Virus record (IMG/VR): IMGVR_UViG_3300035670_000028
Coordinates: 64,001-128,000 of that record
Origin: a virus
DNA length: 64,000 nt
Direction: 5' to 3' (one strand)
In this document: positions 1-64,000 of the stretch, piece after piece
Layout of the letters: each line of letters starts with the position of its first letter
Numbering within the stretch: position 1 is the stretch's first letter
Translations under genes and position numbers: made by a program
Notes under the pieces: model-generated
What the model saw: the letters and a program-made list of their open reading frames with translations, nothing else
What the model was told of the DNA's origin: nothing
Database searches by the model: none

Positions 1-172
1 GAACCCGGATGATTGGTTCTGTGATGAGTGCCGGCACTGCACGGATCCCGAGTGCAAGAACTGCGGCCTGGATGGGCGCAGGAAGTGGATGAAGCACCTG
101 GGTGATGATACTGCCCTGTGCGATCAGTGCTGGCCGGCCCACCACATGAAGTACGAGGGAGCCCCGCAGTGA
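1..172 (+). CDS. Partial Cys-rich hypothetical protein (5' truncated)
   Basis: Open frame NPDDWFCDECRHCTDPECKNC...CDQCW ending TGA at 170-172, overlapping the next GTG. Confidence 0.6.
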   Translation, partial: NPDDWFCDECRHCTDPECKNCGLDGRRKWMKHLGDDTALCDQCWPAHHMKYEGAPQ

Positions 173-393
173 GGGTGCGCCCGATTCACGCTAATATTCA
201 TCCCGGGTGCCTGTTCACACTGGGAGATTTTCCTCAGCCCTACCTGGCTGTGGATGTAGAGATATTGAATCCCGGTTCTACACTCGGGCCCACACACAGG
301 ATTATTGCTGCTGAGTGCGGAAATAACGGAAAGCCGCGCCAGGTTACTCTGTACTACAGCGATCAGGTGGAGGTGATCGGTGAAGGTGGGTGA
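169..393 (+). CDS. Small hypothetical protein (SH3-like accessory array)
   Basis: ORF 118..393; GTG at 169 overlaps the upstream stop (GTGA) and is the likelier start. Confidence 0.65.
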   Translation: MRVRPIHANIHPGCLFTLGDFPQPYLAVDVEILNPGSTLGPTHRIIAAECGNNGKPRQVTLYYSDQVEVIGEGG

Positions 394-574
394 TCTCGTG
401 GCCTACGTGCTCGATCCGGATCAAATCTACTTGATCGTAGATGGCGAGAGAATGCCTGATGAGAAGGGCGATCCAGATGGATACGCCACTATCTTTCGCC
501 CAGGAGAAATGTTCAGGAGGATGAGGTACACTATTCTCGAAGCCAACTACAGGGTGGTAAGTGAAGGTGGGTGA
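380..574 (+). CDS. MKVGDLV-type small SH3/KOW-like protein
   Basis: N-terminal MKVGDLV; 14-nt overlap with both neighbours. Confidence 0.75.
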   Translation: MKVGDLVAYVLDPDQIYLIVDGERMPDEKGDPDGYATIFRPGEMFRRMRYTILEANYRVVSEGG

Positions 575-755
575 TCTCGTGGTTTGGAATGGCCCGGCAT
601 CCGGCAGTGCCTTCACCTACCTCCTGCTCGAGAGGCTGAGTGATATCCAGGATACCTCCATGGGCCTCATGCGCAGGTGGCGGGCACTATCCTGCATGGG
701 CAGGTTCGAGGTGGTGTTCGAGGAGCACATGAGGGTGTACAGTGAAGGCAGGTGA
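561..755 (+). CDS. MKVGDLV-type small SH3/KOW-like protein
   Basis: MKVGDLVVW; paralog of 742..930 (TYLLL/TYLVL, WRALSC/WQALSC). Confidence 0.75.
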   Translation: MKVGDLVVWNGPASGSAFTYLLLERLSDIQDTSMGLMRRWRALSCMGRFEVVFEEHMRVYSEGR

Positions 756-930
756 TCTCGTGCGGTGGAAGAACACCCAGATCGGCAAGGAATCCACCTA
801 CCTGGTGCTCCGCCCAGATCCTGCGCGCTCGGAGAGCTACCAATCCGAGTGCTGGCAGGCCCTCTCGTGCAGGGGTGCCCTGGTGATCGTGCACGCGGAT
901 GCAATGGAGGTGATCAGTGAAGCCGGGTGA
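742..930 (+). CDS. MKAGDLV-type small SH3/KOW-like protein
   Basis: Paralog of 561..755. Confidence 0.75.
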   Translation: MKAGDLVRWKNTQIGKESTYLVLRPDPARSESYQSECWQALSCRGALVIVHADAMEVISEAG

Positions 931-1084
931 ATTGGCCCGCGTGAGGATCCGCAACTCGATCTTCTACGGCAAGATCGCGCTGGTGGTGGGTGAGCCTAAT
1001 CGGGCCGGTGAAACCGATTACGTGCAGGTGATCTGTGATGGGATCAGGATGATGCCGCTACACTGGCTGGAGCCCGTGGAGTGA
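917..1084 (+). CDS. Small KOW/SH3-like protein (55 aa, not in ORF track)
   Basis: Hand translation MKPGELARVRIRNSIFYGKIALVVGE...LEPVE; same 14-nt overlap junction. Confidence 0.7.
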   Translation: MKPGELARVRIRNSIFYGKIALVVGEPNRAGETDYVQVICDGIRMMPLHWLEPVE

Positions 1085-1302
1085 GCCCACGTGCCGGAGA
1101 GCTCTGGGAGGTAACCGAAACCCAGCGGGTGGCTGTGGGCCAGAAGATCGCCACCTTCCTGATCTCCGGCCCTGCCCTCGTGCTGGAGGTGCACAGGAAC
1201 CATGATGGTGCGGGTGATTACTACACGATCCTGTGGGGCGGGCAGGTGAGGGAGATCATCGATTCTGCGCCCTGGAGGAGTTTCGGCGAGAGGATCTCGT
1301 GA
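1081..1302 (+). CDS. Small SH3-like hypothetical protein
   Basis: PRAGELWEV start; GTGA overlap with upstream gene. Confidence 0.65.
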   Translation: MSPRAGELWEVTETQRVAVGQKIATFLISGPALVLEVHRNHDGAGDYYTILWGGQVREIIDSAPWRSFGERIS

Positions 1303-1329
1303 TCTGCAGAACAGTTTGAGAAGCGCAGC

Positions 1330-1336
1330 ATATTTA
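1330..1336 (+). promoter_or_regulatory. ATATTTA putative late-promoter motif
   Basis: One of about 20 ATA(T/C)TTA-like copies upstream of gene starts. Confidence 0.55.
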
Positions 1337-1361
1337 TACCAAGATTTGAGGAGAGAAACGT

Positions 1362-1667
1362 ATGAGAATCACGCAAGCGCAGCTCAGGAAGATCATCAAG
1401 GAAGAGGCAGCCCGGGCGAAGGGAAAGCGCCTAAACGAGGAGCTCGGGATGGGTGCCGGATCAGCTGAGCTGCAAACTGCTCTGGATGTGATCTGTGATG
1501 GCTGGAAGGCGCAGTTCGATCCAGGCGATCCTAGCATGGATGCTGCTGGCGGCCGGCCCGCTTGGGATGCCCAGTGTGAGGCAGCCTGCGAGGAGCTCGG
1601 CGCAAAGATCGAGGAGCTCGTAATGCAGATCGAGGATGATCTCTACAATGGTGATTACGGGTATTGA
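1362..1667 (+). CDS. Putative virion-internal protein with LRxIIKEE tag
   Basis: MRITQAQLRKIIKEE...LNE; RBS GAGGAG; late motif upstream. Confidence 0.7.
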   Translation: MRITQAQLRKIIKEEAARAKGKRLNEELGMGAGSAELQTALDVICDGWKAQFDPGDPSMDAAGGRPAWDAQCEAACEELGAKIEELVMQIEDDLYNGDYGY

Positions 1668-1669
1668 AC

Positions 1670-1951
1670 ATGCGAATCACTAAATCACAGCTCAGGAAGA
1701 TCATTCGCGAAGAGGTGGAGAAGGTATCCCGCCCAGGTTCTTTTGCCTTCGGTGAATCACCTGATCCTCAGACTATTCATGATGCATTCTTGAGATTGAG
1801 GGATTTTCGCGGTGAGGTTCCAATTCAAAAACTTGCGAATGAACTTGGAGTTCATGTGAACCGAATTGATTTCAACGGTACCGGTTTAAGAGTAGAGAAC
1901 ACTATTGTTACCGAACTTCTCGGTGATACTCCGTATCGAACAGGTAGGTAG
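1670..1951 (+). CDS. Putative virion-internal protein with LRxIIREE tag and HTH-like C-terminus
   Basis: MRITKSQLRKIIREE; IQKLANELGV. Confidence 0.65.
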   Translation: MRITKSQLRKIIREEVEKVSRPGSFAFGESPDPQTIHDAFLRLRDFRGEVPIQKLANELGVHVNRIDFNGTGLRVENTIVTELLGDTPYRTGR

Positions 1952-1988
1952 TGTTCCCCCACAAAAGGGAACCCTGAGTTCCCCTCCG

Positions 1989-2017
1989 TGTAAATCACCC
2001 AGGCTCTGTGTTATGGT
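1989..2017 (+). promoter_or_regulatory. TGTAAA-N17-TATGGT promoter, leaderless
   Basis: ATG 2024 lies 6 nt after the -10 box; no SD. Confidence 0.6.
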
Positions 2018-2023
2018 TAGGCC

Positions 2024-2236
2024 ATGGGCAATCTGAAGCCGGGCGATCTGGTGTGCAGGGTGAGGCTGGGATCTCGTGATAAGCGCGTGGGAAAGCCCCG
2101 CCTGCTCGGGATCCTGCTCGAGGAGCCCAAGTTCCCGCAGTGGGGAAACTACCCGAAGAGCTACACAGTTCTCACACCTGCGGGGATCCAGATTCTCCGC
2201 GATCAGCCCAGAACCCTGATCGAGGGGGTGCCGTGA
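2024..2236 (+). CDS. Small SH3/KOW-like protein
   Basis: LKPGDLV motif. Confidence 0.7.
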   Translation: MGNLKPGDLVCRVRLGSRDKRVGKPRLLGILLEEPKFPQWGNYPKSYTVLTPAGIQILRDQPRTLIEGVP

Positions 2237-2451
2237 GAGAGTTTAAGCCGGGCGATCTCGTGCACGTGAAGAACTACTTCCGGAATGCTGTTCCGGTTGC
2301 AGGTGGCATTCACGCCATTGTGGTGCATGTTGAGAAGCGCCTCACGGGTTCTTTTTATATGCAGAAGAACCCGCTTGTTGAGGTTCTCACCGGGGATGGA
2401 TTCTTCAACTACTACACCGCCAGCAACCTGAAGCTACTGGAGCGCTCATGA
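2233..2451 (+). CDS. Small SH3/KOW-like protein
   Basis: FKPGDLVHV; GTG 2233 overlaps upstream TGA. Confidence 0.7.
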   Translation: MREFKPGDLVHVKNYFRNAVPVAGGIHAIVVHVEKRLTGSFYMQKNPLVEVLTGDGFFNYYTASNLKLLERS

Positions 2452-2636
2452 TCCCCGGAGCCCTAATCAGGTACAGGGTGGAGTACAGGGAAATGCTGCC
2501 ACACCGAGAGAGCGAGATCTACCTTGTGCTCGATCAGATGAGGCTGGGGGGCGAGCAGTACCTGCAGGTTCTCGGCCGCGGTGAGCTCCTGCACTTCAGG
2601 TTCAACTCCCTGTTCATGTACGAGGAGGTGGAGTGA
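2448..2636 (+). CDS. Small hypothetical protein
   Basis: ATGA overlap; IPGALIRY. Confidence 0.65.
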   Translation: MIPGALIRYRVEYREMLPHRESEIYLVLDQMRLGGEQYLQVLGRGELLHFRFNSLFMYEEVE

Positions 2637-2878
2637 TGGGCAAGCACTGGTGGGAGGAGCACGTGCAGCCCGGAATGCTATTCGTGAGCAAGGTGCACCT
2701 GTACGCTGGATCCGCCAAGAACCCCGGAGCACCTGGATCGCTCGTGGAGCCCGGTGCCACTGCATTCGTGGTGGAGGTTGAGCCAATAGCAGGAAATGTA
2801 ACCTATGCGATCTGTGAGGAGCTGGGGAGGATTGATGCCACCTCATTCCTCTCGGTGTTCTCGCGTGTGGAGGAGTGA
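2633..2878 (+). CDS. Small hypothetical protein
   Basis: Overlapping chain of ORFs. Confidence 0.6.
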   Translation: MMGKHWWEEHVQPGMLFVSKVHLYAGSAKNPGAPGSLVEPGATAFVVEVEPIAGNVTYAICEELGRIDATSFLSVFSRVEE

Positions 2879-3078
2879 TGGGAACCAGATCTGAAACACT
2901 GCACATGGGCTGGATCCAGTGCACCCAGTGTGGGTGGGGATCCGAGGTTAGCCGCTCCGAGGTGGAGGCAGGTGATTACACCGATCGCCAGGCCTGCGAT
3001 CACTGCGGGATCGGGCCCTGCAGGATCGATTGGGATTGGCCGGATGGCCCGGGGTGGAGATATGAGGAGAAGAGATGA
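2875..3078 (+). CDS. Zn-ribbon small protein
   Basis: CTQC...CDHC. Confidence 0.6.
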   Translation: MMGTRSETLHMGWIQCTQCGWGSEVSRSEVEAGDYTDRQACDHCGIGPCRIDWDWPDGPGWRYEEKR

Positions 3079-3248
3079 GTGATCAAATCTTTATTCCGGA
3101 TTTCATTATCACATCCGGATCAAGTATCGATATTATGAGAGAGCGTGATGATCTCATCTCATTTCTGCTCGCTGAAGCACAGGCAGAATTCGATCGTGAT
3201 ATTATCGAGGCACTAACAAACTCACACACAGCAGAGGAGAAGAGATGA
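3075..3248 (+). CDS. Small protein (57 aa, not in ORF track) with a gp23-like EFDRDII helix
   Basis: Hand translation MSDQIFIPDF...RDDLISFLLAEAQAEFDRDIIEAL...EEKR; ATGA overlaps at both ends. Confidence 0.6.
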   Translation: MSDQIFIPDFIITSGSSIDIMRERDDLISFLLAEAQAEFDRDIIEALTNSHTAEEKR

Positions 3249-3442
3249 GAGTATCTAGAGAACAGTTCGATATGATCCGTGAAGTGCTAGCACTCCTGCG
3301 AGAGAAGCTACCAGGAGATACTGAGTACAAGTTGGCGCTCAGCCCAATCTGGGCCATCGAGAGGCCACCTCCTGAGCCCCACGAGTTTTCCAGACATATT
3401 TCTATCAATGGCTGTGTGCTGGAGGTGGAGGAGAAGAAATGA
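3245..3442 (+). CDS. Hypothetical protein
   Basis: GAGGAG RBS and ATGA overlap. Confidence 0.6.
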   Translation: MRVSREQFDMIREVLALLREKLPGDTEYKLALSPIWAIERPPPEPHEFSRHISINGCVLEVEEKK

Positions 3443-3726
3443 ACGCTGATCAGATCGCTGGCATGCTCGTGCTTGGAGTTCCCTTCCTGCTCACACTCAT
3501 CTTCCTCATCTGGCTCTACGGGGAGAAGCGCAGGGATAGGCTCCGCGCGCAGAGGAGCGAGGAGCTCAGGCGGGAGGTGCAGGCACTCCACAATAGCGCC
3601 CTCGATCTCAAGGATTACCTCACCAGCAAGCGGGTTTTCTTCATCGATCTAGACAGATGGGATCCTGAGGCAGCGGAGCAGATCATCGAGATCGCGCGCG
3701 AGATACAGAGGAGTGATAAGAAGTGA
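3439..3726 (+). CDS. Membrane-anchored hypothetical protein
   Basis: N-terminal hydrophobic helix followed by a charged coil. Confidence 0.65.
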   Translation: MNADQIAGMLVLGVPFLLTLIFLIWLYGEKRRDRLRAQRSEELRREVQALHNSALDLKDYLTSKRVFFIDLDRWDPEAAEQIIEIAREIQRSDKK

Positions 3727-3929
3727 GAGTGTATGCTACTACAGATGAGGGCAGGAGGTTCCTGCACTCGATTCGCTGTGATGGGCCCGGGTGCGAATCC
3801 GAGATCAAGCCCAATCCTAACATCTCCCAATCCGGTTGGGTGTGGTATGGGCAGGATCACGGCCCAGGCACCACGAGATTAGAATGGGATCACTGCCCAG
3901 ATTGCGATCGGAGAAGAAGTGCCCATTGA
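3723..3929 (+). CDS. Zn-finger small protein
   Basis: CDGPGC...HCPDC. Confidence 0.6.
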   Translation: MRVYATTDEGRRFLHSIRCDGPGCESEIKPNPNISQSGWVWYGQDHGPGTTRLEWDHCPDCDRRRSAH

Positions 3930-4182
3930 GGTGTTAGGCCGCGATCACGAGGGAAGGGTTAGCTCCCAGCCCCCCATCAAGAGTGGCCCGAACCGCGGGC
4001 GGAGGAGGAGCGAGCCCAGGGGTGTTTGGGTGCCGGCAAGTGGCTACGCTTACGAGGAGCGGCAGGATGCCAAGTGTGCCCACTCTGGCTGGATCAAGGC
4101 AGTGCAGGAGCTAGGCCACCGGGTGGGATCCTGGGATTGCGATGGAGTGCGAAACTACTACGTGTTCAGGGAGGCGAGATGA
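3919..4182 (+). CDS. Hypothetical protein
   Basis: Fits the overlapping chain. Confidence 0.55.
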   Translation: MPIEVLGRDHEGRVSSQPPIKSGPNRGRRRSEPRGVWVPASGYAYEERQDAKCAHSGWIKAVQELGHRVGSWDCDGVRNYYVFREAR

Positions 4183-4397
4183 GGGAGAGCTGGAAGCAGA
4201 AGTATGATGAGCTATTCCGTATGTTGGAGAGCTACATCAAGCGGCTTCATACCGCCGAAGAAGAGAATAAGAGGCTCAAGGAGGCGCTGCATAAGATTGC
4301 AGATTGTAATTGCCCTCTTGTAGAAAATGAATATGGATACACCTCAGAACTTTCAGAGTGCCGCATGATCGCGAAGGCTGCGCTGAAGAGTGCATGA
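4179..4397 (+). CDS. Coiled-coil hypothetical protein
   Basis: ATG 4179 with GGAGG RBS; ENKRLKEAL..IA. Confidence 0.6.
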   Translation: MRESWKQKYDELFRMLESYIKRLHTAEEENKRLKEALHKIADCNCPLVENEYGYTSELSECRMIAKAALKSA

Positions 4398-4621
4398 GCC
4401 GGTCCAGCGAGAGGTACGCTGAGATCTGCGAGGGAGATCTAATCGCCCTGCACCCGGTGGAGTGGCACTCAGGAACACCGCCCACCACCATGCTCGTGAT
4501 CTCAGCCCAGCCCTACGAAACACCGGTGCGCCCTCGGCCCACAGATCTCGTGGTGCTCACCTCCCGGGGAGAGATCATGCCCCTGCGCCTGGGTGCATTC
4601 CATCCGTACGTGAGGGTGTGA
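4394..4621 (+). CDS. Small SH3-like protein
   Basis: ICEGDLIAL; ATGA overlap. Confidence 0.6.
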   Translation: MSRSSERYAEICEGDLIALHPVEWHSGTPPTTMLVISAQPYETPVRPRPTDLVVLTSRGEIMPLRLGAFHPYVRV

Positions 4622-4671
4622 GCTGAATACTTATTGGCAGCGCTATTAGAATCCGCGCGTAGGAGTTAAAA

Positions 4672-4944
4672 ATGAAAGTACCCCTTCTAAAGCAATCCGA
4701 TGGGCGGCCCTCCGCCTCCTTCACCATGATGATCATAGCGTTCACCGTGGTTACCCTGTGGCTCACTGTATCGATCGTTGAGCAGGCATGGGGTTTCCAC
4801 ATCCGCGAGTTCTCGGGAGCGGAGGCCATGAGCTACTTCACCCCGATCGCCACCCTCTACTTCTCGAGGCGCTGGACCGATTCGAAGGCGCCGGCAGCCG
4901 GTGGCAGCACTCCCAGCACGCCCCCGCCCTCTCCCGAGGAGTGA
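4672..4944 (+). CDS. Putative holin-like two-TM membrane protein
   Basis: Two hydrophobic segments; AGGAG RBS; ATACTTA at 4627. Confidence 0.5.
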   Translation: MKVPLLKQSDGRPSASFTMMIIAFTVVTLWLTVSIVEQAWGFHIREFSGAEAMSYFTPIATLYFSRRWTDSKAPAAGGSTPSTPPPSPEE

Positions 4945-4957
4945 GCCGCTGATCAGC

Positions 4958-5152
4958 ATGCAGGTGGGTGATCTCGTCAGGTTCACATCCCGGCACCTCG
5001 CCTACGATTACGAAGAGCTGGCAGGCACTGTTGGCGTGCTGGTCAGGCCTATTGAGCTACCGCATGCTGATGGTGTGCTGTACCTGTACTGGGAGGCCCT
5101 GTGGCAGGGCAAGTTCATCGTGCTGCACGAGACTGATCTGGAGTGTGTGTGA
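4958..5152 (+). CDS. MQVGDLV-type small SH3/KOW-like protein
   Basis: MQVGDLVRF...LHETDLECV. Confidence 0.7.
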   Translation: MQVGDLVRFTSRHLAYDYEELAGTVGVLVRPIELPHADGVLYLYWEALWQGKFIVLHETDLECV

Positions 5153-5176
5153 TGAGCCTCCTGTGATCTTCGTCCG

Positions 5177-5205
5177 TGTAAATGATGCTCTGGTCAGAGT
5201 ATAAT
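5177..5205 (+). promoter_or_regulatory. TGTAAA-N17-TATAAT promoter, leaderless, for dnaE
   Basis: ATG 5212 lies 6 nt after TATAAT. Confidence 0.7.
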
Positions 5206-5211
5206 TGGATC

Positions 5212-8200
5212 ATGAGCATCATTGATGTTAGGCCTCCCACTCGATTCACTGGTTTACATGCCCACTCAAGTTTCTCAAATTTTGACGGACTTGCATATCC
5301 AAAGTCACACATTGATTTTATCACCTCCGATGCCCAGGGCGGTGACTCCTGGGCGCTGACTGATCACGGCAACGGATCCGGACTCGCCCACGCTCGTTCA
5401 GCCGCTGTCAAGGTGCAGAAGTCAGGAAAGAAGTACCGCCAGCTGTACGGCGTCGAGTTCTACTTCGTTCCCTCCCTCGAGGAGTGGCAGCAGTCCATGG
5501 ACCGCCACCAGCAGTCCATCAAGGACGCAAAGTCCGCCAAGGAGATGCAGGAGATCGCCGAGGAGCCCACAGTCGTCAAGCCTCCCGACGAGGAGGACGA
5601 GCAGGGTGGCCACGTCGTCGAGAACGAGGAGGAGACGAAGGAGTCCAAGCCCGGCAAGCCCGAGTGGAAGAAGTACTACCACCTCGTCGTCGTGGCCAAG
5701 AATCGGGTCGGCCTCGGAAACCTGTTCACCCTCGTCAAGAAGTCGTTCAAGCACGGCTTCTACCGGTTCCCACGCATCGACTTCAAGATGCTCAAGGAGC
5801 ACGGCGAGGGACTCGTGGTGTCGACAGCGTGCGTCGGTGGCCTTGCATCCGGCCTCATCTACAGCGAGTTTCCCGACAGGAAGTTCTCTGAGCTGAGCCC
5901 ATCGCTGTTCACCGGTGAGGCAGCGGAGGCAGCGGTTCGGTCCATTCGAGGCAGGCTCGACAACATGGTGGACCGCTTCGTCGATGCCGTCGGCCGCGAC
6001 AACTTCTTCCTCGAGCTCCAGTTTAACGACCTCCCCGCTCAGCACCTCACGAACAGGTGCCTGATCGACGCGTCCGTCAGGAACGGCATTCCCCTCGTGG
6101 CGACGGCTGACTCCCACTTCCCCTCGCCTGACAAGTGGCAGGCGCGCGAGCTCTACAAGAAGCTCGGGTGGATTGGTGCCAAGCTCGACAAGACCATGCT
6201 CCCCAAGCTGGAGGACATGAAGACGATGCTGTATCCCAAGAACGCCACCCAGATGTGGGACGAGTTCAAGAAGGGCTACGAGCAGCACGACTTCTACCAC
6301 GGTCACGAGGAGCTCGTCCGCGACGCGATCGAGCGGACCCACGACATCGCCTGGGAGAAGTGCGAGGACACGTGGATCGACGTCTCAGGCAAGCTGCCCA
6401 AGTTCGGCACTCCCGAGAAGACGGCATTCTCAATGCTGTCAGACCTCGTGAAGGAGGGCCTCGTTCGCGAGGGTCTCGCTGACAAGCCTGAGTACGTCGC
6501 CCGCGCGAAGGAGGAGCTGTCTGACATCAAGTACCTCGGACACGAGGCATACTTCCTCGCGATGCAGAAGATCTTTCATCGTGCTGAGACACAGACACTG
6601 CTAGGGCCCGGTCGTGGATCGGGTGCAGGTTCACTGGTAAACTTCCTGCTAGGCATTACTCAGATTGACCCTATTCCGTATGGATTGCTGTGGAGCCGAT
6701 TCTTGGGAAGACATCGCTGTCTTCAAAAGGATACACTTGTTCTATCAGAGTCGGGCACAAAACCTATTAGTCGGCTGAATGTGGGTGAAAAAGTCCTCAC
6801 ATCAGGTGGAACATATGAGCGTGTTATTGACAAAGAAGATGATGTAAAGCACGATATTAACGCTCTCATCAAGACGTCCAAAGACAGTTTTTCATGTTCA
6901 CCGAATCATAGATGGCTTGTTAGACGCGATGGCGAAGTGCAAGAAGTGCTAACAACAGACCTCAGAAAAGGTGACAAGCTGCTGTTCATCAAGCAAAAGT
7001 CTCCGTGTGAGTTCGAAGAGGTCGAAATCGATGAAGTGGTCTTTAGTGATAGGCTCGAAGAGTATGTCGATATTGAGGTTGAGAATGACCACACGTTCTT
7101 TGTTTCGACCGCCGGTGACAACTTTGCGCTGACACACAACACTTCTTGGCCTGACATTGACACTGACGCGGGTGATCGCGACGTCCTCATCGACGCAGCC
7201 CGCGACCTATTCGGCGACGATGCCGTCATTCCGGTGTCCAACTTCAACACGCTCAAGCTCAAGTCCCTCATCAAGGACATCGCCAAGTTCTACGACGTTC
7301 CATTCGACGAGGTCAATGCCATGACTGGTCCACTGCAGGACGAGGTGATGGCCTTCGCCAAGGATGAGAACCAGGAGAAGTCCGTCTTCGTCCTCAAGCA
7401 CGAGGACTGCATGAAGTACTCCGAGGGGTACCGCAACTTCATGGAGAAGTATCCTGATGTTGCGGCGCATGTTGAGACCCTCTTCATGGAGAACCGCTCC
7501 ATCGGTCGACACGCCGGCGGCGTCATTATCGCTCCCGCCGAGGACCTCGAGCGGACAATGCCCATCATCAGTGTCCGCGGTGAGCTGCAGACCCCGTGGA
7601 CCGAGGGCATGAACTTCAGAAACCTTGAGGACAACGGCTTCCTAAAGTTCGACTTCCTCGGCCTCACGCTGCTCAAGGACGTCGAGAACTGCATCGCCCG
7701 AATCCTCAAGCGGCAGGGCAACCCGCGGCCCACGTTCGCGGACGTGAAGGCGTTCTTCGACAAGCACCTTAACTGCAGGTACGTCCTGCAGGACGACCCA
7801 AAGGTCTGGGAGCACGTCTATCACAATGCCCGATTTACAGGCGTATTCCAGTTCACTGCCGCGGGAGCCCGAAAGTTCTGCCTCGACGCGAAGCCGAGCT
7901 CAATCGAGGAGCTGGCGGCACTCACTGCGATCTACCGACCTGGTCCCCTCAAGGCGAACGTCCACAGGAAGTATGTCGAGGCGAAGAATAACGCCTCGCT
8001 CATCAAGTACGAGCACCCCGTGATCGAGAAGGTGCTCGGGCCTTCCTACAACTTCGTCGTTTTCCAGGAGCAGTTCATGACCCTGGCAGTCGAGCTAGCT
8101 GGATTCTCCCCCGGTGAGTCCGATCAGCTTCGAAAGACCCTGGTCAAGAAGTCCCTTGACACGATCGGCAAGAAGGGCGACGAGCGGGAGGCGGCCCGAC

Positions 8201-9279
8201 AGAAGTTCATCAAGGGCGCCAAGGAGCTCCACGGCGTCCCGGAGGACATCACTTCCGCCCTGTGGTCGACGATCGAAGCATTCTCGGTCTACGGCTTCAA
8301 CAAGTCACACGCTGTCGCCTACGCGATTGACTCCTACTACGCGGCGTGGCTTCACACCCACTACGAGACTGACTGGCTGGCCACGATCCTGCAGTCCGAG
8401 AACGGCAACCCCGACGGCCTCAAGAAGGCTATCACTGAGATCAAGGCGTACGGCTACCGGTTCCAGGAGGCAGACATTAACTACTCAGGCGATGTATGGA
8501 ACTACTCCGAGGAGCTGGAGGCCTTCGTGCCGCCCCTCTCCTCCATCAAGGGTGTTGGTGACACTGCCATGCAGGAGATCATGCACAATCGTCCGTACAA
8601 GTCGCTGGACGACCTGCTCTACGATCCCGACGGCGAGTGGCGGCACTCCAAGGTGAACAAGACAGCCCTTCGTGCCCTGTGCATGATCGAGGCACTGGGG
8701 TCACTGCAGGAGCTCAAGGACGGCACGATCCGAAACCACAGGCAGCTGCTGGCAATCCTCAGCGACGACAAGAACTACGAGACCCTGCGCAAGGGCAAGT
8801 GGGGCATGACCAAGTCCCAGGTTAAGAAGGCGCTGAAGGACGGCGGCGATCTCGCCACAATCACGACCCGCCTGATCGAGCAGTACCACGGCCTGCCCGA
8901 CTGGACGCGGACTGAGAAGATCATGAACCACGTGGAGATGACCTCGGACGCACCGCAGGACCTCGTGTTCCCGGCGGGCTTCGTCAAGCGTGTGACCGAG
9001 AAGGACGTGCCCTCAGTCTTCACGATCCCTGGTGGAGGCAAGGGTGTGGGCTGGTTCTGCGCCGCAGAGTCCATCCAGAAGACGACCAAGAAGGGCAAGG
9101 CGTTCCTGCGAATCCGCGCGATCGACAGCGACAACAACTCAGGGTGGATCCGCGTGTGGGGCAAGTTCGAGCAGCTTCCTGAGCCTTATACGCTGTGGAT
9201 CGGTGAGGTGGATAATGATGCGAACTGGGGCATGGCAACCACCTCGTGGAAGCTCAAGCAGATCAAGGCTTTCGAGTGA
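5212..9279 (+). CDS. dnaE: DNA polymerase III alpha subunit (C-family) with intein
   Basis: PHP motifs LHAHS/ALTDHG/GVEFY/TADSH; GRGSGAGS; PDIDTD; HAGGV; LKFDFLGL; YRPGP; YGFNKSHA; C-terminal OB fold. ORF track start is 5182, probable start 5212. Confidence 0.97.
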   Translation: MSIIDVRPPTRFTGLHAHSSFSNFDGLAYPKSHIDFITSDAQGGDSWALTDHGNGSGLAHARSAAVKVQKSGKKYRQLYGVEFYFVPSLEEWQQSMDRHQQSIKDAKSAKEMQEIAEEPTVVKPPDEEDEQGGHVVENEEETKESKPGKPEWKKYYHLVVVAKNRVGLGNLFTLVKKSFKHGFYRFPRIDFKMLKEHGEGLVVSTACVGGLASGLIYSEFPDRKFSELSPSLFTGEAAEAAVRSIRGRLDNMVDRFVDAVGRDNFFLELQFNDLPAQHLTNRCLIDASVRNGIPLVATADSHFPSPDKWQARELYKKLGWIGAKLDKTMLPKLEDMKTMLYPKNATQMWDEFKKGYEQHDFYHGHEELVRDAIERTHDIAWEKCEDTWIDVSGKLPKFGTPEKTAFSMLSDLVKEGLVREGLADKPEYVARAKEELSDIKYLGHEAYFLAMQKIFHRAETQTLLGPGRGSGAGSLVNFLLGITQIDPIPYGLLWSRFLGRHRCLQKDTLVLSESGTKPISRLNVGEKVLTSGGTYERVIDKEDDVKHDINALIKTSKDSFSCSPNHRWLVRRDGEVQEVLTTDLRKGDKLLFIKQKSPCEFEEVEIDEVVFSDRLEEYVDIEVENDHTFFVSTAGDNFALTHNTSWPDIDTDAGDRDVLIDAARDLFGDDAVIPVSNFNTLKLKSLIKDIAKFYDVPFDEVNAMTGPLQDEVMAFAKDENQEKSVFVLKHEDCMKYSEGYRNFMEKYPDVAAHVETLFMENRSIGRHAGGVIIAPAEDLERTMPIISVRGELQTPWTEGMNFRNLEDNGFLKFDFLGLTLLKDVENCIARILKRQGNPRPTFADVKAFFDKHLNCRYVLQDDPKVWEHVYHNARFTGVFQFTAAGARKFCLDAKPSSIEELAALTAIYRPGPLKANVHRKYVEAKNNASLIKYEHPVIEKVLGPSYNFVVFQEQFMTLAVELAGFSPGESDQLRKTLVKKSLDTIGKKGDEREAARQKFIKGAKELHGVPEDITSALWSTIEAFSVYGFNKSHAVAYAIDSYYAAWLHTHYETDWLATILQSENGNPDGLKKAITEIKAYGYRFQEADINYSGDVWNYSEELEAFVPPLSSIKGVGDTAMQEIMHNRPYKSLDDLLYDPDGEWRHSKVNKTALRALCMIEALGSLQELKDGTIRNHRQLLAILSDDKNYETLRKGKWGMTKSQVKKALKDGGDLATITTRLIEQYHGLPDWTRTEKIMNHVEMTSDAPQDLVFPAGFVKRVTEKDVPSVFTIPGGGKGVGWFCAAESIQKTTKKGKAFLRIRAIDSDNNSGWIRVWGKFEQLPEPYTLWIGEVDNDANWGMATTSWKLKQIKAFE
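6718..7140 (+). mobile_element. Mini-intein (141 aa) in dnaE, no homing endonuclease
   Basis: N-terminal CLQKDTLV, block B CSPNHRW, block F YVDIEVENDHTF, C-terminal THN followed by Thr+1; removal restores RFLGRHR-TSWPDIDTD. Confidence 0.93.
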
Positions 9280-9294
9280 TGATAAAGAGTTTCT

Positions 9295-9546
9295 ATGAAG
9301 TGCTATATCACCAAGTATGATGTGTCCGCTAAGCACATGTGCAAGAATCCCTACGACATATGGGTGCCCCGGCTTGTACAACACGAGTTGGCACCTGTAG
9401 GAATGGGATCTGCTGTGTACACCCCTCTCCCTGTGGGCACTATAGCGCTGCTGATCGATACGAAGAACATGCCAGGCAAGTGCATATACCTCTCAGGCGG
9501 TTTCACCGTGGAGCTGCATGATTCAGATTTGGAGCCCCTATCATGA
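9295..9546 (+). CDS. Hypothetical protein
   Basis: Ends LHDSDLEPL like other SH3-type ORFs. Confidence 0.6.
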   Translation: MKCYITKYDVSAKHMCKNPYDIWVPRLVQHELAPVGMGSAVYTPLPVGTIALLIDTKNMPGKCIYLSGGFTVELHDSDLEPLS

Positions 9547-9872
9547 GAAAGAAGGATCCTGTGGATCTGTGCGCAGGTGATCTCGCCTGGATCTGGTCCG
9601 CAACCGGCCCCCTCGCTGCCCTGGTTGTTGATATCGATCCCAGCAAGGAGGCACAAACATACTACCTCCTCTCCTGCCCGGACCGAGAGCCTGAGTGGCT
9701 CCCTGAATCGATGGTGTTCTCCTCACCGGAGGCCGTAACCCACCCCTGGCAGGCCCGGCAGGTATACCCATCCCTGATCGCCAATGAGATCGTATCCGTG
9801 CAGCCAATGCCCCAGGGCTGCCTCCCATTCTACCTCGATGAGGTCGAGCGCAGGGTTAAGGAAGATGAGTGA
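9543..9872 (+). CDS. SH3-like protein fused to a major-capsid (gp23 Gol-region-like) peptide
   Basis: LCAGDLAW N-terminus; RQVYPSLIANEIVSVQPM..G..FYLD. Confidence 0.65.
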   Translation: MRKKDPVDLCAGDLAWIWSATGPLAALVVDIDPSKEAQTYYLLSCPDREPEWLPESMVFSSPEAVTHPWQARQVYPSLIANEIVSVQPMPQGCLPFYLDEVERRVKEDE

Positions 9873-10177
9873 TGCTTAAAGTAGGTAAGCTCTATTCTTG
9901 CTCTAGATACTTTCTCCTGATCTATCCAGATAAGAAAACTGCCGCCTCCGCCGCTCTCCGATCCCGAGCCGCCGCCCCAGCCTCAGTCGTCGCAGGTTCC
10001 GCCTCTTATTGGAGTAAGCAGTTTGATAAGCCTGTAAGCTATTGCGAACCGGAAACTCCTCTTCTTGTTCTTGCAGTAGAGGAAAAATATGTTGAGGTTC
10101 TGGCAGGAGATCAAAAAGGTTGGATTATCAATAAGGACCGGTTGAATATTAAGGAGATTACCGATGATGCCGCTTGA
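9869..10177 (+). CDS. SH3-like protein with Ala-rich variable insert (paralog 1)
   Basis: LKVGKLYSCS; highly similar to 10164..10466. Confidence 0.75.
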   Translation: MMLKVGKLYSCSRYFLLIYPDKKTAASAALRSRAAAPASVVAGSASYWSKQFDKPVSYCEPETPLLVLAVEEKYVEVLAGDQKGWIINKDRLNIKEITDDAA

Positions 10178-10466
10178 AGTAGGTAAACTCTATTCTTGCT
10201 CTAAATACTTCCTTATGCTTTATCCAGATAGGGAAACCGCCACCCACGCCGCCGCCGCCCACGCCGCCGCCCACGACGCCGAGCGCCATGCCGCTTATTG
10301 GACAAAGAAACTCCAAAAGCCTGTAAGTTTTTGCAATCCCGAAACTCCTCTCCTTGTTCTTGCAGTAGAGGAAAAATATGTTGAGGTTCTTGCGGGAGAT
10401 AAAGTTGGCTGGGCTATTTGTCAGGATTGGTTAGAACTTAAGGAGATTGTTCATGAAGCGGCTTAA
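10164..10466 (+). CDS. SH3-like protein with Ala-rich variable insert (paralog 2)
   Basis: PETPLLVLAVEEKYVEVLAGD is identical in both copies. Confidence 0.75.
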   Translation: MMPLEVGKLYSCSKYFLMLYPDRETATHAAAAHAAAHDAERHAAYWTKKLQKPVSFCNPETPLLVLAVEEKYVEVLAGDKVGWAICQDWLELKEIVHEAA

Positions 10467-10635
10467 TCTATTTGGCTTCACCCTGTTCCGCGAGGAGCGG
10501 GGCGTGATCAGCCCAGGCCCGTGTTGGGTTTGCTTCTACGATTGCTACAGCTACATGCACGCGGATGAGAGCCTGCCCGGGCTCATTTGGAGCCTGATCG
10601 CGGAGTTCAGGGATGACCGGCACCTGGTTGGATGA
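10453..10635 (+). CDS. Hypothetical protein
   Basis: AGGAG RBS then ATG 10453. Confidence 0.55.
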   Translation: MKRLNLFGFTLFREERGVISPGPCWVCFYDCYSYMHADESLPGLIWSLIAEFRDDRHLVG

Positions 10636-10915
10636 TATGTGGCTGAACGATCCAGATCAGCTGCGCCCGGGCCGGCTCTACGAGTGGCAGAAGAGAACCG
10701 TTCAGTGCTGGGTGCCTTGGTTCGATGAGATCGATAGGGGGAAGAACACCCACACCCAGAATGCAGTTGATGGGCCCCCGAATGGATCCGCACTAGTGTA
10801 CATAGGTAAGGGCCGCGAGGGCAGGCAGATAACTGGCTACTCGTTCCTCGTTCCAAACCGAGGCGTGCTAACTGTGTTCAACAGTGATGTTGTTTATGGG
10901 CTGAGAGAAATTTAA
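10613..10915 (+). CDS. Hypothetical protein
   Basis: LRPGRLY motif; start uncertain. Confidence 0.55.
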   Translation: MTGTWLDDMWLNDPDQLRPGRLYEWQKRTVQCWVPWFDEIDRGKNTHTQNAVDGPPNGSALVYIGKGREGRQITGYSFLVPNRGVLTVFNSDVVYGLREI

Positions 10916-10922
10916 TAAGGAG

Positions 10923-11375
10923 ATGAAAATGACACCTGAACAGTTCGTGTATTGGCTCCAGGGTTTCCTGGAGGTGAGCGGGGCGAGTGAGATGAATGAG
11001 CAGCAGTTGAGGATCGTGCGCGATCACCTCGAGCTCGTGCTGAGCAAGAGAACTCCGGCATATGTGCAGCACGCCCAACCTGCCCCTATTGCCAAGTGGG
11101 AAACGGTTTCCGGCTTTCAGGGCACATATCCCACCGGCCCCAAGTGCGGAACGTGCGGTGTGGTGTGCTCGGATGAGGGTGGCACCTGCAGGAAGTGCCG
11201 CTCGGCTTCGAAGAGCCGCCTGGTGCACTGTGATGCCTGCGGGGAGCAGCGCCTCGAGGGGGAGCTCACAGGTATCAGCACTGAGAACCTGGCCGGTGTG
11301 GTGATCTGCAGCGTGTGTAAGAGTAAGTCGAAGAAGCTGCCCATCCTCGATGTTCCTCTGCACCTGACCTGCTGA
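10923..11375 (+). CDS. Zn-ribbon protein with phage-type TPEQFxYWLQG N-terminus
   Basis: Four CxxC pairs; AAGGAG RBS. Confidence 0.65.
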   Translation: MKMTPEQFVYWLQGFLEVSGASEMNEQQLRIVRDHLELVLSKRTPAYVQHAQPAPIAKWETVSGFQGTYPTGPKCGTCGVVCSDEGGTCRKCRSASKSRLVHCDACGEQRLEGELTGISTENLAGVVICSVCKSKSKKLPILDVPLHLTC

Positions 11376-11382
11376 GGCGCAT

Positions 11383-11679
11383 GTGAACCCCGTAATCTCT
11401 GTCTCTGGGAATCAGCTCGGTACGAGGACGAGCAAGACGAGTGAACAGGATCTCTCGCCAGGCACCCTCGTTCAGACCCATGTGTCTGACAAGTGGATGT
11501 CGAAGCAGTACTGGGATGCCACAGAGAGCGAGTGGGTGGAACTTAATGTGGGCACTGTTGCCATGATCATTGACGTGAACGAGATGAACATCAAGTTTCT
11601 CGCCAAAGATCGAGTGTTCAGCATTCACAATTGCTATGCCTCCGAGACAGGAGTGCCCTTGTGGTGCAAGGCGCTGTAA
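11383..11679 (+). CDS. Hypothetical protein
   Basis: LSPGTLV motif. Confidence 0.55.
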   Translation: MNPVISVSGNQLGTRTSKTSEQDLSPGTLVQTHVSDKWMSKQYWDATESEWVELNVGTVAMIIDVNEMNIKFLAKDRVFSIHNCYASETGVPLWCKAL

Positions 11680-11703
11680 ATTCTATGACCATTGAGCTAT
11701 TAT
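11675..11703 (+). promoter_or_regulatory. TGTAAA-N17-TATTAT promoter
   Basis: Upstream of GGAG RBS and ATG 11728. Confidence 0.6.
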
Positions 11704-11727
11704 TACGACAGAACGCATCGGAGACAT

Positions 11728-12663
11728 ATGCTTCAAATCAGGAACGTAACGCTAGAGGGTCCGGACTGCAGTGGTAAGTCGACCCTCTATAACAACATTC
11801 ACAAGGCGAGCAAGTTCAGGTGGAACATCCAGGACCGATCGCAGCTCAGCATGCTGTGCTACGCCCGACAGTTCGGTCGCGGTGACAGTGAGGTGGAGCG
11901 GTGGCGGCGCGAGCTCAGGTCCTTCCTCCTCGACCTGAACAACCGCCTCATTGTGCTGCTTCCGGACTTCCAGGTGATCGCGCAGCGGCTTTCCGAGCGT
12001 GGGGATGATGTTCAGGACATTCAGAGCCTGAAGACGCTGCACAGCATCTTCGAGGAGGAGGTGACCCGCCTAGGAAATCCTCCCAACCTCCTCGTGTTTC
12101 GAGAGGCGCTTCCGGTGGAGCAGCTCAGAGACGCGTGCGTCAAGTGGCTTAGCATGGCCGAGCTCCTCCAGCCGCTCGGTGCAGCACGCGAGGTGCTCGC
12201 CCTCGCGGAGTCCATGCCCAACCGCGAGGCAGTGGGGTGCAGGTTTCGCCTGACACTCGACCCAACGTCGCTGTCTGTGCCCGATGCCTCCATTCTCAGA
12301 CACCCACCCGAGGAGGTCTACTACGCGAAGATCCTATCAGGTGTCCTGCAGAATATTGATGATGAGCTCAAGGGCAAGAATGAGTACGGAGTGAAGCAGA
12401 ACCAGTATTACACTCGTCGCTTCATCTTCACGCAGGACTCTTGCATCTCTCTCGTTCACACAATTCTCAGGGGCGACAACCTAAACATGCGAGTGTATTG
12501 TCGCTCCTCCAACGCGAAGGACGTGTTCAGCTACGATGTGCAGTTCATCTGCTACCTGTTTAGCAGGATCTACGCTCGACTCGCCTCGCACAGCGGCTGG
12601 TCCTATCCTCCTCGCGGAAACTTCACCGTCGACGTGGAGCTCGGCTCCGCCCACGTGCTCTGA
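11728..12663 (+). CDS. Fusion of dNMP (thymidylate-like) kinase and thymidylate-synthase/dCMP-hydroxymethylase-like domain
   Basis: P-loop LEGPDCSGKST and DRS; C-terminal SCISLVH...YCRSSN...YD and GSAH motifs. Confidence 0.7.
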   Translation: MLQIRNVTLEGPDCSGKSTLYNNIHKASKFRWNIQDRSQLSMLCYARQFGRGDSEVERWRRELRSFLLDLNNRLIVLLPDFQVIAQRLSERGDDVQDIQSLKTLHSIFEEEVTRLGNPPNLLVFREALPVEQLRDACVKWLSMAELLQPLGAAREVLALAESMPNREAVGCRFRLTLDPTSLSVPDASILRHPPEEVYYAKILSGVLQNIDDELKGKNEYGVKQNQYYTRRFIFTQDSCISLVHTILRGDNLNMRVYCRSSNAKDVFSYDVQFICYLFSRIYARLASHSGWSYPPRGNFTVDVELGSAHVL

Positions 12664-12668
12664 GGACT

Positions 12669-13460
12669 ATGACTATCAACCTAGAGAATCGCGACTGCCT
12701 CGAGTATCTGGCCTCGCTGCCTGATGAGTCCATTGACATCGCACTACTTGATCCGCCCTACTTCATTGGCCACGACTCATGGGACAAGCAGTGGCCCACT
12801 GAGGAGAAGTACATGAAGTGGTGCGAGGCGTGGACTCGAGAGTCCGTTCGAGTCCTGCGCAGGAATCGCCCCATCTGCGTCTGGGGCACGATGAAGACTG
12901 ACACCTTCCTGCGGTACAAGCTCAACGTGCTCAACAAGGTCCCAGGCATCTACCCGCAGAATGAGATCGTGTGGTCCTACAACTGGGGCGGCAGGTCCAA
13001 GGGCAACTTCGCCCGAAAGCACGAGTACATGTGGGTGTACAGCAAGGGAGAGCTTCACTTCAACGCCGACGATGTCCGCATCGAGAGGAAGCAGAAGGTG
13101 AACATCAGGACGGGTCAGCCGTTTGCCCAGGGCACAATTCCCACCTGCGTGTGGGAGAAGAACAACCACACGACCTCTAAGGAGTACTGCGCGTGGCACA
13201 CGGCGCAGAAGCCCATCTCCCTGCTCGAGCGCATCATCAGGGCGTACACCAATCCGGGTGAGACAGTGATGGACTGCTTCAGTGGCGCGGGCTCCACAAT
13301 GATCGCCGCCCACAATGTGGGCCGCAACTTCACAGGCACCGAGCTGTACAGGGACTACTACGAGCAGTCGAAGGATCGATTTAAGACTCTCACAGGCTCA
13401 TCCGTGCTTGACTCAAAGGACTCAGCGCCCGGGGCGCAATATTTAACGGAGGAGACATGA
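12669..13460 (+). CDS. DNA methyltransferase, N6-A/N4-C beta class
   Basis: DPPY motif IV, HxxQKP, DCFSGAGST motif I. Confidence 0.92.
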   Translation: MTINLENRDCLEYLASLPDESIDIALLDPPYFIGHDSWDKQWPTEEKYMKWCEAWTRESVRVLRRNRPICVWGTMKTDTFLRYKLNVLNKVPGIYPQNEIVWSYNWGGRSKGNFARKHEYMWVYSKGELHFNADDVRIERKQKVNIRTGQPFAQGTIPTCVWEKNNHTTSKEYCAWHTAQKPISLLERIIRAYTNPGETVMDCFSGAGSTMIAAHNVGRNFTGTELYRDYYEQSKDRFKTLTGSSVLDSKDSAPGAQYLTEET

Positions 13461-14026
13461 GCAAGATGACGCAGCGGGATCCGGAGTTCATAATGTTCGT
13501 CGGGCCCATGTTCGGCTCGAAGACTTCAAGACTTCTTGCCACAGTCGAGCGCTATCGCTACCAGAGCAGGGGCATCCTCGTGTTCAAGCCGAGGATGGAC
13601 AATCGGTATGAGAGCGAGAAGATCGTCACCCACACGGGACTCAGCGTCAGTGCCCAGTGTGTGGGATACGGTCGTGAGATCATCGAGCAGGTCCTCGCGG
13701 CTCCCGACTGTGAGGTAGTTGCCGTGGACGAGGCGTTCATGATCGAGGGATCGGCCGAGGCTTGCCTGTCTCTGTTCAGGCGTGGCAAGACGATCGTGGT
13801 GTCGTCCATTCAGCTCTCAGCCTCAGGACTTCCATTCGACGAGGTGAAGGACATGATGCCCTACGCCACGCGGATCGAGGTGTGCTCGGCGGTCTGCCCA
13901 ATCACGGGCAGGGACGCCTACTACACAGAGAGAAAGAGGAGCGACCTTGGCGAGATTGCAGTGGGCGGCAAGGAGATGTACTCACCCGTCTGCTGGGAGC
14001 ACGCCAAGTTTATGCGAGGAGTGTGA
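13457..14026 (+). CDS. tdk: Thymidine kinase
   Basis: GPMFGSKT, FKP..DNRY, VDEA, VGGKEMYSPVC. Confidence 0.9.
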   Translation: MSKMTQRDPEFIMFVGPMFGSKTSRLLATVERYRYQSRGILVFKPRMDNRYESEKIVTHTGLSVSAQCVGYGREIIEQVLAAPDCEVVAVDEAFMIEGSAEACLSLFRRGKTIVVSSIQLSASGLPFDEVKDMMPYATRIEVCSAVCPITGRDAYYTERKRSDLGEIAVGGKEMYSPVCWEHAKFMRGV

Positions 14027-14027
14027 T

Positions 14028-14864
14028 ATGGGAATGGATCCTTCGTCGGTCAACTGTGTCATCTACCACGGAGGGTGCACGGACGGGTTCGGTGCAGCAT
14101 TCTCCGCCTGGAAGTGCCTAGGAAACAGGGCCGAGTACTACGCCTGCAAGCACGGTGAGTCCCCTCCTGATGTTCGAGGAAAGAACGTCGTGATCCTGGA
14201 CTTTTCCTACGACAATGCGACGACGAAGAGGCTGATCTCTGAGGCCGCATCACTGCTCGTGATCGACCACCACAAGTCCGCGATGGTCGAGCTCCACGAT
14301 GTGAGCAACACGCACTTCGATATGAACCACTCGGGCGCCCGGCTCTCGTGGGACTTCTTCCACCCAGGGCACCCACCTCCCAAGCTCATCAACTACATCG
14401 AGGACCGTGACCTGTGGAAGTGGGAGCTGCCCTACTCGAAGGAGTTCAGTGCTGCCTTCGACATGGTGCCCTTCGAGTTTGAGGAGTTCGAGAAGTACGA
14501 GGACGACTCGGTCTTCGACGACGCTGTGAAGCGGGGATCCTACATCCTCGCCTACTCCAAGACCGTGATCAAGAAGGTGTGCGAGAAGGCGGCACTGAGG
14601 CGCTACCAGGGCATGGAGGTGATGGTGGTCAACTCCTCACACTGGATGTCCGAGATCGGAAATAGGCTCTCGCACGACTGTGACTTTGCGGTGATATGGT
14701 ACTACGACCACGAGGACCGCAAGAACAAGGTGAGCCTCCGCGCCTTCCACGACAACGTCGACGTCTCAGAGATCGCGAAGCGGTTCGGCGGCGGCGGCCA
14801 CAAGAAGGCTGCGGGATTTGCTCTGCCTGACGGAAAGCACATCGAGGAGATCTTCGACGTCTGA
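14028..14864 (+). CDS. DHH/DHHA1 phosphoesterase (NrnB-like)
   Basis: YH..CTDG, DFS, DHH, SGA, DRDLW, SLR, GGGHKKAAG. Confidence 0.9.
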   Translation: MGMDPSSVNCVIYHGGCTDGFGAAFSAWKCLGNRAEYYACKHGESPPDVRGKNVVILDFSYDNATTKRLISEAASLLVIDHHKSAMVELHDVSNTHFDMNHSGARLSWDFFHPGHPPPKLINYIEDRDLWKWELPYSKEFSAAFDMVPFEFEEFEKYEDDSVFDDAVKRGSYILAYSKTVIKKVCEKAALRRYQGMEVMVVNSSHWMSEIGNRLSHDCDFAVIWYYDHEDRKNKVSLRAFHDNVDVSEIAKRFGGGGHKKAAGFALPDGKHIEEIFDV

Positions 14865-14882
14865 GCTTCATATTTACCAGAC

Positions 14883-15728
14883 ATGAGACCCAGAGTGCTT
14901 GAGGAGTGCATTGTCGTAGGTGGTGCCCTTAAGGGCGACAACTTCCTAGCCAAGTCCAGGGACCGCAACTACACGCCCCATGTGACGATATACCGTGAGC
15001 TGCTCGACAGCGGCATCGAGATCGTCTACATGCACGACGAGGACACCGACTACATGGAGGGCATGAACTCCGAGGGCATCGGCATCGTCAATGCGGCGCT
15101 GCTTGTCGGAGATGATGAGAAAGCGGTCAAGGGCAAGATCAAGTCCACCGACGGCAAGATCATGCGCGCTGCCCTAGAGTGCACAGACCTCAGGACCTGC
15201 ATTCAGACGCTCATCTCCACCGGCGGCGGCATCAAGGGCCACACGCTGGTCGGAAACAGTGACACCCTCTACACGATTGAGATGACGTCCAAGCACAATC
15301 CCGTCATCAACAAGGTGAAGGACACCTCGAAGACCCAGGTGAGGACCAACCACGGCCTCAAGCACGCCGGCGCCGGCTACACGGTTGATCGAAAGCCAGA
15401 CGACTACCTGAGCTCAAAGATCAGGCAGGCGACCGCCGAGGTCCAGGTCGCAGGCGCGGAGGACATCGGTGAGATCGCGCCGTCGCTCGCCCGCCAGACA
15501 TTCGATCCTGAGTCCAACTACAACATGAACCGCAAGACGGACAACATGTCTACCACCTCTCAGTGCGCGATGAACCTCTCCAAGCGCCACTTCAACTTCT
15601 ACTTCTTCCCCACACACTGCGAGTTCAACGGTGTGGTGGACAAGACCCCTGAGGACTACGACCCCCGAGTGAAGATCAACGTCTACAGGTACAAGACTCC
15701 GGGCAGAAAAGGCCTGAGCCTAAAGTAA
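14883..15728 (+). CDS. Ntn-hydrolase (C45/acyltransferase-like)
   Basis: Near-N-terminal Cys (LEE-CIVV), AKSRDR, EGMNSEGIGI, RTNH. Confidence 0.75.
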   Translation: MRPRVLEECIVVGGALKGDNFLAKSRDRNYTPHVTIYRELLDSGIEIVYMHDEDTDYMEGMNSEGIGIVNAALLVGDDEKAVKGKIKSTDGKIMRAALECTDLRTCIQTLISTGGGIKGHTLVGNSDTLYTIEMTSKHNPVINKVKDTSKTQVRTNHGLKHAGAGYTVDRKPDDYLSSKIRQATAEVQVAGAEDIGEIAPSLARQTFDPESNYNMNRKTDNMSTTSQCAMNLSKRHFNFYFFPTHCEFNGVVDKTPEDYDPRVKINVYRYKTPGRKGLSLK

Positions 15729-15752
15729 AAACTGCAGCTCCCAGGCTATAAT
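15724..15752 (+). promoter_or_regulatory. AGTAAA-N17-TATAAT promoter, leaderless
   Basis: ATG 15759 lies 6 nt after TATAAT. Confidence 0.65.
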
Positions 15753-15758
15753 GCCTCC

Positions 15759-16187
15759 ATGAGCGAGCGACCCACGTGGGACAGCGTCTGGATGGACACT
15801 GCCCGAACAATCTCACGCCGATCCTACGACCCACGACACCAGGTGGGGGCCATCGTGGTGACATCAGACAATACCCAGGTGCTCTCCGTTGGCTACAACG
15901 GTAATTACACAGGGGGCCCAAATGAGGTTGAATCTGCGAACCCTGGGGAGTCCGGAATGATACACAGCGAGATCAACGCGCTGCTGAAGATGGACTACAA
16001 CAACCCGAAGCGCAAGGTGATGTACGTCACATTGAGCCCTTGCCGTATGTGCGCGAAGGCGATCGTCAACGCCGGGATCAGCGAGGTCGTGTACGGCGAG
16101 GAGTACAGGGACGCCTCCGGCCTGGATATACTGCGGTCCGCAGGAGTGACAGTGAGGCCTATCAACGAGCCTTCAACTGGGTCGTGA
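15759..16187 (+). CDS. dCMP deaminase (ComEB/DCTD family)
   Basis: RPTWD, QVGA, GYNG, HSEINA, PCRMC. Confidence 0.92.
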   Translation: MSERPTWDSVWMDTARTISRRSYDPRHQVGAIVVTSDNTQVLSVGYNGNYTGGPNEVESANPGESGMIHSEINALLKMDYNNPKRKVMYVTLSPCRMCAKAIVNAGISEVVYGEEYRDASGLDILRSAGVTVRPINEPSTGS

Positions 16188-16231
16188 GCGAGATACCTAT
16201 AGATAGCATTGCGCCTATTGCAGAGAACGAC

Positions 16232-17821
16232 ATGACACAACGTCACAAACACGAAAAGCTGATCCTCAAGCTCCTATCAGAGGATGATAGGATAGAATAT
16301 TGTCTCAATGAAGGAAGGCTAGATATTCTCTCAGAGGCACAGAAAATATCTGAGGAAGACATTCAAAATGTCGCGAAATCCGTTGAGAAGACTGAAAAGG
16401 AGCTTGCGATAATTGCCGCAGCCTCCAAAGACGCAGGTTTCGAAGCGTACTCTGTGTATTTTGATGCGATGCTCAAGCAGATGAAGACTGTCAAGAAGTA
16501 CATTGCGCAGGTGGGAATTGGTGGTATCAAGGATAATATGAGCATAGCACTGACTCTATTATCGCAAGCCATCGCAATGGAAGATTCAGCGACAAAGGCT
16601 GCAAACGGCCTTGAAAAGTCAATAACACTCTTTGCAAAAGAGTTGGCGCCTCTAATCGAAGATGATAAGAAAGACACACCACTAGAAGATCTAGCAACAG
16701 ATGAGAGCAATGGCCTACCATCAGTAGATGAGCTCACAAAAGGTCTGCAAAAGGCTTTCGAAGGAGCTGGTCTAACAAAGAAAGAAGAGCAAGGCGGTTT
16801 GTTTAGTAAGCTGATGTCCTTCGGTAAGAAGATGTACAAGAAGCTTACAGGATCTGATGCAGAGAAAGAAGAGATCAAGAAGGCTGAAAAAGTTGCTGCA
16901 GCTGTAAAGAAATTGCAAAATGACGCGAGACCAATGCCTGATCCAGGTGATGCCATTTCTGCAATCCTAAAAATGTCGTTAAATCAGCTTGAGAAATTTG
17001 TAGGCGGTCTGAAAAAAGCGAAAGCCAAGCCTCCCCCAAAGGGTGCTCTAAAAACACTAGCAGCAAAGGTTGAAGCCACACCACCCACAGGCGGTTCAGA
17101 AGAAGGTGGTAAGGACAAAAAAGCAGGAAGTGAGAAGACAGCAGCAGTCGCGTCAAAACTATCAGTCAAAGACCTTGAAGGTGAGTTGACCAAGGTTGTG
17201 GGCGATAATGAAGAGACAAAAAAGCTAATTCCTGGTGCAATTGCAGCAATTCGAGGTATTGATTCTCTCAAAGACATTATTGCAGACGCTAAAATTGCAT
17301 TGCACAAACAAAGCTTATCATATCTTCTTTTTGAAGCTGAGAGTGATCCTGCTCCTGAAGATAAGAAGACAGAAGATAAAGAGGCAAAAAAAGTTGAGTT
17401 TGAAACTGTGCTAAAAGCAGTTTCAGGTGCTGTCAAAAATGAAGAAGTTGCGAAGCAGCTAACAGCCGCGGCTTTTAAGTTCATGAAGGAAAAAGGAATC
17501 AGCGTAGGCGATTTGCCTGCTGATGTTACTGCTCAGCCTGACAGCAAACCAGATGACAAGTCTGGTGGTGGAATTGTTCCAGATGAAAAATTCAACGATG
17601 TCTTCAATAATAGTAAGCTATGGATTCAGACTCCCAAGAAAAGAAAGTCTATTCTGAATCCTACAAATCCCGCTAATAAACAAGCACGCCAAAACTGGAA
17701 AGATGAATTCAACAAATCAGCAGGAAAAAAAGTCTTTGAAAGAAAGCACATCGAAGACACATCAATCAGTGAAGGCGTTGACAGAATTCTTAAGCTCGCT
17801 GGCATAAAGGACGAGGAGTGA
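16232..17821 (+). CDS. Large Lys/Glu-rich putative virion-internal protein
   Basis: Multiple LSE/LNE/LFE/ISE motifs; C-terminal RILKLAGI; lower GC; ATACCTA at 16193. Confidence 0.65.
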   Translation: MTQRHKHEKLILKLLSEDDRIEYCLNEGRLDILSEAQKISEEDIQNVAKSVEKTEKELAIIAAASKDAGFEAYSVYFDAMLKQMKTVKKYIAQVGIGGIKDNMSIALTLLSQAIAMEDSATKAANGLEKSITLFAKELAPLIEDDKKDTPLEDLATDESNGLPSVDELTKGLQKAFEGAGLTKKEEQGGLFSKLMSFGKKMYKKLTGSDAEKEEIKKAEKVAAAVKKLQNDARPMPDPGDAISAILKMSLNQLEKFVGGLKKAKAKPPPKGALKTLAAKVEATPPTGGSEEGGKDKKAGSEKTAAVASKLSVKDLEGELTKVVGDNEETKKLIPGAIAAIRGIDSLKDIIADAKIALHKQSLSYLLFEAESDPAPEDKKTEDKEAKKVEFETVLKAVSGAVKNEEVAKQLTAAAFKFMKEKGISVGDLPADVTAQPDSKPDDKSGGGIVPDEKFNDVFNNSKLWIQTPKKRKSILNPTNPANKQARQNWKDEFNKSAGKKVFERKHIEDTSISEGVDRILKLAGIKDEE

Positions 17822-17822
17822 C

Positions 17823-18242
17823 ATGGCAAAGCTGAATGAGTCAAAGATCGTTGAGGCCATGCGCCTCGCCTATCTCCGGAGGCTCCACGAGGTGATCGGT
17901 GAGACCGACGTGAAGGACAAGAGGGGTAATGTGGTGATCTCTCCCGGTCTCAAGGTCCGTCACAAGAAGTCACAGTTCGAGTACACTGTGTCATCTGTGA
18001 AGGAGGATCCGAAGTCAGGCGACGTGGTGATCACTCTCAAGAGCCCTGAGATGCCGCGTTTCACGCCTTCCGGTGGGCAGGAGTTCGTGGGCGAGGAGAC
18101 ACCTCTACTGACAGGCGCCGCTCCTACCTCGGGTCACGATGAGGAGCTCGCAGCAATGGCTCAGCCGGACGCTGTCGAGGGCGAGGAGACCGTCTTCATG
18201 GTGGATGAGAAGGAGTTCAAGAAGGACTACGAGGTGAAGTGA
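17823..18242 (+). CDS. Hypothetical (probably virion) protein
   Basis: LNE N-terminus; PGLKVRHK. Confidence 0.65.
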   Translation: MAKLNESKIVEAMRLAYLRRLHEVIGETDVKDKRGNVVISPGLKVRHKKSQFEYTVSSVKEDPKSGDVVITLKSPEMPRFTPSGGQEFVGEETPLLTGAAPTSGHDEELAAMAQPDAVEGEETVFMVDEKEFKKDYEVK

Positions 18243-18937
18243 TGCACATCGACGACGACATCAAGAAGGAGATCCGCCGCTCCCTAGGCCTTCCGGAGCG
18301 GAGGGCAGAGTCAAAGATCAATGAGGCGTACGTTGTTGAGCCCAAGTCCTACACGCTCAAGACCGACTTCCTGAGCGACAAGGCGAAGAAGGCCCGCATC
18401 GACGACTTCAGCGCGAACGCCAAGTCACTAAACGCTGTGAGCGCGAAGCTGGACACCGCCTCAAGGGACGATGCGGACGACCGCTCCTCGGAGTTCAGGT
18501 CGCTCAAGGTCGACGAGGCGCACTGCCTCAATGAGGCCTTCCTCAGGGCGCGCCACTTCGACAACATCGACGATCCCAGGAGCCAGATCTCCATGGACAC
18601 ACTTTCCTTCATGCGCCTCGAGCGGGACTTCGGCGGATTCGACGCGTGGCAGAAGGACTTCATAGCCTGCGGCATGTCGGCACGCAGTGGTTACGTTGTG
18701 ACCGCCTACAACATCCTGCTCGGCAGGTACATGAACCTCGTGGTCGACGCGGGAGGCTGCAACATACCGATCGGATGCATGCCCATCGTTGTTCTCGACG
18801 TCTCAGAGGGCGCGTACTACCGGGACTACATCGGTGATCGCAAGACCTACATCATCGCAATGATGAAGGAGCTCAACTGGGACGTCATCGAGGAGCGCGT
18901 CAAGAAGGCTGAGAGGATCGCGAAGGTGATGGCATGA
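18239..18937 (+). CDS. Degenerate Fe/Mn superoxide-dismutase-fold protein
   Basis: ERDFGGFDAW..DF, PIVVLDVSEGAYYRDY, NWDVIEER; metal His ligands missing. Confidence 0.75.
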   Translation: MMHIDDDIKKEIRRSLGLPERRAESKINEAYVVEPKSYTLKTDFLSDKAKKARIDDFSANAKSLNAVSAKLDTASRDDADDRSSEFRSLKVDEAHCLNEAFLRARHFDNIDDPRSQISMDTLSFMRLERDFGGFDAWQKDFIACGMSARSGYVVTAYNILLGRYMNLVVDAGGCNIPIGCMPIVVLDVSEGAYYRDYIGDRKTYIIAMMKELNWDVIEERVKKAERIAKVMA

Positions 18938-19875
18938 GACCCACATCAAAGACAGGACCGGTTCAGGCGACACAGCACGATCCCATGCATGGGCCAACAC
19001 CCACCTGGGTTCACGGAAAGGGTCGCCGCCCAGGCACGCTTCTCATCGGATCAAAGTCAGGCGCAGACACACGTGAAGTGCCTGCAAACAGCGTCAAGTT
19101 TAAGTTCGGCCCGGACACTGAGATGTTTGGGATTCCCTACACAGACCCATATGCGCAGAATGAGTCTGCCGGCTTCAAGCTCACTAGGGCACAGCTTCGT
19201 GCCATGATCCTCGAGGTTCTCACTGAGGGTGAGGACGAGGGCGGTGATGAAGGCGGCGATGATCTCTTTGGTGACGCCGAGGGCGGCGAAGACGAAGAGG
19301 GCGGAGATGAGGGCGGTGAGGAAGCGGGCGGCGAAGAGAGTGGAGATAAAGAGGGAGGAGATGAGGGTGGCGGCGAGGAAGGGGGTGACGAGGAAGAAGC
19401 TGCCGACGACAGCGAAAAGGACGAGGAAAAGGAGCCTGAGCCCACAGGCCCGGTTGGAGACGAGGTCGATATCGCCCTGAAGGACGTTATGGCTGACTTT
19501 GAGAAGCGCGCCCTGGACGCTGCAAAGGCGAAGGGAGAGCTCAAGCCTGTCGATGCGGTCAAGAAGGAGGGACGTGTGTCCCTTGCACGTCTACTGTTCG
19601 AGGAGGAGGAGACACCGCTCATGGACATGGGCACGTTCGCTGCAGATGTTGCTAGGCTCATCAGCAACTACGACTCCCTCATCGACATGGAGGCAGTGAT
19701 CTACACAAAGGCGAAGGATTTCCTGGAGAAGAAGTACGGCAAGGAGTACTCCGACCAGCTGGAGGATATACTCGCTCGTGAGTACAACATAGAATTCGAC
19801 CACGAGTATGACCCAGAGAAAGCAGAGCAGCCGATCTTCGCAGTCGGCGCCACAGCGGCGGCCGCAGGCGCCTGA
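18934..19875 (+). CDS. Acidic low-complexity putative scaffold/virion protein
   Basis: Internal KLTRAQLRAMILE tag; long D/E/G tract. Confidence 0.65.
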   Translation: MRPTSKTGPVQATQHDPMHGPTPTWVHGKGRRPGTLLIGSKSGADTREVPANSVKFKFGPDTEMFGIPYTDPYAQNESAGFKLTRAQLRAMILEVLTEGEDEGGDEGGDDLFGDAEGGEDEEGGDEGGEEAGGEESGDKEGGDEGGGEEGGDEEEAADDSEKDEEKEPEPTGPVGDEVDIALKDVMADFEKRALDAAKAKGELKPVDAVKKEGRVSLARLLFEEEETPLMDMGTFAADVARLISNYDSLIDMEAVIYTKAKDFLEKKYGKEYSDQLEDILAREYNIEFDHEYDPEKAEQPIFAVGATAAAAGA

Positions 19876-20197
19876 TCTCAATCGTCGCCTGATCGACTAT
19901 CAGACTCGTAAGTCGATCCATATCACTCTCACAAAGTCCACGCACGCAGATCTCAGGACCCTGCTCTTCAAGCGCGGCCTGTCCATGCAGGAGGTATTCA
20001 ATCGGCTTGCGTCTCTCATCTGTGAGCAGAACCCACACCTTTCAAGGCTCCTCGACGGCATTGAGCTCGAGAAGAAGGAGCGGCAAATCAAGCAGGTTAC
20101 ACGCACAGACGCCGAGTCTATATTTGAGCTTATAGAGACAGCAAATCCCTTTGAGACTGAAGAGGACATAGAAGAGGAAGATGAGCACATCGATTAA
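19808..20197 (+). CDS. Possible ribbon-helix-helix-like protein
   Basis: KSIHITL...H..LR..L..RGLSMQEVF; start uncertain. Confidence 0.5.
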   Translation: MTQRKQSSRSSQSAPQRRPQAPDLNRRLIDYQTRKSIHITLTKSTHADLRTLLFKRGLSMQEVFNRLASLICEQNPHLSRLLDGIELEKKERQIKQVTRTDAESIFELIETANPFETEEDIEEEDEHID

Positions 20198-20552
20198 GAA
20201 AATAGTACTGGACATCATTGCGGGAGCAATTCAGCCTGTCTCAGGCTCGTCGCTGAGAATCGATGAGATGCAGAAGAAGATAGAGGACCTCAGCGAGGAG
20301 AACACTAAGCTCAAGCGTCTCTATCTGAAGACCACTGTTGACATGAACAGCATGCAGGAGATTGTGAAGGTCATGGCAATGAATCAGGCACAGCTGGCGT
20401 CTGATCTCCACACGATATACACAGCTGTCAGGGACGCGGGCATCATCGAGGAGCTTGATGAGGAGGCACCCATGGAGACTGCTTCTGAGGCAACCTCAAT
20501 GTGGGTCACGAGGTCAGGATCATTGGGCGGCACTGGCGGAATGCTAAACTGA
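20181..20552 (+). CDS. Coiled-coil hypothetical protein
   Basis: Heptad pattern. Confidence 0.6.
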   Translation: MSTSIKKIVLDIIAGAIQPVSGSSLRIDEMQKKIEDLSEENTKLKRLYLKTTVDMNSMQEIVKVMAMNQAQLASDLHTIYTAVRDAGIIEELDEEAPMETASEATSMWVTRSGSLGGTGGMLN

Positions 20553-20577
20553 TCGCATACCTAATCTTGAGGTGCTC

Positions 20578-20982
20578 ATGACAGAGATCAATCTGACAGG
20601 CCTCACGACTGCTACTAAGGGCACGTGGGCCTGGGTAAAAGAAAACTGGCTCACCCTGGTTCTTGCTGTTGCGCTCATTGGCTGTGCCTACGTAATGCTT
20701 TCTCAGAAGTCGGCAATGAATGCTGTGCTCGAGCAGTACAGGGCACAAATAACTGAGTCGCACAACGACATCACGCAGTTAGAGAGTGTCGTTGAGAGTG
20801 AGAGAACAGCCAGAGAGACAATGCAGCGTGAGTTCAATGAGAGGATCAATGAGATCGACGAGCGCTACACGAAGGCGATAAACGACATACGCAGGGATCG
20901 TGCACGACGGATCAGAGAGCTCATGGAAAACACTCCAGAGCTCGACAATCGATTCGGCGAAAGGTTTGGGATACCTGAATGA
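20578..20982 (+). CDS. Putative i-spanin (Rz-like)
   Basis: N-terminal TM helix then coiled coil; followed by a lipoprotein gene. Confidence 0.55.
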   Translation: MTEINLTGLTTATKGTWAWVKENWLTLVLAVALIGCAYVMLSQKSAMNAVLEQYRAQITESHNDITQLESVVESERTARETMQREFNERINEIDERYTKAINDIRRDRARRIRELMENTPELDNRFGERFGIPE

Positions 20983-21563
20983 TGTTAGCAAAAAGAATAG
21001 TGTCGCTGCTGTGTGCCTGCACGCTCCTGGTGGGCTGCAATAGAACGCCACCCGTGAGTCCAGAGGCTAACTCAACATCTGGCGGTGAGGAGTCACTCCT
21101 CGCTCCCTTGGTCGAGGAAGCGCTCACAGAGCTGCCCCTCGTTGAGGCGCCCACCGTGGAGAGAAACACGTCAACCACAGCGAGGAGGTACCGTGTCACA
21201 CTCGGCATGCCTGCTCCCGCGTCAGGACTTCTGCTGAACGATGAGGCGGAGGCGTACGTGTTCGCTGAGTCAGAGGCGTTTGAGGCAAGGTGTAGAGCAG
21301 CAATAACGTCCCAACGAGATAGGGACGCTGTTCGCCTCAGCCTGGAAGTCGGTGAGCTGCGTCTCCAGATGAACTCAGATCGAGAGCGCTTTCGGATTAT
21401 TCTGGACGGCAGAGATAGGGAGATACAGCGTCTCATGAGCCTAAATGAGACCCTCTCCGGCAGCGCCGACGAGTTCCCCTTGGAGGAAGTGCTGCTTGGC
21501 ATTGGTGCCCTCGCCGTTGGCCTTGTGGGTGGCTTTGCTGTAGGTTTCCTCTACAATCCCTGA
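20979..21563 (+). CDS. Lipoprotein with C-terminal TM (spanin-like)
   Basis: Lipobox LLVG-C; APASGLLL; coiled coil; C-terminal hydrophobic helix. Confidence 0.55.
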   Translation: MMLAKRIVSLLCACTLLVGCNRTPPVSPEANSTSGGEESLLAPLVEEALTELPLVEAPTVERNTSTTARRYRVTLGMPAPASGLLLNDEAEAYVFAESEAFEARCRAAITSQRDRDAVRLSLEVGELRLQMNSDRERFRIILDGRDREIQRLMSLNETLSGSADEFPLEEVLLGIGALAVGLVGGFAVGFLYNP

Positions 21564-21621
21564 TCCTCCTGTAAATCATACGCATATTTAGTAGAGTCCA
21601 CAGAACGGACTGGAGATCACC

Positions 21622-22971
21622 GTGAAACTGAAGCACAGCACGCTCGAGAAGGCGATACGCGCCGCACTCTTTGAGGACATCACATACCACATGCCTGACG
21701 TGGCCTACGGCATTCACGATAGGCCTGGCCCTAAAGAGGACACAGATCCTGACTTTAAGCCAACTGTTCCACCCCAGGTTCCACTTAAACCCACTGAGAT
21801 GATGTCGACCCAGCTAGCGGACGAGAAGCCGCCTGTTGAGGATGAGAACTACGCGCCCACCTCCGTGTCAGATCTCAGGCAGGCAGCCTCTGCTCTCGCT
21901 TCAATGGTTCCACCTGATAAGGTTGAGCAGTTCTACAGGCAGATGCACAAGATGCTGGATGACGCGAAGACAGCAGACGCGGACGGAAAGACAGTTCGCT
22001 CCAAGCAGGTCCAGTCCGAGATTGAGGGTGAGGATGAGGAGGAAGGCATGATTTTGCGCAAGGAATCAAGGAAGAGGAACCGTAAGGTTGACATGCGGCG
22101 TGTTGCCGAGTCTATCCGAAAGCTCGCCAAGGTGATCAAGGAGGGACGCTGGGGCGACGAGCCGCTGGGCGCAGGTGATGAGAGATCGAGGCTCCGGAGC
22201 CCATACGATCCCGAATACGCCAAGAGCAGGTACTACGATGAGCCTGAGTACCAGGACTTCAGCGACGTCGAGGAGGAGACAGCTCAGGAGGAGGTCGTTG
22301 AGGACGCTGATGAGTCGATCCTGAAGCAGCTCGCCCTTGAGTACGGCTTCGGCAAGGACGCCAACTCCATGAGGCAGGCGCTCCACAGGCTGTTCAAGCT
22401 GATGAACTACATGATCACAAAGATCGGCGCGAAGAACATCGACATCATGATGGGAACTGTTGTGCCAGAGTTCGTGAACACTGCAGTTGAGGCAGGTATA
22501 TTTGAGCCCGAGGACGCGACTGATCTAATGACCAATCCTGTTCACGTCAAGAAACTCGACTCGTTCAGGTTCTACTTCAATGAGCTCTATCGGCCCGTCT
22601 ACCAGAAGCTTCGAGCTGGTGCTGAGAAGTCTGCACGTGATAAGATCGCGTCCCTCGGCATTCCAAAGGCCATTCAGGACACTGTTTTCAATCAGGCCAC
22701 TGGTGGCGCTGAGAGGAAGATGTCGACCATCGTCAAGCGCCTCGAGAAGGCGGGGGTCTCAGCAGCTGATAAGCAGAAGGCGCTTGAGACAGTGCGTCAA
22801 AACTTCACAGCAATTCAGAAGGAGCTGAGCAACATTCCTGCAACCCTCTTGGACAGCGTGCACGATGAGGTCGACCGAATGGGAGACAAGAAGAAGCAAG
22901 AGATGATTCTCAAGGCATTTGGTCTCACCAAGGAGTGGCAGGAGGAAGAAGCAGCACGTGCCAAGAGGTAA
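21622..22971 (+). CDS. Putative virion-internal protein
   Basis: LEKAIRAALFE tag; ATATTTA at 21584. Confidence 0.65.
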   Translation: MKLKHSTLEKAIRAALFEDITYHMPDVAYGIHDRPGPKEDTDPDFKPTVPPQVPLKPTEMMSTQLADEKPPVEDENYAPTSVSDLRQAASALASMVPPDKVEQFYRQMHKMLDDAKTADADGKTVRSKQVQSEIEGEDEEEGMILRKESRKRNRKVDMRRVAESIRKLAKVIKEGRWGDEPLGAGDERSRLRSPYDPEYAKSRYYDEPEYQDFSDVEEETAQEEVVEDADESILKQLALEYGFGKDANSMRQALHRLFKLMNYMITKIGAKNIDIMMGTVVPEFVNTAVEAGIFEPEDATDLMTNPVHVKKLDSFRFYFNELYRPVYQKLRAGAEKSARDKIASLGIPKAIQDTVFNQATGGAERKMSTIVKRLEKAGVSAADKQKALETVRQNFTAIQKELSNIPATLLDSVHDEVDRMGDKKKQEMILKAFGLTKEWQEEEAARAKR

Positions 22972-22973
22972 CA

Positions 22974-23393
22974 ATGCGTCGATTGCTCAAAGAGATGATG
23001 GAGAACTACCTGGACGATCTCGAGAGCCACACGCCTCAGATTCCTGAAGTTCCAATGCTCAGTAGGATGCCTGGCTCTCAGCAGCTCCCTGTCAAGCCAC
23101 GCGCGACGACTTGGGTGGTCGACAAGAGCAAGAATTGCCTGCAGCGAACATTTGAGTTCGACTCTCACACTCGCATGTGCGACTTCGTTAGGGAGCTGCT
23201 CGACTATGAGATGTCGACGCAGCACTACGGCAGGATCCTGTGCGAGTTTCCAAGCGTGTCGATTGAGGTCCGGACCCACGATCTGGACGCAGTGACAGAG
23301 CTCGACAAGGAGTACGCTAGACACTGCGACATGATTTTTGACGATGTGATTCACTTCCGACAGAATGAGAACTTTATAGATGACGTCTACTAA
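22974..23393 (+). CDS. phhB: Pterin-4a-carbinolamine dehydratase-like protein
   Basis: LQRTFEF..F..., H, VSIEVRTHD..VTELD..A pattern; HHP replaced by HYG. Confidence 0.75.
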   Translation: MRRLLKEMMENYLDDLESHTPQIPEVPMLSRMPGSQQLPVKPRATTWVVDKSKNCLQRTFEFDSHTRMCDFVRELLDYEMSTQHYGRILCEFPSVSIEVRTHDLDAVTELDKEYARHCDMIFDDVIHFRQNENFIDDVY

Positions 23394-23829
23394 AAAACAG
23401 AAGATCGATGACGAGTGGTCAAGAGTGTCGCAGAATCCTGACAACATGATTGTGAGCGATGTCATTAAGGAGAGCATAGACAAGCTGCTCAGTGTCAAGG
23501 ACACAGCGGTTTCATCAGTGCCACCAGTTGTCTCACTCTCTGGAGAGGGTATTGAGCTTAGCATGGAGATGAGCAGGATTGACATGGCACCCAATGGGTG
23601 GTCTGTGTCCTGCATTGCTGGGATGAGTGACGGATACTCTCTGATTGGCACAGATAGGAAGAAGTGGAAGAGGATAGCAGTCTGCGCTGAGCCAGGAGCA
23701 GCTCCTCTCTGGCAGGCAGACATAAGGGCTGATGTGATTCGCGTGGAGGTTGAATTCCCCGCAGCCACAGGTCTCAGCATTGTGAATCTGTCTTGCTCCA
23801 ACGAGCGTGAACAAACACGCGTACTGTGA
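23380..23829 (+). CDS. Hypothetical protein
   Basis: ORF in operon. Confidence 0.6.
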   Translation: MTSTKKQKIDDEWSRVSQNPDNMIVSDVIKESIDKLLSVKDTAVSSVPPVVSLSGEGIELSMEMSRIDMAPNGWSVSCIAGMSDGYSLIGTDRKKWKRIAVCAEPGAAPLWQADIRADVIRVEVEFPAATGLSIVNLSCSNEREQTRVL

Positions 23830-23852
23830 ATATTTAAGGGCTGGAGACCAAG

Positions 23853-24068
23853 ATGTCACACCCAGAAGATGATTATCAGGACGACCTAAATGAGTCAGAG
23901 ATGGCTCGAACCTTTCAGTTCGACAAGTTTGTCGAGGACCTCGAGCGTCGAGAGAGGCTCCGCCGAGAGATGTATGAGAACGTTCCGACAGACCACAACC
24001 AGCTGAACAGGCAGCGTGACGCTCAGAATCGAGAGCAGCTTCACAACAGAATTCGGTGGTCTCGATGA
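23853..24068 (+). CDS. Hypothetical protein
   Basis: ATATTTA at 23830, GGAG RBS, LNE motif. Confidence 0.6.
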   Translation: MSHPEDDYQDDLNESEMARTFQFDKFVEDLERRERLRREMYENVPTDHNQLNRQRDAQNREQLHNRIRWSR

Positions 24069-24832
24069 GCACCAAGGACATTAAGTCCCTCGACATCCTT
24101 GTTAAGACTCTCGCCTCTCGAGTGATCAAGGAGACCCTATCACCGCTCCAGGGCAAGGAGACCGAGGAGGACCGCCAGCACGTGATGGCCAAGGAGCTCC
24201 AGTCAATCCGCAAGGCGCCCAGGTCTAAGTCATCAAAGGACGAGGACCTCGAGGAGGCTGAGGACGAGGAGAAGAAGGAAGAGCCCTCAGATGATGAGGG
24301 TGAAGCTGAGTCTGCCCCTGAGGAGAAAAAGTCCTCTGAGTTCGTCTCCAAGAAGATTGCCACGGGCAAGGAGGAGCCAAAGAAGCCGAAGGCCGTGATT
24401 CCTGACCCCACAGAGATCAAGGACGTCACGTTCAATCAGGTCGTCAATATGATGAACATGATGCGATCAGGCAAGTCTGCGAAGGATCCTGACACCAAGA
24501 AGAAGCTTGACTCCTACTTCAAGAACCTGAATCCCGGAGAGAAGCAGGCGCTCTTCGTGCTGTTAAGCGGTCTGACCCAGATTCTTGCAGGTGGTGTCGA
24601 GGGAGATGAGGCGCCTGATCCTGGCAAGGTTGGAATCAAGATACGGCCCAAGCCCTCTGACAAGGACCGACCTGCAAAGACGCCTGAGAAGGTCATGAAG
24701 ACGCCCGGGTCACCTGCCTCCGTCACAAAGCCGACTCCTGCTGCCGATGAGAATCTTCCCATCATCGTGGGTGAGGCTGCTGATCGGTCAAATGTGCTGA
24801 ACAGGGTTAGAAAACTTATGGTGAGGTCATGA
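24065..24832 (+). CDS. Putative virion-internal protein
   Basis: Charged linker; NMMRSGKS.KD; C-terminal RVRKLM. Confidence 0.65.
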   Translation: MSTKDIKSLDILVKTLASRVIKETLSPLQGKETEEDRQHVMAKELQSIRKAPRSKSSKDEDLEEAEDEEKKEEPSDDEGEAESAPEEKKSSEFVSKKIATGKEEPKKPKAVIPDPTEIKDVTFNQVVNMMNMMRSGKSAKDPDTKKKLDSYFKNLNPGEKQALFVLLSGLTQILAGGVEGDEAPDPGKVGIKIRPKPSDKDRPAKTPEKVMKTPGSPASVTKPTPAADENLPIIVGEAADRSNVLNRVRKLMVRS

Positions 24833-25152
24833 AGATCACTAAGAAGCAGCTTAGGATGCTCATAGAGCAGGCGGTCGTTGAGAGTGTGACCGGCGAGAGA
24901 ATGCACCGGTGCTTCCACGGTAATTTAGTCCCATGGGGCACGCAGGAGTGTGTTGACGATATCTCAGCGCGCATGGACGACGCGCGGGCAGTTCGAGACG
25001 AGTGCGACAACCGCACTGACAAGCGTGATTACTACAACGGCGTGCTCAAGGTGCTCCGGCGCGAGCTCCGTGACGCTCAGAAGGTGCTAGGTCTCAACGT
25101 CGAGTCCGATCAGCCCGAGGACGACAACATCCTGCTGGACGACGAGGTCTGA
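24829..25152 (+). CDS. Tagged putative virion protein, Cys-containing
   Basis: MKITKKQLRMLIEQ. Confidence 0.65.
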   Translation: MKITKKQLRMLIEQAVVESVTGERMHRCFHGNLVPWGTQECVDDISARMDDARAVRDECDNRTDKRDYYNGVLKVLRRELRDAQKVLGLNVESDQPEDDNILLDDEV

Positions 25153-25153
25153 C

Positions 25154-26437
25154 ATGGGCGGCGTAGCAGGACACCTCTCGCACCTCCATGAGTCAATGGA
25201 CCTCACGTTCGGTGAGATCAAGAGCATCCTTCAGGATGTTGCCACGGCGAACATCAGCGCGCTCGAGAAGGTGGACGGACAGAACATCTTCTTTGGCTGG
25301 GACGCGAAGACAGGCCAGGTCCGCACTGCTAGAAACTCCGGAGACATCGCGAAGGGCGGCATGACCCCCAAGGAGTACGCGGACAAGTGGAAGGGTCACC
25401 CAGCTGAGTCTGCGTTCATGAGCGGTTTCTCAGCGATTGAGCAGGCCATCAAGAGCATGAGCAAGAAGGACCTGACCGCGATCTTCGGCAAGAACAATGA
25501 CAGGTACGTCAACGCTGAGATCATGTACAGCGGCAATCCCAACATGATCCAGTACGATGGAAACTACATCGTGGTGCACAACCTACAGTCATTCGCCGGC
25601 GGTGAGCAGGGAGTCGTCGACACGGGAGAGTTCGACCAGCTTGTCGCCGCAATTGAGGGCTTCGATGCGAAGGTGTCTCGGCAGAAGTGGAAGGTGCACG
25701 GACCACAGCTCGTGGCGCTTAGGGACATCAGCGAGGGAAAGCACTACGACAGCCTAGTGGCAGCCCTTGATAGGGCATCAGGTGGAATGTCCGACAGCGC
25801 GACAATCGGCGACTTTGTGGCTGAGAAGCTTCGTGCAGGCGCTGTGGGAAAACTGAAGATGCCCGAGGAGCGCAAGGAGCGGCTCATCGCACGCATCATC
25901 GGCCTCACGCGCGGCGATGATCCAAAGTCCCTACCTGACCTCCGTGAGCTCAAGCAGGGACTGGACAAGGCGACGCAGGTCAAGATCTCTGAGATGGCCT
26001 CCACATCCTCTGCCCGAGGCACAGCATCGGTGGTCGTTGCGCCCATTGAGCGTGCAATCAGTGACTTCGCCATTGAGGTGCTCAGGGGAATGCAGTCGTT
26101 CTTCGTCTCCGACCACGACACCGAGGTGCAGAGGCTGCGCGCTGAGCTCGAGGACGCAGTCAAGAAGCTGCAGTCCGCGAAGGGCGCCGACGCGAAGACA
26201 ATAGGCGACATGCTTGTGAGGCATCTCGAGAAGCTGGGACACGTCGAGAACGTCGCGCAGTCCATCGAGGGTGTTGTCTTCGAGTATCCTCCTGGCAGCA
26301 AGCAGCTCTACAAGCTTACAGGATCGTTCGCCATGGTCAATCAGATCATAGGACGTGCTCGACGGATGAGTGAGGGCGACGCACCTGTAACCGAGTCACG
26401 TAGTCGCGGATACTTAGCTGCATTCCTCCTAGGATGA
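25154..26437 (+). CDS. Ligase-like (covalent nucleotidyltransferase) protein, RNA-ligase-like
   Basis: Motif I EKVDGQN, motif III-like NAEIM, motif IV EGVVF, motif V YKLTG. Confidence 0.65.
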   Translation: MGGVAGHLSHLHESMDLTFGEIKSILQDVATANISALEKVDGQNIFFGWDAKTGQVRTARNSGDIAKGGMTPKEYADKWKGHPAESAFMSGFSAIEQAIKSMSKKDLTAIFGKNNDRYVNAEIMYSGNPNMIQYDGNYIVVHNLQSFAGGEQGVVDTGEFDQLVAAIEGFDAKVSRQKWKVHGPQLVALRDISEGKHYDSLVAALDRASGGMSDSATIGDFVAEKLRAGAVGKLKMPEERKERLIARIIGLTRGDDPKSLPDLRELKQGLDKATQVKISEMASTSSARGTASVVVAPIERAISDFAIEVLRGMQSFFVSDHDTEVQRLRAELEDAVKKLQSAKGADAKTIGDMLVRHLEKLGHVENVAQSIEGVVFEYPPGSKQLYKLTGSFAMVNQIIGRARRMSEGDAPVTESRSRGYLAAFLLG

Positions 26438-26440
26438 CTC

Positions 26441-27640
26441 ATGCCCTACACAATCAAGAAAGAGAAGTGCAAGAAGTCAGACGGAGGCAGCGGCAGTCAC
26501 AGGCTTCGATACACGGATAAGAGCGGAAAGAAGCACAGCTCCTGTCACTCATCCAAGAAGAGCGCGCAGGGATCAATTGCAGCGATAGAGATGCGTCGAG
26601 AGGAAGACGAGATGAGTGTTAGGGAGGAAGTAATGTCTGAGATCTTATTGAGAGAGTCTATTCGTGTAATTTTAAGTGAAGCAGGCAATCTGTCAGCACG
26701 AGAAATGCAGAATAGAGCAAAGCGTTGGGATATCTTTCTACAAAAGATGAAAGAGAAGTCTCCGTTTTTTGATCTTGAAGACAATCAGTTTGTAATACCT
26801 GTCGCAGGAAATAAAGCACTTGTTTCAGCTCTCAAAACACAGGATCCTGATGCATACAATGCTGCATTTCAAAGTGGAATTACAACGATTCCTCCTGGAT
26901 CGATTTCGACTCCTTCTAATCTTAAGAAAACACCAGAGTTTGGAGGGCTGGCATCGGGTGCTAGACTAGCAAAAGAGCAAGGACAAATCGATCAAATACA
27001 GGCAGCACTTGACTTAGTTTCTCCTGTCAATGTGTTTGTTGGAAACAAGAAGGCAAAAAATGTTGTTGCAGTTCAAAAAGTAGAAGGTACTCCAAAAGCA
27101 GATGCAGTTTTAGTCGATGAAGCAGGTAAAAAGGTTGCAGCTATATCTCTAAAAGATGCAGATACTCCTACACAGATGCAGCAGTGGGGAGGAATCGATA
27201 ACTACGCTGATCATCCTGAAGTTATTGATTTCGTAAATGATCTTAAGGCAGTGCATGCAAATTCGCCCACAGGCAGAATTGAAACTGCATATTTTCGAAA
27301 GCTGAATGATCCTGAATTAGCTAGAAAAATATGTTATGGAAATGGCACAAGCTTTGAAAACAATTGTGACATGATTATTGCGTCCCAGGCACCAATTCAG
27401 ATTAGTAGTTCAGGAAAAATAACAGCAACGAATATATTCTATGCGCCAGAAATACCGTCTGGTGAATGGGCACCTACTTTTTGGGCAACTTGGCGCACTG
27501 GCCGTGGTAAAAATCTGGGTCTAACAGATATTCGAGTTGGAGTTTATCCTCTTGCCTGGGGAAGCACAAGAGCAAACGAGCCGCTCCCATCATCTAAAAA
27601 ATCTGCACGTACGACTAGATCAAGTAAAACCTCTAGATAA
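26441..27640 (+). CDS. PD-(D/E)XK-like nuclease with basic N-terminal module
   Basis: GTPKADAVL...ISLK...QQWGG; lower GC; internal LRESIRVILSE tag. Confidence 0.55.
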   Translation: MPYTIKKEKCKKSDGGSGSHRLRYTDKSGKKHSSCHSSKKSAQGSIAAIEMRREEDEMSVREEVMSEILLRESIRVILSEAGNLSAREMQNRAKRWDIFLQKMKEKSPFFDLEDNQFVIPVAGNKALVSALKTQDPDAYNAAFQSGITTIPPGSISTPSNLKKTPEFGGLASGARLAKEQGQIDQIQAALDLVSPVNVFVGNKKAKNVVAVQKVEGTPKADAVLVDEAGKKVAAISLKDADTPTQMQQWGGIDNYADHPEVIDFVNDLKAVHANSPTGRIETAYFRKLNDPELARKICYGNGTSFENNCDMIIASQAPIQISSSGKITATNIFYAPEIPSGEWAPTFWATWRTGRGKNLGLTDIRVGVYPLAWGSTRANEPLPSSKKSARTTRSSKTSR

Positions 27641-27659
27641 ACACAGCGAGTAGCTACAA

Positions 27660-27929
27660 ATGAAAAATTCATTAAGAACATCGATAAGAACAATTCTCAA
27701 GGAAGAGATCACCTCTGCCGACAAGAAGGAGATCGAGAAGATCGCCCGAAAGCAGGCAGAACTTACTCTCAGCCGCGAGCTTGGCCCGGACGTCATGAAG
27801 ACCATTCGCGCTGAGGTCGAGAAGGTGACTGAGAAGACGCTCGGCGGCAAGGAGTCCCAGGCTCAGATCGAGGAGCTCGTGGTGGCAGTTGTCAAGCGCC
27901 TCTACAAGGACATCACGGTCGGCAGGTGA
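27660..27929 (+). CDS. Tagged putative virion protein
   Basis: LRTSIRTILKEE. Confidence 0.6.
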   Translation: MKNSLRTSIRTILKEEITSADKKEIEKIARKQAELTLSRELGPDVMKTIRAEVEKVTEKTLGGKESQAQIEELVVAVVKRLYKDITVGR

Positions 27930-28098
27930 CCAAGGAAGACCTCAAGTGGCCGCTAGGCCTCGTGCTCATGCTGTATATGCTGGGCTTCGCCCTGTACAGC
28001 AAGTTGTGCTGATGCCAGAGGTCCTATAGGACATCCGATTGCCGACCATGGTTATACCCATTCGTCGGATTCGAATCAATCTGTGATCATTCTGGGGG

Positions 28099-28929
28099 TT
28101 ACAGAATCGATCTGATGAGGGCTCGAAGCAGGGCCTCCGACTGCACCTTTGCTCCGCGCCGCTCGAGTGGGCAGCCGGCTGCGATCGATTGTGAGAGGAT
28201 CGTGCCGATCTCCCGCTTGGCAGCGTCGGACATTGGTGGGAGAAGAGCTGAGAATCCCTTGATGTCGCCCTTGCACAGCATGTCTCTCATCTTGGTGCCG
28301 CTGATCTCCACGGTTGCAGTCCTGGGTATACCAACTCCTTGGATGCAGGGTGCCTCGCAGTCAGCTCCCACGCCAGCCCACAGGTCACCGAACTGCGCCC
28401 TCATCGCCTCGTCCGGATAGTTGCCCACGATGTCCACACTGTCGGAGTAGATGCTGATCACAGTCTCGTCGACCCGTGCCGTCACATTGAGGTAGGGCAC
28501 TCTAAATGACTCACTTCCTGCGTCATATGCAGCCTTGAATGCCTCACACACCTCGAACACGTTCCTCACCGGTGCTGGGCCCACGCCGTCGTCTGGAGTG
28601 AGCAGCCTCACGCTGCTGGGAAGGTCGAGATTCGGTTTGAGAATGTTGGTCCAGATGTACTTCATGTCCGCCCCGAACACAGGGGTCTCACCGGGAGCGG
28701 GCACCTCAATCTTGCGGCCACCCTTTGTGAGAGGCCTCTTATCTGATGGGTCCTTGACCGACTTTGTGCCGCGACCAGAGTAGGAGATGAACACACCCAC
28801 CACGTCGTTCTCAGGAAGGGCTAGCTCCTTCGCAGCCTCTGTGACCCTTAGCCCTGCTGAGATCTGCACCAGCATGTGGTGCCCCGCGTGGTAGGGCTTC
28901 GCGCTCATAGGTACCAGACCAATTTTCAT
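28099..28929 (-). CDS. HIGH-family nucleotidyltransferase (cytidylyl/adenylyltransferase-like)
   Basis: KPYHAGH and ISGTKMR motifs; C-terminal LLRALIRSIL tag. Confidence 0.8.
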   Translation of the reverse strand: MKIGLVPMSAKPYHAGHHMLVQISAGLRVTEAAKELALPENDVVGVFISYSGRGTKSVKDPSDKRPLTKGGRKIEVPAPGETPVFGADMKYIWTNILKPNLDLPSSVRLLTPDDGVGPAPVRNVFEVCEAFKAAYDAGSESFRVPYLNVTARVDETVISIYSDSVDIVGNYPDEAMRAQFGDLWAGVGADCEAPCIQGVGIPRTATVEISGTKMRDMLCKGDIKGFSALLPPMSDAAKREIGTILSQSIAAGCPLERRGAKVQSEALLRALIRSIL

Positions 28930-28940
28930 GTGTTCTCTCC

Positions 28941-28977
28941 GGAGTATACTTAGCTGTGACAGCCATAACTATACTCC
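28941..28977. promoter_or_regulatory. Palindromic divergent late-promoter region
   Basis: GGAGTATA...TATACTCC inverted repeat carrying ATACTTA (+) and ATAGTTA (-). Confidence 0.5.
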
Positions 28978-28998
28978 TGACCTGTCAAGAGATAACAG

Positions 28999-30279
28999 AT
29001 GAACGAGAGGCAGCTAAGAGGTGTGATACGACAGATTCTGCATGAGCAGAAAAGTCGAAGGACTCTTCTAGAGTACGGAGACGATGGCGATGGCGATGGC
29101 GGTGCACTCTATAAAGCATTTGTATCTCCATTTGTTGATGTCCTTCAGGCAACTAAACTCGCGAGTCAAGGCATTCTCAACTCGATCAAGCTTGTTTTTA
29201 AGACACTAATCACGCTAAGTCCAAAGAAGCTTGTTGAGGCTCGAAATGACTACACAAAAGTCAAAGACACTCTAGACAAGGAATGGGGGCCTCTCATGAA
29301 GAAGGCCAGAGACTCTGTCGAGAACAGCGACTTTGGTCTTGTCACATTTGCAGTTGCTCCGAATCTATTTTTCGGGTATCAGCTTGCAAAGTTTGGAGCT
29401 GACGCGCCAGGAACCGTTGTTGATTATTTTGAGGGTGCTGGGTGGGACGTTCCTCTGGGTGAGTGGATAAGAAAGACACCCGATGAGAGAGACTCAAGTG
29501 GTAGAGGCGGAGGAGGACGTGACGATGATGAAAGTGAGGGTGGCATAATGAAGTCCCTCCGAACGTTCTTCTTTGGTGAGGGTGTTAGTAGCAAGATTGG
29601 ACCTGACGGAAGACTGCTAAGCGAGGCAGAAGAGGATGAGAAAAAGCAAGACAAATCAGGCCTCTCTAAGTCCAACATCAATGAGAAGATTAACGAATAC
29701 TTTGCAGAGACGGGCTTCGATAAGACGCTCGATGATCTAGCCGATCAGTTTGTGAAAGCAAAGCAAAATCACGCTGATAAGCTTGTTGCAGCCTCTAAGC
29801 AGCAGACAGACACTCTCAAGGCATTCGCAGCTGCGAAGGACATCCCTGAGTTCGAGAAGGTTATTGAGTCCTCAAAGAAGCTCGGCGCTGATGTCTCAGA
29901 AATACAGAAGAAAATTGATGAGCTCAAGAGAGACATCACAAAGAAGTCTGAGGATCTGCTCGAAGATCCAAAGTTCAAGGAAGACATCAAGAAGAAAGCA
30001 AAGGGAAAAGAGCTTTCAGATGCCGACATGAAAAAGGCTACAGAAAATGCAGCAGCTAAGGCTGCTGAAGAGGCCATTGGTGAGCTCAAGAAAAGCGTGA
30101 GTGATGCCCTTAAAGAGTCATTCGACCAGATAAAAAAGCAGATACGAGATGAGCTGACAGATGACATGCCAGATCAAAAGAGCCCATTCTACAAGGCATT
30201 TGCCGCATCACCTCGCGGTAAAGAGATTCTTGCAATAGTCGATAAAGCAGTCAACTCTGTGGGTCCCACCGGTGGATGA
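28999..30279 (+). CDS. Tagged putative virion-internal protein
   Basis: QLRGVIRQILHE; LLE/LSE motifs; helical, Lys-rich. Confidence 0.65.
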   Translation: MNERQLRGVIRQILHEQKSRRTLLEYGDDGDGDGGALYKAFVSPFVDVLQATKLASQGILNSIKLVFKTLITLSPKKLVEARNDYTKVKDTLDKEWGPLMKKARDSVENSDFGLVTFAVAPNLFFGYQLAKFGADAPGTVVDYFEGAGWDVPLGEWIRKTPDERDSSGRGGGGRDDDESEGGIMKSLRTFFFGEGVSSKIGPDGRLLSEAEEDEKKQDKSGLSKSNINEKINEYFAETGFDKTLDDLADQFVKAKQNHADKLVAASKQQTDTLKAFAAAKDIPEFEKVIESSKKLGADVSEIQKKIDELKRDITKKSEDLLEDPKFKEDIKKKAKGKELSDADMKKATENAAAKAAEEAIGELKKSVSDALKESFDQIKKQIRDELTDDMPDQKSPFYKAFAASPRGKEILAIVDKAVNSVGPTGG

Positions 30280-30472
30280 TCTCCGCCTAATCATTCGTGA
30301 GATTCTGCTCGAGGAGTTCATCGGCAACAAGGGCGGAGTGAACTACTACCAGATGGGTGGCTCTATCGGAAAACCTGAGCTCTACAATCTAGACTCCAAG
30401 GGAAGGCCCACAAGAGATCCGGGCGTCCCAGGACTCAAAAAGCGTAAGAGAAACAGAAAACGCAAAGAGTGA
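30272..30472 (+). CDS. Small tagged basic protein
   Basis: LRLIIREILLEE; basic C-terminus. Confidence 0.6.
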   Translation: MDDLRLIIREILLEEFIGNKGGVNYYQMGGSIGKPELYNLDSKGRPTRDPGVPGLKKRKRNRKRKE

Positions 30473-30495
30473 CTCAAATATTTAGGAAAGACGCC

Positions 30496-31422
30496 ATGAA
30501 TAGAAGAGAAGAGCAGGTAATCCGCGATTACGTTCGAATGCAGTTGATAGAGCAGCGTCTACACGAGGCGTCGCAGGGAATGCTAACAAAAGCACTCGAG
30601 ACTGTCACTGATAAGATTGAGTCCGTTCTGAGCAATCTCAGGCAGCTAGGCGGCGATCGCAAAGAGCTACTAGACACGCTCAAGAAGAACGATGGAACTG
30701 AAGCCCTGTCTGCTATTCAGAAACAGGGTGGTGATCTCACAAAACTTGTGAGTGTCCTAAAGACTGCTACACCTGAGCTCAAGGAGGGCACGAGAGCCCA
30801 CCGACGTCACCTCCTCGCAGAGGCTAGAATGCGAGTAACAGACAGGAGGGTGCTCATCAATGAGTCACTGACACTTTTTGCTGCAACAGGGCTAGTGTTT
30901 GCAATCATTGGTGGAATTCCACTTGTGCTTAAAGCACTGGGATGGATTGTTGGTAAGACAAAGTTTAAGTCAGCAGCAGAGAAGATAAACAAGGCAGCTG
31001 AGTTCTTCCATCACCTCGAAGAGGCGTGGATGAGTCTCATTCCAAATAAGCCGCTCTACGCTGTCTACATAATGCTCGAGAGTAAAAATGAACCGGAGCG
31101 TGTTGCGAATCTCAAGATATATGAAGAGGATCCAGAGAATCCTGTTAAGGGCGGCGTTGGATCCAGATCAATGACATTTGAGGAATTTGAAAAGTCAAAG
31201 CTGAAAGTTAAGTACGAGAAGTACGCTTACGCAATCATTATGCTGCCGTGGCTCATAAGCGGTCTCACACAGCTCCATCATGCACTGCATGGGTGGCTTG
31301 GTGCGGTGGAAGCCGCTGCCACCGCTGAGAAGACGTTGTTTGTGGGCACTGCCACTGCCGATGTTGTGACAAAGGGTGCTGCAGAGCTATCTGCTGCTGC
31401 TAAAGCGCTGTCTTCTGTCTGA
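30496..31422 (+). CDS. Putative virion/ejection protein with hydrophobic helices
   Basis: LIE/LHE/LKE/INE motifs followed by TM-like segments; ATATTTA at 30478. Confidence 0.6.
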   Translation: MNRREEQVIRDYVRMQLIEQRLHEASQGMLTKALETVTDKIESVLSNLRQLGGDRKELLDTLKKNDGTEALSAIQKQGGDLTKLVSVLKTATPELKEGTRAHRRHLLAEARMRVTDRRVLINESLTLFAATGLVFAIIGGIPLVLKALGWIVGKTKFKSAAEKINKAAEFFHHLEEAWMSLIPNKPLYAVYIMLESKNEPERVANLKIYEEDPENPVKGGVGSRSMTFEEFEKSKLKVKYEKYAYAIIMLPWLISGLTQLHHALHGWLGAVEAAATAEKTLFVGTATADVVTKGAAELSAAAKALSSV

Positions 31423-31479
31423 TTTACAGATCTTCTGCGCACATTACTATTCTCTGAGATTTCTATCCTGGAGAGCGTA

Positions 31480-31845
31480 ATGTCGAAGACTGGCAAATCA
31501 AAGAAGTGGGTCCCACAAATTGAGTATGAGGAGGCAGAGAACGGCCTCACGTCCAACATACCATTTATCACTGTTCCAGACGGTGAGGAGATGCCTAGGA
31601 TGCTCTTCGTCTTTGAGTCAAGGGACACGGGCGAGATCGAGCCAGGTCCGGAGGGTGAGGATGTGCCTGTGGTCGAGCTCAACCTGCATCAGTACGTGAA
31701 CATGGTAAACCTGAAGATGGGTCTCACACCTGCTGAGTACGATAGAGTGCGGTTTGTTCTCGGCCTCGATCCCCTGAAGAAGGCTGAAGAGGCGGGCAAG
31801 AAGATAACAGATGCGGTTCGAAAGAAGGTTGAAGGATCTAACTGA
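31480..31845 (+). CDS. Hypothetical protein
   Basis: TTTACA-N16-TACTAT at 31423-31450; GGAG RBS. Confidence 0.65.
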   Translation: MSKTGKSKKWVPQIEYEEAENGLTSNIPFITVPDGEEMPRMLFVFESRDTGEIEPGPEGEDVPVVELNLHQYVNMVNLKMGLTPAEYDRVRFVLGLDPLKKAEEAGKKITDAVRKKVEGSN

Positions 31846-31851
31846 CTTCAA

Positions 31852-31879
31852 TGTAAACGATGCGAACTTCACATATAAT
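31852..31879 (+). promoter_or_regulatory. TGTAAA-N16-TATAAT promoter
   Basis: Matches the recurring motif. Confidence 0.6.
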
Positions 31880-31906
31880 TCCTTGCGGCTCTAGCAAGGA
31901 ATACTA

Positions 31907-32569
31907 GTGGCATCAATTACAAGAGATATTGCAGTAAAGTCAATTCAGAGAATGACGCAGTTTCACAAAGAGACGAATGATCTCTTTGAGAAGTATGGCA
32001 TGGATCTACTCTCTGATCTCGGAAGAAGAAATACTCTACTCTCTACTGCGCAAGAAAAATTCTTTAGTGATTCACTGAGAGAATCAGGCTATACTGTTTC
32101 CAGCGATGGTAGACCAGGACAGCCTGATATCATTGTGACAGATCCTGTAACAGGTCACACTTCTGAGCTAGAGTGCAAGCTAACAACTAGAAACTCGTCA
32201 GGCGGTGTTGTTCTTCAGACAGATTATGAGACGCTGCAGAAGAAAGGGACACTCGACTACCTCTACGTGATTGCCAGCCCTGAGTTCACAGAGTTCTGTG
32301 TGCTATACTTCACAGGACTCACGTCGGATGACTTCAGGGTGCCGGCTGCTGGCTCTAGAGGCAAGGCGGGCATGGTCAAGCACCGGTGCTACAACAAAGC
32401 AACTGTTCTTATGGGTGAGTACAGGAGCCTGAGAGCTGATAATCTGTCACGCCTCGAATCGCTCATGGCGTCCAAAATTCCTCCGTGGAAGAGAAAAAAG
32501 TGTGAGAAGTCTCTAGAGTATTGGCGTTCAGCACCCGATCGGCATAGTGTTGTGCTGGAAACAATCTGA
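31907..32569 (+). CDS. PD-(D/E)XK restriction-endonuclease-like protein
   Basis: QEKF...GQPDII...ELECK...DYLYV. Confidence 0.6.
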   Translation: MASITRDIAVKSIQRMTQFHKETNDLFEKYGMDLLSDLGRRNTLLSTAQEKFFSDSLRESGYTVSSDGRPGQPDIIVTDPVTGHTSELECKLTTRNSSGGVVLQTDYETLQKKGTLDYLYVIASPEFTEFCVLYFTGLTSDDFRVPAAGSRGKAGMVKHRCYNKATVLMGEYRSLRADNLSRLESLMASKIPPWKRKKCEKSLEYWRSAPDRHSVVLETI

Positions 32570-32614
32570 CAACACGCATAGTTAGATTGGACACCAATAT
32601 ACTGGAGAATTTCT

Positions 32615-33115
32615 ATGAAGTTTGACGCAGATCGTTTCGCAAAGCTCGCAGGCCTTCCAGCTAGTGACAAGGCTGGGGCAGCTGCACCAAAGTCCTCCGC
32701 CTCGCGCTCTGTTATGACTGAGGGCCGCCGCGCTGCAAGGGCAAAGGCTCCCGTGCTCAATGAGTCTGCAGAGGTTCAGAAGCTTCGTGCTATCATTCGC
32801 AGAGAGACTCTCTCTGTCATCAAGGAGATGCGCGAGGGCGCACTCAGCAGGGTTCAGGGGAAGAAGTCTCTGAACGAGGCGGTCACAATGGGCTTCTACG
32901 GTCCAGGGTTCGGTGGCAAGTCCTTTATCCTCGGCGGTCCAATGACCTCAGCTTCTCGTTTCGCCAGCCTCAAGGAAGTTGACGAGATGGACGAGGTCGA
33001 CGAGATGGACGAGGTCGACGAGATGGACGAGGTCGACGAGATGGACGAGGTCGACGAGATGGACGAGGCAGACGACAAGCATGAGATGGACGAGGCAGAC
33101 GACGACGAAGAGTGA
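32615..33115 (+). CDS. Putative scaffold/virion protein with acidic repeat tail
   Basis: RFAKLAGL, KLRAIIRRE, LNE motifs, (DEMDEV)n. Confidence 0.65.
   Translation: MKFDADRFAKLAGLPASDKAGAAAPKSSASRSVMTEGRRAARAKAPVLNESAEVQKLRAIIRRETLSVIKEMREGALSRVQGKKSLNEAVTMGFYGPGFGGKSFILGGPMTSASRFASLKEVDEMDEVDEMDEVDEMDEVDEMDEVDEMDEADDKHEMDEADDDEE
32981..33070 (+). repeat. 18-bp coding tandem repeat
   Basis: GACGAGATGGACGAGGTC x4 plus one imperfect copy. Confidence 0.95.
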
Positions 33116-33185
33116 TCTGATCTAGTTACATCTGCTTATACAATCGACTCACCTCCGAGTACAATATTGCTTGAGGTGAGTCGAA

Positions 33186-33590
33186 ATGCATAGTGTAGGT
33201 GATATTGTATTCATCGTCTCGAACAAGAAACGCCAGGTCTTTCCTGTGCAGGTCGTCGAGCAGGTGATTAGAAAGACACTTGAGGGTGAGCAGGTCACCT
33301 ACAAGGTGAAGATTCCTGGTGCAGACACCAAGCCTGTCGATCTGCACGCAATCGATGGTACCGTTCACTTGTCACTCAAGGCTGTGCGGGAGTTCCTGTA
33401 CTCTCAGGCGACAAGTGCAATCGATGAAGTCGTTAGCACTGCCCAGGAGCTGTGTGCCTCATTTGGGGGCGAACCTGACAACGGTCATGTGACTGAGGCA
33501 GCTGCACACGAGAACGGCGCGTCCAACAAGGTAAAAGTGAAGCTAAGTGACGGGACCAGTGCAACGGTGACCCTACCTGATGTACAGTGA
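33186..33590 (+). CDS. Hypothetical protein (SH3-like N-terminus)
   Basis: SVGDIVF; TATACA-N17-TACAAT at 33137-33165; GAGGTG RBS. Confidence 0.65.
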   Translation: MHSVGDIVFIVSNKKRQVFPVQVVEQVIRKTLEGEQVTYKVKIPGADTKPVDLHAIDGTVHLSLKAVREFLYSQATSAIDEVVSTAQELCASFGGEPDNGHVTEAAAHENGASNKVKVKLSDGTSATVTLPDVQ

Positions 33591-33594
33591 TAAC

Positions 33595-34413
33595 ATGGCA
33601 GAACGCAAGACTCGAGTGCTCCTGATCGACGGTTACAACATGCTCCACCGCTCACGGAGCGGCTGGACAAAGGGCGAGAATCCCATCATCTTCAACTTCT
33701 TCAGGTCCTTCCGTGCTGTCGTGGACAAGTTCAAGCCTGACGTCACCTACTTCGTCCTCGAGGGGCGACCTGTCAAGCGGCTCGAGACGATGGCCGAGTA
33801 CAAGGGGCAGCGCGAGTACCACGACCGCGACGACTTCAAACGACAGCGCAAGTGGATCATCCAGAAGCTCAAGGAACGCTTCCCGGTTCGTGTGGTTCGG
33901 CACCCCCACTACGAGTGCGACGACGTCCTCGCCGCGCTTGCAACAGTGCGTCACCCTGACGCCGACTGTGTCGTGGTGTCCTCTGACACCGACTTCCACC
34001 AGCTCCTCCAGAGCCACAAGAGCCTCAAGCTGTTCAATCCCGTCAAGAAGGAGTTTGTTCAGACGCCGGAGCACGACTACGTGGTCTGGAAGGCCCTCCG
34101 CGGTGACTCGTCCGACAACATTCCCGGCTTCAAGGGTATCGGTGACAAGCGCGCCCTGCAGCTCGTTTCCGATCCTGCTGCCCTCGAGGAGTTTCTCGCC
34201 GAGCCCGGCAATCGCGAGCTGTTCGACCGCAATATCAGCATGATCAGGTTCCACGACCTCAGCGCAGAGCTGTCTGCTCTCGAGACGCACTTCTGCGACG
34301 CCGAGGTCGACTGGCAGTCTGTTCGGACTGACTTCAATGACATGAAGTTCTTCTCCATCACGACTCCCAAGTCCTGGGACAAGTTCGTCAAGACATTCGA
34401 CAGCCTCACCTGA
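33595..34413 (+). CDS. 5'-3' exonuclease / T4 RNase H-like flap nuclease
   Basis: LIDGYN, YKGQR, ECDDV, SSDTDFHQL, GDSSDNIPG.KGIG. Confidence 0.93.
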   Translation: MAERKTRVLLIDGYNMLHRSRSGWTKGENPIIFNFFRSFRAVVDKFKPDVTYFVLEGRPVKRLETMAEYKGQREYHDRDDFKRQRKWIIQKLKERFPVRVVRHPHYECDDVLAALATVRHPDADCVVVSSDTDFHQLLQSHKSLKLFNPVKKEFVQTPEHDYVVWKALRGDSSDNIPGFKGIGDKRALQLVSDPAALEEFLAEPGNRELFDRNISMIRFHDLSAELSALETHFCDAEVDWQSVRTDFNDMKFFSITTPKSWDKFVKTFDSLT

Positions 34414-34464
34414 TTTACCCAGCGCAGCGTGCAGATAGGATTTCTGCATTCCACGGAGGTATGT

Positions 34465-34659
34465 ATGACAGCTCGTAAGCCGGTGAGTGACCGGGATCTT
34501 GTATCACTTAGACAGCGCGGCCTGATCCTCGCTGAAGAGACTGCTTTCTGGCAGGACGGCGTTCTAACAGTAGAAAACCTTATCAATAAGCAGCAGAGGC
34601 TACTGACAGTCGATGTCAGCACTCTACTAGAGTCAAATAGAAGGGTGCTAAAGGGCTGA
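34465..34659 (+). CDS. Hypothetical protein
   Basis: GGAGG RBS; C-terminal LLES..RVLKG. Confidence 0.6.
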   Translation: MTARKPVSDRDLVSLRQRGLILAEETAFWQDGVLTVENLINKQQRLLTVDVSTLLESNRRVLKG

Positions 34660-36296
34660 TGACTGCATTTAAGAACCTCACGTTCGGGGATGAGGCCCGA
34701 GAGAAGATCCAGCGTGGCGTCAATATTCTCTCCGACGCTGTGAAGGTCACAATGGGTCCTCGAGGCCGCAACGTGATCATCGAGAGGGAGTCTGGCCCAC
34801 CGCACCTGACGAAGGACGGCGTGACAGTCGCCCAGGCAATCGACCTCAGGGACAGGTTCGAGAATCTCGGAGCGCAGATGGTGAAGGAGGCCGCACAGCG
34901 GAGCGCCGAGATCGCAGGCGACGGCACCACGACCTCCACAGTCCTCGCCCAGGAGATCTACAACGAGGGCCTCAAGATGATCTCTGCGGGATTCGAGCAG
35001 TCAGAGGTGTGCAAGGGCATCACGGACGCCGCGGCCGCCGTGATTCAGTCCGTGTCAGAGATCTCACGCCCCATTGTGAGCGATGAGGACATCGTGCACG
35101 TCGGAACAATTTCCGCCAACGGGGACCGAGAGATCGGTGAGCTCATTGCTCGGGCCCTGTCATCGGTGGGTCGTGATGGCACGGTCACTGTCGAGGAGGC
35201 GAAGGGATTTGAGTCGACCCTCGACGTGGTCGACGGCACCCAGATTCCGCGCGGCTACCTCTCACCCTACTTCGTCACCAACCACGACAAGCTCCTGTGC
35301 GAGCTCGACAACCCGTACATCATTCTCGTCAACAAGACCATTTCCTCCATCAAGGAGCTGCTCCCGTTGCTCGAGCGCCTGCACAATGAGAAGCGATCTG
35401 CCCTTCTCATATCTGACGACCTCGACGCCGAGGCACTGCAGGCACTTGCTGTCAATAAGTTGAAGGGCATCCTGTCCATCTGCGCAATCAAGGCCCCGGA
35501 GTTTGGGGACACGCGGGTCCACACGTTCGACGACCTGTCGCTTCTCACCGGCGCGTCTGTGATCAATGCAGCGACACTTGACTCAGGCAAGGCATTTGAC
35601 ACACTCACACTCACCGCCTGCAAGAAGGCCATTGTCACCAAGACGTCGACTACGCTAGTGGGCTGCAAGCCACCCAGCGCCGACCTCCTCACAGAGCGTG
35701 TGAAGTCCCTCAGGGAGAAGCTCAGCGACCCCTCGCTGCAGGGTCCAGAGAGGGAAGTGACGCAGCGTCGGCTCTCAAGGATATCCGGAGGAGTCGCTGT
35801 GCTTCGTGTCGGTGGATCCACGGAGATTGAACTGAAGGAGCGCAAGGACAGGGTCGATGACGCACTCCACGCAACCCAGGCTGCAATCGAGGAGGGCATT
35901 GTTCCTGGTGGTGGAACTGCCTTGATCCGCGCCTCGAAGTGCTTGGATAAGCTTGTACAAAGGGATGAGGACAGCTACAATTGTGGAGTTAGAATCATGA
36001 GGACAGCGTGTGAGGCTCCCATGAGGCAGATTATTCTTAACTCCGGCGTGTCACCAGACATTATTCTGGAGCGTGTAAAGAAGATGAAGGGAAGCCAGGG
36101 CTATGACGCTCGAGGCGAGACATACAAGGACCTGATCGCTGTGGGAATCATTGATCCCACGAAGGTCGTCAAGTCAGCTGTGAAGCACGCAGCTTCCGTT
36201 GCGTGCAACCTTCTGTCCATCGGTGCTGCTGTCACTTACGATGTGAGAGAAGCTTCTGACGACATGTCACAAGATAGTTCGCTTTTGTTCGGTTAA
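34659..36296 (+). CDS. groEL: Chaperonin GroEL (phage-encoded)
   Basis: TMGPRGRNV, TKDGVTVA, GDGTTT, RGYLSPYF, EEGIVPGGG, IIDPTKV. Confidence 0.97.
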   Translation: MTAFKNLTFGDEAREKIQRGVNILSDAVKVTMGPRGRNVIIERESGPPHLTKDGVTVAQAIDLRDRFENLGAQMVKEAAQRSAEIAGDGTTTSTVLAQEIYNEGLKMISAGFEQSEVCKGITDAAAAVIQSVSEISRPIVSDEDIVHVGTISANGDREIGELIARALSSVGRDGTVTVEEAKGFESTLDVVDGTQIPRGYLSPYFVTNHDKLLCELDNPYIILVNKTISSIKELLPLLERLHNEKRSALLISDDLDAEALQALAVNKLKGILSICAIKAPEFGDTRVHTFDDLSLLTGASVINAATLDSGKAFDTLTLTACKKAIVTKTSTTLVGCKPPSADLLTERVKSLREKLSDPSLQGPEREVTQRRLSRISGGVAVLRVGGSTEIELKERKDRVDDALHATQAAIEEGIVPGGGTALIRASKCLDKLVQRDEDSYNCGVRIMRTACEAPMRQIILNSGVSPDIILERVKKMKGSQGYDARGETYKDLIAVGIIDPTKVVKSAVKHAASVACNLLSIGAAVTYDVREASDDMSQDSSLLFG

Positions 36297-36300
36297 TATG

Positions 36301-36328
36301 TGCAAAGTTCGCTCTAACGTGGTAGGAT
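36301..36328 (+). promoter_or_regulatory. TGCAAA-N16-TAGGAT promoter
   Basis: Matches the recurring motif, with extended TG. Confidence 0.5.
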
Positions 36329-36366
36329 GAATCAACCCCTGCAATCAATGCTAGGAGATACTTGAG

Positions 36367-36708
36367 ATGAGTAACAGACACAATAACGCAAACAGAGACC
36401 GGCACCAGGATAATGACGACGTTGTTGTCGACAACACCTATGACGTGACCGGTAATACCTACACACGCCAGACGCTAGAAGCCCTCAGCGAGGGAGAGCT
36501 CGGACACATCGAGACCACGATGATTAGACACATCAATTCACTGCGTTCGAAGGGCAAGAAGACGTATCCTTACGAGGTGGAGCTCTGCTACGTTCAGGAC
36601 GAGATCAATCGGCGGGCTGATATGATTGCTGCAGCCGCCGAGTACGCGAAGCGTCACAACCCGGGCTGGAGTCTTCAGGGCGATCAGGCCGGAGTTGACG
36701 CAGAATGA
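36367..36708 (+). CDS. Hypothetical protein
   Basis: AGGAG RBS; precedes the sigma gene. Confidence 0.65.
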   Translation: MSNRHNNANRDRHQDNDDVVVDNTYDVTGNTYTRQTLEALSEGELGHIETTMIRHINSLRSKGKKTYPYEVELCYVQDEINRRADMIAAAAEYAKRHNPGWSLQGDQAGVDAE

Positions 36709-37484
36709 AGGACACTCTCGAATCATTCTTCCAGCAGGTTGGCAAGACTGATCTGCTTACACGTGACCAGGAGATCGAACTGTCCAAGCTCATCGAGTCG
36801 GGCGACAAGAGAGCCCGTGACAAGATGATCAAGGCCAACCTCCGGCTAGCCATCAGCATCGCCAAGCAGTACCAGAACAAGGGCTGCGACATGGAGGACC
36901 TGATCCAGGAGTCCTCCATCGGCCTGATCAAGGCGATCGATCGATTCGATTGGCGCCGCGGCTTCAAGTTCTCAACCTACGCCTGCTGGTGGATCAAGCA
37001 GTCCGTGCGTCGGCACATCGCTTCCCACAGTGCCTCCTTCAAGCTGCCTGCCTACGCGAAGAACATGATGTTCAAGATCCAGCAGGCGGCCGCCGAGTAC
37101 GAGGAGGAGTTCGGTCAGCGACCCACGCAGCAGGAGATCGCAGATCTCCTCGGCGTCTCCACTGACATGATCAGCTCCATGATCGACTGCGCGATGCCCA
37201 CCGTGTCCATCGACAAGGCGATCGGTGCGGATGGCAGTGGCAACACCAAGACCCTGCGTGACGTCCTTCCTGATGACTCCGACCCTGTGGACGTCGTGAT
37301 GGACAAGCAGAAGATTGTTGGTGTTCTGCGTCACGCGCTGAGCACACTCACTCCCCGTGAGGAGCGCATTGTTCGCCTTCGGTTTGGAATCGCCGAGGAC
37401 GACAACGACACTGATAACTTTCCGATCACTGAGACAGAGTACAATGCACTTCTCGTTGAGAAGGCAGCTAAGGAGAAGCGCTGA
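36705..37484 (+). CDS. RNA polymerase sigma70-family factor (RpoD/RpoS-like regions 1.2-4)
   Basis: LLTRDQE, NLRL, DLIQE..IGL..A.DRFD..RGFKFSTYA.WWIKQ, LTPRE..IVRLRFG. Confidence 0.95.
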   Translation: MKDTLESFFQQVGKTDLLTRDQEIELSKLIESGDKRARDKMIKANLRLAISIAKQYQNKGCDMEDLIQESSIGLIKAIDRFDWRRGFKFSTYACWWIKQSVRRHIASHSASFKLPAYAKNMMFKIQQAAAEYEEEFGQRPTQQEIADLLGVSTDMISSMIDCAMPTVSIDKAIGADGSGNTKTLRDVLPDDSDPVDVVMDKQKIVGVLRHALSTLTPREERIVRLRFGIAEDDNDTDNFPITETEYNALLVEKAAKEKR

Positions 37485-37777
37485 TGAGCATGCCCAAGGG
37501 TTTCAAGTCTCGAAAGGGTTACGCGACCATCACGGAGATTCCGGGTGGCATGGACTACCGGAGAATCGCGGAGCGAATGTCCGCTGACGGCGACAAGATG
37601 AACCACGCGACCGCACGCAACGTCTTCCTCAAGGCGATGATGAAGATCGCTGGACCCATCCACGAGCTGTATCAGATGGACACCTCTGAGGATTCCGTGA
37701 TGAGAACTGCGAAGGATCCGGAGTTTCAGGCAGGCGTTGTTGACATGCTGGATGAGTACGGTCCCAGCAAGATCTAG
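37484..37777 (+). CDS. HTH-like protein, possibly a separated sigma region 4.2-like module
   Basis: MDYRRIAERM...HATARN.F.KAM.KI; directly follows a sigma gene whose own C-terminal HTH looks absent. Confidence 0.5.
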   Translation: MSMPKGFKSRKGYATITEIPGGMDYRRIAERMSADGDKMNHATARNVFLKAMMKIAGPIHELYQMDTSEDSVMRTAKDPEFQAGVVDMLDEYGPSKI

Positions 37778-37785
37778 GAGAGCAC

Positions 37786-38139
37786 ATGGCAAGAGGTCTT
37801 AAAATCGAGTGGCGGGTCTACAGTGCTCGCCGTCGAATTTCGGTGAAAGCGCTAATTGAGCAAGGCATCGTAACTGACTATGGCAGCTTTGTCGCCTACT
37901 GTGAGACGATGTCAGTCATTCCAATGTCGGAGTCTGACTTTAACGCAGAGGCTAGCCTTCACGTTAGAGTCTCTGTTGCTGAAGAAGCAGCGAACAAGGA
38001 TGAGAAGTCTACTGATGCTCCTGCTAATGTGATTGAAGCCACTGTGTGGCTGGCGGGTGTAAAGGAGGAATTGCCGCCTGCACCTGAGGAGAAGAAGACG
38101 AGCAAGAAGCCCAAGAAGCAGGAAATCTCGCAGGACTGA
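37786..38139 (+). CDS. Hypothetical protein
   Basis: AGGAG RBS. Confidence 0.6.
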   Translation: MARGLKIEWRVYSARRRISVKALIEQGIVTDYGSFVAYCETMSVIPMSESDFNAEASLHVRVSVAEEAANKDEKSTDAPANVIEATVWLAGVKEELPPAPEEKKTSKKPKKQEISQD

Positions 38140-38141
38140 TA

Positions 38142-38363
38142 ATGAGTCCGTTTATTAAGCGTGTGGTGTTCGGATGCACAATTGTGCTCAACACTGTTCT
38201 ATTCGCTTATAACCTGCTTGAGAGGGAGGACATTCCCTCCGCAGCCCTCAATGTCTGCGTGTGCATCATCTCATGGATAGGCATCTACTTTGTGAATGCC
38301 GCTGAACAACTGGATAAGCAACTAGGAAACACAACAGGAGAATACGATGACGACGATGAATAA
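38142..38363 (+). CDS. Two-TM membrane protein
   Basis: Two hydrophobic helices. Confidence 0.6.
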   Translation: MSPFIKRVVFGCTIVLNTVLFAYNLLEREDIPSAALNVCVCIISWIGIYFVNAAEQLDKQLGNTTGEYDDDDE

Positions 38364-38598
38364 GGAAATCATTCACGAGCTGGTTGAGAAGGTGATCGAC
38401 CTGGAGCACGAGATCAAGACCCTCCAGGAGAATCGCAAGGACATCCTTGACGAGTACAAGGACAAGATCGATCTCAAGGTGTTCAACGCAGCCCTCAAGA
38501 TCGCCCGCATCAAGGCGAAGCTGGCGCAGACCTCCGATGAGTCCCTCGACGAGGTGCTCGATGCGGTCGAGGACAAGATCTGCGTCAACGTGGGCTGA
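38347..38598 (+). CDS. GapR/DUF2312- or T4 DsbA-like DNA-binding protein
   Basis: LVEKVIDLEHEIK.LQE.RKD...EYK..ID.K.F..ALK pattern. Confidence 0.6.
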   Translation: MTTMNKEIIHELVEKVIDLEHEIKTLQENRKDILDEYKDKIDLKVFNAALKIARIKAKLAQTSDESLDEVLDAVEDKICVNVG

Positions 38599-38600
38599 AG

Positions 38601-39284
38601 ATGACTACACGAAAGGTCCTCAGCTATCCTGACCCCCGTCTCAGGGAGATCTCTGAGCCTGTCACGCAGTTCGACGACGAGCTCAAGACGATCGTCCAGG
38701 ACATGGTGGACACCATCGAGGTGATGGGCGGGGCAGGTCTCGCAGCTCCGCAGATCGGTGTGCACAAGCGTGTCCTCGTGATCAAGAGCAAGCTCTTCGT
38801 CGAGGAGAGCCCCGACGCCTCCTACAGCCCAGAGACGTGGGTCCTGGTTAATCCTGTGATTCGTGCCTCTGGCAGCACCCAGCGTTGGTCCGAGGCGTGC
38901 CTCTCTGTGCCACTAGGCAGCGGCAATGTCGATCGGCACGAGGACGTCGAGGTGAAGTACCAGCGCCTCGACGGCACTGAGAACACTGTCACTGTGAAGT
39001 GGCCCCTGTCAGGCGCCCTTCAACACGAGGCAGACCACCTGAACGGCATCCTCTACATCGACCACTTGGGTACCCTCGAGCGATCGCTCGTGGTCAGAAA
39101 GGTGGAGAAGATGCACAAGCGCCTGAGTGAGCTCGCCGAGGCGAAGAAGGAGCAGGAGATCCTGGACCTCAGGGGGTCAAAGGCTCTCCTCAAGTACAGG
39201 GCAGAGAAGGCTGGACAGGCGGTTCCCGAGAAGCGCCGCGACAAGCCCGGCAAGAAGTTCGGAAGACTAAAGAAGCGCAAGTGA
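38601..39284 (+). CDS. def: Peptide deformylase
   Basis: GAGLAAPQIG, EACLS, QHEADHLNG. Confidence 0.95.
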   Translation: MTTRKVLSYPDPRLREISEPVTQFDDELKTIVQDMVDTIEVMGGAGLAAPQIGVHKRVLVIKSKLFVEESPDASYSPETWVLVNPVIRASGSTQRWSEACLSVPLGSGNVDRHEDVEVKYQRLDGTENTVTVKWPLSGALQHEADHLNGILYIDHLGTLERSLVVRKVEKMHKRLSELAEAKKEQEILDLRGSKALLKYRAEKAGQAVPEKRRDKPGKKFGRLKKRK

Positions 39285-39296
39285 GACTTGTGGTCG

Positions 39297-39334
39297 ACCA
39301 GCAGCACTCGACGAAAAAGAGTGCCGCTGGTTTG
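39297..39334 (+). terminator. Stem-loop, probable terminator
   Basis: ACCAGCAGCACTC / GAGTGCCGCTGGT 13-bp stem with one mismatch and a short T tail. Confidence 0.55.
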
Positions 39335-39343
39335 CCGTTTAAG

Positions 39344-39371
39344 TGCAATCCTAGATCAGACGGTGTAGTAT
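39344..39371 (+). promoter_or_regulatory. TGCAAT-N16-TAGTAT promoter, leaderless
   Basis: ATG 39378 lies 6 nt downstream. Confidence 0.55.
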
Positions 39372-39377
39372 TGAACC

Positions 39378-39542
39378 ATGGCTAAGGCAAAGAAGATCAA
39401 CAAGCGAGGCATCGCCCGGTCGCACTTCTTTGCCACGGTGGGCGACCTTGCACGGTGGCGCGGTCGCACGGCTATTTTCAAGGACCAACGACTTGAGGCA
39501 GACCGCAGGGCGTGTCGTGTGAGGGTGACAGACCATGAGTGA
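39378..39542 (+). CDS. Small basic protein (54 aa, not in ORF track)
   Basis: Hand translation MAKAKKINKRGIARSHFF...RACRVRVTDHE. Confidence 0.6.
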   Translation: MAKAKKINKRGIARSHFFATVGDLARWRGRTAIFKDQRLEADRRACRVRVTDHE

Positions 39543-39804
39543 CATGAAGATGTTTGAGATATACATGTTCTCCGATCAGGTGAACAAGAGCGGCCACGGT
39601 GGCCACGTTCGATTCGTCGCCGCCAAGGACGAGCACGATGCTAGCCACAAGGTGGCCTTCGTGTGGGGACACTGGTGGCGCACGTGCGGCATCCGAGAGG
39701 TGGACATGCACTACTGGTGTGACACCCACTCCACCCTGGTGGAGGGCAAGTCTGCGCACTCACTGTCACTGCAGGCGTACAACGAGTACTGTGGAAAGGT
39801 CTGA
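39535..39804 (+). CDS. Hypothetical protein
   Basis: Overlaps upstream ORF. Confidence 0.6.
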   Translation: MSDMKMFEIYMFSDQVNKSGHGGHVRFVAAKDEHDASHKVAFVWGHWWRTCGIREVDMHYWCDTHSTLVEGKSAHSLSLQAYNEYCGKV

Positions 39805-39814
39805 GGAGAGTCAC

Positions 39815-41041
39815 ATGCTGGTGAGCGAGATCCTGGAGAGTGTTCAGAATGAGTCGGGCTCCAACGCGAAGATGGAGATCCTCCGACGACACAAGGGCAA
39901 CAAGATCCTCGTGAAGGCACTTCGAATGGGGCACGACCCGTTCACGCCCTTTCACGTGGTGAAGGTTCCCGCTGTCACCAAGAAGCAGCGCGCCGCACTC
40001 TCCCAGGAGTCAGACCGCTGGGGAGGCTTCTTCACTGCGGCTGGCAAGTGTGCTGCCCGCAAGGTGACAGGCAACGCCGCAGTGGAGACGATCCATGCTG
40101 CCCTGTGCGGCGCCACGGAGGCTGAGGAGAAGTGGATGCGCAAGATCCTCAAGAAGCACATGGCGATCGGTGCGTCCGAGAAGACCATCAACAAGGTGAT
40201 GCCGGGCACCGTGCCCACCTTCGACGTGCAGCTCGCCCAGAAGTTCGAGGAGAAGCGCCTCGCGGGCCGAAAGCAGGTTGCTGTGGAACCCAAGCTGGAC
40301 GGCATCCGGTGCTTCGCCGTGGTCCGAGACGGCAACGCCACCCTGTTCGCCCGCAGCGGCAAGCAGATCACCAACTTCGACGACACGATCGGCGCGGAGC
40401 TCGCCACACTCGAGGACGGGTGCTACGACGGCGAGATCATGGGCAAGGACTTCACTGCCCTCATGCAGCAGGCCTACCGGAAGGACGACGTTGACGTCAG
40501 GGACACTTACCTCGCCCTGTTTGATTATCTACCCATCGAGGAGTGGGATAGCAAGGAGACGGCCCTGGGCTGCTCCAAGAGGTACGCCGCCCTGAGCACC
40601 CGACTGAAGCCCGGGCTGAAGCACCTGCGCCTCGTGCCCCGCACCCTCACGGAGCCGAGCTACGGGCCGATCAAGGCGCTGCACGACACGTACGTCTCCC
40701 AGGGCTACGAGGGCGCGATGGTGAAGGACGTCGAAGCGCCCTACCTTTTCGGCCGCGGTCACGAGGTGATGAAGCTCAAGGCCTTCCACGACGCCGACCT
40801 CCGGATCGAGGGGTTCATCGAGGGCACGGGCAAGCACGAGGGCAAGCTGGGATCTGTCCTGGTCGACTACGAGGGCGTGCAGGTGCAGGTGGGCTCCGGG
40901 TTCAGCGATGAGCTTCGAGAGCAGATCTGGGCTGACCAGAAGTCCTTCCTCGGCCGGATGATCGAGGTGCGGTACCAGGAGGTGACTCCGGACGGCTCGC
41001 TGCGGTTTCCCACCTTCAAGTGCTTCCGAAATGATCGCTGA
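39815..41041 (+). CDS. ATP-dependent DNA ligase
   Basis: EPKLDG, FARSGK, DGEI, EGAMVK, MKLK, VGSGF, SLRFP; GAGGAG RBS before ATG 39815. Confidence 0.96.
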   Translation: MLVSEILESVQNESGSNAKMEILRRHKGNKILVKALRMGHDPFTPFHVVKVPAVTKKQRAALSQESDRWGGFFTAAGKCAARKVTGNAAVETIHAALCGATEAEEKWMRKILKKHMAIGASEKTINKVMPGTVPTFDVQLAQKFEEKRLAGRKQVAVEPKLDGIRCFAVVRDGNATLFARSGKQITNFDDTIGAELATLEDGCYDGEIMGKDFTALMQQAYRKDDVDVRDTYLALFDYLPIEEWDSKETALGCSKRYAALSTRLKPGLKHLRLVPRTLTEPSYGPIKALHDTYVSQGYEGAMVKDVEAPYLFGRGHEVMKLKAFHDADLRIEGFIEGTGKHEGKLGSVLVDYEGVQVQVGSGFSDELREQIWADQKSFLGRMIEVRYQEVTPDGSLRFPTFKCFRNDR

Positions 41042-41104
41042 CTGACTGATTACGCTGTCAACTCTCCGCTAGGCTCATACTTATGCTAGCGGAGCAGGGT
41101 ATAA

Positions 41105-41500
41105 ATGACAGCAAACAATCAGTACTACATGGGTGAGAACTTTGTGCCGGCGTATCAAATGTCGGCAACGCCCTTCGTCACATCTTCAAACGTGACGCTT
41201 GGACAGACGAAGGAGATAGCGTTCGGAAACGTGACCCGTTTCCTGATCGTCAAGAACACCGGCGCCTCGAGCACGATGTTGGCGGTGGGGTTCACACAGA
41301 ACGGCCTCAAGCCTGCCAACTCCAACTACTTCCTGCTCAGCGGCTCCGAGGCATTCTCAGCTGAGCTTCGTGTGGACAGGGTGTTCATCTCTGGCAGCGC
41401 CGGCGCCCCGAACTTCACAGTCGTGGCGGGCCTCACAGGCGTTGATCCTAGCAGGTTCCTCCTGGTCACCTCCTCAAACGGATTCAACGGAGTAGGTTGA
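41105..41500 (+). CDS. Beta-rich virion structural protein
   Basis: AYQMSATPFVTSS; late motif at 41077. Confidence 0.6.
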   Translation: MTANNQYYMGENFVPAYQMSATPFVTSSNVTLGQTKEIAFGNVTRFLIVKNTGASSTMLAVGFTQNGLKPANSNYFLLSGSEAFSAELRVDRVFISGSAGAPNFTVVAGLTGVDPSRFLLVTSSNGFNGVG

Positions 41501-41506
41501 GTCGAT

Positions 41507-42268
41507 ATGGCGGACAATGGCTTCGCCACCGGGTTTGGAACGAGCTTTGGTCCAGGTGGATTTGGCGCAGGATTCGCTGCAGCACCTGAAACTGCAGGTC
41601 CTATCTTGACTGGCCTTGTGCTGCAGTATGACATCGGCAATGCGACATCCTATCCTGGGTCTGGCAACACAGTGTACGATCTACAGGGAAACAGCAATGC
41701 CACACTGGTGAATTCACCCACGTACTCCAGCGGTTACTTACAGTTCGACGGCACGAACGAATACCTGATGACGAACACATCGCTCGCATCCAAGGTGACG
41801 ACCGATATCACATCGATCTCGATGTGGGCATATCCAATGGACAACGGTGTACTCCTCAGCGAGCAAGGATCAACTTCTCTCAATGCTGGCTGGCACGACT
41901 CGCAGATGGAGATGGTGGCCGGCACGATGAATTTTGGAATGTGGAATGGCACGGGCATCACATCGATAACCTCAGCGATCGCCACACCCCTCAACGCCTG
42001 GTACAACTTCACCATGGTGTACAATGGCACGAAGCTCACTGCCTACGTCAACGGTGCCAACGCAGGAGAAGTGACTTTTGCCCGCGTTAATCCAATCGAG
42101 GGTGGAACCGGAATACACTACGCGATCGCAGCGGAGGACTCTACTGATATGGGTGACGGTAGCTACGCCAACATGCGTCTAGGCCAGTTCCTAGTGTACA
42201 GTGTGGCACTCACAGCGGATCAAGTGCTGGAGAACTTCAACGCCACGAGAACCACCTATGGGATTTAA
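41507..42268 (+). CDS. LamG/ConA-like virion protein
   Basis: GLVLQYD.GN..SYPGSG..VYDL, FDGTN, WY...VY.G....YVNG, Y..ALT...V..NFNA. Confidence 0.8.
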   Translation: MADNGFATGFGTSFGPGGFGAGFAAAPETAGPILTGLVLQYDIGNATSYPGSGNTVYDLQGNSNATLVNSPTYSSGYLQFDGTNEYLMTNTSLASKVTTDITSISMWAYPMDNGVLLSEQGSTSLNAGWHDSQMEMVAGTMNFGMWNGTGITSITSAIATPLNAWYNFTMVYNGTKLTAYVNGANAGEVTFARVNPIEGGTGIHYAIAAEDSTDMGDGSYANMRLGQFLVYSVALTADQVLENFNATRTTYGI

Positions 42269-42291
42269 GTGAGCGAAGACCCTGTCGAGTG

Positions 42292-42320
42292 TGCAAATTG
42301 ACTCATTCGTGTGTTATACT
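42292..42320 (+). promoter_or_regulatory. TGCAAA-N17-TATACT promoter
   Basis: Matches the recurring motif, with extended TG. Confidence 0.65.
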
Positions 42321-42339
42321 GTTGACATAGGAGAAGCGC

Positions 42340-42723
42340 ATGAGCTCAACGTACGAGAGAAACAGGATGATCGCCCAGCTTAAGCTCCTCGAGGCCGGTG
42401 TGGTACCAGTCGATCGAGGCTTCCTCGCCTCTATCGCGAAGGGGCCTGCTAGACCCCTTAAGGTCGTTCGCGACAGCCTCTCGTCCCTCTCGCCGGAGGA
42501 ACGTCGAAAGTCGACTCGCAAGTTCCGCAAGCTGCACCGCAAGGTTGCGAAGGAGCTCATGAAGAAGGCCAATCGCGTGGAGAAGGCTCGAGCCCGAGGA
42601 ATGCAGGAGTTCCTTGCTGCGAGCGAAAAGGGCCCCTCGAGGCCCACACCCAAGTGCCATGATGCCAGAAACCGCGAGGTGTGGCAGTACTTCATGCACC
42701 TCGCCGCAACCGGAAAGATCTGA
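42340..42723 (+). CDS. Basic hypothetical protein
   Basis: AGGAG RBS. Confidence 0.65.
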   Translation: MSSTYERNRMIAQLKLLEAGVVPVDRGFLASIAKGPARPLKVVRDSLSSLSPEERRKSTRKFRKLHRKVAKELMKKANRVEKARARGMQEFLAASEKGPSRPTPKCHDARNREVWQYFMHLAATGKI

Positions 42724-42758
42724 GGCGCATACTTATTGACATTGTCAGGAGTCAGCTG

Positions 42759-43016
42759 ATGGATCAGAGAACAATGAAGGCGAAGGAAGAGCTCGCGGTG
42801 TACAAGGCGATTAGCAGACTGCCCATGCAGGTCGAGGAGATGACCCTCCTACTCAAGAAGGACTTCGGACAGCTTGTGGTCGAGCACGAGCTTGACCTCT
42901 GCCAGGGAAACATGATGCGTGCCTGGCTCATGTCCGAGGTGCGCCGGCACAAGATGCAGCACCTGAGTGGAAATCGAAGCCAAGAGGTTCAGGACCTCCT
43001 CGATCGCATGCTCTGA
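42759..43016 (+). CDS. Hypothetical protein
   Basis: ATACTTA at 42729, AGGAG RBS. Confidence 0.55.
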   Translation: MDQRTMKAKEELAVYKAISRLPMQVEEMTLLLKKDFGQLVVEHELDLCQGNMMRAWLMSEVRRHKMQHLSGNRSQEVQDLLDRML

Positions 43017-43068
43017 TACAAATCGATTCTCCTGGCAATAATTGCCTCTGTTCCTAGAAGGAGGACAA

Positions 43069-43386
43069 ATGGCAGGATCTGATAGCACAAACGCACCTGG
43101 GCGTCCATGGACGATTGTAGGCACATTCTCAACGTACGAGGCTGCTTCCGCAAAGGCAGCCCAGCACAAGGGCCCGAGGAACGTCGAGGTGAAGATCAAG
43201 AAGCTGTCGACAGGCTTCACGGTTCGAACTCGTCAGGAGGAGCGTGCGGCATCTCCTGTTCATCAGGAGTCCGCGCCCTCAGGCGCAGTGAAGAAGACCA
43301 AGATGAAGGCGAAGGAGCGGCGTGCTCTGGAGCGCAGCGCCAGCGCTGAGGACTCTCTTGATTCGCCTGCTGAAAAAACTTCCTAA
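43069..43386 (+). CDS. Basic hypothetical protein
   Basis: GGAGG RBS. Confidence 0.6.
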   Translation: MAGSDSTNAPGRPWTIVGTFSTYEAASAKAAQHKGPRNVEVKIKKLSTGFTVRTRQEERAASPVHQESAPSGAVKKTKMKAKERRALERSASAEDSLDSPAEKTS

Positions 43387-43966
43387 CACCGTATACGTGG
43401 CAGTGTCAGGTGGTGTTGACTCGATGGCAGCACTTGACTTCGCCCGCCGCGGCAAGCGGGCAGTTCACGTGCTTCACTTCGACCACGGCACAAAACACGG
43501 CTCCGAGGCGAGAAAGTTCATCGAGGCGTACTGCTCATCGGAGCGTATTCCTCTGACAATCTCATCACTGCAGCGTCCCAGGGATCCCAGTGAGTCACTA
43601 GAGGAGTACTGGCGCAATGAGAGGATCAGGTTCTTTAGGGAGCACACTGACGCTCCGATTGTGACAGCGCACCACTTGGACGATGCAGTTGAGTGGTGGA
43701 TCTTCACCTCTCTTCACGGATCGCCTAGGCTCATGTCGTACAGTAATGACGCGACGGGTGTGATCAGGCCCTTCCTCGCGACGCCAAAGGACGAGCTTGT
43801 CTCGTGGTGTGAGAGGAAGGGTGTGCCGCACGTGAGCGATCCCAGCAATGAGTCGAGAAATCACAGCAGGAATAGGATTCGTCACGATATTGTGCCGCAT
43901 GCCCTCGTAGTCAATCCTGGGCTTCGGACTGTAATCAAGAAGAAGATTGTGGAGGAGCTAGGATGA
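43358..43966 (+). CDS. tilS: tRNA(Ile)-lysidine synthetase, short form
   Basis: AVSGGVDS, HFDHG, E..WR..R, TAHHLDD, RPFL, DPSN, RNRIRH..VP; lacks C-terminal domains. Confidence 0.9.
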   Translation: MIRLLKKLPNTVYVAVSGGVDSMAALDFARRGKRAVHVLHFDHGTKHGSEARKFIEAYCSSERIPLTISSLQRPRDPSESLEEYWRNERIRFFREHTDAPIVTAHHLDDAVEWWIFTSLHGSPRLMSYSNDATGVIRPFLATPKDELVSWCERKGVPHVSDPSNESRNHSRNRIRHDIVPHALVVNPGLRTVIKKKIVEELG

Positions 43967-44271
43967 CTGACAAGAAGATATTCTATATTGTTGAGGCATT
44001 GCGGTGGGGTGATCGCGAGAGTCACTCATACATTGTTGGACTGTACAGTGAGCTCGACCGTGCGAAAGCCGCAGCCGATGCGCACTCAGAGTACCGCGGA
44101 GGTAAGTACTCTTGCCAGGTGTTCCAGTGCGCTGTTGATGAGGAAGTTGACACTGACTGGAATGCGTCACTTCTGTATGAGTCCAAGTGTGCATTTGAGA
44201 TAGACAAGGACGCAGCAGACTTCAGGTCAATTCTTGAGACGCTCTCAAAGCGTGCAAAGGAGCGCCAGTGA
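43963..44271 (+). CDS. Hypothetical protein
   Basis: YIVEALRWGDRESHSY; GGAGG RBS. Confidence 0.65.
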   Translation: MTDKKIFYIVEALRWGDRESHSYIVGLYSELDRAKAAADAHSEYRGGKYSCQVFQCAVDEEVDTDWNASLLYESKCAFEIDKDAADFRSILETLSKRAKERQ

Positions 44272-44534
44272 ACGATAAGTCAGAATCAGGTCTTAAAATC
44301 TCGCTGGCGATCTCCGGCATCATCTTGCTATTGGGCGCCATCTACCTAGCGTTCACCAGGGAGCAGAGATCCGCTGTGGAGAGAGTAGAGGCCCTTCGAA
44401 GACGGTGCGAGTCGACAGGCGGAGTGTACATTGAGGGCACATCTGGACCCTATGGCGGCGACACGCAGTTCTCCCTCTGCATTCCTGAGCGCGCATTCGA
44501 GTGCATCGACTCCGAGATAGTGGATGTCGAGTGA
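44268..44534 (+). CDS. Membrane-anchored small protein
   Basis: TM helix; CESTGG. Confidence 0.6.
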   Translation: MNDKSESGLKISLAISGIILLLGAIYLAFTREQRSAVERVEALRRRCESTGGVYIEGTSGPYGGDTQFSLCIPERAFECIDSEIVDVE

Positions 44535-44713
44535 TGGATGAAAAGGCCCACATTGATAGTATCGTCGTCGCGATCCGTCAGAGGATGCGGGCCCGATGGC
44601 CAAAATTGCAAATTCTTCAGGAGCTTGGTAAACAAGTGCCCATGGACCTGCTATTCATATGCTACAAGGCAGCTGCCCTGATGGAGCGCGATTACGGCAG
44701 GAGAATGGACTGA
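44534..44713 (+). CDS. Hypothetical protein
   Basis: TGATG overlap. Confidence 0.55.
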   Translation: MDEKAHIDSIVVAIRQRMRARWPKLQILQELGKQVPMDLLFICYKAAALMERDYGRRMD

Positions 44714-44723
44714 TCTTACTTAT

Positions 44724-44812
44724 AGAGGGGTGCGTGAGTGGTTGAAACGGCGGCACTGGAAATGCCGTGTGCCCGCAAAAGGGCACCGGAGGTTCGAATC
44801 CTCTCCTCTCTG
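44724..44812 (+). tRNA. tRNA-Ser(GGA)
   Basis: Acceptor AGAGGGG/CCTCTCT, anticodon arm CGGCA-CTGGAAA-TGCCG, long variable arm, GGAGG-TTCGAAT-CCTCT, G73; no encoded CCA. Confidence 0.92.
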
Positions 44813-44932
44813 CTAGAGACAGGGTGACGCATATTTAACGATTCATGCGATCACCACTTGATACCAAGGTAGTATGGGTGATGATAATCACCACAGGACT
44901 AGTCATTTACTTCAGCATTTTTAGGTGATAAC

Positions 44933-45193
44933 GTGATCTGGAACTATAGAATCATAAGACACCACAGTTCTCACACAGGTGACACAGGTGATGTTTGGTT
45001 CGCTGTGCACGAGGTGTACTACGATGAATCAGACAATCCTGTTGGCATCACTGAGCGACCGATCGCACCGCAGGGTCAGACGTTAGAGGAGGTGCTGAAG
45101 GACATGGAGCTCATGAAAGCAGCTGCAGATAAGCCCACGTTGGATTACACGCTATTCTCTGACACGGAACGAGGTAACAATGACGGTGAGTAG
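44933..45193 (+). CDS. Phage-type hypothetical protein
   Basis: WNYRII...VHEVYYD motif. Confidence 0.65.
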   Translation: MIWNYRIIRHHSSHTGDTGDVWFAVHEVYYDESDNPVGITERPIAPQGQTLEEVLKDMELMKAAADKPTLDYTLFSDTERGNNDGE

Positions 45194-45214
45194 AAAGTGT
45201 CCCTGTGATCATCT

Positions 45215-45472
45215 GTGTGCCTTCTGTGGAGTAGTCTTGTGAGCGGTGTGTACATGCATATGCAGGACGGACAGCTCTACCTGCTCAGGTGGGCACAAAG
45301 AGTCCTCACCTCACCGGCGCAGCTCGAGGCGATCGCCTACAATCAGCCTGGCCTTCGTGTGATTCAGGACGTCAATAGGATTGACTTTGTCACGCTGAGT
45401 CCTGAGGCGCTTCGCAGGCCCTCAGTTCCTCCAGTTGATCCCGCTTCCTCACCCCGGGGAGTTGACGAGTGA
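45215..45472 (+). CDS. Hypothetical protein
   Basis: ORF only; start uncertain. Confidence 0.4.
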   Translation: MCLLWSSLVSGVYMHMQDGQLYLLRWAQRVLTSPAQLEAIAYNQPGLRVIQDVNRIDFVTLSPEALRRPSVPPVDPASSPRGVDE

Positions 45473-45562
45473 TCGCGCTTTATTACGGCATTCTCATCTC
45501 CTTGCTAATTCTTCCGCCGGCTGTCGCGATCAAATGCGATACCTATGTCAAGGAGGTTGTGT

Positions 45563-45781
45563 ATGAACAATCGTCTGCTAATGATAAAGGTGTTCCTGTG
45601 GCGGCTGGTGTCAATTCCGATATCAGCTATCGCGACCTATGTCTACACCGGTGAGATGAGGAGCTCGATCGAGCTCACAGTGATCCTCACCATTGTCCTC
45701 ACCACATGTCAGTTTGTGTACGAGAAGATGTGGCGCGCGTTCTTGGTGGATAGGCTGAAAAAGGTTCTAAAGAAATTGTAA
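45563..45781 (+). CDS. DUF2061-like small membrane protein
   Basis: K...WR..S.....YVYTG ... YEKMW pattern; AAGGAGG RBS. Confidence 0.6.
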   Translation: MNNRLLMIKVFLWRLVSIPISAIATYVYTGEMRSSIELTVILTIVLTTCQFVYEKMWRAFLVDRLKKVLKKL

Positions 45782-45804
45782 AGACACCTGACGCAATCTA
45801 TAAT
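45777..45804 (+). promoter_or_regulatory. TGTAAA-N16-TATAAT promoter upstream of tRNA-CAT
   Basis: Matches the recurring motif. Confidence 0.65.
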
Positions 45805-45817
45805 ATAAACATACTTC

Positions 45818-45900
45818 GGGCCGTTGGCGGAATTGGTCAAACGCAGTCGCCTCATAAGCGATCGCCTTCGGGTTTGGGGGTTCGAGTCCCTCACGGCCTA
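45818..45900 (+). tRNA. tRNA with CAT anticodon and long variable arm (Ile2-like arms, Leu-like core)
   Basis: GGGCCGT/ACGGCCT-A73; D arm GCG-GAATTGGTCAAA-CGC; GTCGC-CTCATAA-GCGAT; 13-nt variable region CGCCTTCGGGTTT; GGGGG-TTCGAGT-CCCTC. Confidence 0.88.
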
Positions 45901-45920
45901 CTAATTGTTGATTGAAAGAT

Positions 45921-46955
45921 ATGGAAACAGCTCTAAGTTTTGATGATGTGTTGCTGCTGCCGCAGCACTCCGATATCGCGCACAGGGGAGACATTGACAT
46001 CAGCGTCGACCTCAAGAGATTCGGAAAGATTCGAAGCCCCATCATCTCCTCACCGATGGACACGGTGACAGGTGGACGTCTAGCAAAGATGATGTGGCAC
46101 TTGGGAGGCCTAGGCATCATTCACCGCTACAACTCAGTGACATCACAGTGCGATGAGGTGGATACTGCCTGCACTACTTCAGGTGTCTCAAATCCCACAC
46201 ACCACTGCGGTGCTGCTGTGGGTGTGACAGGCGACTACCTTGAGCGCGCTGTGAGGCTTGTTGAGAAGGGCGCGTGCCTCATTTGCGTCGATGTCGCACA
46301 CGGCGACCACTCACAGGTGGTGTACGCAGTCGAGAGAATCCGCAAGGAAGTGGGAAGCAGAGTCCACATCATGGCGGGCAATGTGGCGACTCGAGAGGGA
46401 TTTGACCTGCTTGTCAGGTCGGGCGCGGACAGTGTTCGTGTTGGAATTGGCGGCGGATCGATCTGCAGCACACGCACACAGACAGGTCACGGCGCACCGA
46501 CCCTGTGGTCCATCATTGAGTGCGCGAAGTCGGAGAACTCAGGCGAGGCAGCCATCATCGCAGACGGCGGCATTAAGACATCAGGTGACGCTGTCAAAGC
46601 TCTCGCGGCAGGAGCTGATGCTGTCATGCTGGGATCAATGCTGTCTGGAACTGATGAGACTCCGGGCGATCCTGTCTGGATGAACCTGCGGTCCTACAAG
46701 AAGTACAGGGGCATGGCCTCAGTGGAGGCACAGGTTTCCTGGAGGGGACACGCAGCCTCAGAGGAGGGTGTCACTGCATGGGTGCCCTGCAAGGGTCCGC
46801 TTCACGAGGTGCTCGGATCGATCGAGCGTGGAATTCGTAGCGGCCTCTCCTATTCCGGAGCAGTCAGCATCGCAAACCTGCAGGCAAAGGCGAAGTTTAT
46901 GAGAATCACGCCTGCAGGTATACTAGAGAGCACTACACACATCAACAACATCTGA
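45921..46955 (+). CDS. IMP dehydrogenase/GMP reductase family, no CBS domains
   Basis: [48 protein letters not shown]. Confidence 0.93.
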
Positions 46956-46961
46956 GGTCAC

Positions 46962-47198
46962 ATGGATAATCAAGAGACAGCGACTAGCACTTCCTCACTT
47001 CTTGTCACTGCGCTGCAGAGCCACTTCAAGGCAAAGCGCGATCAGGCGGTGGCACACCTGAGCGTTTACATCAACAATCCGGTGGGAGTGGGCGACCACC
47101 AAAATCTCCTCAAGGAGTGTGTGGACCTAGTTGACCAGATCAGCGCAGCAGAGGAAAACATGCGTGTTGTTCAGAAGCTCTTCGTGAGGAAGGACTGA
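46962..47198 (+). CDS. Phage-type hypothetical protein
   Basis: VY.NNPVGVGDH motif. Confidence 0.65.
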   Translation: MDNQETATSTSSLLVTALQSHFKAKRDQAVAHLSVYINNPVGVGDHQNLLKECVDLVDQISAAEENMRVVQKLFVRKD

Positions 47199-47201
47199 GT
47201 C

Positions 47202-47417
47202 ATGCCCTCCATTAGAACAGGTGACAAGGTCTGCTTCATCATGAATATGAGCATGAAGGGCACAGTCGTTGAGACCTACGAGAGACGGCACAACACAATG
47301 ATGGTGGATGGCCCCCTCTCCACGTCAATATACGCGCGAGTTAGGCTGACTAATCCACGTCCGGGTGTCGATCCCCTCATCGAGTGCAGACTTCAGGATC
47401 TCATGCGAGATGACTGA
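47202..47417 (+). CDS. Small SH3-like protein
   Basis: IRTGDKV. Confidence 0.6.
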   Translation: MPSIRTGDKVCFIMNMSMKGTVVETYERRHNTMMVDGPLSTSIYARVRLTNPRPGVDPLIECRLQDLMRDD

Positions 47418-47691
47418 CTCCGCATGGTGGCTCTATGTGGTTGAGTGCTCAGACGGCACTCTCTACTGTGGAGTCACCACGAGCATTTCGCGGCGAGTGA
47501 GTGAGCACAACACTTCTCAACGTGGAGCGAAGTACACAAGATCACGGAGGCCTGTGAGCCTCGTCTACTCTGAGCAGTGCAGCAGCAGGTCAGACGCGCT
47601 CAGGAGGGAGGCCGCCTTCAAACGGATGACACGCAGGCAGAAATTGCACCTGATTCATCAATACGGTGCTGTTCTTTGTGCGATTCCATAG
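47410..47691 (+). CDS. GIY-YIG nuclease (YhbQ/UPF0213-like)
   Basis: WLYVVECSDGTLYCG.T....RR..EHN..GAKYTRSRRPV.LVY.E....ALRRE. Confidence 0.9.
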   Translation: MTDSAWWLYVVECSDGTLYCGVTTSISRRVSEHNTSQRGAKYTRSRRPVSLVYSEQCSSRSDALRREAAFKRMTRRQKLHLIHQYGAVLCAIP

Positions 47692-47724
47692 TTACAATTG
47701 ACGTGACATCCACGGGAGGTGATC

Positions 47725-48288
47725 ATGAGAGTGTTAGTTATCTCTGGCGAAGTTTCCCTTCCGCGTCCGTTCGCCTACGGACTCACTGGTGCCTCCGATG
47801 TGAAAACCATCGGAATCGTTGATCAGGACTTTCTAGCGCTATGTGAGAAATATGGAGACTCGAGGAGCATCTCATCGTCTGAGATGCAGAGCTTCATGAA
47901 GAGTGCAGTTGAGCACACAACAAGTGTTGTTCGAAACACAGACATTGATGTTGTCGTCGGCGTAGGATATGGTGCCCAGGTCCTATCGAACCTCAACAAT
48001 GCATATGAGTGGAGGGGCCCCTCTGTGTTTGTCTACTCTGAGGGCACTACACGTGTGAGTGTCACATCTAGGCCACTGCCGGAAGAGGTTGACTTTGACA
48101 CTCGACCAGTTCGTTCAGTTGTAGTTGTTGTTGATGACTCCACACAGAAGATTGGCTCATCGGTCAAGAGAATATCTCAGGATCTAGACGTTGTCATGCA
48201 CCTGAATGTGAGCTCAAAGATGTGGGACAGCTTGTTCTATAAACATGGAGTGATTTCAAGCTGTGTGCATTCAATTGCACTTCCGTAG
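47725..48288 (+). CDS. Hypothetical protein (possible degenerate alpha/beta hydrolase)
   Basis: DVVVGVGYGA in place of GxSxG. Confidence 0.5.
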   Translation: MRVLVISGEVSLPRPFAYGLTGASDVKTIGIVDQDFLALCEKYGDSRSISSSEMQSFMKSAVEHTTSVVRNTDIDVVVGVGYGAQVLSNLNNAYEWRGPSVFVYSEGTTRVSVTSRPLPEEVDFDTRPVRSVVVVVDDSTQKIGSSVKRISQDLDVVMHLNVSSKMWDSLFYKHGVISSCVHSIALP

Positions 48289-48289
48289 G

Positions 48290-48892
48290 TCACTCGTATG
48301 TAATGTACAATCCCTCTAAAGTTGCTGTGACATCATCTGTGGCTGTTGATGTTGCAGATATCTCCACTTCAATCCACGATCCTGTTGGATCTGACGATGA
48401 GACGTATGGTGCGTTTACAAACACATAGCCATTCGAATCTGTTATTGCTGTAAATGTTCCTAGTGTTGTTACCACGCCTATCGTCTTGAGACTCACAGTG
48501 CAGCTCACTTCTGTCAAGCCTGCGCCTGATGTCATGTAAATGAGTGCAGAAGCATCTGAACCTACGGTGCCTGCTGGCATGTAGAGATATCCTGCCGTCG
48601 ACGTGGTTGTATTTGGACTTGCATTAGCTGTCTTAGCTGTCACTGTCTCCGTGATGCTTACATTAGGACCCATGGGCGCGTCACGTGGTAATTGACAAGT
48701 CTGAACTATTCTGTCGTATAGAGACGTAACTGTCTCTGACGTGAAATATGAAGTTCCGTCACTTAGCCTGACAACAGTTTCACTTGTATTTGGATCCTGC
48801 TTGACTTCTAAAATTTCTGTGCAGTTGACATACACAGGAAGGAGACGATTTACACGCTGCTTGTCTTTTGCATTTACTAGTACTAGTGTCAT
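48290..48892 (-). CDS. Protein with FlbD-like N-terminal domain and Thr-rich beta C-terminus
   Basis: VYVN..EI..V...ETVVRLSDG....SET...I; ATACTTA on minus strand at 48901-48907. Confidence 0.55.
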   Translation of the reverse strand: MTLVLVNAKDKQRVNRLLPVYVNCTEILEVKQDPNTSETVVRLSDGTSYFTSETVTSLYDRIVQTCQLPRDAPMGPNVSITETVTAKTANASPNTTTSTAGYLYMPAGTVGSDASALIYMTSGAGLTEVSCTVSLKTIGVVTTLGTFTAITDSNGYVFVNAPYVSSSDPTGSWIEVEISATSTATDDVTATLEGLYITYE

Positions 48893-48968
48893 GATGCAAC
48901 TAAGTATAGAACCGTGTATAAAATCATATAGGCGTGGCTAAACTAGACTAGGAGGTTAGATATGCCGA

Positions 48969-49325
48969 GTGTACTATCGGGCACGTGATCGGGCCATGAA
49001 GAATGGGCTGCCCTTTCACGTTGCAGCGGTCCTGAGACGGGCGGGTCAGATCGTCCGAATCGGCGTCAATTCCTTCAAGACGCATCCAAAGTTCATGCGC
49101 ACTTACCCAGACGGCAGTAACGCAGCGCACATGCACGCCGAGATGGATGTCCTGCGTTTTGCGGAGCCTGGCGACGAGCTCGAGGTGATGCGATTCCGAA
49201 AGTGCGGTGAGTTTGGGATGGCAAAGCCCTGCAAGTACTGCATGCAGCACATCCTCGAATCTGGTGTGCGCAAGGTGAAGTACACAGATGAGTCTGGTGT
49301 CTGGAAGACTATTAAGATCAAGTGA
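48969..49325 (+). CDS. Zn-dependent cytidine-deaminase-superfamily protein
   Basis: HAE and KPCKYC motifs. Confidence 0.8.
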   Translation: MYYRARDRAMKNGLPFHVAAVLRRAGQIVRIGVNSFKTHPKFMRTYPDGSNAAHMHAEMDVLRFAEPGDELEVMRFRKCGEFGMAKPCKYCMQHILESGVRKVKYTDESGVWKTIKIK

Positions 49326-49343
49326 TGCTTAGAATGGAGACTT

Positions 49344-49556
49344 ATGAATAATCTAGAAAAAGCAGACGAAGCGAGAGTGGGTGACATCTGCAACTACTGG
49401 AACAAGACAGTGATTGTCCACAAGCTGGGACCTGAGCCTGGATGGGCTGAGGTTCTCAAGATCAAGAATCCCAACATTCCAAGCCAAGTTTCAGGCGTGC
49501 CATTTTCAGTTCGTCTCACACAGCTGAATATTGTGAAGCGGGCACGGACGTCTTAA
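49344..49556 (+). CDS. Small SH3-like protein
   Basis: ARVGDI. Confidence 0.55.
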   Translation: MNNLEKADEARVGDICNYWNKTVIVHKLGPEPGWAEVLKIKNPNIPSQVSGVPFSVRLTQLNIVKRARTS

Positions 49557-49557
49557 T

Positions 49558-49836
49558 GTGGCCATCAAGTCTGGAGACGCTGTCCAACTCAATCCTACGT
49601 CGATTTCATCACACTTTTTTGACCTACGACGCTTCTTTCCTGACGATGATGATTGGAATTTTATCAGCTCACTTCCAAGCACTGTGGGACTTGTTGTTAG
49701 AGTTCGGACAAGGGAGATGAGCTTTCCCACAATTGCTAGAGGGGTTGAGGAGGTAAGAGTTATTCAGACAGCAGAGGTTGTGTGGCCCAGTGGAAGGGTG
49801 AACAACTGCCCAGTTGAATTTTTGAATAGGGTCTGA
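49558..49836 (+). CDS. Small SH3-like protein
   Basis: IKSGDAV. Confidence 0.55.
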   Translation: MAIKSGDAVQLNPTSISSHFFDLRRFFPDDDDWNFISSLPSTVGLVVRVRTREMSFPTIARGVEEVRVIQTAEVVWPSGRVNNCPVEFLNRV

Positions 49837-49842
49837 TATACT

Positions 49843-50079
49843 ATGCCAGTGGAGAAGCTCATCACAATCAGCCTTCCTGAGAGGTCCATCGCGACACTTC
49901 TCAACATCGTCGAGCAGAACGTGAGAGATGCCGAGCAGGAGCTAAGCGTAGGTCTTCAGCACGAGGACACCAGCGTGATCGCTGACTCAGAGGCTACTCT
50001 TCGTGCGCTGGATCCAATTTATCGTGAGCTAGCGCGGCTAGGAACCACAGAGGCGCGTCAAGGAGAGAAATACAGATGA
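49843..50079 (+). CDS. Hypothetical protein
   Basis: ORF in operon. Confidence 0.55.
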   Translation: MPVEKLITISLPERSIATLLNIVEQNVRDAEQELSVGLQHEDTSVIADSEATLRALDPIYRELARLGTTEARQGEKYR

Positions 50080-50771
50080 CTCAGGAATCGATTGAGATGC
50101 CACCACTAGTGGCAAAGTTTTTAAGCGAGGTTGTTCTAAAGATTAATCCTGACTTTCGAATCAGGAACAAGGCAAAGCCGGTTGGTCTTTACTCGTGGGT
50201 GAGGCCAATTGCAAAGATCTTCAACAAAGGATTTGACACTAGATACATCACTGTCATCAATGGCGAGTGTTGGTTTCCCGCGTCATACTTCGACAAGGAT
50301 GGCACAAAGTTCATCGGTGACGATCGAAGAACTGTGGAGATTCTCGCGCATGAGGCTATTCACGAATTCGATCGTAAGCGACTGGGAACGATTCCTTTCA
50401 CTTGCATGTATTTATTCCCACAGATACTCGCTGTGTTCTCTCTTCTTTCTGTTCTTGCTGTGTGGAACATGTGGTGGCTTCTCTGCCTCCTCTTCCTCTT
50501 ATTTCTAGCACCCATTCCTGCACCTGGTCGTACTTGGATCGAGGTGCGCGGCTACAAGACCAACATGACCTTCAGCAGGATGAGTGGTTGGGATCCTTAT
50601 CTTGTGTCATTTGGAATCATTGACACAAACTTTGTAGGTCCAAACTACTACTACATGATGCCCTTTCGCGACTGGGTCGCTAGGCGACTGCTTGACTTCT
50701 CACATGAATCTGAGCCCATTTACGCGTCAATGATTGCCTGGTATAGGAAGAACATGATGGTGTCACCATGA
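50076..50771 (+). CDS. Membrane zincin-like metallopeptidase
   Basis: LAHEAIH, TM hairpin, E..GY. Confidence 0.6.
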   Translation: MTQESIEMPPLVAKFLSEVVLKINPDFRIRNKAKPVGLYSWVRPIAKIFNKGFDTRYITVINGECWFPASYFDKDGTKFIGDDRRTVEILAHEAIHEFDRKRLGTIPFTCMYLFPQILAVFSLLSVLAVWNMWWLLCLLFLLFLAPIPAPGRTWIEVRGYKTNMTFSRMSGWDPYLVSFGIIDTNFVGPNYYYMMPFRDWVARRLLDFSHESEPIYASMIAWYRKNMMVSP

Positions 50772-51127
50772 GTGGCGAGAAGAAGTATCAGGAGATTGCT
50801 GAGGAGATCGGTCGCCTCGTGCAGGAGAAGAACGAGGCGTACGGAGACTCATTCGGGCAGGCGTGCAGGATCCTCGAGGTACTGTACCCCTGGGGAATCC
50901 AGCCGACGCAGTACAGGGACGCGCTAGCAATCACTCGAGTGATCGATAAGCTCTTCAGGCTGGCAAACAAGAAGGATGCCTTCGGAGAGTCTCCGTGGCG
51001 TGACATATGCGGCTACGCCATTCTTGGCGTGGCAAATGACGCTCGCGTAAATGAGAGCACAGATCTGCAGCGCTCCCAGTACATCGACCCGTTCGAGGTC
51101 GTTGAAATTGTGAGGGAAGAAAAGTGA
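50768..51127 (+). CDS. DUF1599/nucleotide-modification-associated all-alpha protein
   Basis: KN.AYGDSF, R..DKL.R, ESPWRDI.GY. Confidence 0.7.
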   Translation: MSGEKKYQEIAEEIGRLVQEKNEAYGDSFGQACRILEVLYPWGIQPTQYRDALAITRVIDKLFRLANKKDAFGESPWRDICGYAILGVANDARVNESTDLQRSQYIDPFEVVEIVREEK

Positions 51128-51597
51128 CAGTAGGATTCACATGCGGATCATTTGATCTCCTTCACGCTGGTCATGCCCTCATGCTTGAGGAGGCAAGAAG
51201 TCACTGCGATAAGCTAATTGTGGGCCTACAGACAGACCCCACCATCGATCGTCCTGAGAAGAACAAGCCTATCATGAGCCTCTCAGAGCGGCTCATTTTG
51301 CTCAGGTCAATTCGATGGGTGGATGAAGTGTGCACGTACAGCACAGAGGCTGAGCTCTTCACTCTTCTCAAGAGCCTTATGCCTGATGTGAGGATCATCG
51401 GCGCTGATTGGAAGGGAAAGCAGTTCACTGGGTGGGAGCTGCCAATTCGCGTGGTCTTCAACACACGAGACCACGAGTACTCAACGTCATCGCTCAGGCA
51501 GAGAGTCGCCGGCGCCGAGCTCGAGCGAGCTGCTTCAGATGCCCTTGCGCCCTACATGAAGGATGTGACAAAGCTACCTCAGAAGCAGCGACAGTGA
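51124..51597 (+). CDS. TagD/RfaE-type cytidylyltransferase
   Basis: GSFDLLHAGH, LIVGL.TD, ER...L....VDEV, GADW, STSSLR. Confidence 0.9.
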   Translation: MTVGFTCGSFDLLHAGHALMLEEARSHCDKLIVGLQTDPTIDRPEKNKPIMSLSERLILLRSIRWVDEVCTYSTEAELFTLLKSLMPDVRIIGADWKGKQFTGWELPIRVVFNTRDHEYSTSSLRQRVAGAELERAASDALAPYMKDVTKLPQKQRQ

Positions 51598-51668
51598 CAC
51601 CAGAATAATAGCTGTTCCTCCTCCGCACTGTCGACATATTTACTAGTGTTCCGCGGAGAGAGTGTCGC

Positions 51669-52499
51669 ATGCATCATTCTGGAGCAACTTATCAATCACA
51701 CACATGGGAGCCTGTGTTAGGCGACAGCGTTGTCAACACGAATCCGGGCTGCAAGCACAAGGGATCAGAGGGAATTGTTGTAGACATTGCAGACCTCCCT
51801 AAGGACGCTGGAAAGACAGTTACCTACTGCTGCACAAACTCAGGTGACAATTGGTACAAGGGTGACTTTCTCACCAAGACGATGGATCAGCTCTCGCCTC
51901 TCGGCGGCGCTGTAACTGAGGGCGCATCCTACCACGTTCACAAGGGAGTGGGCGTCGACAGGCCCATTTATCGTCCAGGCACTCCAAAGTTCTTTCAGCT
52001 CATGACTGAGATGCGGGCTCTCACCAATGCCGGCGTCTACGTGCCGAGGAGCGGGTGGGAGTCAGAGCTCCTATCGACAGACATTGGAAGGTGGGCAACT
52101 TTTGAGGGCAAGCGTGTGCCACTCGACTTTCCCATCCTGGAGAGATCAGGAGACTGGGACGGACCCTGCGAGAAGTGCAAGGAAGAGGTCGAGGCTGAGG
52201 AGAGTGTCCTGCCCGAGGCGAAGTACAAGGGCAAGGAGGTCGAGCTCGGGAAGCCCAAGAAGGGTTCCGGAGGCAAGGCGTACGTATACGTTAGGGATGA
52301 TAAGACAGGCAATGTAAAGAAGGTCTCGTTTGGATCTTCCATGCCCGACGCCATGGGTGACTCTGACGCTGCTAAAAAGCGTCGCAAGGCTTTCGGCGAT
52401 CGACATAACTGCTCGGATAAGAAGGACAGAACGAAGCCGGGATATTGGGCATGCCGCGCGACCAAGTTCTTTGGTCGTAATATTTCAGGATGGTGGTGA
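51669..52499 (+). CDS. Multi-module putative virion protein
   Basis: Three modules separated by VTE/LPE; C-terminal RKAF..RH.C...GYW.C; ATATTTA at 51636. Confidence 0.65.
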   Translation: MHHSGATYQSHTWEPVLGDSVVNTNPGCKHKGSEGIVVDIADLPKDAGKTVTYCCTNSGDNWYKGDFLTKTMDQLSPLGGAVTEGASYHVHKGVGVDRPIYRPGTPKFFQLMTEMRALTNAGVYVPRSGWESELLSTDIGRWATFEGKRVPLDFPILERSGDWDGPCEKCKEEVEAEESVLPEAKYKGKEVELGKPKKGSGGKAYVYVRDDKTGNVKKVSFGSSMPDAMGDSDAAKKRRKAFGDRHNCSDKKDRTKPGYWACRATKFFGRNISGWW

Positions 52500-52502
52500 C
52501 AC

Positions 52503-52958
52503 ATGCCTCGTCGAGCAGCACAAACAGCCGCGGTCAAGAAGCCTCGTAGAAGCTCTTCTAAACCCAAGCAGAAGAAGTCGACAGGTGGCGACTGCTACGA
52601 AGCAGCCGCTAACTTCATCATGCGCAGATCGACACTGCACATGATGTCAGGCGGTAAGGTGGGCGGAAGCGCCGAAGAGGTTGCGAATTTCATCGTTGTT
52701 CACGCTGAGGTGATGGGTCAGGGCCCACTCGAGGGAACATCATTCGGTCACGCTTTCGTTATTGATACTGCATCTGACACGGTGATCGATCAGTCCAACG
52801 GTAGAGACATCAGACTTCCTAGAATGATTTACTACGCGATCGGCGCAATTGAGGAGATAGGCAACTATCACGAGTACACGCCGGAAGAGGTCATGGAGAA
52901 CCTCATCAAGTACAAGCACTATGGCCCCTGGGATCTCAAGACCTCCAGTGGACTTTGA
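52503..52958 (+). CDS. Putative Cys-His-Asp (transglutaminase/papain-like) protein
   Basis: GDCYEAA...GHAFV...VID pattern. Confidence 0.55.
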   Translation: MPRRAAQTAAVKKPRRSSSKPKQKKSTGGDCYEAAANFIMRRSTLHMMSGGKVGGSAEEVANFIVVHAEVMGQGPLEGTSFGHAFVIDTASDTVIDQSNGRDIRLPRMIYYAIGAIEEIGNYHEYTPEEVMENLIKYKHYGPWDLKTSSGL

Positions 52959-52967
52959 GGAGAACCT

Positions 52968-53351
52968 GTGATGGACAAGGACAACATTTTTACGATGGCC
53001 TCTGTGAAGGGTGCCTCCGTTAGCGCTGATGATCTCGCGACTGCTGAGGAAGCGCTGGCGGGTGCAGAAGTGTCTGAGGCTGTGTACGAGCGAGTCAGGC
53101 GTGCAGTTCGAAAGACGCTGAGAGAGGACATCGGTAAGGTGTGGATGGACTACGGTCACTATGGCAGTGACACTGACGCGCCTCCCGACCACGACACATC
53201 CTCCTGGTCTCCCTTGGATGACGTTGAGGACGACGCGCGAGAAGTTCTCTCAGCACCCTATGTGAGTAGGAATAGGACAGTGGAGGCGAAGCTCCGTCTC
53301 AGAATTCGTGCAATCATGAAAGAGTCTAATCACCGCAGCAGGAAGTCATGA
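52968..53351 (+). CDS. Tagged putative virion protein
   Basis: VRRAVRKTLRE; LRLRIRAIMKE. Confidence 0.6.
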   Translation: MMDKDNIFTMASVKGASVSADDLATAEEALAGAEVSEAVYERVRRAVRKTLREDIGKVWMDYGHYGSDTDAPPDHDTSSWSPLDDVEDDAREVLSAPYVSRNRTVEAKLRLRIRAIMKESNHRSRKS

Positions 53352-54850
53352 GACATCCTTTTAGCGAGACTCGTCTATCTGAGACGAAGTGGATTCGAAC
53401 CTTTGCACGGAGCACACAGTCCAGTGAGCTCGTGTGGCATCGTGATCGAGAGGACAGAATTGTTCGGGTTGTTGAGGGAAGCGGCTGGATGCTCCAGATG
53501 GATGGACAGCTCCCGATAGACCTCAAGCCTGGATCCATTCACAGGATTCCTGCTCGATCTTGGCACCGCGTGATCATGGGTGAGAGCGCATCTGGTCTCA
53601 CTGTGCTCGTTGAGAAGCTGAAGAAGGGTGATAAGGTAAAGGTCGACGGCAAGAAGGCAACAGTCAAAGTGCCTGACGGTCGAGGAGATCTTATCGGTGT
53701 GGACTTCGACGACCCTGATGACATGGAGATGGTTCCCTCGAAGGACGTCAAGAAGCTCAAGGAAGATAAGATAGGTTTTGGAAGCTATGATACCTGGTCT
53801 GATCCAAGTGTGGCTTTCAAGGACAGCGACCTCAATGTTACAGACAAAGCGCAGAAGTTCGCCATGCTTATGGACAAGGTCGCTGAGGAGCTGGGTCTAC
53901 CTGAGCCTGTGATCACGAGCGGCCTGCGCCCGCCAGATCGTCAAGTAAAAGCGATGCTAAATCTCTGGAAGAACCACGGATCGCAGTACGTGATCGATCT
54001 CTACGCTCAGAAGTGCAAGAGCTGCAGCGACGCTGCAGGACAGGTTGCTGAGGAGTTGGTCGCTCTTTGGGATGAGAACAAGATTCCTCTACTTGGTGGT
54101 GTGCCCAAGAGTGTTTTTAAGCAATCCATGGAAATAGTTGCAGGCAGTCCTATTTCTGAGCACCAGAACGGCAACGCGCTAGACTACGGTATCAAGACAA
54201 ACCCGGGTGACAACATCAAGAGAATGGTCGACCACATAGGAGGGAAGGGACTCGCCACGTACGAGCTTATCGATGAGACGCAGGGCCAGGCCCCACACTG
54301 GCACGTCAGCGTCTACTCAATTACGCCTTCGGGCATCAAGTACTTGGAGACACCAAACATGTCAGAGGCCAAGAAGAAAAAGATGCCGGGCGAGCCTGAG
54401 TATTACGTTGGCGACAAGTCAAAGAAGACCAAGAGCAACAAGCAGATGGCGCAGGAGATCAATAAGTGTGCCAAGGAGCCTCGTCCCAAGAGCTGCTACG
54501 ACGAGTGGTCTGCCGACAAGACGTACAAGAAAAAGAAGAATGAGTCAGCTGACCTGGTGGATGATGTGCTCGACGAGGCGCTCGACGACATGTTAGACGA
54601 TATCCTGACAGAGAAGATCAGCGAGAAGACCAGGAAGACGCTCAAGAAGAAGGCTGAGAAGGCCAACATGCCCCTCGGAGCGCTCACAGGCGTGTATAGG
54701 AAGGGACTTGCAGCGTGGCTCTCAGGACACAGACAGGGAGTGTCTCAGCATGCCTGGGCAATGGGAAGAACGAACAGTTTTATAAGGGGCGGCAAGGCTC
54801 GCAAGGTTGACAAGTCAGAGTGGAAAAAGGTCCAGAAGCACAGGAAGTGA
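53348..54850 (+). CDS. Mosaic protein: cupin-like + SH3-like + M15-like peptidase + basic C-terminal domain
   Basis: WHRD..WHRVI; LKKGDKV; ITSGLR...SEH..GNALD...HWHV; VYRKG.AAW..GHR.G...WA..R.NSF. Confidence 0.65.
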   Translation: MRHPFSETRLSETKWIRTFARSTQSSELVWHRDREDRIVRVVEGSGWMLQMDGQLPIDLKPGSIHRIPARSWHRVIMGESASGLTVLVEKLKKGDKVKVDGKKATVKVPDGRGDLIGVDFDDPDDMEMVPSKDVKKLKEDKIGFGSYDTWSDPSVAFKDSDLNVTDKAQKFAMLMDKVAEELGLPEPVITSGLRPPDRQVKAMLNLWKNHGSQYVIDLYAQKCKSCSDAAGQVAEELVALWDENKIPLLGGVPKSVFKQSMEIVAGSPISEHQNGNALDYGIKTNPGDNIKRMVDHIGGKGLATYELIDETQGQAPHWHVSVYSITPSGIKYLETPNMSEAKKKKMPGEPEYYVGDKSKKTKSNKQMAQEINKCAKEPRPKSCYDEWSADKTYKKKKNESADLVDDVLDEALDDMLDDILTEKISEKTRKTLKKKAEKANMPLGALTGVYRKGLAAWLSGHRQGVSQHAWAMGRTNSFIRGGKARKVDKSEWKKVQKHRK

Positions 54851-54851
54851 C

Positions 54852-55163
54852 ATGAGCAAGCACCTGAGACAGCTTATACGTGAGGAACTGCGTCGCCAGC
54901 AGCTCAATGAGTCAAAAATTGAAGCCGGCGCTGAGTACGATCGGACAAAGGAAGCACCGAAGAGGGCATTTGAGGCCATCCTGAAGCGAAAAGCCGCTGA
55001 GATGGGACCTAACATGCTCGGCCAGATGCGCCCAGGATCACCGGATCACCTGCGGCTCATCGAGGACGCGCTGGATGAGGCAGGAATTGCTGACGCAGGC
55101 CTTCGGGGGCTCATCAGTGGCCCTTTCAAGATGATACCACCCCACTTCCTGCTTCGAATCTGA
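54852..55163 (+). CDS. Tagged putative virion protein
   Basis: HLRQLIREEL...LNE. Confidence 0.6.
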   Translation: MSKHLRQLIREELRRQQLNESKIEAGAEYDRTKEAPKRAFEAILKRKAAEMGPNMLGQMRPGSPDHLRLIEDALDEAGIADAGLRGLISGPFKMIPPHFLLRI

Positions 55164-55261
55164 TATTTGCCCGCTGAGAAGTGATATTTAGACCGGTGTA
55201 CAACTGATTGGAGTGCTTTAAGATGAGGAATCGCTCTTCTAACACAGCAGAGACAAGGAAG

Positions 55262-55891
55262 ATGCGCGATCTGCGCCTCTCCATCCGCCGCGCAATCAAA
55301 GAGTGCGGCATGGATGACACAATGCCCCACCCAGACGACTCAGCGATGATGTCCGATGAGCCCGCAGAGATGCACGGTCCCGAAGAGACAGGTGCCTTCG
55401 ACGCGCCTGACGAGGAGCATCCCGGCTACATGCTGCTGGGCAACCTGAAGAAGCTAGCAGTCAAATCTGCTGAGCTGGCTGATCTCGCATCACCCTGGGA
55501 TGATGCCGAGCCCTGGATTGAGAGCAAGGTGAACTCTGCAGCACAGCACATCGACGCGATCCACGACTACATCATGTACAGCGTCCTCGATCAGGACTTC
55601 GATGCCGAGGGGCACGAGGACATGATGCATGAGTGCGGCGAGATGATGGGCGACATGATGACAGAGCCTATGGGCCGCAATATGGGTGATGGCGGTCCTG
55701 CGACGATGGCACGGGGCCAGCTGTTCCAGATCGCTAAGAAGTCACAGTCACTTTCCGATCGGCTCACAGACGCTGACACCCTTCCGGAGTGGCTGCAGTC
55801 GAAGGTCGCCATGGCGTACCAGACGATCGCGACTGTAAGCGATTATCTCGACTACAAGATGATGAGAAATGACAGCGGTGATCCTGTCTAG
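55262..55891 (+). CDS. Tagged virion protein with internal domain duplication
   Basis: LRLSIRRAIKE; two copies of W.xSKV..A...I..xxDY. Confidence 0.65.
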   Translation: MRDLRLSIRRAIKECGMDDTMPHPDDSAMMSDEPAEMHGPEETGAFDAPDEEHPGYMLLGNLKKLAVKSAELADLASPWDDAEPWIESKVNSAAQHIDAIHDYIMYSVLDQDFDAEGHEDMMHECGEMMGDMMTEPMGRNMGDGGPATMARGQLFQIAKKSQSLSDRLTDADTLPEWLQSKVAMAYQTIATVSDYLDYKMMRNDSGDPV

Positions 55892-55901
55892 GAGACATGA
55901 A

Positions 55902-56471
55902 ATGACGAAGCTTACTAAGACACAGCTACAGAGAGTAATCAAGGAGGAGCTAGCTGCTGTTCTCTCCATGGACACACTTCCCTTGTCGTTGGAGTCGGGC
56001 ATGGGCGCCGACGTCTCCCTTGAGGAGGAGATGATGGGCCTTCTCGCTTGTCTCCGCTGCGCAGGTGTGTGGTTCCACGCCGCGCACCACGTCACGAAGG
56101 GCACGGGCTTCATTGGCGACCACAAGGATCTGTATGGAGAGATCTACGGCGCTCTCAATGACGACTACGACGGCGCAGCTGAGAAGGCTGTGGGTCTCAC
56201 TGGCAACGAGGACGTTGTCTGCCCACACTCAGTCATGGCCTTGGCGATCGACAAGATGGGCAAGTACCCCTCACCCTCAGGCGCCTCCGCGGCCTCAATT
56301 GCCTCGACGGGCCTCGAGATCATGCGTGACCTGAACGATCACGTTGAAACAGTCTTCAAGAATCTTGAGGAGACAGGCCAGCTTGCACTAGGACTCAATG
56401 ACTTCCTCGCTGCCGCTGCCAACGACTACACGAAGTACATTTACCTCCTTCAGCAGAGAGCAAAGGGATGA
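55902..56471 (+). CDS. Dps/ferritin-like protein with N-terminal tag
   Basis: KLTKTQLQRVIKEE; H.AHH.TKG.GF..DH..LY.EIY....D..AEK; G..DFL. Confidence 0.75.
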   Translation: MTKLTKTQLQRVIKEELAAVLSMDTLPLSLESGMGADVSLEEEMMGLLACLRCAGVWFHAAHHVTKGTGFIGDHKDLYGEIYGALNDDYDGAAEKAVGLTGNEDVVCPHSVMALAIDKMGKYPSPSGASAASIASTGLEIMRDLNDHVETVFKNLEETGQLALGLNDFLAAAANDYTKYIYLLQQRAKG

Positions 56472-56474
56472 ACT

Positions 56475-57251
56475 ATGTCAATAAGTGACTACATACACAA
56501 GAGAATGTTGAAGCATGCCGGTCTGCTCAGTGAGAGTGCCACCGCTGAGAACTATAAGAAGGAGTGGGAGACTGCATTCAATCAGTACAGTGATCTCTAC
56601 AAAGATCTAAATCAAGTAAGACCTCGTGGAGTGAGCATGCAGAACATGTCAGTCGAGGATCTCAACGCTGAGATCGAAGACATGCGAGAGAGAATAAGTG
56701 CAAAGATTGCTGCGAAAGAGGCCGGCCTACCTGATCCTGAAGAGGAGTACAATAGACAGGGTGGCTACGGACAGTACGAGTCAAAGGGAACGAAACTGTC
56801 TCGCGGCAGCCTGCAGCAGATCATCAAGGAAGAGGTGTCTCGAGTCCTCTCTGAGATGGAGATCGTCAATGCGGACTCGGGAGAGATTCTCACAGTCGAT
56901 AAGCTCCCACCAAAGTATGCCGGCCGCCTAACGAAGGCTGACGGCTACGATGCCCTCTACGATCCGGACTTTGAGGCGCTGCGAAAGGATCTCACTCTTG
57001 ATCCAGATACCGCACTGGATATGCTCGAGGAAGAGGCCGCAGAGATGTACGGAGATGTCCAGGGTGACCTAGGCACCGCGATCGATATGGCCATGGGCCT
57101 CAAGATGTCGTTCCCCAAGGAGTGGGCAGCAGCGCTCACCACCAGAAGAATCAAGGACATGTACTACGATGACATGGGACCAGACGGTGGTCCTGAGTAC
57201 GATTCTCTGGACGATGCGTTGGCACGGTTCCTCGCAGAGCGCATGGGATGA
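56475..57251 (+). CDS. Tagged putative virion protein
   Basis: RMLKHAGLLSE; YSDLYKD.N.VRPR; KLSRGSLQQIIKEE. Confidence 0.65.
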   Translation: MSISDYIHKRMLKHAGLLSESATAENYKKEWETAFNQYSDLYKDLNQVRPRGVSMQNMSVEDLNAEIEDMRERISAKIAAKEAGLPDPEEEYNRQGGYGQYESKGTKLSRGSLQQIIKEEVSRVLSEMEIVNADSGEILTVDKLPPKYAGRLTKADGYDALYDPDFEALRKDLTLDPDTALDMLEEEAAEMYGDVQGDLGTAIDMAMGLKMSFPKEWAAALTTRRIKDMYYDDMGPDGGPEYDSLDDALARFLAERMG

Positions 57252-57314
57252 TTTATACAATAGACAATACTTATAGCCAGTGATATCTCGATAAATTATC
57301 TGAAAGGGTTAACA

Positions 57315-58361
57315 ATGCGTCTTACAGAGAGCCAGCTTAGATCGATTATCAGAAGAGCAGTCCTTCTCAACAGTAGAATAAGTGAGGGAACAGACGATGC
57401 AGTCGATCCTGCTGTTTCAGATAATATTAAGAAGGGACTAGATATAACTGCAGGTCCTTCTGATGTTATCAAGTATCTCAACGGCCCGGGAGTAGATCCT
57501 CGTGTGAGAGCTGTTCTTTCCATGGGATCAAAAGATGGTGAACCCGGCGATGAGAAAGCTTCACCAAAGACAACTAGTGTAAAGATCGGCAGTCTAATAC
57601 CCACACAGCGAGAGATTGAGCTTACAAAGTCCATTTCATATCCTCTCTCTAGTGTTAAGTCAATGAAGAAGATGTCAAGTGGTGGAACACAGCGTGTGGG
57701 ACCTCCTGGGAATGATTTTATCGTTATCAACGGAAATTTGATTATCGATGGTCACCATCGCTGGTCTTCACTATTCGCTGCTGCAGGACCCGATGCAGAG
57801 ATCGCTGCAATCGACTTAGGAATGCCTGAGTCGAGCGCCGCTGAAGTTTTAGCTGCAGTGCAGGTCGCGATCGCTTCTACACTTAAGGGTGGCGAGAAGG
57901 TACCTGAGGCAAAAGCAGGGGGTAAGAATATTCTTGGCCAAAGTGCTGATGGAATCAAGTCTCTCATTGAATCTTCCGTGGGTGAAACAACAGAGGCAGG
58001 AGAGCTCCTTTCAGACGATTTTGTTAAGCAATGCATGGAAGACGAAAAGCTTTCAAAGCACTTGGGAATTTCTGACGCCGGTGCAGATTCTGTTGAGTCT
58101 GCACGTGAAGCCATTATTGGTAAGGTTTCTGAATTTCTTTCTCAAATGAACCAGCCAGCAGATGGCTCACCTCCCCGCGTAGACATGCCACAGATTGATA
58201 AGGCGGGCGGTGGTGTAAAGGGTGTTATGAACGCGCTAGCGTCTGGAGATGTCAACTATAAGCCGCCCTTTGTCTCAAAGGAGTCTAGAACGCGCCCAAG
58301 AAATGATGATCAGATCGTCCTCGAGCGCTGGCAGAAGCTGGCCGGCCTGATTAAGGGCTGA
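57315..58361 (+). CDS. ParB/Srx-like domain protein with virion tags
   Basis: MRLTESQLRSIIR; LIPTQ, IIDGHHRW; C-terminal LERWQKLAGL. Confidence 0.7.
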   Translation: MRLTESQLRSIIRRAVLLNSRISEGTDDAVDPAVSDNIKKGLDITAGPSDVIKYLNGPGVDPRVRAVLSMGSKDGEPGDEKASPKTTSVKIGSLIPTQREIELTKSISYPLSSVKSMKKMSSGGTQRVGPPGNDFIVINGNLIIDGHHRWSSLFAAAGPDAEIAAIDLGMPESSAAEVLAAVQVAIASTLKGGEKVPEAKAGGKNILGQSADGIKSLIESSVGETTEAGELLSDDFVKQCMEDEKLSKHLGISDAGADSVESAREAIIGKVSEFLSQMNQPADGSPPRVDMPQIDKAGGGVKGVMNALASGDVNYKPPFVSKESRTRPRNDDQIVLERWQKLAGLIKG

Positions 58362-58372
58362 GATATTTAGCT

Positions 58373-58711
58373 GTGGAAGCTCACCTGTATACATATAGGG
58401 CACATGTGAGTGCCGTGTACGACGGTGACACGCTGACTGCTGACATTGATCTGGGCTTCTCTGTCGTGCTCCGTAGACAGTCCATTCGTCTCGCGCGTAT
58501 TAATGCGCCCGAGGTGAGGGGCACGTCAGCTGAGATGGGAATTAGAAGCAGGGACGCCCTTAGGGACCGCGTCCTCGGCAAGGACGTCCTACTGCGCACA
58601 ATCAAGGACTCACGCGAGAAGTACGGCAGGTGGCTCGGCGAGGTGTGGGTAGATGGCGTGTGTGTGAACGACTGGCTCCTTTCAGAAGGACTCGCTTTAA
58701 AATACACCTGA
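58373..58711 (+). CDS. Thermonuclease (SNase-like)
   Basis: VYDGDT..DIDLGF, IRL..INAPE, KYGRWLG, N..L..EGLA. Confidence 0.9.
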   Translation: MEAHLYTYRAHVSAVYDGDTLTADIDLGFSVVLRRQSIRLARINAPEVRGTSAEMGIRSRDALRDRVLGKDVLLRTIKDSREKYGRWLGEVWVDGVCVNDWLLSEGLALKYT

Positions 58712-58776
58712 TACCGGACCGGGCGCACGATATTTAGCCTCGTAAACTCTCTATTTGCGGTATGAGGAGGCTTATC

Positions 58777-59589
58777 ATGAACCTGGGCATATGGGTGGAT
58801 GATCCTGTGAAGGACGTTCAGACGTCAAAGTTCTGGGATAGCGTCAAGGAGCACGGCTTCACGACAGCTGCACTCATGCTTGAGAGCTCGAGTGATGGAT
58901 TTGATCCCAAGTATAACGAGAGGACACTCGAGCTTGTGAAGGGAAGGGCACTGATTCGTGACATCGAGCTGGTGCTCACCGTGTGGCCCGAGCCCAACAG
59001 GAAGTACCTGCAGGAGTTTGAGGCGAAGATCGGAAGGCTGCTGTCCGCGTCAGGTGCTGCAGGCCTCGAGTTCGACTGCGAGGGCAACTGGCTGAAGTCG
59101 AAGGTGAGAGGCTTCTCTTCACTTGACAAGGCAGGCGATGAGCTCGTTGCAGTTTTCAGCAGGGTCTCAGACAAGCACGAAGTGCGGACAGAGCTCACGA
59201 CATATCCCTATCACGCAGAGAACAGTCGCGCCGCCGATGTCGCGCCGCACTGCAACAGGATCCTCCCGCAGGCATACAGCGTCAGGGGAAGGTCCGAGGG
59301 TGAGGTGCCCTGGGATGACAGGCTGGGCCCTGGAAACATGCAGAGACTGACTCTGGATAGGGCTCTGCAGGTTCCAGGTGTCGGAGGCCATGGTGGACCA
59401 CTCGTCTCATGCGCCCTCGCTGCCTACGATCAGGAGTGGCCTGGACACACAGGCGAGGAGGCGATGAGGGTCGCTTACGACGCCGCTATGAAGTACAACC
59501 CAATGGAGATCAGATTCTGGAGCTCCAAGTGGGTGTTCGGTGTGAAGGCTAACGGATACGCTTCGAGATTCATAAAAGGAATTAGGTGA
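58777..59589 (+). CDS. Putative TIM-barrel glycoside-hydrolase-like protein
   Basis: GLEFDCE, PQAY, FWS motifs; adjacent to the amidase. Confidence 0.45.
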   Translation: MNLGIWVDDPVKDVQTSKFWDSVKEHGFTTAALMLESSSDGFDPKYNERTLELVKGRALIRDIELVLTVWPEPNRKYLQEFEAKIGRLLSASGAAGLEFDCEGNWLKSKVRGFSSLDKAGDELVAVFSRVSDKHEVRTELTTYPYHAENSRAADVAPHCNRILPQAYSVRGRSEGEVPWDDRLGPGNMQRLTLDRALQVPGVGGHGGPLVSCALAAYDQEWPGHTGEEAMRVAYDAAMKYNPMEIRFWSSKWVFGVKANGYASRFIKGIR

Positions 59590-59593
59590 CAAT

Positions 59594-60283
59594 ATGACAC
59601 GTGCGATTAGACACTTGGACCTGTGCGGCGAGCAGAAGAATCCTCCTCCACCCAAGGTGGGGCCGAAGGGCAAGGTGAATATTGCCCTCGTCAGGGCGGG
59701 AAAGGTTGTTGTCAGGAATCCTGCAACAGTCACAGGCATTGGAATCCACCAGACAGCCTGCGTGTTTGGGCCCTCTGCTGATCCTGAGAAGCGGTATAGG
59801 CGCGCACTAAATGTGCCCTGCCACGCCCTCGCTTTCAGGGACGGCGTGTTCGCCACTGCGTTCCCACTAGAGTGGTACATGTACCACGGTAATGAGCTCA
59901 ACGCGTTCTCTCTGGGCCTAGAGATTGAGGGTCACTACCCAGGCGTGCCTGATGATCCAGCCACACCCAAGCGCGAGGACATTCAGAGCACGTGGGGCGG
60001 AAATCCCACACCGTTCGATGATCTGGCAATCGAGACATCACGTGCCGCTCTCAAGCATCTTGTTGAGACTGGCAGAAACAAGAACATGCCCATCCAGTAC
60101 ATCTGGGCGCACAGGCAGAGCAACGGTCAGAAGCCCAGTGACCCGGGCTACCAGATCTGGAAGCACGTGGTCCTCGAGTACGGCTGCACGCAGCTAGGCC
60201 TCAAGACCCAGTGCTCGAAGACGTGGCGCAACGGCAAGGCGATCCCAGCAGTGTGGGATCCCACTGCGACTGCCAAGTACTGA
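59594..60283 (+). CDS. N-acetylmuramoyl-L-alanine amidase (Amidase_2, endolysin)
   Basis: IHQTA, CH, YHGN..N..SLGLEIEG, AHRQ, SDPG. Confidence 0.82.
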   Translation: MTRAIRHLDLCGEQKNPPPPKVGPKGKVNIALVRAGKVVVRNPATVTGIGIHQTACVFGPSADPEKRYRRALNVPCHALAFRDGVFATAFPLEWYMYHGNELNAFSLGLEIEGHYPGVPDDPATPKREDIQSTWGGNPTPFDDLAIETSRAALKHLVETGRNKNMPIQYIWAHRQSNGQKPSDPGYQIWKHVVLEYGCTQLGLKTQCSKTWRNGKAIPAVWDPTATAKY

Positions 60284-60290
60284 TGCTCCG

Positions 60291-60319
60291 TGTAAAATAA
60301 AGAGGGTCCAGGCTACAAT
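60291..60319 (+). promoter_or_regulatory. TGTAAA-N17-TACAAT promoter, probably leaderless
   Basis: In-frame GTG 60325 lies 5 nt after the -10 box. Confidence 0.65.
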
Positions 60320-60324
60320 TGTCT

Positions 60325-61125
60325 GTGCTCGACGTAAATCACCCGGGTTTCCACGATCCTGAGTACAGGAGACGCCGCGATCAAATCGCCGAGTCCGCGA
60401 GGAGGTACGTGTTCCCCGGCCCCGTCGAGAGAGTCCAGTACACCTCGGCGGAGCAGGGAGTGTGGTCAAGCATCAATCAGATACTGCGACCCATGCACGA
60501 TGAGCTCGCGTGCGACATGTATCTCAGGTCGCGTCCAATAGCGCAGCTTGACCCAGAGAGAATTCCTCAGCTTGACAGCATCAATAAGCGGCTGCTCTGG
60601 GAGACGGGCTTTCACCTCACACCTGTCGATGGGCTCGTGACGCCGCGCCTGTTCCTGTCCACACTGGCGGAGGGACGCATGCTCTGCACGCAGTACATCA
60701 GGCACCACAGCGTGCCCTTGTACACACCTGAGCCTGATGTCGTCCACGAGCTGCTGGGTCACGTTGTCATGTTCTTTGACCGCGACTACTGTGACTTGAA
60801 TAGGGACATCGGCAAGGCAGCGCGCGTGCTCTCAGATGACTCCCTGATTGAGCTTGAGAGGCTGTATTGGTATTCAATTGAGTTCGGCCTCGTGAGGGAT
60901 CTGGGGGTCACCAGGGCGTTCGGAGCAGGGCTTCTGAGCTCGGCGGGTGAGATGGGCGCGATGGGCTCTGTGACCCACAGGCCCTTTGTCCCTGAGGAGA
61001 TCGTCAGCACGCCGTACGACACTATGCACATGCAGAGCGCGCTGTTCTGCGCAGACTCTGTGGACCACATGTTTAGAGAGATCAGGAGGTACATTGGACA
61101 CCTCCGCAGGAGGGAGAATGTCTGA
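60325..61125 (+). CDS. phhA: Phenylalanine 4-monooxygenase (aromatic amino acid hydroxylase)
   Basis: HPGF.D.EYR.RR, TQYIRH, YTPEPD..HEL.GH, YWYSIEFGL, GAGLLSS.GE. Confidence 0.95.
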   Translation: MLDVNHPGFHDPEYRRRRDQIAESARRYVFPGPVERVQYTSAEQGVWSSINQILRPMHDELACDMYLRSRPIAQLDPERIPQLDSINKRLLWETGFHLTPVDGLVTPRLFLSTLAEGRMLCTQYIRHHSVPLYTPEPDVVHELLGHVVMFFDRDYCDLNRDIGKAARVLSDDSLIELERLYWYSIEFGLVRDLGVTRAFGAGLLSSAGEMGAMGSVTHRPFVPEEIVSTPYDTMHMQSALFCADSVDHMFREIRRYIGHLRRRENV

Positions 61126-61390
61126 AGAAGTGAGAGAGCTGTGCGGTCTCAAGGTGGGTGACCACGTCTGGTTTGTGCTCAAGGACGGACTTGCCCGCGT
61201 TGGGAAAGTGAGTGGATTCTTTCTGGAGGAGGGTCGTGAGCCTGCCGTGCACGTGTTTGACATGACCGACCAGCGACACCGCTACATGGAGGCAGGTCAG
61301 CTTTCCTCTAAACCCCTGACCGACGCGAAGAAGAAACGCCACCGGAAGACGAAGGAGAAACCGCAGAGAAAAAGCACAAAGGTGTTTTAA
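61118..61390 (+). CDS. SH3-like protein with basic tail
   Basis: LKVGDHVW. Confidence 0.6.
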   Translation: MSEEVRELCGLKVGDHVWFVLKDGLARVGKVSGFFLEEGREPAVHVFDMTDQRHRYMEAGQLSSKPLTDAKKKRHRKTKEKPQRKSTKVF

Positions 61391-61395
61391 GGCCG

Positions 61396-61423
61396 TGCAA
61401 AGTTGGTTCATACGTGATATTGT
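61396..61423 (+). promoter_or_regulatory. TGCAAA-N16-TATTGT promoter
   Basis: Matches the recurring motif, with extended TG. Confidence 0.5.
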
Positions 61424-61463
61424 GAGCATGTGGCTGCAGCCACCGAGACAAGGAGCAATTAGA

Positions 61464-61697
61464 ATGTCACCCCATCACATCGCACTACAGACCATTGCAT
61501 GCTACGGTAGAGTTCGAACTGGCAACTTTCCAGACGACTCGCATCAGGCGCTCAGTGACTTGTGTGAAAATGGTGCCCTTGATATTATTGAAGACGACTC
61601 AGGCGACACATGGTTCAAGCTGTCCGATCACGGCAAGGACCAGCTGCTCGAGCTGAACTGCCTCTTCAACTCCAACAACGCTGCGCAATTGAACTGA
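61464..61697 (+). CDS. Winged-helix-like small protein
   Basis: AL.DL.ENG......WFKLSDHG; AAGGAG RBS. Confidence 0.5.
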   Translation: MSPHHIALQTIACYGRVRTGNFPDDSHQALSDLCENGALDIIEDDSGDTWFKLSDHGKDQLLELNCLFNSNNAAQLN

Positions 61698-61698
61698 T

Positions 61699-61950
61699 AT
61701 GGCACTAGTCTCTCGCGCTCACGGCAAGCTTCTTGCAGCGGGGTTCCTGCCTTCACAGCAGACAGAGGACTACGAGCGATGGATCGACGCATCACGCCGT
61801 GGAGACGACATCTCTTTCTACAAGAGTGGTAAATCTACAGACGTCTTCAGAGTTCACGGCCGTGAGCAGGACAAACCTGAGTTCGATGAGTTCAACAGCT
61901 ATTACACACAAAATCTGTCAGAGGCAATTCGAGTCAGCAGGTTCAAATGA
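61699..61950 (+). CDS. Hypothetical protein
   Basis: ORF in operon. Confidence 0.6.
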   Translation: MALVSRAHGKLLAAGFLPSQQTEDYERWIDASRRGDDISFYKSGKSTDVFRVHGREQDKPEFDEFNSYYTQNLSEAIRVSRFK

Positions 61951-62153
61951 CAACACGCGCAAAGTGCAGTGAATGTGGCAGCTTCTTCTCCCCGCGGCGC
62001 CTCGCTCTTGGATACAGGACGTGCCTCGAGTGCGGCGAGCAGAGCATTCAAGTTGTCAACGAGCAGCGCAAGAAGCAGTGCGCTCCCGCCTACAACAAGG
62101 GCGCATACCAATTTATCACGGACATGCAGATGGTGAGGGACCTCGGACGATGA
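61947..62153 (+). CDS. DksA/TraR-like C4 Zn-finger protein
   Basis: CSECG....RRLALG..TCLECG. Confidence 0.6.
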   Translation: MTTRAKCSECGSFFSPRRLALGYRTCLECGEQSIQVVNEQRKKQCAPAYNKGAYQFITDMQMVRDLGR

Positions 62154-62368
62154 AGAAGTTCAAGATCAGATACGAGATGGAGACTGTGCTCGACGTCGCC
62201 GCACTGTGGCCTGGTGGTGACGCTCCCGAAAATCCCACTGTCGACGATGTCGTTCGCCTCATCAACAAGTACGGAGGAATCTATCGAGTGCTTGACACAT
62301 GGAACCTGCACCAGTGCGACAGTGACTGGAGCGTGACTGACTACACGACGACGGGAGCAATCAAGTGA
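62150..62368 (+). CDS. Hypothetical protein
   Basis: WPGGDAPENPT; ATGA overlap. Confidence 0.6.
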   Translation: MKKFKIRYEMETVLDVAALWPGGDAPENPTVDDVVRLINKYGGIYRVLDTWNLHQCDSDWSVTDYTTTGAIK

Positions 62369-63312
62369 GTGATATTCGACTCGGCTACGCGTGCATCAAC
62401 ATGGAGCTGCAGGAGTCCAAGGACAAGGTGCAGTGCAGCCGCGGCATGATCAGGCGCACCTTCGACAAGCAGGGGCTGCCTGCTGCCTCCAAGCTTGCCC
62501 TGGCCAATGTCACCGACCTCGCCCGTGTGATCAAGTGGAACAACGACAGGGGCATCAAGGTGTTCCGCATCACGTCCTGCCTGTTCCCATGGGCGAGCGA
62601 GTACAAGCTCGAGCAGCTCCCTGACTTCGAGCGCATCAGCAAGGCTCTGGCACACGCGGGCAAGCTCGCTCGAGACGCAGGCCAGCGGCTCTCCTTCCAC
62701 CCAGGCCCTTTCAACATCCTCACCTCACCCAAGCAGAAGGTGGTGGACAACTCGTACATCGACCTCGAGATTCACGGTAAGATCTTCGACCTGATGGGCA
62801 TGGCACGGGACCACTGGAGCAAGATCAACATCCACATTGGTGCCTCCTACGGCAGTCCCGTTGAGAGCATGGAGCGGTGGTGCCGCAACTTCGAGGGCCT
62901 GTCTGAGTCAGTGCGGTCCAGGCTCACCGTTGAGAACGACGACAAGCGGAGCCTCTATTCCGCCAAGATGCTGTATGAGGGCGTCTTCAAGCGGGTCGGC
63001 GTCCCGATCGTCTGGGACTCACACCACGACGAGCTCGGTCCCCAGGACAGCAGTCCCCAGGAAGCATTCTCGATGGCAGCAGCGTCCTGGCCCAAGGGGA
63101 TACGTCCCGTGTGCCACCACTCGAACTCCAAGAAGCTGTTCGAGGACAGCACTGTTGCGGACAACGCTCACAGTGATTTCTACTTCAAGCCCTTTCCGGA
63201 GTTCGCAAAGGGCGTCGATGTCGTCCTCGAGGCGAAGGCGAAGGAGCGTGCTCTGTTCAAGTACACGAAGGACTTTGGTGGAGAGAGATGGACAACTTCG
63301 AGCACCAACTGA
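62365..63312 (+). CDS. uvsE: UV DNA damage endonuclease
   Basis: RLGYACIN, FRI.S.LFP, RLSFHPG.F..L.SP, IHIG, RLTVENDD, D.HH, HSD, LEAK.KE. Confidence 0.95.
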   Translation: MSDIRLGYACINMELQESKDKVQCSRGMIRRTFDKQGLPAASKLALANVTDLARVIKWNNDRGIKVFRITSCLFPWASEYKLEQLPDFERISKALAHAGKLARDAGQRLSFHPGPFNILTSPKQKVVDNSYIDLEIHGKIFDLMGMARDHWSKINIHIGASYGSPVESMERWCRNFEGLSESVRSRLTVENDDKRSLYSAKMLYEGVFKRVGVPIVWDSHHDELGPQDSSPQEAFSMAAASWPKGIRPVCHHSNSKKLFEDSTVADNAHSDFYFKPFPEFAKGVDVVLEAKAKERALFKYTKDFGGERWTTSSTN

Positions 63313-63530
63313 AGGTTCTCATCAAGTACGTGCAGGATCGAATGTGTGCTGGTGCGTTCGTGATGTATCAGCCTGAGTTCATCACTATTGCCTACTTTGA
63401 TGCCAATGGTGGCCTGAACGTGCTAGCTGATGTGAAGCAGACAAATGATACCCTCTACACGTTCTCTCAGCTCTACGCTCAGATTAACGAGAAGCTGCGT
63501 CTTAAGCGTGAGTTTGGGCACGAGATGTAA
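63288..63530 (+). CDS. Hypothetical protein
   Basis: GGAG RBS; overlaps uvsE end. Confidence 0.55.
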   Translation: MDNFEHQLKVLIKYVQDRMCAGAFVMYQPEFITIAYFDANGGLNVLADVKQTNDTLYTFSQLYAQINEKLRLKREFGHEM

Positions 63531-63553
63531 ACTTCTGTTAGCACACCTATAGT
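63526..63553 (+). promoter_or_regulatory. TGTAAA-N16-TATAGT promoter
   Basis: Matches the recurring motif. Confidence 0.6.
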
Positions 63554-63575
63554 ATCATCTCACAGGAGAATTGAA

Positions 63576-64000
63576 GTGGAAAGAGTACTGACAGATCCTA
63601 TCGTCGTCAAGATCAAGCAGCTGCACGCCCATGCTGTGGTTCCCAAGTATCAGACGCCTGGCTCAGCCGGAGTCGACCTGCACGCTATCGAGGACTGCGA
63701 GATCTGGATGGGAGCGCAGGCCATTATTTCAACTGGCATCGCCATGGCCATTCCACTTGGGTACGAGGGACAGATCAGGCCTCGATCGGGTCTGGCAGCG
63801 AAGAAACTGATCACGGTGCTCAACAGTCCAGGCACAATCGACTCAGACTACCGCGGTGAGATCAAGGTGATCATGATCAACCACGGTGAGGGTCTCTTCA
63901 GGATCAAGAGGGGCGAGAGAATCGCACAGATGGTGTTCACACCGGTCGTCCGCGCTGAGTTCGAGGCAGTGGGAGACCTGGAAGAGACTGAGCGCGGATC
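63576..64000 (+). CDS. dut: dUTPase (3' truncated by window end)
   Basis: Hand translation: SAGVDL, GQIRPRSGLA, NSPGTIDSDYRGEI, RIAQMV, TERG. Confidence 0.95.
   Translation, partial: MERVLTDPIVVKIKQLHAHAVVPKYQTPGSAGVDLHAIEDCEIWMGAQAIISTGIAMAIPLGYEGQIRPRSGLAAKKLITVLNSPGTIDSDYRGEIKVIMINHGEGLFRIKRGERIAQMVFTPVVRAEFEAVGDLEETERG

What the first reader, a model, noticed from the sequence alone, without database searches (positions are those of the whole stretch)
1..4860. Near-complete avoidance of the trinucleotide GAC/GTC in a defined genome sector
Seen: a hand scan of 1-4860 finds only about 4 GAC or GTC (1771, 3393, 3652, 4402), against well over 100 expected at random. Asp is almost always GAT, Val is GTG/GTT, and GAT/ATC/GATC are abundant. 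Inside dnaE (from ~5340) and across the rest of the window GAC/GTC occur several times per 60-nt line. A second accessory block (9543-11380) is partly depleted, about 12 in 1.85 kb. The effect is symmetric across strands and independent of frame. It also covers late-type genes (1362, 1670, 4672), so it follows position rather than gene class. Inference, three options: (a) a first-injected or terminal segment purged of a 3-bp target of a host defence or modification system, analogous to the restriction-site-poor T5 first-step-transfer DNA; (b) GAC-context cytosine modification or deamination (GAC>GAT, GTC>ATC) acting regionally; (c) import from a relative that avoids GAC genome-wide. A 3-nt motif purged this cleanly is shorter than typical restriction sites and may point to an undescribed DNA-targeting system.
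Basis: partly seen in the sequence, partly recalled or inferred. Interest (0 to 1): 0.86.

Follow-up and report, generated by a model that had tools for sequence, protein, structure and literature searches.

The report
GAC/GTC-free blocks in a jumbo phage
Several blocks of small genes in this large freshwater phage have been almost completely cleared of the three-letter DNA words GAC and GTC by natural selection, which points to an unknown enzyme that recognises a target of only three base pairs.

Summary
Window 1-4860 holds 4 GAC/GTC (GWC) sites, against about 156-183 expected. After amino-acid and codon correction, O/E is 0.10/0.01/0.17 in the three frames, against about 1.0 elsewhere.

It is not one sector. 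The 147-kb contig is a 44%-complete jumbo-phage fragment with five GWC-poor blocks, all arrays of small co-oriented genes plus one structural-gene block.

The purge works through synonymous, codon-junction and serine-family choices, so it is selection on the motif and not C-deamination. It was kept through about 400 substitutions among metagenomic relatives. It recurs in the homologous gene array of a complete, distant 298-kb relative, as one 13-kb sector that is also poor in GpC. Two other relatives have similar arrays purged of CATG instead.

An independent contig bridges the block/dnaE border, so this is not a chimeric join.

Best reading: restriction-type site avoidance confined to accessory gene arrays, as in the T5 first-step-transfer region or the Murciavirus leading region, but with a 3-bp target. 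The agent, and the reason only these blocks are purged, are unknown.

Other first readers of this scan noted the same tracts in overlapping windows of this genome. I found no record of it on other DNA.

The parts
1..4875 (.). Window part of GWC-poor block B (genome 61,788-68,875; 5 GAC/GTC sites in 7.1 kb).
   Evidence: sites only at 1771, 3393, 3652 and 4402, and the next is at 4875. O/E is 0.0-0.24 for every gene.
118..5152 (+). Array of about 24 tightly packed small genes (55-101 aa), mostly with overlapping stop and start codons. None has a Pfam family above its cut-off.
   Evidence: Relative to related phages this array is an insertion of about 7 kb upstream of dnaE.
1771..4404 (.). Span that holds the four residual GWC sites (1771 GAC, 3393 GAC, 3652 GAC, 4402 GTC).
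   Evidence: All four could have been avoided synonymously, so they look like tolerated or recent sites.
1330..1336 (+). ATAYTTA promoter-like motif 32 nt upstream of the gene at 1362. It is the same motif found upstream of backbone genes.
   Evidence: 34 copies in the contig and 3 inside block B, so the block uses the phage's own regulatory signals.
4627..4633 (+). ATAYTTA promoter-like motif 45 nt upstream of the gene at 4672.
5182..9279 (+). dnaE (1365 aa) with normal GWC density. It separates blocks B and C. Its last 150 nt or so (from 9130) are already GWC-free.
9130..11327 (.). GWC-poor block C with partial depletion (per-gene O/E 0.08-0.5). It is a second array of small genes. Two genes (9872-10177 and an uncalled neighbour) are paralogues of a block E gene.
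12669..13460 (+). Beta-class N6-adenine DNA methyltransferase (PF01555; RsrI, MboIIA and CcrM relatives), 1.3 kb downstream of block C. Its specificity is unknown. It is listed as a candidate only, not shown to be connected.
   Evidence: It is absent from the complete relative G001, which has the same purge.

Best explanation
The blocks are hyperplastic arrays of small accessory genes whose DNA is under continuing selection against the self-complementary trinucleotide pair GAC/GTC. This is restriction-site avoidance, but confined to part of the genome and aimed at a target of only 3 bp.

Shown:
- The purge acts on the motif in every frame.
- It uses every synonymous route available and even shapes dipeptide content.
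- It has been maintained through hundreds of substitutions.
- It is shared by homologous arrays in distant relatives.
- Analogous arrays in other relatives are purged of a different palindrome.

Inferred: a DNA-recognising enzyme with a symmetric 3-bp specificity cuts or marks GWC. It is most likely a host nuclease or modification-dependent defence. Only these arrays are exposed to it. That would follow if they are the part of the genome that enters, or is used, before a phage protection takes effect, as in the T5 first-step-transfer DNA and the leading region of T7-like Murciavirus phages.

Recombination and cassette shuffling then scatter purged DNA among normal DNA. This would give the five blocks seen here.
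For: Motif-level selection:
- Gly GGA/GGT occurs 0/43 times before a C-starting codon, against 114/229 elsewhere.
- G-ending codons occur 2/273 times before AC/TC, against 39% elsewhere.
- Ser after a G-ending codon is TCN 1 : AGY 35.
- Asp is GAT 175 : GAC 2.
- The backbone shows none of these biases.
- Met-Thr plus Trp-Thr dipeptides number 1 against 6.4 expected.
- Frame-wise O/E is 0.10/0.01/0.17.

Maintenance: among GWC-free homologous tracts (ours, L120, L123, L129; 81-94% identity) 0-2 GWC arose where 5-12 were expected per comparison.

Conservation in relatives:
- The complete relative G001 (298 kb, GC 43%, DnaE 42% identical) has one sector, 56.6-69.9 kb, with ratio 0.09 and the same junction avoidance.
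- That sector carries homologues of block B and C genes, all with 0 sites.
- G002 has a similar segment.
- Block GC follows the resident genome: 0.57 against 0.54 here, and 0.434 against 0.429 in G001.

Other palindromes in other relatives:
- G008 has 3 CATG in 23 kb, where the dinucleotide shuffles imply about 75.
- G007 has 2 CATG in 10 kb.
- Both sectors are small-gene arrays.

All purged sets (GWC, GpC, CATG) are self-complementary, as expected for recognition of double-stranded DNA.

Precedent: only motifs in the leading injected region matter for Type I restriction of Murciavirus phages, and the authors cite T5 likewise (PMC12455610).
Against: - In this contig the purged DNA lies in five blocks separated by normal DNA. 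dnaE, with 191 sites, sits between blocks B and C, which a single leading segment does not explain.
- Block A contains a virion structural gene, and block B carries the same promoter-like motif as backbone genes. The blocks are therefore not obviously one early class.
- No enzyme with a 3-bp GWC specificity is known to me, and none was identified here. The host is unknown.
- Physical genome ends are unknown for every genome examined. G001's 123-nt end overlap is only an assembly circle.
- An IS200/IS605 element with normal GWC density sits inside G001's sector.
Confidence: 0.42

Rival explanations
1. Self-inflicted constraint. The phage's own DNA chemistry targets GWC, for example a context-specific base hypermodification or methylation, or a virion-delivered nuclease used against host DNA. 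The arrays must stay free of the mark or cut so that they can be read by unmodified host machinery.
For: - A nucleotide-modification cluster (HhH-GPD glycosylase, Fpg/Nei, dUTPase/MazG-like, NT5C-like, divergent ThyX, nucleoside deoxyribosyltransferase, NDP-sugar epimerase) lies directly upstream of block B.
- An N6-adenine methyltransferase lies just after block C.
- Each GWC site carries exactly one T and one A, so it could be a context for a T or A modification.
- This reading explains a region-limited, DNA-level, palindromic signal without needing an order of injection.
Against: - G001 has the same purge but no PF01555, PF00145 or PF02086 methyltransferase.
- Nothing links the modification cluster to GWC.
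- Late-type genes lie inside the blocks.
Confidence: 0.15
2. Legacy of import. The blocks were copied by recombination from related phages that avoid GWC throughout their genomes, and no pressure acts on them in the present genome.
For: - A recombination junction lies inside a gene in L120. It is 62-66% identical and GWC-rich on the left, and 94% identical and GWC-free on the right.
- Cassette indels occur at gene borders in two other studies.
- Block E-type and block B-type genes are contiguous in another contig.
- CCC/GGG is 1.8x enriched in the blocks.
- Block edges fall inside flanking genes.
Against: - No genome-wide avoider was found among 25 dnaE loci, 38 further loci or 10 long relatives.
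- The one complete relative is purged in one sector only.
- Block GC matches each resident genome.
- Homologous gene families are purged in both a 57%-GC and a 43%-GC genome at 50-65% protein identity. That requires long maintenance in both lineages.
Confidence: 0.15
3. RNA-level selection. The transcripts of these genes must survive an endoribonuclease that cuts at GAC and GUC, in the manner of mRNA interferases with 3-nt targets. The nuclease could be a host abortive-infection toxin or a phage shut-off RNase.
For: - Three-nucleotide specificity is typical of such RNases (own knowledge: MazF cuts ACA, MqsR cuts GCU).
- The signal is gene- and array-limited, independent of frame, and covers intergenic spacers.
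- All block genes are co-oriented.
- It tolerates interruption by normal DNA (dnaE, the IS element).
- A cyclic-phosphate-processing receiver domain protein is encoded in block D.
Against: - Every purged set seen (GAC+GTC, GpC, CATG) is self-complementary. That is expected for double-stranded DNA recognition and is a coincidence for RNA.
- No strand asymmetry is seen in G001's GpC-containing trimers.
- The 5' untranslated region of block E's first gene contains GWC sites.
Confidence: 0.12
4. Mutational decay. GWC is hypermutable in these regions, for example through C-methylation followed by deamination or through a context-specific deaminase, so the motif is lost without selection on the motif itself.
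For: - GAT/ATC (+52%) and AAC/GTT (+22%) are the C>T products, and they account for much of the lost GWC.
- A T:G-type glycosylase family (HhH-GPD) is encoded nearby.
Against: - The deepest depletion (O/E 0.01) is at junctions where C>T changes the amino acid.
- There the motif is removed at the middle base or by multi-base serine switches.
- A regional mutator would not follow recombination breakpoints.
Confidence: 0.05

Closest known systems
Restriction-motif avoidance confined to the leading (first-injected) region: T5 first-step-transfer DNA, and Murciavirus/T7-like phages (PMC12455610)
   Same: Selection on recognition motifs acts on a sub-genomic segment that is highly variable and packed with small genes, while the same motif is frequent and harmless elsewhere in the genome.
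   Different: - The motif here is 3 bp (plus GpC in relatives), against 6-13 bp there.
- Hundreds of sites have been removed here, not one or a few.
- There are at least five blocks here, not one terminal segment.
- These are jumbo phages with unknown ends.
- No host system and no order of injection is known.
Genome-wide avoidance of Type II restriction sites in virulent phages (Rusinov et al. 2018, PMC6286503)
   Same: Near-complete elimination of a short palindromic site by synonymous change.
   Different: That avoidance covers the whole genome and concerns known 4-6-bp sites. Here the backbone has 4,900 sites at normal frequency and the target is shorter than any bacterial restriction site I know of.
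Very short recognition sites of chlorovirus DNA enzymes (own knowledge, not tested here: M.CviPI GpC, CviJI RGCY, Nt.CviPII CCD)
   Same: They show that DNA enzymes with 2-3-bp specificity exist. The GpC co-depletion in G001 and G002 recalls a GpC-specific enzyme.
   Different: Those are enzymes of eukaryotic algal viruses. No homologue was sought or found here, and no GWC enzyme is known.
Motif-free mRNAs that resist mRNA interferases (own knowledge: ACA-less genes and MazF)
   Same: A 3-nt motif is purged from particular genes in all frames.
   Different: That signal is specific to the RNA strand. Here every purged set is self-complementary.

Membership tests
Leading-region restriction-site avoidance (T5 FST / Murciavirus type) | The motif is depleted well beyond codon and amino-acid expectation in a defined sub-genomic segment and is normal elsewhere. 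| tested here: met
Leading-region restriction-site avoidance (T5 FST / Murciavirus type) | The depleted segment is the first DNA to enter the cell (fixed ends, stepwise entry). | tested here: inconclusive
   - The contig is a 44%-complete fragment.
- There are five blocks.
- Depth is not doubled over block B.
- G001 assembles as a circle through a 123-nt overlap.
- Physical ends are unknown.
Leading-region restriction-site avoidance (T5 FST / Murciavirus type) | The motif is the recognition site of a defence system of the host. | not testable with these tools
   The host is unknown (metagenome). I know of no described system with GWC specificity.
Leading-region restriction-site avoidance (T5 FST / Murciavirus type) | The segment encodes early functions that neutralise the defence for the rest of the genome. 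| tested here: inconclusive
   About 24 small proteins have no Pfam family above cut-off. No expression data were available.
Genome-wide restriction-site avoidance | Depletion over the whole genome. | tested here: not met
   Backbone O/E is 1.0. The contig holds 4,935 sites.
Methylation- or deamination-driven motif decay (CpG-like) | The loss is explained by C>T (G>A) changes alone. | tested here: not met
   Junction avoidance works through middle-base changes and serine-family switching.
Horizontally acquired compositional island | The composition differs from the resident genome and matches a donor. | tested here: inconclusive
   - CCC/GGG is 1.8x enriched and a junction is seen in L120.
- GC tracks the resident genome.
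- The blocks carry the phage's own promoter-like motif.
- No donor was found.
RNase-resistant (motif-free) transcripts | The depletion is specific to the transcribed strand. | not testable with these tools
   GAC and GTC are reverse complements, so the strands cannot be told apart. The self-complementarity of GWC, GpC and CATG argues against this family.

The most novel reading that the evidence does not exclude
An undescribed DNA-targeting system recognises the 3-bp palindromic set GWC (and GpC in relatives' settings). It could be a host defence or a phage weapon. It acts on a specific, exposed part of jumbo-phage genomes. In that case sector-limited 'motif deserts', with different motifs in different phages, would be a general signature of jumbo phages that reports their hosts' defences.
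Probability: 0.3. Interest if true: 0.9.

Novelty: new variant of a known kind. Interest (0 to 1): 0.74.

Why it matters
Avoidance of restriction sites is well known. Avoidance restricted to a leading genome segment has only recently been shown by experiment, and there for one or a few long sites.

Here a 3-bp word, which would be expected about every 27 bases, has been removed 20- to 100-fold from defined blocks. It has been kept out over long evolutionary time in several lineages. Sister phages show the same architecture with another word.

If the cause is a nuclease or modification enzyme, it has a shorter specificity than any bacterial defence enzyme described. The deserts would then give a purely computational read-out of which part of a jumbo-phage genome is exposed, and of what the host aims at.

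It also shows how strongly nucleotide-level selection can shape codon-pair use and even dipeptide content in phage accessory genes.

Tried and rejected
- **Near-identical phage records.** Megablast of the block and of dnaE against the phage collection found nothing.
- **Close relatives of the 849-aa block A protein.**
  - The IMG/VR homologues (40-72% identical) have normal GWC.
  - The 97%-identical contig has no DNA on hand.
  - One protein was not on record.
  - L130 and L134 are GWC-rich, and L133 is about 3-fold poor for its GC content.
- **Block B 152-aa protein.** No relatives in viral contigs.
- **Primase-site idea** (own knowledge: the T7 primase recognises GTC). No DnaG or T7-type zinc-ribbon primase domain was found in this fragment, so it could not be tested.
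- **Longer motif hidden behind GWC.** No 4-6-mer is an outlier once the 3-mers are accounted for. Residual sites lean towards GGWCC, but GGWCC itself is depleted in block B: 1 in 4.9 kb, against 1.8 per kb in the backbone.
- **Residual sites as unavoidable sites.** Only 3 of 31 are unavoidable.
- **Variants in runs X4 and X5.** They create no GWC, but the test is weak (P = 0.05-0.12).
- **Literature searches** for a GWC or trinucleotide purge in phages found nothing relevant. One search call failed on a term that was too short.
- **Earlier notes of this scan.** None describes this on other DNA.


Full report
**1. The observation**

Window 1-4860 contains exactly four GAC or GTC trinucleotides, at 1771, 3393, 3652 and 4402. 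Expected numbers are:
- 166 from base composition;
- 156 from a first-order Markov model;
- 183 at the density of the rest of the genome.

dnaE (5340-9279) has 191 sites.

GAC and GTC are reverse complements, so I write the pair as GWC. Among the 32 strand-symmetric trinucleotides only GWC is depleted. Its island/backbone ratio is 0.06 and the next lowest is 0.60.

I called genes with a simple self-trained ORF scorer. I then resampled each gene's codons synonymously with backbone codon usage. O/E in the islands is:
- 0.10 for in-frame GAC/GTC;
- 0.01 for xGA|C and xGT|C;
- 0.17 for xxG|AC and xxG|TC.

The rest of the genome gives 1.00, 0.97 and 1.04. No 4-6-mer is an outlier once lower orders are accounted for, so the high GATC count is a by-product of the GAT/ATC excess. 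In 2.1 Mb from 112 other phage loci, the longest GWC-free stretch scaled by site density is 14.5, against 71 here.

**2. It is not one sector**

The window is bases 64,001-128,000 of a 147,186-nt viral contig. IMG/VR classes the contig as linear and 44% complete, so it is a fragment of a jumbo phage. Sequencing runs that hold it come from subsurface and freshwater or lake metagenomes.

The contig has five GWC-poor blocks:

| Block | Genome coordinates | Notes |
|---|---|---|
| A | 48,971-53,284 | Partial depletion, complete in 50,828-52,090 |
| B | 61,788-68,875 | 5 sites in 7.1 kb; the finding is its 3' two-thirds |
| C | 73,130-75,327 | Partial depletion |
| D | 138,397-139,928 | No site |
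| E | 145,244 to contig end | 2 sites |

Blocks B to E are arrays of small co-oriented genes. Twenty-two of them were scanned and none has a Pfam family above its cut-off. The exception is a cyclic-phosphate-processing receiver domain protein in block D. Block A holds an 849-aa virion structural protein (phrog_1645) and four further genes.

Block edges are sharp. They fall near, and sometimes inside, the ends of flanking genes.

A promoter-like motif, ATAYTTA, stands 12-100 nt upstream of 34 genes in the contig. Three of these lie in block B. The blocks therefore use the phage's own signals and are not one obvious expression class.

**3. It is not an artefact**

A 4,202-nt contig from a different sample covers window 3215-7416 without a single difference. 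It bridges the border between block B and dnaE. Its depth is the same on both sides, so block B is not a collapsed terminal repeat.

Two other freshwater studies carry diverged variants of block B. These include a clean cassette deletion from 2633 to 4395, at gene borders.

**4. How the motif is avoided**

Strong blocks compared with other contexts in the same blocks:

| Feature | In the risky context | Elsewhere |
|---|---|---|
| Gly as GGA/GGT, before a C-starting codon | 0/43 | 114/229 |
| G-ending codon, before AC or TC | 2/273 | 39% |
| Ser after a G-ending codon, TCN : AGY | 1 : 35 | 116 : 34 (after non-G) |
| Asp, GAT : GAC | 175 : 2 | not context-split |

The backbone shows none of these biases. 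The dipeptides that force a GWC (Met-Thr, Trp-Thr) occur once where 6.4 are expected.

The deepest depletion is at junctions where C>T would change the protein. There the motif is removed at its middle base or by a multi-base serine switch. This rules out regional C-deamination as the cause. It points to selection on the oligonucleotide itself.

**5. The purge is maintained and inherited**

A family of about 95-aa proteins has members in blocks C and E and more than 140 metagenomic homologues. Contigs L120, L123 and L129 (GC 54-59%) carry tracts homologous to block E that are also GWC-free.

Comparing these tracts with ours and with each other (81-94% identity, about 400 substitutions in all), 0-2 GWC have arisen where 5-12 would be expected per comparison. 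The motif is therefore being kept out, and the blocks are not simply a relic.

L120 shows a recombination junction inside a gene. To the left it is 62-66% identical to ours and rich in GWC. To the right it is 94% identical and GWC-free. An ENA contig joins block E-type genes directly to block B-type genes. The arrays are therefore shuffled by recombination.

Low-GC relatives with the same gene family (L116-L119, L121, L124, L125) have normal GWC density. The exception is one gene copy that is 95% identical to ours.

**6. Relatives**

Block B is an insertion. In three relatives the epimerase-cluster homologue lies 0.5-1.5 kb from dnaE, against 8.5 kb here. None of 25 dnaE-centred loci shows a desert.

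G001 is a 297,894-nt record that CheckV rates 100% complete. Its GC is 43% and its DnaE is 42% identical to ours.
- It has a single GWC-poor sector at 56.6-69.9 kb, with 27 sites in 11.6 kb and a ratio of 0.09.
- The sector is an array of small minus-strand genes that ends at a convergent terminator.
- The only interruption is an IS200/IS605 element with normal GWC density.
- It shows the same codon-junction avoidance.
- It contains homologues of block B and C genes at 33-65% protein identity, each with no GWC.
- The sector's GC (0.434) equals that of its genome (0.429). Our blocks (0.57) likewise lie near our backbone (0.54).
- In G001 the dinucleotide GpC is also halved in all three codon phases (O/E 0.42-0.46), and alanine use drops.
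- Its 123-nt end overlap is only an assembly circle, so its physical ends are unknown.

G002 (DnaE 67% identical) has a small-gene segment at its contig start with GWC O/E 0.35 and GpC O/E 0.42.

A complete relative that is purged in one sector only, with local GC matching the resident genome, argues against import from a genome-wide avoider.

**7. Other motifs in other relatives**

A scan of eleven genomes for deserts of any 2-4-mer, followed by pattern counts, found two more cases:
- G008 has 3 CATG in about 23 kb, where the dinucleotide shuffles imply about 75.
- G007 has 2 CATG in about 10 kb.

Both sectors are arrays of small co-oriented genes, and GWC is normal there. The architecture 'small-gene array purged of a short palindrome' therefore recurs with different motifs. 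All purged sets (GWC, GpC, CATG) are self-complementary. That fits recognition of double-stranded DNA better than recognition of RNA.

**8. Interpretation**

The best-supported reading is restriction-type site avoidance confined to accessory gene arrays. The nearest precedent is the leading, first-injected region:
- In Murciavirus phages only motifs in that region determine sensitivity to a Type I system, although the motif occurs elsewhere in the genome.
- The authors of that study cite T5 and T7 likewise (PMC12455610).
- Genome-wide avoidance of Type II sites is common in virulent phages (PMC6286503).

What is new here:
- a 3-bp target, plus GpC in relatives;
- the scale of the purge (hundreds of sites);
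- its persistence over long divergence;
- its occurrence in jumbo phages;
- in this contig, its distribution over five blocks.

That last point is the main weakness of a simple leading-segment model. dnaE, with 191 sites, lies between blocks B and C, and block A is structural.

Rival readings that remain open:
- a constraint imposed by the phage's own DNA chemistry. A nucleotide-modification cluster lies directly upstream of block B, and an N6-adenine methyltransferase lies after block C. The methyltransferase is absent from G001;
- legacy import from genome-wide avoiders;
- RNA-level selection against a GAC/GUC-cutting RNase.

Mutational decay is disfavoured (section 4). The agent that recognises GWC was not identified.

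**9. Limits**

- The gene calls are my own simple ones.
- The host, the physical genome ends and the expression timing are unknown.
- The CATG deserts and the G002 segment were examined only briefly, because the script budget ended.
- Statements about known enzyme specificities (chlorovirus enzymes, mRNA interferases, T7 primase) rest on my own knowledge, not on tests here.

Noticed in passing
L262:1236 to L263:4276 (G008, about 81.2-104.3 kb); L242:4830-14898 (G007): These are arrays of small co-oriented genes almost free of CATG. G008 has 3 sites in about 23 kb and G007 has 2 in about 10 kb, against roughly 3.4 per kb expected. CCWGG occurs once in 20 kb of L242, against 13 expected. GWC is normal there.
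   Followed up: partly
G001 56.6-69.9 kb (L176/L177); G002 1-4100 (L190): In these relatives the GWC-poor sector is also depleted about 2.3-fold in the dinucleotide GpC. In G001 this holds in all codon phases and alanine use is reduced. In the window's own genome GpC is normal.
   Followed up: partly
L177:3245-4832 (G001 63,245-64,832); L116:4520-5773; L117:4413-5552: IS200/IS605 elements (Y1 transposase and/or TnpB) are inserted on the opposite strand inside the small-gene arrays of several relatives. In G001 the element has normal GWC density.
   Followed up: partly
window 2633-4395: Contigs from two independent freshwater studies skip exactly 2633 to 4395, which are gene borders. This is a cassette presence/absence polymorphism within block B.
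   Followed up: no
L001:6973-14036 (genome 53,973-61,036), just before the window: A cluster of nucleotide and base-metabolism genes lies here: HhH-GPD glycosylase, Fpg/Nei, dUTPase/MazG-like, NT5C-like, divergent ThyX, DUF7487, nucleoside 2-deoxyribosyltransferase and NDP-sugar epimerase. It suggests that the phage DNA carries a modified pyrimidine.
   Followed up: partly
window 12669-13460: A beta-class N6-adenine DNA methyltransferase (PF01555), nearest to the solved M.RsrI, M.MboIIA and CcrM. Homologues occur in G002 and G010 but not in G001.
   Followed up: partly
whole contig; in the window for example 1330, 4627, 13439, 14870: The motif ATAYTTA lies 12-100 nt upstream of 34 genes on the + strand, inside and outside the blocks. 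It is probably a phage-specific promoter element.
   Followed up: partly
window 10001-10400 (around 10237-10281): There is a very high summed contig depth (633 in X2) with loose ends made of GCC/CCG-rich repeats. A short G+C-rich repeat here attracts reads from other organisms.
   Followed up: no
L002:2448-2933 (genome 138,448-138,933, block D): The first gene of block D encodes a cyclic-phosphate-processing receiver domain (PF20274, E = 2e-20). About 80 phage loci carry homologues, and all of them have normal GWC density.
   Followed up: partly
blocks A and C, for example window 9595, 9680, 10135: Residual GWC sites in the weakly purged blocks are often in the palindrome GGWCC (10 of 37 sites, where backbone flank frequencies predict about 5%). 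In block C GGWCC is barely depleted, but in block B it is (1 site).
   Followed up: partly
L133 (3.2 kb, GC 66%): This relative carries the block A structural gene and has about 3-fold fewer GWC (19.5 per kb) than two similar high-GC contigs (59-62 per kb). Partial depletion therefore also exists in another lineage.
   Followed up: no

What the first reader, a model, noticed from the sequence alone, without database searches (positions are those of the whole stretch)
11728..12663. dNMP-kinase/thymidylate-synthase-like fusion with cytosine-type specificity residue
Seen: the C-terminal domain has a catalytic-type Cys (SCISLVH), RSSNAKDVFSYD and GSAH. Established: ThyA has RSxD.......N (E. coli Asn177 selects dUMP), while T4 dCMP hydroxymethylase has Asp at that position and a GSLH motif. 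The aligned residue here is Asp and the conserved RSxD Asp is Asn. Inference: the enzyme makes a modified dCMP (methyl, hydroxymethyl or hydroxy) and channels it through the fused kinase. It heads an operon with an MTase, Tdk and a DHH phosphoesterase. DUF1599-like and cytidylyltransferase genes (50768-51597) could add a further modification. A link to the GAC/GTC depletion is possible but unproven.
Basis: partly seen in the sequence, partly recalled or inferred. Interest (0 to 1): 0.7.

Follow-up and report, generated by a model that had tools for sequence, protein, structure and literature searches.

The report
Kinase fused to minimal cytosine-type TS domain
An uncultured freshwater jumbo phage encodes a nucleotide kinase fused to a stripped-down thymidylate-synthase-like domain with a cytosine-selecting active site, so it probably makes and phosphorylates a modified dCMP (most likely 5-hydroxy-dCMP), and the same fusion sits next to the DNA polymerase gene in every related viral locus examined (79 of 79).

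Summary
Window 11728-12663 (+) encodes a 311-aa protein with two domains.

- **Residues 1-148:** a P-loop kinase of the YorR/thymidylate-kinase type (VIA Z 14.4).
- **Residues 149-311:** a thymidylate-synthase (TS) fold domain. AF2 pLDDT is 93.5. The seven best chains in an unbiased PDB scan are all TS family (Z 8.4-10.5), and the next hit is 5.5.

Ungapped profile alignments place C239 on the catalytic Cys, R259/S260 on E. coli R166/S167, N262 on D169 and D270 on N177. The last is Asp in dCMP enzymes.

The best structural match is the flavin-dependent dCMP 5-hydroxylase AfhB (9iqu/9iqc). D169N plus N177D is the published signature of 5-hydroxy-dCMP synthases.

Three cautions apply:
- Residue 262 is N in 82 and D in 66 of 163 family members, and it flips often on the tree.
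- The domain has about 160 aa and lacks the folate-binding subdomain and the C-terminal tail.
- Profile comparison places it equally far from hydroxylases and hydroxymethylases.

The fusion is constant across about 200 metagenomic clusters. It follows PolIII-alpha in 79 of 79 loci and is absent from 50,697 GenBank phage records.

Verdict: a new fused, minimal variant of the dCMP-modifying TS family. The product is unproven; I favour 5-hydroxy-dCMP at about 40%.

The scan noted this same stretch once before, in an overlapping window.

The parts
11728..12663 (+). Whole gene: 311-aa kinase/mini-TS fusion (stop at 12661-12663)
   Evidence: ORF list. GGAG lies 5-8 nt upstream of the ATG. 90 full-length homologues start at the same place.
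11728..12171 (+). N-terminal P-loop nucleotide kinase domain (residues 1-148), YorR/thymidylate-kinase type
   Evidence: phmmer and profile search against PDB match YorR 2axp/3kb2 at E 7.9e-10. VIA Z 14.4, rmsd 2.7, 140 residues aligned. Weak Pfam Thymidylate_kin and AAA hits, and PHROG 761 'thymidylate kinase' at E 7.8e-8.
11755..11784 (+). P-loop EGPDCSGKST (E10-T19)
   Evidence: G16 and K17 are kept in 156/163 members.
11833..11838 (+). D36-R37 ('DR' substrate-site motif of TMPK/dNK-type kinases)
   Evidence: D is kept in 156/163 and R in 159/163. The motif's role is assigned from general knowledge of the kinase family.
11998..12006 (+). R91-G92-D93 (lid-region RGD, shared with YorR 'RGDE')
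   Evidence: R is kept in 160/163 and D in 160/163.
12172..12660 (+). C-terminal minimal thymidylate-synthase-fold domain (residues 149-311)
   Evidence: AF2 of residues 146-311 gives pLDDT 93.5. In VIA wide the top 7 chains are all TS family (9iqc Z 10.5 with 139 aligned, Brucella ThyA 9.7, MilA 9.2, T4 dCH 8.4) and the next hit is 5.5. In Foldseek all listed hits are TS family, with AfhB 9iqu at the top (E 3.8e-7).
12310..12324 (+). E195-E-V-Y198-Y199: family-invariant Glu and Tyr pair at the start of the long helix
   Evidence: E195 is kept in 157/163, Y198 in 151/163 and Y199 in 153/163. The role is not assigned; a Glu58-like or ring-stacking function is inference only.
12415..12420 (+). 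R230-R231, equivalent to the ThyA R126/R127 pair that reaches into the partner subunit's active site
   Evidence: hhalign aligns them to the SRR of RB69 gp48. They are kept in 156 and 154 of 163 members. In the predicted homodimer, residues 85/86 (= 230/231) touch residues 114/115 and 161/162 (= 259/260, 306/307) of the other copy.
12442..12444 (+). C239, the candidate catalytic nucleophile (E. coli C146, T4 C148)
   Evidence: Kept in 156/163 members.
12502..12513 (+). R259-S260-S261-N262 (E. coli R166-S167-C168-D169); N262 is the 'D169N' position
   Evidence: R is kept in 156/163 and S in 157/163. Position 262 is N in 82, D in 66, E in 6 and H in 4.
12535..12537 (+). D270, at the base-specificity position (E. 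coli N177, T4 D179)
   Evidence: Ungapped alignment to T4 dCH and to RB69 gp48. Kept in 159/163 members.
12646..12654 (+). S307-A308-H309 (E. coli D205-T206-H207); the protein ends 2 residues later
   Evidence: H is kept in 157/163 members. The SAH motif is shared with RB69 gp48, Ac42 p077 and RHph_I34, whereas the hmC-type enzymes have GSLH.
5182..9279 (+). PolIII-alpha replicative polymerase, the conserved upstream neighbour
   Evidence: Local HMM score 1979. PolIII-alpha is the upstream marker in 79/79 related loci. Pfam domains are seen in the relatives.
12669..13460 (+). N6_N4 DNA methyltransferase, 5 nt downstream of the fusion gene
   Evidence: PF01555 at E 6.2e-43. It was found in 0/80 related loci, where this slot usually holds an SDR sugar-nucleotide epimerase.
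13457..14026 (+). Thymidine kinase (start overlaps the MTase stop)
   Evidence: PF00265 at E 2.7e-32. Present in 65/80 loci.
14025..14864 (+). DHH/DHHA1 phosphoesterase (start overlaps the TK stop)
   Evidence: PHROG 4771 at E 3e-75 and DHHA1 at E 2.4e-10. Present in 50/80 loci.
15759..16187 (+). dCMP deaminase
   Evidence: PF00383 at E 5.9e-22 and PHROG 174 at E 7e-49. Present in 67/80 loci.

Best explanation
The gene encodes a bifunctional enzyme of deoxypyrimidine metabolism.

**C-terminal domain.** This is a homodimeric, minimal thymidylate-synthase-fold enzyme. It binds a cytosine mononucleotide, most likely dCMP, which D270 pairs with in place of the Asn that selects uracil. C239 attacks C6 of the base and so activates C5 for substitution. 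The domain has lost the folate-binding helical subdomain and the C-terminal tail. Its closest structural relative is the flavin/O2-dependent dCMP 5-hydroxylase AfhB (= RB69 gp48 type). The most likely product is therefore 5-hydroxy-dCMP.

**N-terminal domain.** This YorR/TMPK-like kinase handles the same nucleotide. It most likely phosphorylates the modified dCMP to the diphosphate. Alternatively, it makes dCMP from deoxycytidine upstream of the TS-like step. Either way the product can reach the triphosphate pool and be used by the phage PolIII-alpha encoded just upstream.

**Wider pathway.** With the gp56-like NTP pyrophosphatase, dCMP deaminase, ThyX, dUTPase and thymidine kinase of the same genome, the layout parallels the T4 scheme (gp56, gp42, gp1, cd, td, tk), with the gp42 and gp1 roles fused into one protein.

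**Shown here:** the fold, the residue equivalences, their conservation, the predicted TS-like dimer and the synteny.

**Inferred:** the substrate (about 75%), C5 modification as the reaction (about 65%), hydroxylation as the chemistry (about 40%), the order of the two activities, and incorporation into DNA.

The confidence given (0.55) is for the general statement, a C5-modifying dCMP enzyme fused to a kinase acting on the same nucleotide. It is not for the specific product.
For: - **Fold.** The full-length AF2 model has pLDDT 93.8 and pTM 0.90. The C-terminal domain alone has pLDDT 93.5. An unbiased VIA scan of 48,161 chains gives TS family in the top 7 (Z 10.5-8.4, 136-142 of 166 residues aligned), followed by a gap to 5.5. 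Foldseek puts AfhB 9iqu first, both for the full-length model and for the domain alone.
- **Residue equivalences.** C239=C148(T4), R259/S260, N262=D169(Ec), D270=N177(Ec)=D179(T4), H309=H207 and R230/R231=R126/R127.
- **dCMP-type relatives only.** The only PDB sequences the domain profile finds are dCMP enzymes (T4 dCH at E 1e-3, AfhB at 0.45). No ThyA appears.
- **Conservation.** Both active sites are kept across 163 members: C239 in 156, R259 in 156, S260 in 157, D270 in 159, H309 in 157, and the P-loop G16/K17 in 156.
- **Dimer.** The homodimer is predicted with ipSAE 0.68 against a best control of 0.00. That mark was reached by 20 of 30 solved homodimers and 1 of 23 monomers. The runs share at least 94% of contacts and pLDDT is at least 87. 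The interface is the beta-sheet, with R230/R231 touching the partner's R259/S260, as in ThyA. This may partly reflect the model's memory of solved TS dimers.
- **Literature (PMC13326640).** N177D gives dCMP preference. D169N marks 5-hydroxy-dCMP synthases, and nine diverse D169N homologues all made 5hodC. Those enzymes bind flavin, not folate. A TMPK/YorR-like 'nucleotide kinase' of unassigned role lies beside the synthase in DLP3, RB69 and RL38JI, so the fusion here is Rosetta-stone-type support for that pairing.
- **Shared motif.** The SAH motif and the short tail after it are shared with three 5hoC-type enzymes.
- **dTMP is already covered.** A canonical ThyX is present and no ThyA, so the domain is not needed for dTMP.
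- **A separate gp56-like enzyme.** A gp56-like NTP pyrophosphatase is present in addition to a trimeric dUTPase.
- **Synteny.** PolIII-alpha is upstream in 79/79 loci. A sugar-nucleotide-type SDR epimerase is the next marker downstream in 55 loci.
Against: - Residue 262 (the D169N signature) is N in only 82 of 163 members and D in 66, and it changes at least 36 times on the family tree. The published diagnostic therefore does not behave as a fixed functional determinant in this family.
- Profile-profile scores do not separate the two branches: RB69 gp48 (5hoC type) scores E 6.5e-7 and Serratia PS2 gp42 (annotated dCMP hydroxymethylase) E 1.4e-7. VIA Z values for AfhB, ThyA and MilA differ by about 1.
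- The domain is about 70 residues shorter than AfhB or T4 dCH between the first helix and the SAH motif. It has a 16-residue deletion just before the catalytic Cys. Whether a flavin site survives is unknown.
- Pfam PF00303 does not match the protein.
- No glycosyltransferase was found in the 147 kb available, which is about 44% of the genome. Only 3 of 80 related loci have one within 10 kb.
- The phage also carries a DNA methyltransferase. According to other notes of this scan it shows GAC/GTC avoidance in some islands, which would be less necessary if every C were hypermodified.
- The kinase's acceptor (nucleoside or nucleotide) is not determined.
- No biochemical or DNA-composition data exist.
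Confidence: 0.55

Rival explanations
1. The TS-like domain is a folate-dependent dCMP hydroxymethylase (T4 gp42 type) or dCMP methylase. It would make 5-hydroxymethyl- or 5-methyl-dCMP, which the fused kinase then phosphorylates.
For: - By sequence, the best PDB match of the domain profile is T4 dCMP hydroxymethylase (E 1e-3).
- hhalign scores a gp42-type enzyme as high as the hydroxylase (E 1.4e-7 against 6.5e-7).
- 66 of 163 family members carry Asp at the D169 position, as folate enzymes do.
- The residue three before the Cys is polar (Q/S/D/E/N), as in hydroxymethylases according to PMC13326640. This equivalence is uncertain because of the deletion there.
Against: - The region that carries the folate-contacting residues of ThyA (about 66-125, including W80, W83 and Y94) and the C-terminal tail that closes over folate have no counterpart. 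The domain has about 90 residues before the Cys, against 146-163 in ThyA, T4 dCH and RB69 gp48, and only 2 residues after the His.
- This protein has Asn, not Asp, at the D169 position.
- The motif is SAH rather than the GSLH of gp42-type enzymes.
Confidence: 0.2
2. The TS-like domain does not put a substituent on C5. It could be a nucleotide-binding, dimerising or regulatory module for the kinase. Or it could use the Cys-C6 adduct for other chemistry, such as H5 exchange, deamination, or a reaction with an as yet unknown co-substrate. That co-substrate might be supplied by the neighbouring SDR or ThyX-like proteins.
For: - The drastic reduction of the fold removes the known cofactor site.
- The D169-equivalent residue is unconstrained.
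- There is no Pfam or PHROG family for the domain.
- An SDR enzyme is the usual immediate neighbour, in 55 loci.
- A divergent ThyX-like protein belongs to the same module.
Against: - A purely structural or regulatory role does not explain the near-invariance of the nucleophile Cys, the phosphate-binding Arg and Ser, the specificity Asp and the His across sequences down to 28% identity.
- A separate zinc dCMP deaminase is already encoded three genes downstream.
Confidence: 0.2
3. The protein is an ordinary thymidylate synthase fused to thymidylate kinase, converting dUMP to dTMP to dTDP.
For: Some metagenome pipelines name family members 'thymidylate kinase'. There is a weak Pfam Thymidylate_kin hit. 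The C-terminal domain has the TS fold.
Against: - Asp, not Asn, sits at the uracil/cytosine specificity position in 159/163 members.
- The folate-binding parts are missing.
- The genome already has a canonical ThyX (E 9.8e-49).
- The domain profile finds no ThyA in PDB.
Confidence: 0.04

Closest known systems
Flavin-dependent dCMP 5-hydroxylase / 5-hydroxy-dCMP synthase (HY126 AfhB, PDB 9iqu/9iqc; RB69 gp48; DLP3 gp80; RL38JI gp216)
   Same: - TS fold, and the top structural hit (Foldseek E 3.8e-7; VIA Z 10.5).
- Catalytic Cys, RS-x-N, the Asp at the N177 position, the SAH motif and a short tail after it.
- A TMPK/YorR-like kinase is associated with the synthase in the known clusters.
   Different: - About 160 aa rather than 217-238 aa, with the helical subdomain and the loop before the Cys deleted.
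- Covalently fused to the kinase.
- The Asn is not conserved in the family.
- No glycosyltransferase or arabinose-nucleotide genes lie beside it.
- Flavin binding and the product are untested.
- Sequence identity is only about 17%.
T4 gp42 dCMP hydroxymethylase (PDB 1b49/1b5d/6a9a)
   Same: - Best sequence-profile match in PDB (E 1e-3), with C148, R168/S169 and D179 aligned without gaps.
- Same overall pathway logic: gp56-like pyrophosphatase, dCMP deaminase and thymidine kinase in the same genome.
   Different: - T4 has Asp at the D169-equivalent position and GSLH in place of GSAH.
- T4 is a full-size, folate-binding protein of 246 aa.
- In T4 the kinase (gp1) is a separate protein of a different family.
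E. coli ThyA-type thymidylate synthase (PF00303)
   Same: Core beta-sheet and helices. Cys nucleophile, Arg/Ser phosphate site, His207 equivalent, and the RR pair from the partner subunit. Predicted beta-sheet homodimer.
   Different: Asp instead of Asn177. No small domain (W80/W83/Y94) and no C-terminal tail. Pfam PF00303 does not score. Not required for dTMP, because ThyX is present.
Bacillus SPbeta prophage YorR (PDB 2axp/3kb2) and thymidylate / deoxynucleoside kinases
   Same: Best match of the N-terminal domain (profile E 7.9e-10; VIA Z 14.4, 140 residues aligned, 24% identity). P-loop, DR and RGD(E) motifs.
   Different: YorR is a stand-alone 173-aa protein of unknown substrate. Here the domain carries a C-terminal TS-fold partner.
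MilA CMP hydroxymethylase (PDB 5jnh/5b6d)
   Same: TS fold with Asp at the specificity position. VIA Z 9.2 with 142 residues aligned.
   Different: MilA is 318 aa, folate-dependent, acts on the ribonucleotide and belongs to antibiotic biosynthesis. Ribo/deoxyribo preference is not determinable here.

Membership tests
Thymidylate synthase superfamily (TS fold) | Alpha/beta TS fold with a central sheet and the long helix J | tested here: met
   In VIA wide the top 7 of 48,161 chains are all TS family, at Z 8.4-10.5 with 136-142 of 166 residues aligned; the next hit is 5.5. Foldseek hits are all TS family.
Thymidylate synthase superfamily (TS fold) | Catalytic Cys nucleophile (Ec C146) | tested here: met
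   C239 aligns to T4 C148 and to the RB69 gp48 Cys. It is kept in 156/163 members.
Thymidylate synthase superfamily (TS fold) | Phosphate site: R166/S167, plus R126'/R127' from the partner subunit of a beta-sheet homodimer | tested here: met
   R259/S260 and R230/R231 are aligned and conserved. The predicted dimer scores ipSAE 0.68 against a control of 0.00, with R230/231 contacting the partner's 259/260. This is a prediction only and may reflect solved TS dimers.
Thymidylate synthase superfamily (TS fold) | Scores above the Pfam PF00303 gathering threshold | tested here: not met
   There is no PF00303 hit at E <= 1 for the protein. RB69 gp48 scores E 2.4e-15 in the same test.
Folate-dependent TS / dCMP hydroxymethylase (ThyA, T4 gp42) | Folate-binding small domain (Ec about 66-125: W80, W83, Y94) and closing C-terminal tail | tested here: not met
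   There are only about 90 residues from the first helix to the Cys, against 146-163 in the full-size enzymes. A 16-residue deletion precedes the Cys. Only 2 residues follow the His. Residue-level absence is inferred from lengths and aligned ranges, not from a superposition.
Folate-dependent TS / dCMP hydroxymethylase (ThyA, T4 gp42) | Asp at Ec position 169 (RSxD) | tested here: not met
   It is N262 in this protein. The family has N in 82, D in 66 and other residues in the rest.
5-hydroxy-dCMP synthase (AfhB / RB69 gp48 type) | Asp at Ec N177 position (dCMP specificity) | tested here: met
   D270 is kept in 159/163 members.
5-hydroxy-dCMP synthase (AfhB / RB69 gp48 type) | Asn at Ec D169 position (diagnostic, per PMC13326640) | tested here: inconclusive
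   The feature is met in this protein (N262). However, it flips N/D at least 36 times across the family tree, so it may not be diagnostic here.
5-hydroxy-dCMP synthase (AfhB / RB69 gp48 type) | Binds flavin and uses O2 to form 5-hydroxy-dCMP | not testable with these tools
   This needs purified protein or expression followed by LC-MS.
5-hydroxy-dCMP synthase (AfhB / RB69 gp48 type) | Embedded in a cluster with DNA glycosyltransferases and NDP-sugar synthesis genes | tested here: inconclusive
   No GT was found in the 147 kb available (about 44% of the genome). A GT lies within 10 kb in 3 of 80 related loci, but a sugar-nucleotide-type SDR epimerase is the next marker downstream in 55.
5-hydroxy-dCMP synthase (AfhB / RB69 gp48 type) | Specific sequence kinship to the hydroxylase branch rather than to other dCMP enzymes | tested here: inconclusive
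   hhalign gives E 6.5e-7 to RB69 gp48 and E 1.4e-7 to a gp42-type enzyme. AfhB is the top structural hit, but by a margin of about 1 Z unit or less.
P-loop dNMP / deoxynucleoside kinase (YorR, TMPK, dNK) | Kinase fold with P-loop GxxGxGK[ST], DR motif and lid Arg | tested here: met
   VIA gives Z 14.4 to YorR, 13.3 to M. mycoides dAK and 12.7 to S. aureus TMPK. The motifs are conserved.
P-loop dNMP / deoxynucleoside kinase (YorR, TMPK, dNK) | Identity of the phosphate acceptor (nucleoside or nucleoside monophosphate; which base) | not testable with these tools
   Structural scores to nucleoside kinases and NMP kinases are tied within about 1.5 Z.

The most novel reading that the evidence does not exclude
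This is a new, folate-independent minimal branch of the thymidylate-synthase fold. In it, the fused kinase (or another partner) replaces the lost cofactor-binding subdomain. It would make a modified cytosine nucleotide: either 5-hydroxy-dCMP as a handle for a new sugar supplied by the adjacent NDP-sugar epimerase, or a C5 substituent not yet described. That nucleotide would replace or supplement C in the DNA of a whole clade of uncultured aquatic jumbo phages that replicate with PolIII-alpha.
Probability: 0.3. Interest if true: 0.8.

Novelty: new variant of a known kind. Interest (0 to 1): 0.62.

Why it matters
Modified pyrimidines in phage DNA are made at the mononucleotide level by TS-fold enzymes. 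They decide how phages escape restriction and CRISPR systems. The hydroxylating, flavin-using branch was described only in 2025-2026.

This family would extend that chemistry in two ways. It would carry it from cultured T4-like and Rhizobium phages to a large, uncultured aquatic clade: 131 IMG/VR contigs and about 200 clusters at 50% identity. It would also show how far the TS fold can be reduced while keeping its nucleotide site.

The natural fusion assigns a partner to the orphan 'nucleotide kinase' genes that sit next to the 5-hydroxy-dCMP synthases of RB69, DLP3 and RL38JI. A 311-aa single-chain enzyme that both modifies and phosphorylates dCMP would also be a convenient tool for making modified DNA.

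If the domain instead proves to be non-catalytic, or to make an ordinary product, the finding reduces to an unusual domain architecture.

Tried and rejected
- **Cultured phages.** tblastn of the protein and of two distant relatives (P0087, P0065) against 50,697 GenBank phage records gave no match. No cultured phage is available for comparison.
- **Stand-alone or differently fused forms.** A region-restricted search and a domain-only profile search returned only fused proteins, start-site variants or fragments. ESM-Atlas and BFVD hint at remote small TS-like viral proteins of 151-184 aa, for example in Synechococcus phage S-CBWM1. I could not fetch or test these.
- **D169N signature as a classifier.** Rejected as decisive after family counts and a tree showed the residue is labile.
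- **Hydroxylase or hydroxymethylase kinship by hhalign.** The scores are tied.
- **Kinase domain against RB69 gp45.** hhalign aligned only the P-loop. The kinases are analogous in context, but specific orthology is not shown.
- **Promoter and terminator scan of 9000-17000.** Nothing above shuffled expectation, so operon boundaries are not defined.
- **Glycosyltransferases.** Pfam scans of about 55 ORFs of the genome, plus local HMMs built from a relative's GT genes, found none.
- **He et al. 2026 (AfhB structure paper).** It is not in the held library, so flavin-contact residues could not be mapped.
- **Model coordinates.** They are not exposed, so I could not superpose residues or inspect how the kinase domain packs on the TS-like active site.
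- **DUF1599 for 50768-51127.** Not reproduced at E <= 0.01.
Full report
**1. What is there**

Window 11728-12663 (+) is a 311-aa ORF with a GGAG 5-8 nt upstream of its ATG.

The window is bases 64001-128000 of a 147-kb IMG/VR viral contig that CheckV rates 44% complete. Other notes of this scan describe it as an uncultured T4-like freshwater jumbo phage. I did not re-test that description.

**2. Two domains**

Pfam and PHROGs see only weak kinase signals in the N-terminal part: AAA_28, Thymidylate_kin, and PHROG 761 'thymidylate kinase' at E 7.8e-8. They see nothing for the C-terminal half.

A search of 5.8 billion proteins found 90 full-length relatives, all about 300 aa with both halves. An exhaustive HMMER scan of 1.84 billion cluster representatives found 206 relatives.

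AlphaFold2 with a 38-sequence alignment gave pLDDT 93.8 and pTM 0.90.

- **Residues 1-148.** These superpose on Bacillus SPbeta YorR (3kb2/2axp) at VIA Z 14.4 (rmsd 2.7, 140 aligned). Deoxyadenosine kinase (13.3) and thymidylate kinases (about 12.7) follow. The profile also matches YorR by sequence (E 7.9e-10).
- **Residues 146-311, folded alone** (pLDDT 93.5). These were scanned against 48,161 PDB representatives without Foldseek prefiltering. The seven best chains are all thymidylate-synthase family:

| Chain | Z | Residues aligned |
|---|---|---|
| 9iqc (flavin monooxygenase with dCMP and FAD) | 10.5 | 139 |
| Brucella ThyA | 9.7 | not recorded |
| MilA | 9.2 | 142 |
| T4 dCMP hydroxymethylase | 8.4 | 142 |
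| eighth-ranked chain | 5.5 | 86 |

All seven TS-family chains align over 136-142 of the 166 residues.

Foldseek agrees, with HY126 AfhB (9iqu, dCMP hydroxylase) first at E 3.8e-7. It is a TS fold.

**3. Residue equivalences**

The family profile matches T4 dCMP hydroxymethylase in PDB (E 1.2e-3) over an ungapped stretch. This places C239 on C148, R259/S260 on R168/S169, N262 on D171 and D270 on D179. C148 and D179 are the catalytic Cys and the specificity Asp of T4 dCH. The latter is the counterpart of E. coli Asn177, whose change to Asp switches preference to dCMP (references in PMC13326640).

hhalign against RB69 gp48, an experimentally verified 5-hydroxy-dCMP synthase, gives the same register (E 6.5e-7). 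It adds R230/R231 = the SRR pair (E. coli R126/R127) and S307-A308-H309 = SAH. The domain profile finds only dCMP-type enzymes in PDB and no ThyA.

Across 163 full-length members (identity down to 28%):

| Residue | Members keeping it (of 163) |
|---|---|
| C239 | 156 |
| R259 | 156 |
| S260 | 157 |
| D270 | 159 |
| H309 | 157 |
| R230 | 156 |
| R231 | 154 |
| Kinase P-loop G16 and K17 | 156 each |
| Kinase D36 | 156 |
| Kinase R37 | 159 |
| Kinase R91 and D93 | 160 each |

Both halves therefore look like working enzymes.

**4. A TS-like dimer**

A homodimer of the C-terminal domain was predicted with ipSAE 0.68 (three runs: 0.62-0.71). The best of three controls scored 0.00. In the tool's calibration, 20 of 30 solved homodimers and 1 of 23 monomers reached the pass mark. 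The runs share at least 94% of contacts and partner pLDDT is at least 87.

The interface is the beta-sheet. R230/R231 of one copy touch R259/S260 and residues 306-307 of the other. This is the shared-active-site geometry of ThyA. Because TS dimers are abundant among solved structures, the result shows likeness and does not prove binding.

**5. What kind of TS-fold enzyme**

Lee et al. (NAR 2026, PMC13326640) showed several things:
- RB69 gp48, DLP3 gp80 and RL38JI gp216 convert dCMP to 5-hydroxy-dCMP.
- These enzymes carry flavin rather than folate, and the oxygen comes from O2.
- They combine N177D with D169N.
- Nine diverse D169N homologues all produced 5hodC.

The protein here has exactly that pair (N262, D270), and its best structural hit is the hydroxylase AfhB. 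It also shares the SAH motif, followed by a very short tail, with RB69 gp48, Acinetobacter phage Ac42 p077 and Rhizobium phage RHph_I34. A gp42-type enzyme has GSLH and a longer tail.

In all three published clusters a TMPK/YorR-like 'nucleotide kinase' of unassigned role lies one to three genes from the synthase. Here the same kind of kinase is fused to the TS-like domain. This is Rosetta-stone-type support for a functional pairing.

**6. Why the product is still open**

- **Residue 262 is not fixed.** It is N in 82, D in 66, E in 6 and H in 4 of 163 members. On a maximum-likelihood tree it changes at least 36 times, against 63 for shuffled labels, including within the clade of this protein.
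- **Profile-profile scores are tied.** RB69 gp48 scores E 6.5e-7 and a gp42-type enzyme E 1.4e-7. VIA Z values for AfhB, ThyA and MilA lie within about 1 unit.
- **The domain is minimal.** It has about 90 residues from the first helix to the Cys, against 146 in ThyA and 163 in RB69 gp48. A 16-residue deletion lies between the RR strand and the Cys. Only two residues follow the His. By length and aligned ranges, it lacks the helical small domain that carries the folate-contacting Trp and Tyr residues of ThyA, and the C-terminal tail. This argues against folate chemistry. It also leaves open whether a flavin site exists, or whether the kinase domain or another protein completes the site.

I could not map flavin contacts. 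The AfhB paper is not held and model coordinates are not exposed.

**7. Genomic context**

The genome has a canonical ThyX (E 9.8e-49) and no ThyA. The domain is therefore not needed for dTMP.

- **Downstream of the fusion** lie an N6_N4 DNA methyltransferase (5-nt gap), a thymidine kinase and a DHH phosphoesterase (overlapping start and stop codons), a C45-like protein and a dCMP deaminase.
- **Upstream, before PolIII-alpha,** lie a gp56-like all-alpha NTP pyrophosphatase, an NT5C-like protein, a divergent ThyX-like protein, a PF05014 protein and an SDR enzyme. The pyrophosphatase hits PF08761 at E 2.4e-5, shows the same two-family Pfam pattern as the RB69 gp56 dCTPase, and matches it by BLASTP at E 1e-4.
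- **A separate trimeric dUTPase** exists, which leaves the gp56-like enzyme free for a dCTPase-type role. This is inference.

In 80 related IMG/VR loci, out of 131 found:
- The gene order is [NTP-PPase][ThyX-like][PF05014][SDR] PolIII-alpha, fusion, SDR, TK, DHH, dCMP deaminase, SOD-like.
- PolIII-alpha is the upstream marker in 79 of 79 loci.
- An SDR is the next marker downstream in 55 loci, starting within 100 nt in 43.
- That downstream SDR resembles NDP-sugar 4-epimerases (TviC/GalE-like, below equivalog cut-offs).
- In this window its slot is taken by the methyltransferase, which occurs in 0 of 80 loci.
- Glycosyltransferase homologues lie within 10 kb in only 3 of 80 loci. None was found in the 147 kb of this genome.

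The context fits a T4-style deoxypyrimidine pathway, with a hint of sugar-nucleotide metabolism. A hypermodification cluster is not demonstrated.

**8. Verdict**

The best reading is a bifunctional enzyme: a homodimeric minimal TS-fold domain that modifies C5 of dCMP, fused to a nucleotide kinase acting on the same nucleotide. The product is most likely 5-hydroxy-dCMP (about 40%). Folate-type hydroxymethylation or methylation stands at about 20%. Another chemistry or a non-catalytic role stands at about 20%.

The family has no Pfam or PHROG model for the C-terminal domain. It has no member among 50,697 GenBank phage records. I found no description of such a fusion in the held literature. It is a new fused, reduced variant of a known kind of enzyme, and not a categorically new system.

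Noticed in passing
outside the window: G000:C1:57401-58381 (= L014:7401-8378): A divergent 326-aa ThyX-like protein (PF02511 E 2.7e-14; TIGR02170 E 1.9e-7, far below cut-off). It shares only a 42-residue, 33%-identical stretch with the canonical ThyX of the same genome (G128822-129574) and has no PDB sequence match. It recurs in 40 of 80 related loci, in the same module as the kinase/mini-TS gene. It could be a second non-canonical pyrimidine-modifying enzyme.
   Followed up: partly
outside the window: G000:C1:55996-56376, 56376-57329, 59428-59901, 60059-61036: A conserved upstream block holds a gp56(dCTPase)-like all-alpha NTP pyrophosphatase, an NT5C-like 317-aa protein, a PF05014 nucleoside 2-deoxyribosyltransferase-like protein and an SDR (dTDP-glucose dehydratase/RmlD-like, weak match). 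An island of about 8 kb of small genes separates this block from PolIII-alpha in this genome.
   Followed up: partly
window 12669-13460: An N6_N4 DNA methyltransferase (DPPY motif) sits exactly where 55 related loci carry a TviC/GalE-like SDR epimerase. It was found in none of the 80 related loci, so it looks like a recent replacement.
   Followed up: partly
window 18239-18937: A protein with only the C-terminal domain of Fe/Mn superoxide dismutase (PF02777 E 2.8e-14) is conserved downstream of the dCMP deaminase in 57 of 80 related loci. A link to oxygen/flavin chemistry is speculation.
   Followed up: no
window 14883-15728: A 281-aa C45/Ntn-hydrolase-like protein (NCBIfam NF040521 E 1.1e-9, below cut-off; no Pfam or PHROG hit) is inserted between the DHH phosphoesterase and the dCMP deaminase. 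It is absent from that position in the five relatives inspected gene by gene.
   Followed up: no
window 5182-9279: PolIII-alpha is 1365 aa, against about 1190-1210 aa in several relatives. Its translation contains a Hint/intein-like insert. Two relatives (L009, L010) have the polymerase split or carrying 'Intein_splicing' hits.
   Followed up: no
window 45912-46955, 34659-36296, 38601-39284: Auxiliary genes typical of large aquatic phages: a GMP reductase/IMPDH-family protein (E 3e-105), a GroEL-type chaperonin (E 5.5e-68) and a peptide deformylase (E 2.2e-43).
   Followed up: no
BFVD hits A0A3G1L3Q7 (Synechococcus phage S-CBWM1, 151 aa), W8CQ29 (174 aa), A0A4Y5NYD2 (169 aa): Small stand-alone viral proteins with a TS-like core (Foldseek E 5e-4 to 7e-3, TM about 0.5) suggest that minimal TS-fold proteins exist outside this fused family. 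ESM-Atlas also lists viral clusters of about 184 aa in which PF00303 is present in 18-38% of members.
   Followed up: no

Follow-up and report, generated by a model that had tools for sequence, protein, structure and literature searches.

The locus described here raises the question of which amino acid is carried, and which codon is read, by a phage tRNA whose anticodon and body point in different directions. Long variable arms in bacteria and phages are taken as a mark of Leu, Ser, Tyr and Sec tRNAs. The window, i.e. the whole 64,000-nt stretch of viral DNA that was analysed, harbours a class II tRNA with the anticodon CAT, hereafter tRNA(CAU), downstream of a short gene for the lysidine synthase TilS (Table 1).

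Table 1. Features of the TilS–tRNA(CAU) region, in coordinates of the window
Feature	Position	Strand	Evidence or remark
Minimal TilS, N-terminal PP-loop catalytic domain only, 202 aa	43358..43966	+	Pfam, NCBIfam, structure alignment
102-aa ORF	43963..44271	+	Overlaps the TilS stop (ATGA)
tRNA-Ser(GGA), ordinary class II, G73	44724..44813	+	ARAGORN; Rfam 50.5 bits
Sigma-70-like promoter match, TTGTAA-17 nt-TATAAT	45776..45804	+	Consensus scan; candidate by consensus alone
Class II tRNA, anticodon CAT	45818..45900	+	ARAGORN, Rfam; Leu-derived body, A73

ARAGORN called a tRNA(cat) of 84 nt (45818-45901, counting C74 at 45901), and the Rfam tRNA model matched positions 45818-45900 with 54.2 bits (E 4e-10); CCA is not encoded. 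Read from the sequence, the acceptor stem is GGGCCGT/ACGGCCT, i.e. with G1.U72, C4:G69 and C5:G68, and is followed by U8 and G9, a Leu-type D stem of 3 bp (G10-C11-G12 : C23-G24-C25, with G13.A22) and the D loop AAUUGGUCAA. The anticodon stem GUCGC/GCGAU (C29:G41) carries the loop CUCAUAA, the variable region comprises 13 nt (CGCCUUCGGGUUU; stem G-C-C / G-G-U, loop UUCG), and the T arm is GGGGG-UUCGAGU-CCCUC; A15/U48 and A73 are present, and the acceptor/T branch is the standard 7/5. The CAT anticodon, 13-nt variable arm, 3-bp D stem, A15/U48 and A73 given in the initial annotation are thereby confirmed by ARAGORN, Rfam and the reading of the sequence. Its statement that U12:A23 is missing was likewise borne out: this E. 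coli IleRS element is shared by all canonical phage tRNA-Ile2 compared, whereas tRNA(CAU) has G12:C23. The marks of initiator tRNA-fMet (C1xA72 mismatch, A11:U24 and a GGG/CCC anticodon stem) are absent, the corresponding features being G1.U72, C11:G24 and GUCGC/GCGAU. The candidate promoter, which matches the consensus at 10 of 12 positions and has the top score of the region, ends 13 nt 5' of the tRNA.

The family to which tRNA(CAU) belongs has 12 distinct members, drawn from viral and metagenomic contigs, and each of them has CAT within an invariant CTCATAA loop, as do 24 canonical phage tRNA-Ile2. In the family alignment, 99.3% of cells are paired and both sides have changed in 12 of 23 pairs, which was reached by none of 500 shuffles; compensatory changes occur in four of the five stems, the variable arm among them. 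A73, the Levitt pair A15-U48 and G18G19 are invariant. On the strength of these comparisons, tRNA(CAU) is evidently real and under selection. A pseudogene, or a sequencing error with CAA as the true anticodon, is rejected given the presence of CAT in all 12 distinct relatives; neither CAA nor TAA, which had been put forward as what relatives might reveal, was found in any of them.

When GenBank phages were searched for near-identical copies of the 4-kb region, no match was returned, and a distant search with tRNA(CAU) returned only a tRNA-Leu of Aeromonas phage 65 (77% over 66 nt), indicating that no cultured phage carries this family. Other, unrelated class II tRNA(CAU) sequence types occur in phages (L068, L003, L169 and an 89-nt C1xA72 family), the 89-nt family being found in huge phages without TilS, so that class II CAU tRNAs are possible without lysidine. 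In cellular genomes, class II tRNA(CAU) is nearly absent: a pattern search of 185,579 species gave 35 hits, of which one is a tRNA.

The window tRNA scored 73.5 bits on a phage-Leu model vs 52.5 bits on a phage-Ile2 model, the latter being the background level of unrelated class I tRNAs, and the closest outsider to the family is the tRNA-Leu(CAA) of L005, with a body identity of 78%. As judged from these comparisons, the body is Leu-derived, and the anticodon loop is all that the tRNA shares with tRNA-Ile2. The description of the tRNA as bearing Ile2 arms on a Leu-like body was therefore an over-reading, since the model scores and the variation within the family point to a Leu-derived body throughout. 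C4:G69, C5:G68 and C29:G41, which had been listed as Ile/TilS determinants, are indeed present in the window copy but replaced in some other members: of the 12, ten have C4:G69 and nine have C29:G41, and the variants include U5.G68 in L081, A29:U41 in L153 and G4:C69/G5:C68/G29:C41 in L157. Because C5:G68 and C29:G41 vary in this way, they are not readable as retained Ile2 determinants, and the notion of Ile2 arms was dropped.

The identity set of E. coli LeuRS comprises A73, A15-U48 and G18G19, with the anticodon not a determinant, and A20a is listed as essential for the enzyme (PMC9976931). An A directly follows U20 in 18 of 18 phage tRNA-Leu, vs C, U or G in all 12 family members, whose D loop is one nucleotide longer than that of phage tRNA-Leu (GGU-C-A-A-A in the window vs the Leu-type GGU-A-R/U-A). 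No member has a Leu anticodon (NAG or YAA). These identity rules are those of E. coli and may not be those of the phage host.

The TilS ORF matches Pfam ATP_bind_3 at 3.9e-34 and the NCBIfam model TIGR02432 lysidine_TilS_N with 117.7 bits (cut-off 93.6), vs 49.8 bits on the full-length TilS model NF007942 (cut-off 606). The N-domain match spans all 202 aa, which align to residues ~20-220 only of the structures 3A2K, 1WY5 and 1NI5, and the motifs SGGVDS (PP-loop SGGxDS), HHxDD and RNRxR align with 3A2K; CTD1 and CTD2 are missing. Bacterial TilS of type I consists of the N domain, CTD1 and CTD2, and that of type II of the N domain and CTD1 (PMC11947777). An alternative in-frame GTG start upstream at 43322 is possible; relatives align from the ATG. 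Together with the 1,852 nt between the end of TilS and the start of tRNA(CAU), the Pfam and NCBIfam matches corroborate the initial annotation of a ~202-aa TilS without C-terminal domains about 1.9 kb upstream. A split TilS with its C domain in the next ORF is unsupported, since the 102-aa ORF gave no Pfam hit; it also gave no TilS C-domain signal, and tblastn found it (54-62% identity) only in L081, L001 and L082, the closest class II-carrying relatives.

About 90 TilS relatives of ~200 aa are present in viral contigs. The window protein shares 44.7% identity with the TilS of the Pseudomonas jumbo phages PA5oct and MIJ3 (PMC6892783; MK797984 EST35_0433), which likewise has ~203 aa and the N-terminal domain only and forms one family with it. 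Unlike that of the window, the PA5oct TilS gene has no tRNA within 4 kb. The PA5oct and MIJ3 papers give no function for the protein and do not remark on the missing C-terminal domains (PMC6892783), and our literature search found no activity data for this homologue.

A short TilS gene lies within 4.5 kb of tRNA(CAU) in all eight loci with enough flank (the window, L001, L154, L160, L153, L168, L157 and L171), the tRNA matches having come from scans made independently of TilS. The linkage persists across TilS proteins that are 27-71% identical, and the gap shrinks to 138 nt in L168, while in L157 and L171 just 39 nt separate the ORF end from the tRNA. In ~27 distinct other TilS loci, the tRNA(CAT) closest to TilS is of the canonical Ile2 type (75-78 nt), and in roughly half of these loci no more than 50 nt separate the two; it is this canonical slot beside TilS that tRNA(CAU) occupies in L168, L157 and L171. 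In the TilS tree, the window clade (support 98) neighbours class I carriers.

No second tRNA(CAU) was seen in the 147-kb record or in its 183-kb relative G001; the record is ~44% complete, and a canonical tRNA-Ile2 could therefore sit in the missing part. The only other tRNA of the record is the tRNA-Ser(GGA), which accompanies tRNA(CAU) in the clade of the window, and the same Ser(GGA)+CAT pair is found in L081, L082, L154-L156, L159-L161, L163, L166 and L167. The ~44% complete record gave no PF00133 match for a phage IleRS, LeuRS, ValRS or MetRS. A host search via the neighbouring GMP-reductase-like gene returned nothing but short SAG/MAG contigs from unrelated taxa.

The initial annotation had left two readings, i.e. 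a remodelled tRNA-Ile2 with a dedicated TilS or a Leu-charged tRNA implying sense-codon reassignment, and the meaning of ATA in the phage genome bears on both. Residues aligned to 124 ATA codons were I (0.30), V (0.23) and L (0.18), a profile that resembles that of ATT/ATC and differs from those of Leu codons (chi-square p 9e-83) and ATG. The L share shows no excess over the 0.15-0.17 at ATT/ATC sites, and in conserved columns ATA aligned to I 12 times, V six times and L four times. Within the class II clade, 52 ATA pairings included 22 with ATT/ATC, five with ATA and three with Leu codons, and ATG codons align to Met. Judged by these alignments, ATA is written as Ile in the phage genome, although such codon tests give the meaning that selection assigns to ATA and not its reader, which could be supplied by a host tRNA-Ile2. 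A reassignment of AUA to Leu as the genome's meaning of ATA is rejected, since ATA aligns to Ile also within the carrying clade; the codon alignment thus contradicts the proposed reassignment of ATA or ATG to Leu, while the remodelled Ile2 with its TilS fits the linkage in all eight loci, the occupied slot and the heavy, Ile-like use of ATA. Since ATA behaves as Ile, a Leu tRNA was most likely re-purposed for AUA = Ile, rather than the code being changed.

ATA accounts for 369 codons, i.e. 15% of Ile codons, and its share is 19-37% in the tail/structural region vs 6-9% in the replication region, and none of the 68 Ile codons of the DNA polymerase is ATA. As this enrichment partly tracks third-position A content (Spearman 0.47), it is supportive but not specific.

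We consider it probable that tRNA(CAU) is a tRNA-Leu remoulded into a tRNA-Ile2, which is lysidinylated by the phage TilS and reads AUA as Ile; its lysidine, its expression and its charged amino acid we infer from sequence. The family would descend from a phage tRNA-Leu(YAA), with CAA to CAU requiring one base change, and would have taken over the canonical class I tRNA-Ile2 job held in most other short-TilS phages. Transcribed from its own sigma-70-like promoter, the tRNA would have its C34 turned into lysidine by the N-domain-only TilS, which could accept any body presenting a CUCAUAA loop since it lacks the acceptor-stem-reading C-terminal domains. The bases k2C34-A35-U36, (t6)A37, A38 and A73 would then lead the host IleRS to charge the tRNA, and the enlarged D loop without A20a would weaken recognition by LeuRS. 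Reading AUA as isoleucine, tRNA(CAU) would help the phage to translate its ATA-rich structural genes in a host whose own capacity to decode AUA is presumably low. Several observations count against this remoulding, i.e. the LeuRS elements A73, A15/U48 and G18G19 retained in the body together with the blindness of LeuRS to the anticodon, the missing U12:A23 and the finding that class II tRNAs of nematodes accept Leu only despite their Ile anticodon (PMC3333845).

It seems rather unlikely that the class II body is anything other than neutral. If it is not, the tRNA may have a dual Leu/Ile identity with ambiguous decoding of AUA, or the long arm may be adaptive, in which case tRNA(CAU) could be a private substrate of the domain-less TilS or could be hidden from host enzymes or defence nucleases acting on class I tRNA-Ile2 or tRNA-Met; the occurrence of several unrelated class II tRNA(CAU) types in phages, and of nearly none in cells, speaks in favour of a non-neutral body. 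Full or partial charging by LeuRS would place Leu at AUA (lysidinylated) or at AUG (unmodified) and lead to statistical mistranslation of host or phage proteins. Such an outcome would suit the Leu-model score, the LeuRS elements kept in a tRNA whose anticodon that enzyme does not read, the precedent of nev-tRNA-Ile(UAU), charged with Leu only, and the conservative nature of an Ile-to-Leu exchange, which might be tolerated. Nevertheless, we regard it as improbable: ATA sites carry no more Leu than ATT/ATC sites, the exchange partners of ATA inside the carrying clade are ATT/ATC rather than Leu codons, ATG aligns to Met, A20a is gone in all 12 members through three different replacements, and the mistranslation would fall mostly on the phage's own ATA-rich structural genes.

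With C34 unmodified, tRNA(CAU) could instead be a class II elongator tRNA-Met that is charged by MetRS via CAU and reads AUG, its proximity to TilS being a by-product of gene clustering. CAU is the main MetRS determinant, unmodified tRNA-Ile2 accepts Met, and the 89-nt class II family exists in huge phages lacking TilS; we hold this reading to be distinctly improbable, however, given that TilS is nearby in every informative locus (three times abutting, in the canonical tRNA-Ile2 position), that no other tRNA(CAU) was seen in these phages as a TilS substrate, and that ATG poses no special demand while 15% of Ile codons are ATA. Hardly credible, finally, is a neutral relic or non-translational RNA, i.e. 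a decaying tRNA-Leu with a mutated anticodon, or a decoy or primer RNA. While the lack of an encoded 3' CCA and the presence of only two tRNAs in the record would agree with it, CAT and the entire cloverleaf are kept throughout the 12 distinct family members, four of the five stems showing compensatory changes, a promoter-like site lies immediately 5' of the tRNA, and the TilS linkage has outlasted the divergence of TilS itself.

The preferred reading of a Leu-derived tRNA serving as tRNA-Ile2 can be set beside several known systems. Phage tRNA-Ile2(CAU), as in T4-like phages (PMC1524935) and in a vibriophage with k2C34 (PMC13191261), has the CUCAUAA loop, A37, A38 and A73 in common with the window tRNA and is presumed to read AUA once C34 is lysidine, serving phage codon usage, as is likewise proposed here. 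In contrast to the window tRNA with its class II body, Leu-type D arm, G12:C23 and 13-nt variable arm, these tRNAs are of class I, with 76-78 nt, U12:A23 and a 5-nt variable loop. The nematode nev-tRNAs (PMC3333845) are also class II, derived from tRNA-Leu and provided with Gly or Ile(UAU) anticodons, and resemble the window tRNA in their Ile-box anticodon. However, they are eukaryotic and weakly expressed and take no amino acid but Leu when charged in vitro, whereas the window tRNA has CAU, is tied to a lysidine synthase, comes from a genome in which ATA behaves as Ile and has lost the D-loop LeuRS element. Allo-tRNAs and other non-canonical bacterial and phage tRNAs (PMC5389517, PMC7609411), from metagenomes and phages, similarly combine a long variable arm with non-Leu/Ser/Tyr anticodons, but the acceptor/T branch of allo-tRNAs is 8/4 or 9/3 and their identity is Ser (G73/U73), vs 7/5 and A73 here. 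In the searchable literature, whose coverage is incomplete, we found no description of such a class II tRNA(CAU).

If true, the proposed remoulding would represent a natural switch of identity from Leu to Ile via the anticodon and modification of the wobble base. The system would provide a test bed for the reliance of IleRS, LeuRS and MetRS on the anticodon loop vs the tRNA body, and for how a TilS without C-terminal domains distinguishes its substrate from tRNA-Met, a point left open in the TilS literature even for type II enzymes (PMC11947777). The compact TilS and its orthogonal-looking tRNA(CAU) could also serve the reprogramming of AUA codons. For the phages themselves, the pair may be a tRNA-plus-modifier module for translating ATA-rich late genes, which could be studied here as well.

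The record (147,186 bp, a single virus record, ~44 % complete by CheckV), of which the window covers bases 64001-128000, is that of a tailed phage. It encodes virion proteins, two tail-sheath paralogues, GroEL, an ATP-dependent ligase and a polymerase of the DnaE type. The sheath paralogues are adjacent and roughly twice the usual sheath length, with the sheath-family match in both confined to the C-terminal 350-430 residues, and an HNH/homing-endonuclease-like gene, itself ATA-rich (9 codons), lies on the opposite strand within the tail-gene block. The whole record holds only two tRNA genes, tRNA-Ser(GGA) and tRNA(CAT), and the 147 kb of this ~44 % complete record encode no class I aminoacyl-tRNA synthetase of the Ile/Leu/Val/Met type. 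Likewise, no canonical tRNA-Ile2, i.e. a class I tRNA(CAT), was found in these 147 kb or in the 183 kb of the relative G001, although one may lie in the part missing from the record.

Coordinates of the features discussed (window positions unless a locus or stretch is named)
Feature	Location	Remarks
GroEL-type chaperonin	34659-36296	PHROG 5725, E 1.6e-144
Short TilS	43358-43966 (+)	202 aa
tRNA-Ser(GGA)	44724-44813	one of the record's two tRNA genes
Class II tRNA(CAT)	45818-45901	the other; Rfam tRNA model match over 45818-45900, 54.2 bits
GMP-reductase/IMPDH-family enzyme	45912-46955	starts 11 nt past tRNA(CAT)
Tail-sheath paralogues	L083:7330-10440 and 10484-13543	~1,020-1,036 aa
HNH/homing-endonuclease-like gene	L083:13622-15334 (-)	570 aa
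Sites of uneven ATA use	5182-9279; L084:306-12959 (G000 19306-31959)	
Class II tRNA(CAT)	L068:7518-7605	88 nt; ARAGORN
Class II tRNA(CAT)	L003:3157-3240	84 nt; ARAGORN
Class II tRNA(CAT) call	L169:1772-1860	ARAGORN
Class II tRNA(CAT) call	L130:6182-6265	ARAGORN; Atopobiaceae MAG contig
89-nt and 74-nt tRNA(CAU), example pair	L098:10848-10936 and 11661-11734	
tRNA with anticodon CTA	L152:1501-1575 (G001:C1:102253-102326)	
Short TilS followed by tRNA-Leu(TAA)	L006:6001-6790	gap of ~15-40 nt

On re-reading, the tRNA(CAT) proved to be exactly as the initial annotation had described it with respect to acceptor, D stem, loops, 13-nt variable region and A73. The acceptor stem GGGCCGT/ACGGCCT gives G1.U72, C4:G69 and C5:G68, the D stem has 3 bp (G10-C11-G12 : C23-G24-C25) plus G13.A22, the D loop is AAUUGGUCAA, the anticodon arm consists of the stem GUCGC/GCGAU and the loop CUCAUAA, and the 13-nt variable region forms a 3-bp stem with a UUCG loop, followed by U48. 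CCA is not encoded, and a sigma-70-like TTGTAA-17-TATAAT, a consensus match only, ends 13 nt 5' of the gene.

Pattern scans on tRNA features alone recovered the same tRNA in three IMG/VR contigs (L081, L082 and L108) and in 18 metagenome contigs, for every one of which ARAGORN gave a tRNA(CAT) of 84-89 nt, and a looser pattern gave 35 matches in 185,579 species genomes, a single one of which was such a tRNA. In an alignment of 12 distinct family sequences, 99.3 % of the stem cells are paired, and 12 of 23 pairs, including two of the three in the variable arm, are changed on both sides, which none of 500 shuffles reached. Neither the anticodon CAT nor the loop CUCAUAA varies. The compensatory changes and the presence of CAT in all 12 sequences therefore exclude a pseudogene or a sequencing error, either of which the initial annotation had named as fatal to its observation. 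That observation, a class II tRNA-CAT plus a short TilS, was correct, and the tRNA constitutes a conserved, phage-specific family under selection.

With regard to its origin, the window tRNA scored 73.5 bits on a covariance model built from 18 phage tRNA-Leu versus 52.5 bits on one built from 24 canonical phage tRNA-Ile2; since the latter gives 45-62 bits to unrelated class I tRNAs, only the anticodon loop is Ile2-like. The nearest outsider to the family is the tRNA-Leu(CAA) of locus L005 (78 % body identity, anticodon differing by one base), and G1.U72 and the T arm are common to the window tRNA and several phage tRNA-Leu(YAA) adjoining TilS. The 'Ile2 arms' proposed initially are unsupported, as C5:G68 and C29:G41, taken as Ile/TilS determinants, both vary within the family. 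After G18G19-U20, the D loop reads A, then G or U, then A22 in all 18 phage tRNA-Leu, and C, U or G, then A-A, then A22 in 12/12 family members, being longer than that of tRNA-Leu by one nucleotide (two in L153).

The window TilS passed NCBIfam lysidine_TilS_N (117.7 bits, cut-off 93.6). Its alignment to solved TilS structures is confined to their N-terminal catalytic domain, where the PP-loop and the motifs beyond it are preserved; the 202 aa leave no room for CTD1/CTD2, and the following ORF has no family match. TilS enzymes are described as type I with three or type II with two domains, tRNA-Ile2 and tRNA-Met being told apart by the C-terminal ones (PMC11947777). The 'TilS' of the Pseudomonas phages PA5oct and MIJ3, reported without function, is also N-domain-only (44.7 % identity to the window TilS), and ~90 relatives, each of ~200 aa, were found in IMG/VR contigs.

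Among 72 distinct short-TilS loci, the nearest tRNA(CAT) within 6 kb was canonical in 27 and class II in 10 (including L003, which has both types), and 35 had none. The canonical ones are very uniform Ile2-type tRNAs of 75-78 nt with U12:A23, a 5-nt variable loop, A73 and encoded CCA, about half of them <50 nt from TilS. The class II tRNA takes the place of the canonical one in the window and in the loci whose TilS is most closely related to the window's. Wherever a class II locus has sufficient flanking sequence, TilS is present. Its distance from the tRNA is 1.85 kb for the window and 2-4.5 kb for L001, L153, L154 and L160, falling to 138 nt for L168 and to 39 nt, counted from the end of the ORF, for L157 and L171. 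The TilS of these loci share 27-71 % identity with that of the window. A tree of TilS groups the window with L154, L160 and L001 in one clade (support 98), next to L002, L004, L005 and L073, which carry class I tRNAs; the remaining class II carriers are placed elsewhere. Five or more switches of tRNA type are needed to explain the tree, or two or more when weakly supported branches are disregarded, so the class II tRNA(CAT) has either spread among TilS-bearing phages or had more than one origin.

Other unusual tRNAs were also observed. The class II tRNA(CAT) of L068 is unrelated in sequence, with a short TilS 876 nt away and a tRNA-Leu(TAA) directly adjoining it; that of L003 has a U1xU72 mismatch and lies 2.8 kb from TilS; that of L169, inside a tRNA array, retains a Leu-type D loop (GGUAGA). 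Together with that of L130, these represent different sequence types. In both L006 and L009, the 6 kb around TilS contain no tRNA(CAT). L094-L106 harbour another class II tRNA(CAU) family, unrelated to the first, whose members are 89 nt long and have an initiator-like C1xA72 acceptor end. In every case an initiator-like tRNA(CAU) of 74 nt with A11:U24 is located ~0.7-0.9 kb away. The contigs are huge phages of 205-362 kb without TilS, one rated 100 % complete, and a tRNA(CTA) amber suppressor is present on those with several tRNA calls. The CTA tRNA of G001, which has a class II tRNA(CAU) and a divergent TilS, is a possible amber suppressor, hinting at TAG recoding. Putative long-armed tRNAs were further called by ARAGORN in TilS-bearing loci, i.e. 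Cys GCA (82-89 nt; L013, L021, L044, L053), Trp CCA (85 nt; L069/L070), Asn GTT (89 nt; L042) and Thr TGT (83 nt; L062); these calls, all with anticodons outside Leu/Ser/Tyr, may include mis-folds or introns.

ATA (369 codons, 15 % of Ile codons) is very unevenly spread, being absent from the polymerase (0/68 Ile codons) and the ligase (0), and numbering 29, 19 and 36 in three adjacent large genes without PHROG match in the tail/structural region. Its share of Ile codons is 19-37 % in the first 30 kb versus 6-9 % in the replication region, partly following third-position A content. When phage proteins were aligned to homologues in other contigs, leaving out class II carriers and homologue ATA, the 124 ATA codons covered faced I 0.30, V 0.23, L 0.18 and M 0.04, the same profile as ATT/ATC (I 0.36-0.42, L 0.15-0.17) and very different from that of Leu codons (L 0.41-0.56; p 9e-83) or ATG (M 0.41). 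Conserved columns (I 12, V 6, L 4, A 1) likewise resembled ATT and ATC. Inside the class II-carrying clade, window ATA codons (n=52) faced ATT/ATC 22 times, ATA five times and Leu codons three times; CTA faced Leu codons in 60/96. Codon alignments outside and inside the clade thus rule out the sense-codon reassignment to Leu entertained initially, and show that the genome is written with ATA as Ile and ATG as Met, irrespective of the tRNA doing the reading.

Judging from these comparisons, a Leu-derived tRNA has probably replaced canonical tRNA-Ile2 as the partner of the domain-less phage TilS, and would decode AUA as Ile in the translation of late genes rich in ATA. Limits on Ile reading are that the body keeps A73, A15/U48 and G18G19 and is without U12:A23, and that the nematode nev-tRNA-Ile, its nearest known parallel, accepts Leu only (PMC3333845). 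Partial charging with Leu is unlikely: A20a, A15-U48 and G18G19 are listed as essential for E. coli LeuRS (PMC9976931), and the altered D loop of the family, in which A20a is replaced, would presumably lower leucylation. A Met-reading role seems slightly more doubtful still, as the class II tRNA keeps company with TilS. That the RNA is non-functional or non-translational is very improbable, its stems covarying around an invariant anticodon.

No description of a class II tRNA(CAU) tied to TilS was found in the literature searched. The pair is a variation on the known phage tRNA-Ile2/TilS theme, and is of clear interest to tRNA-identity research.
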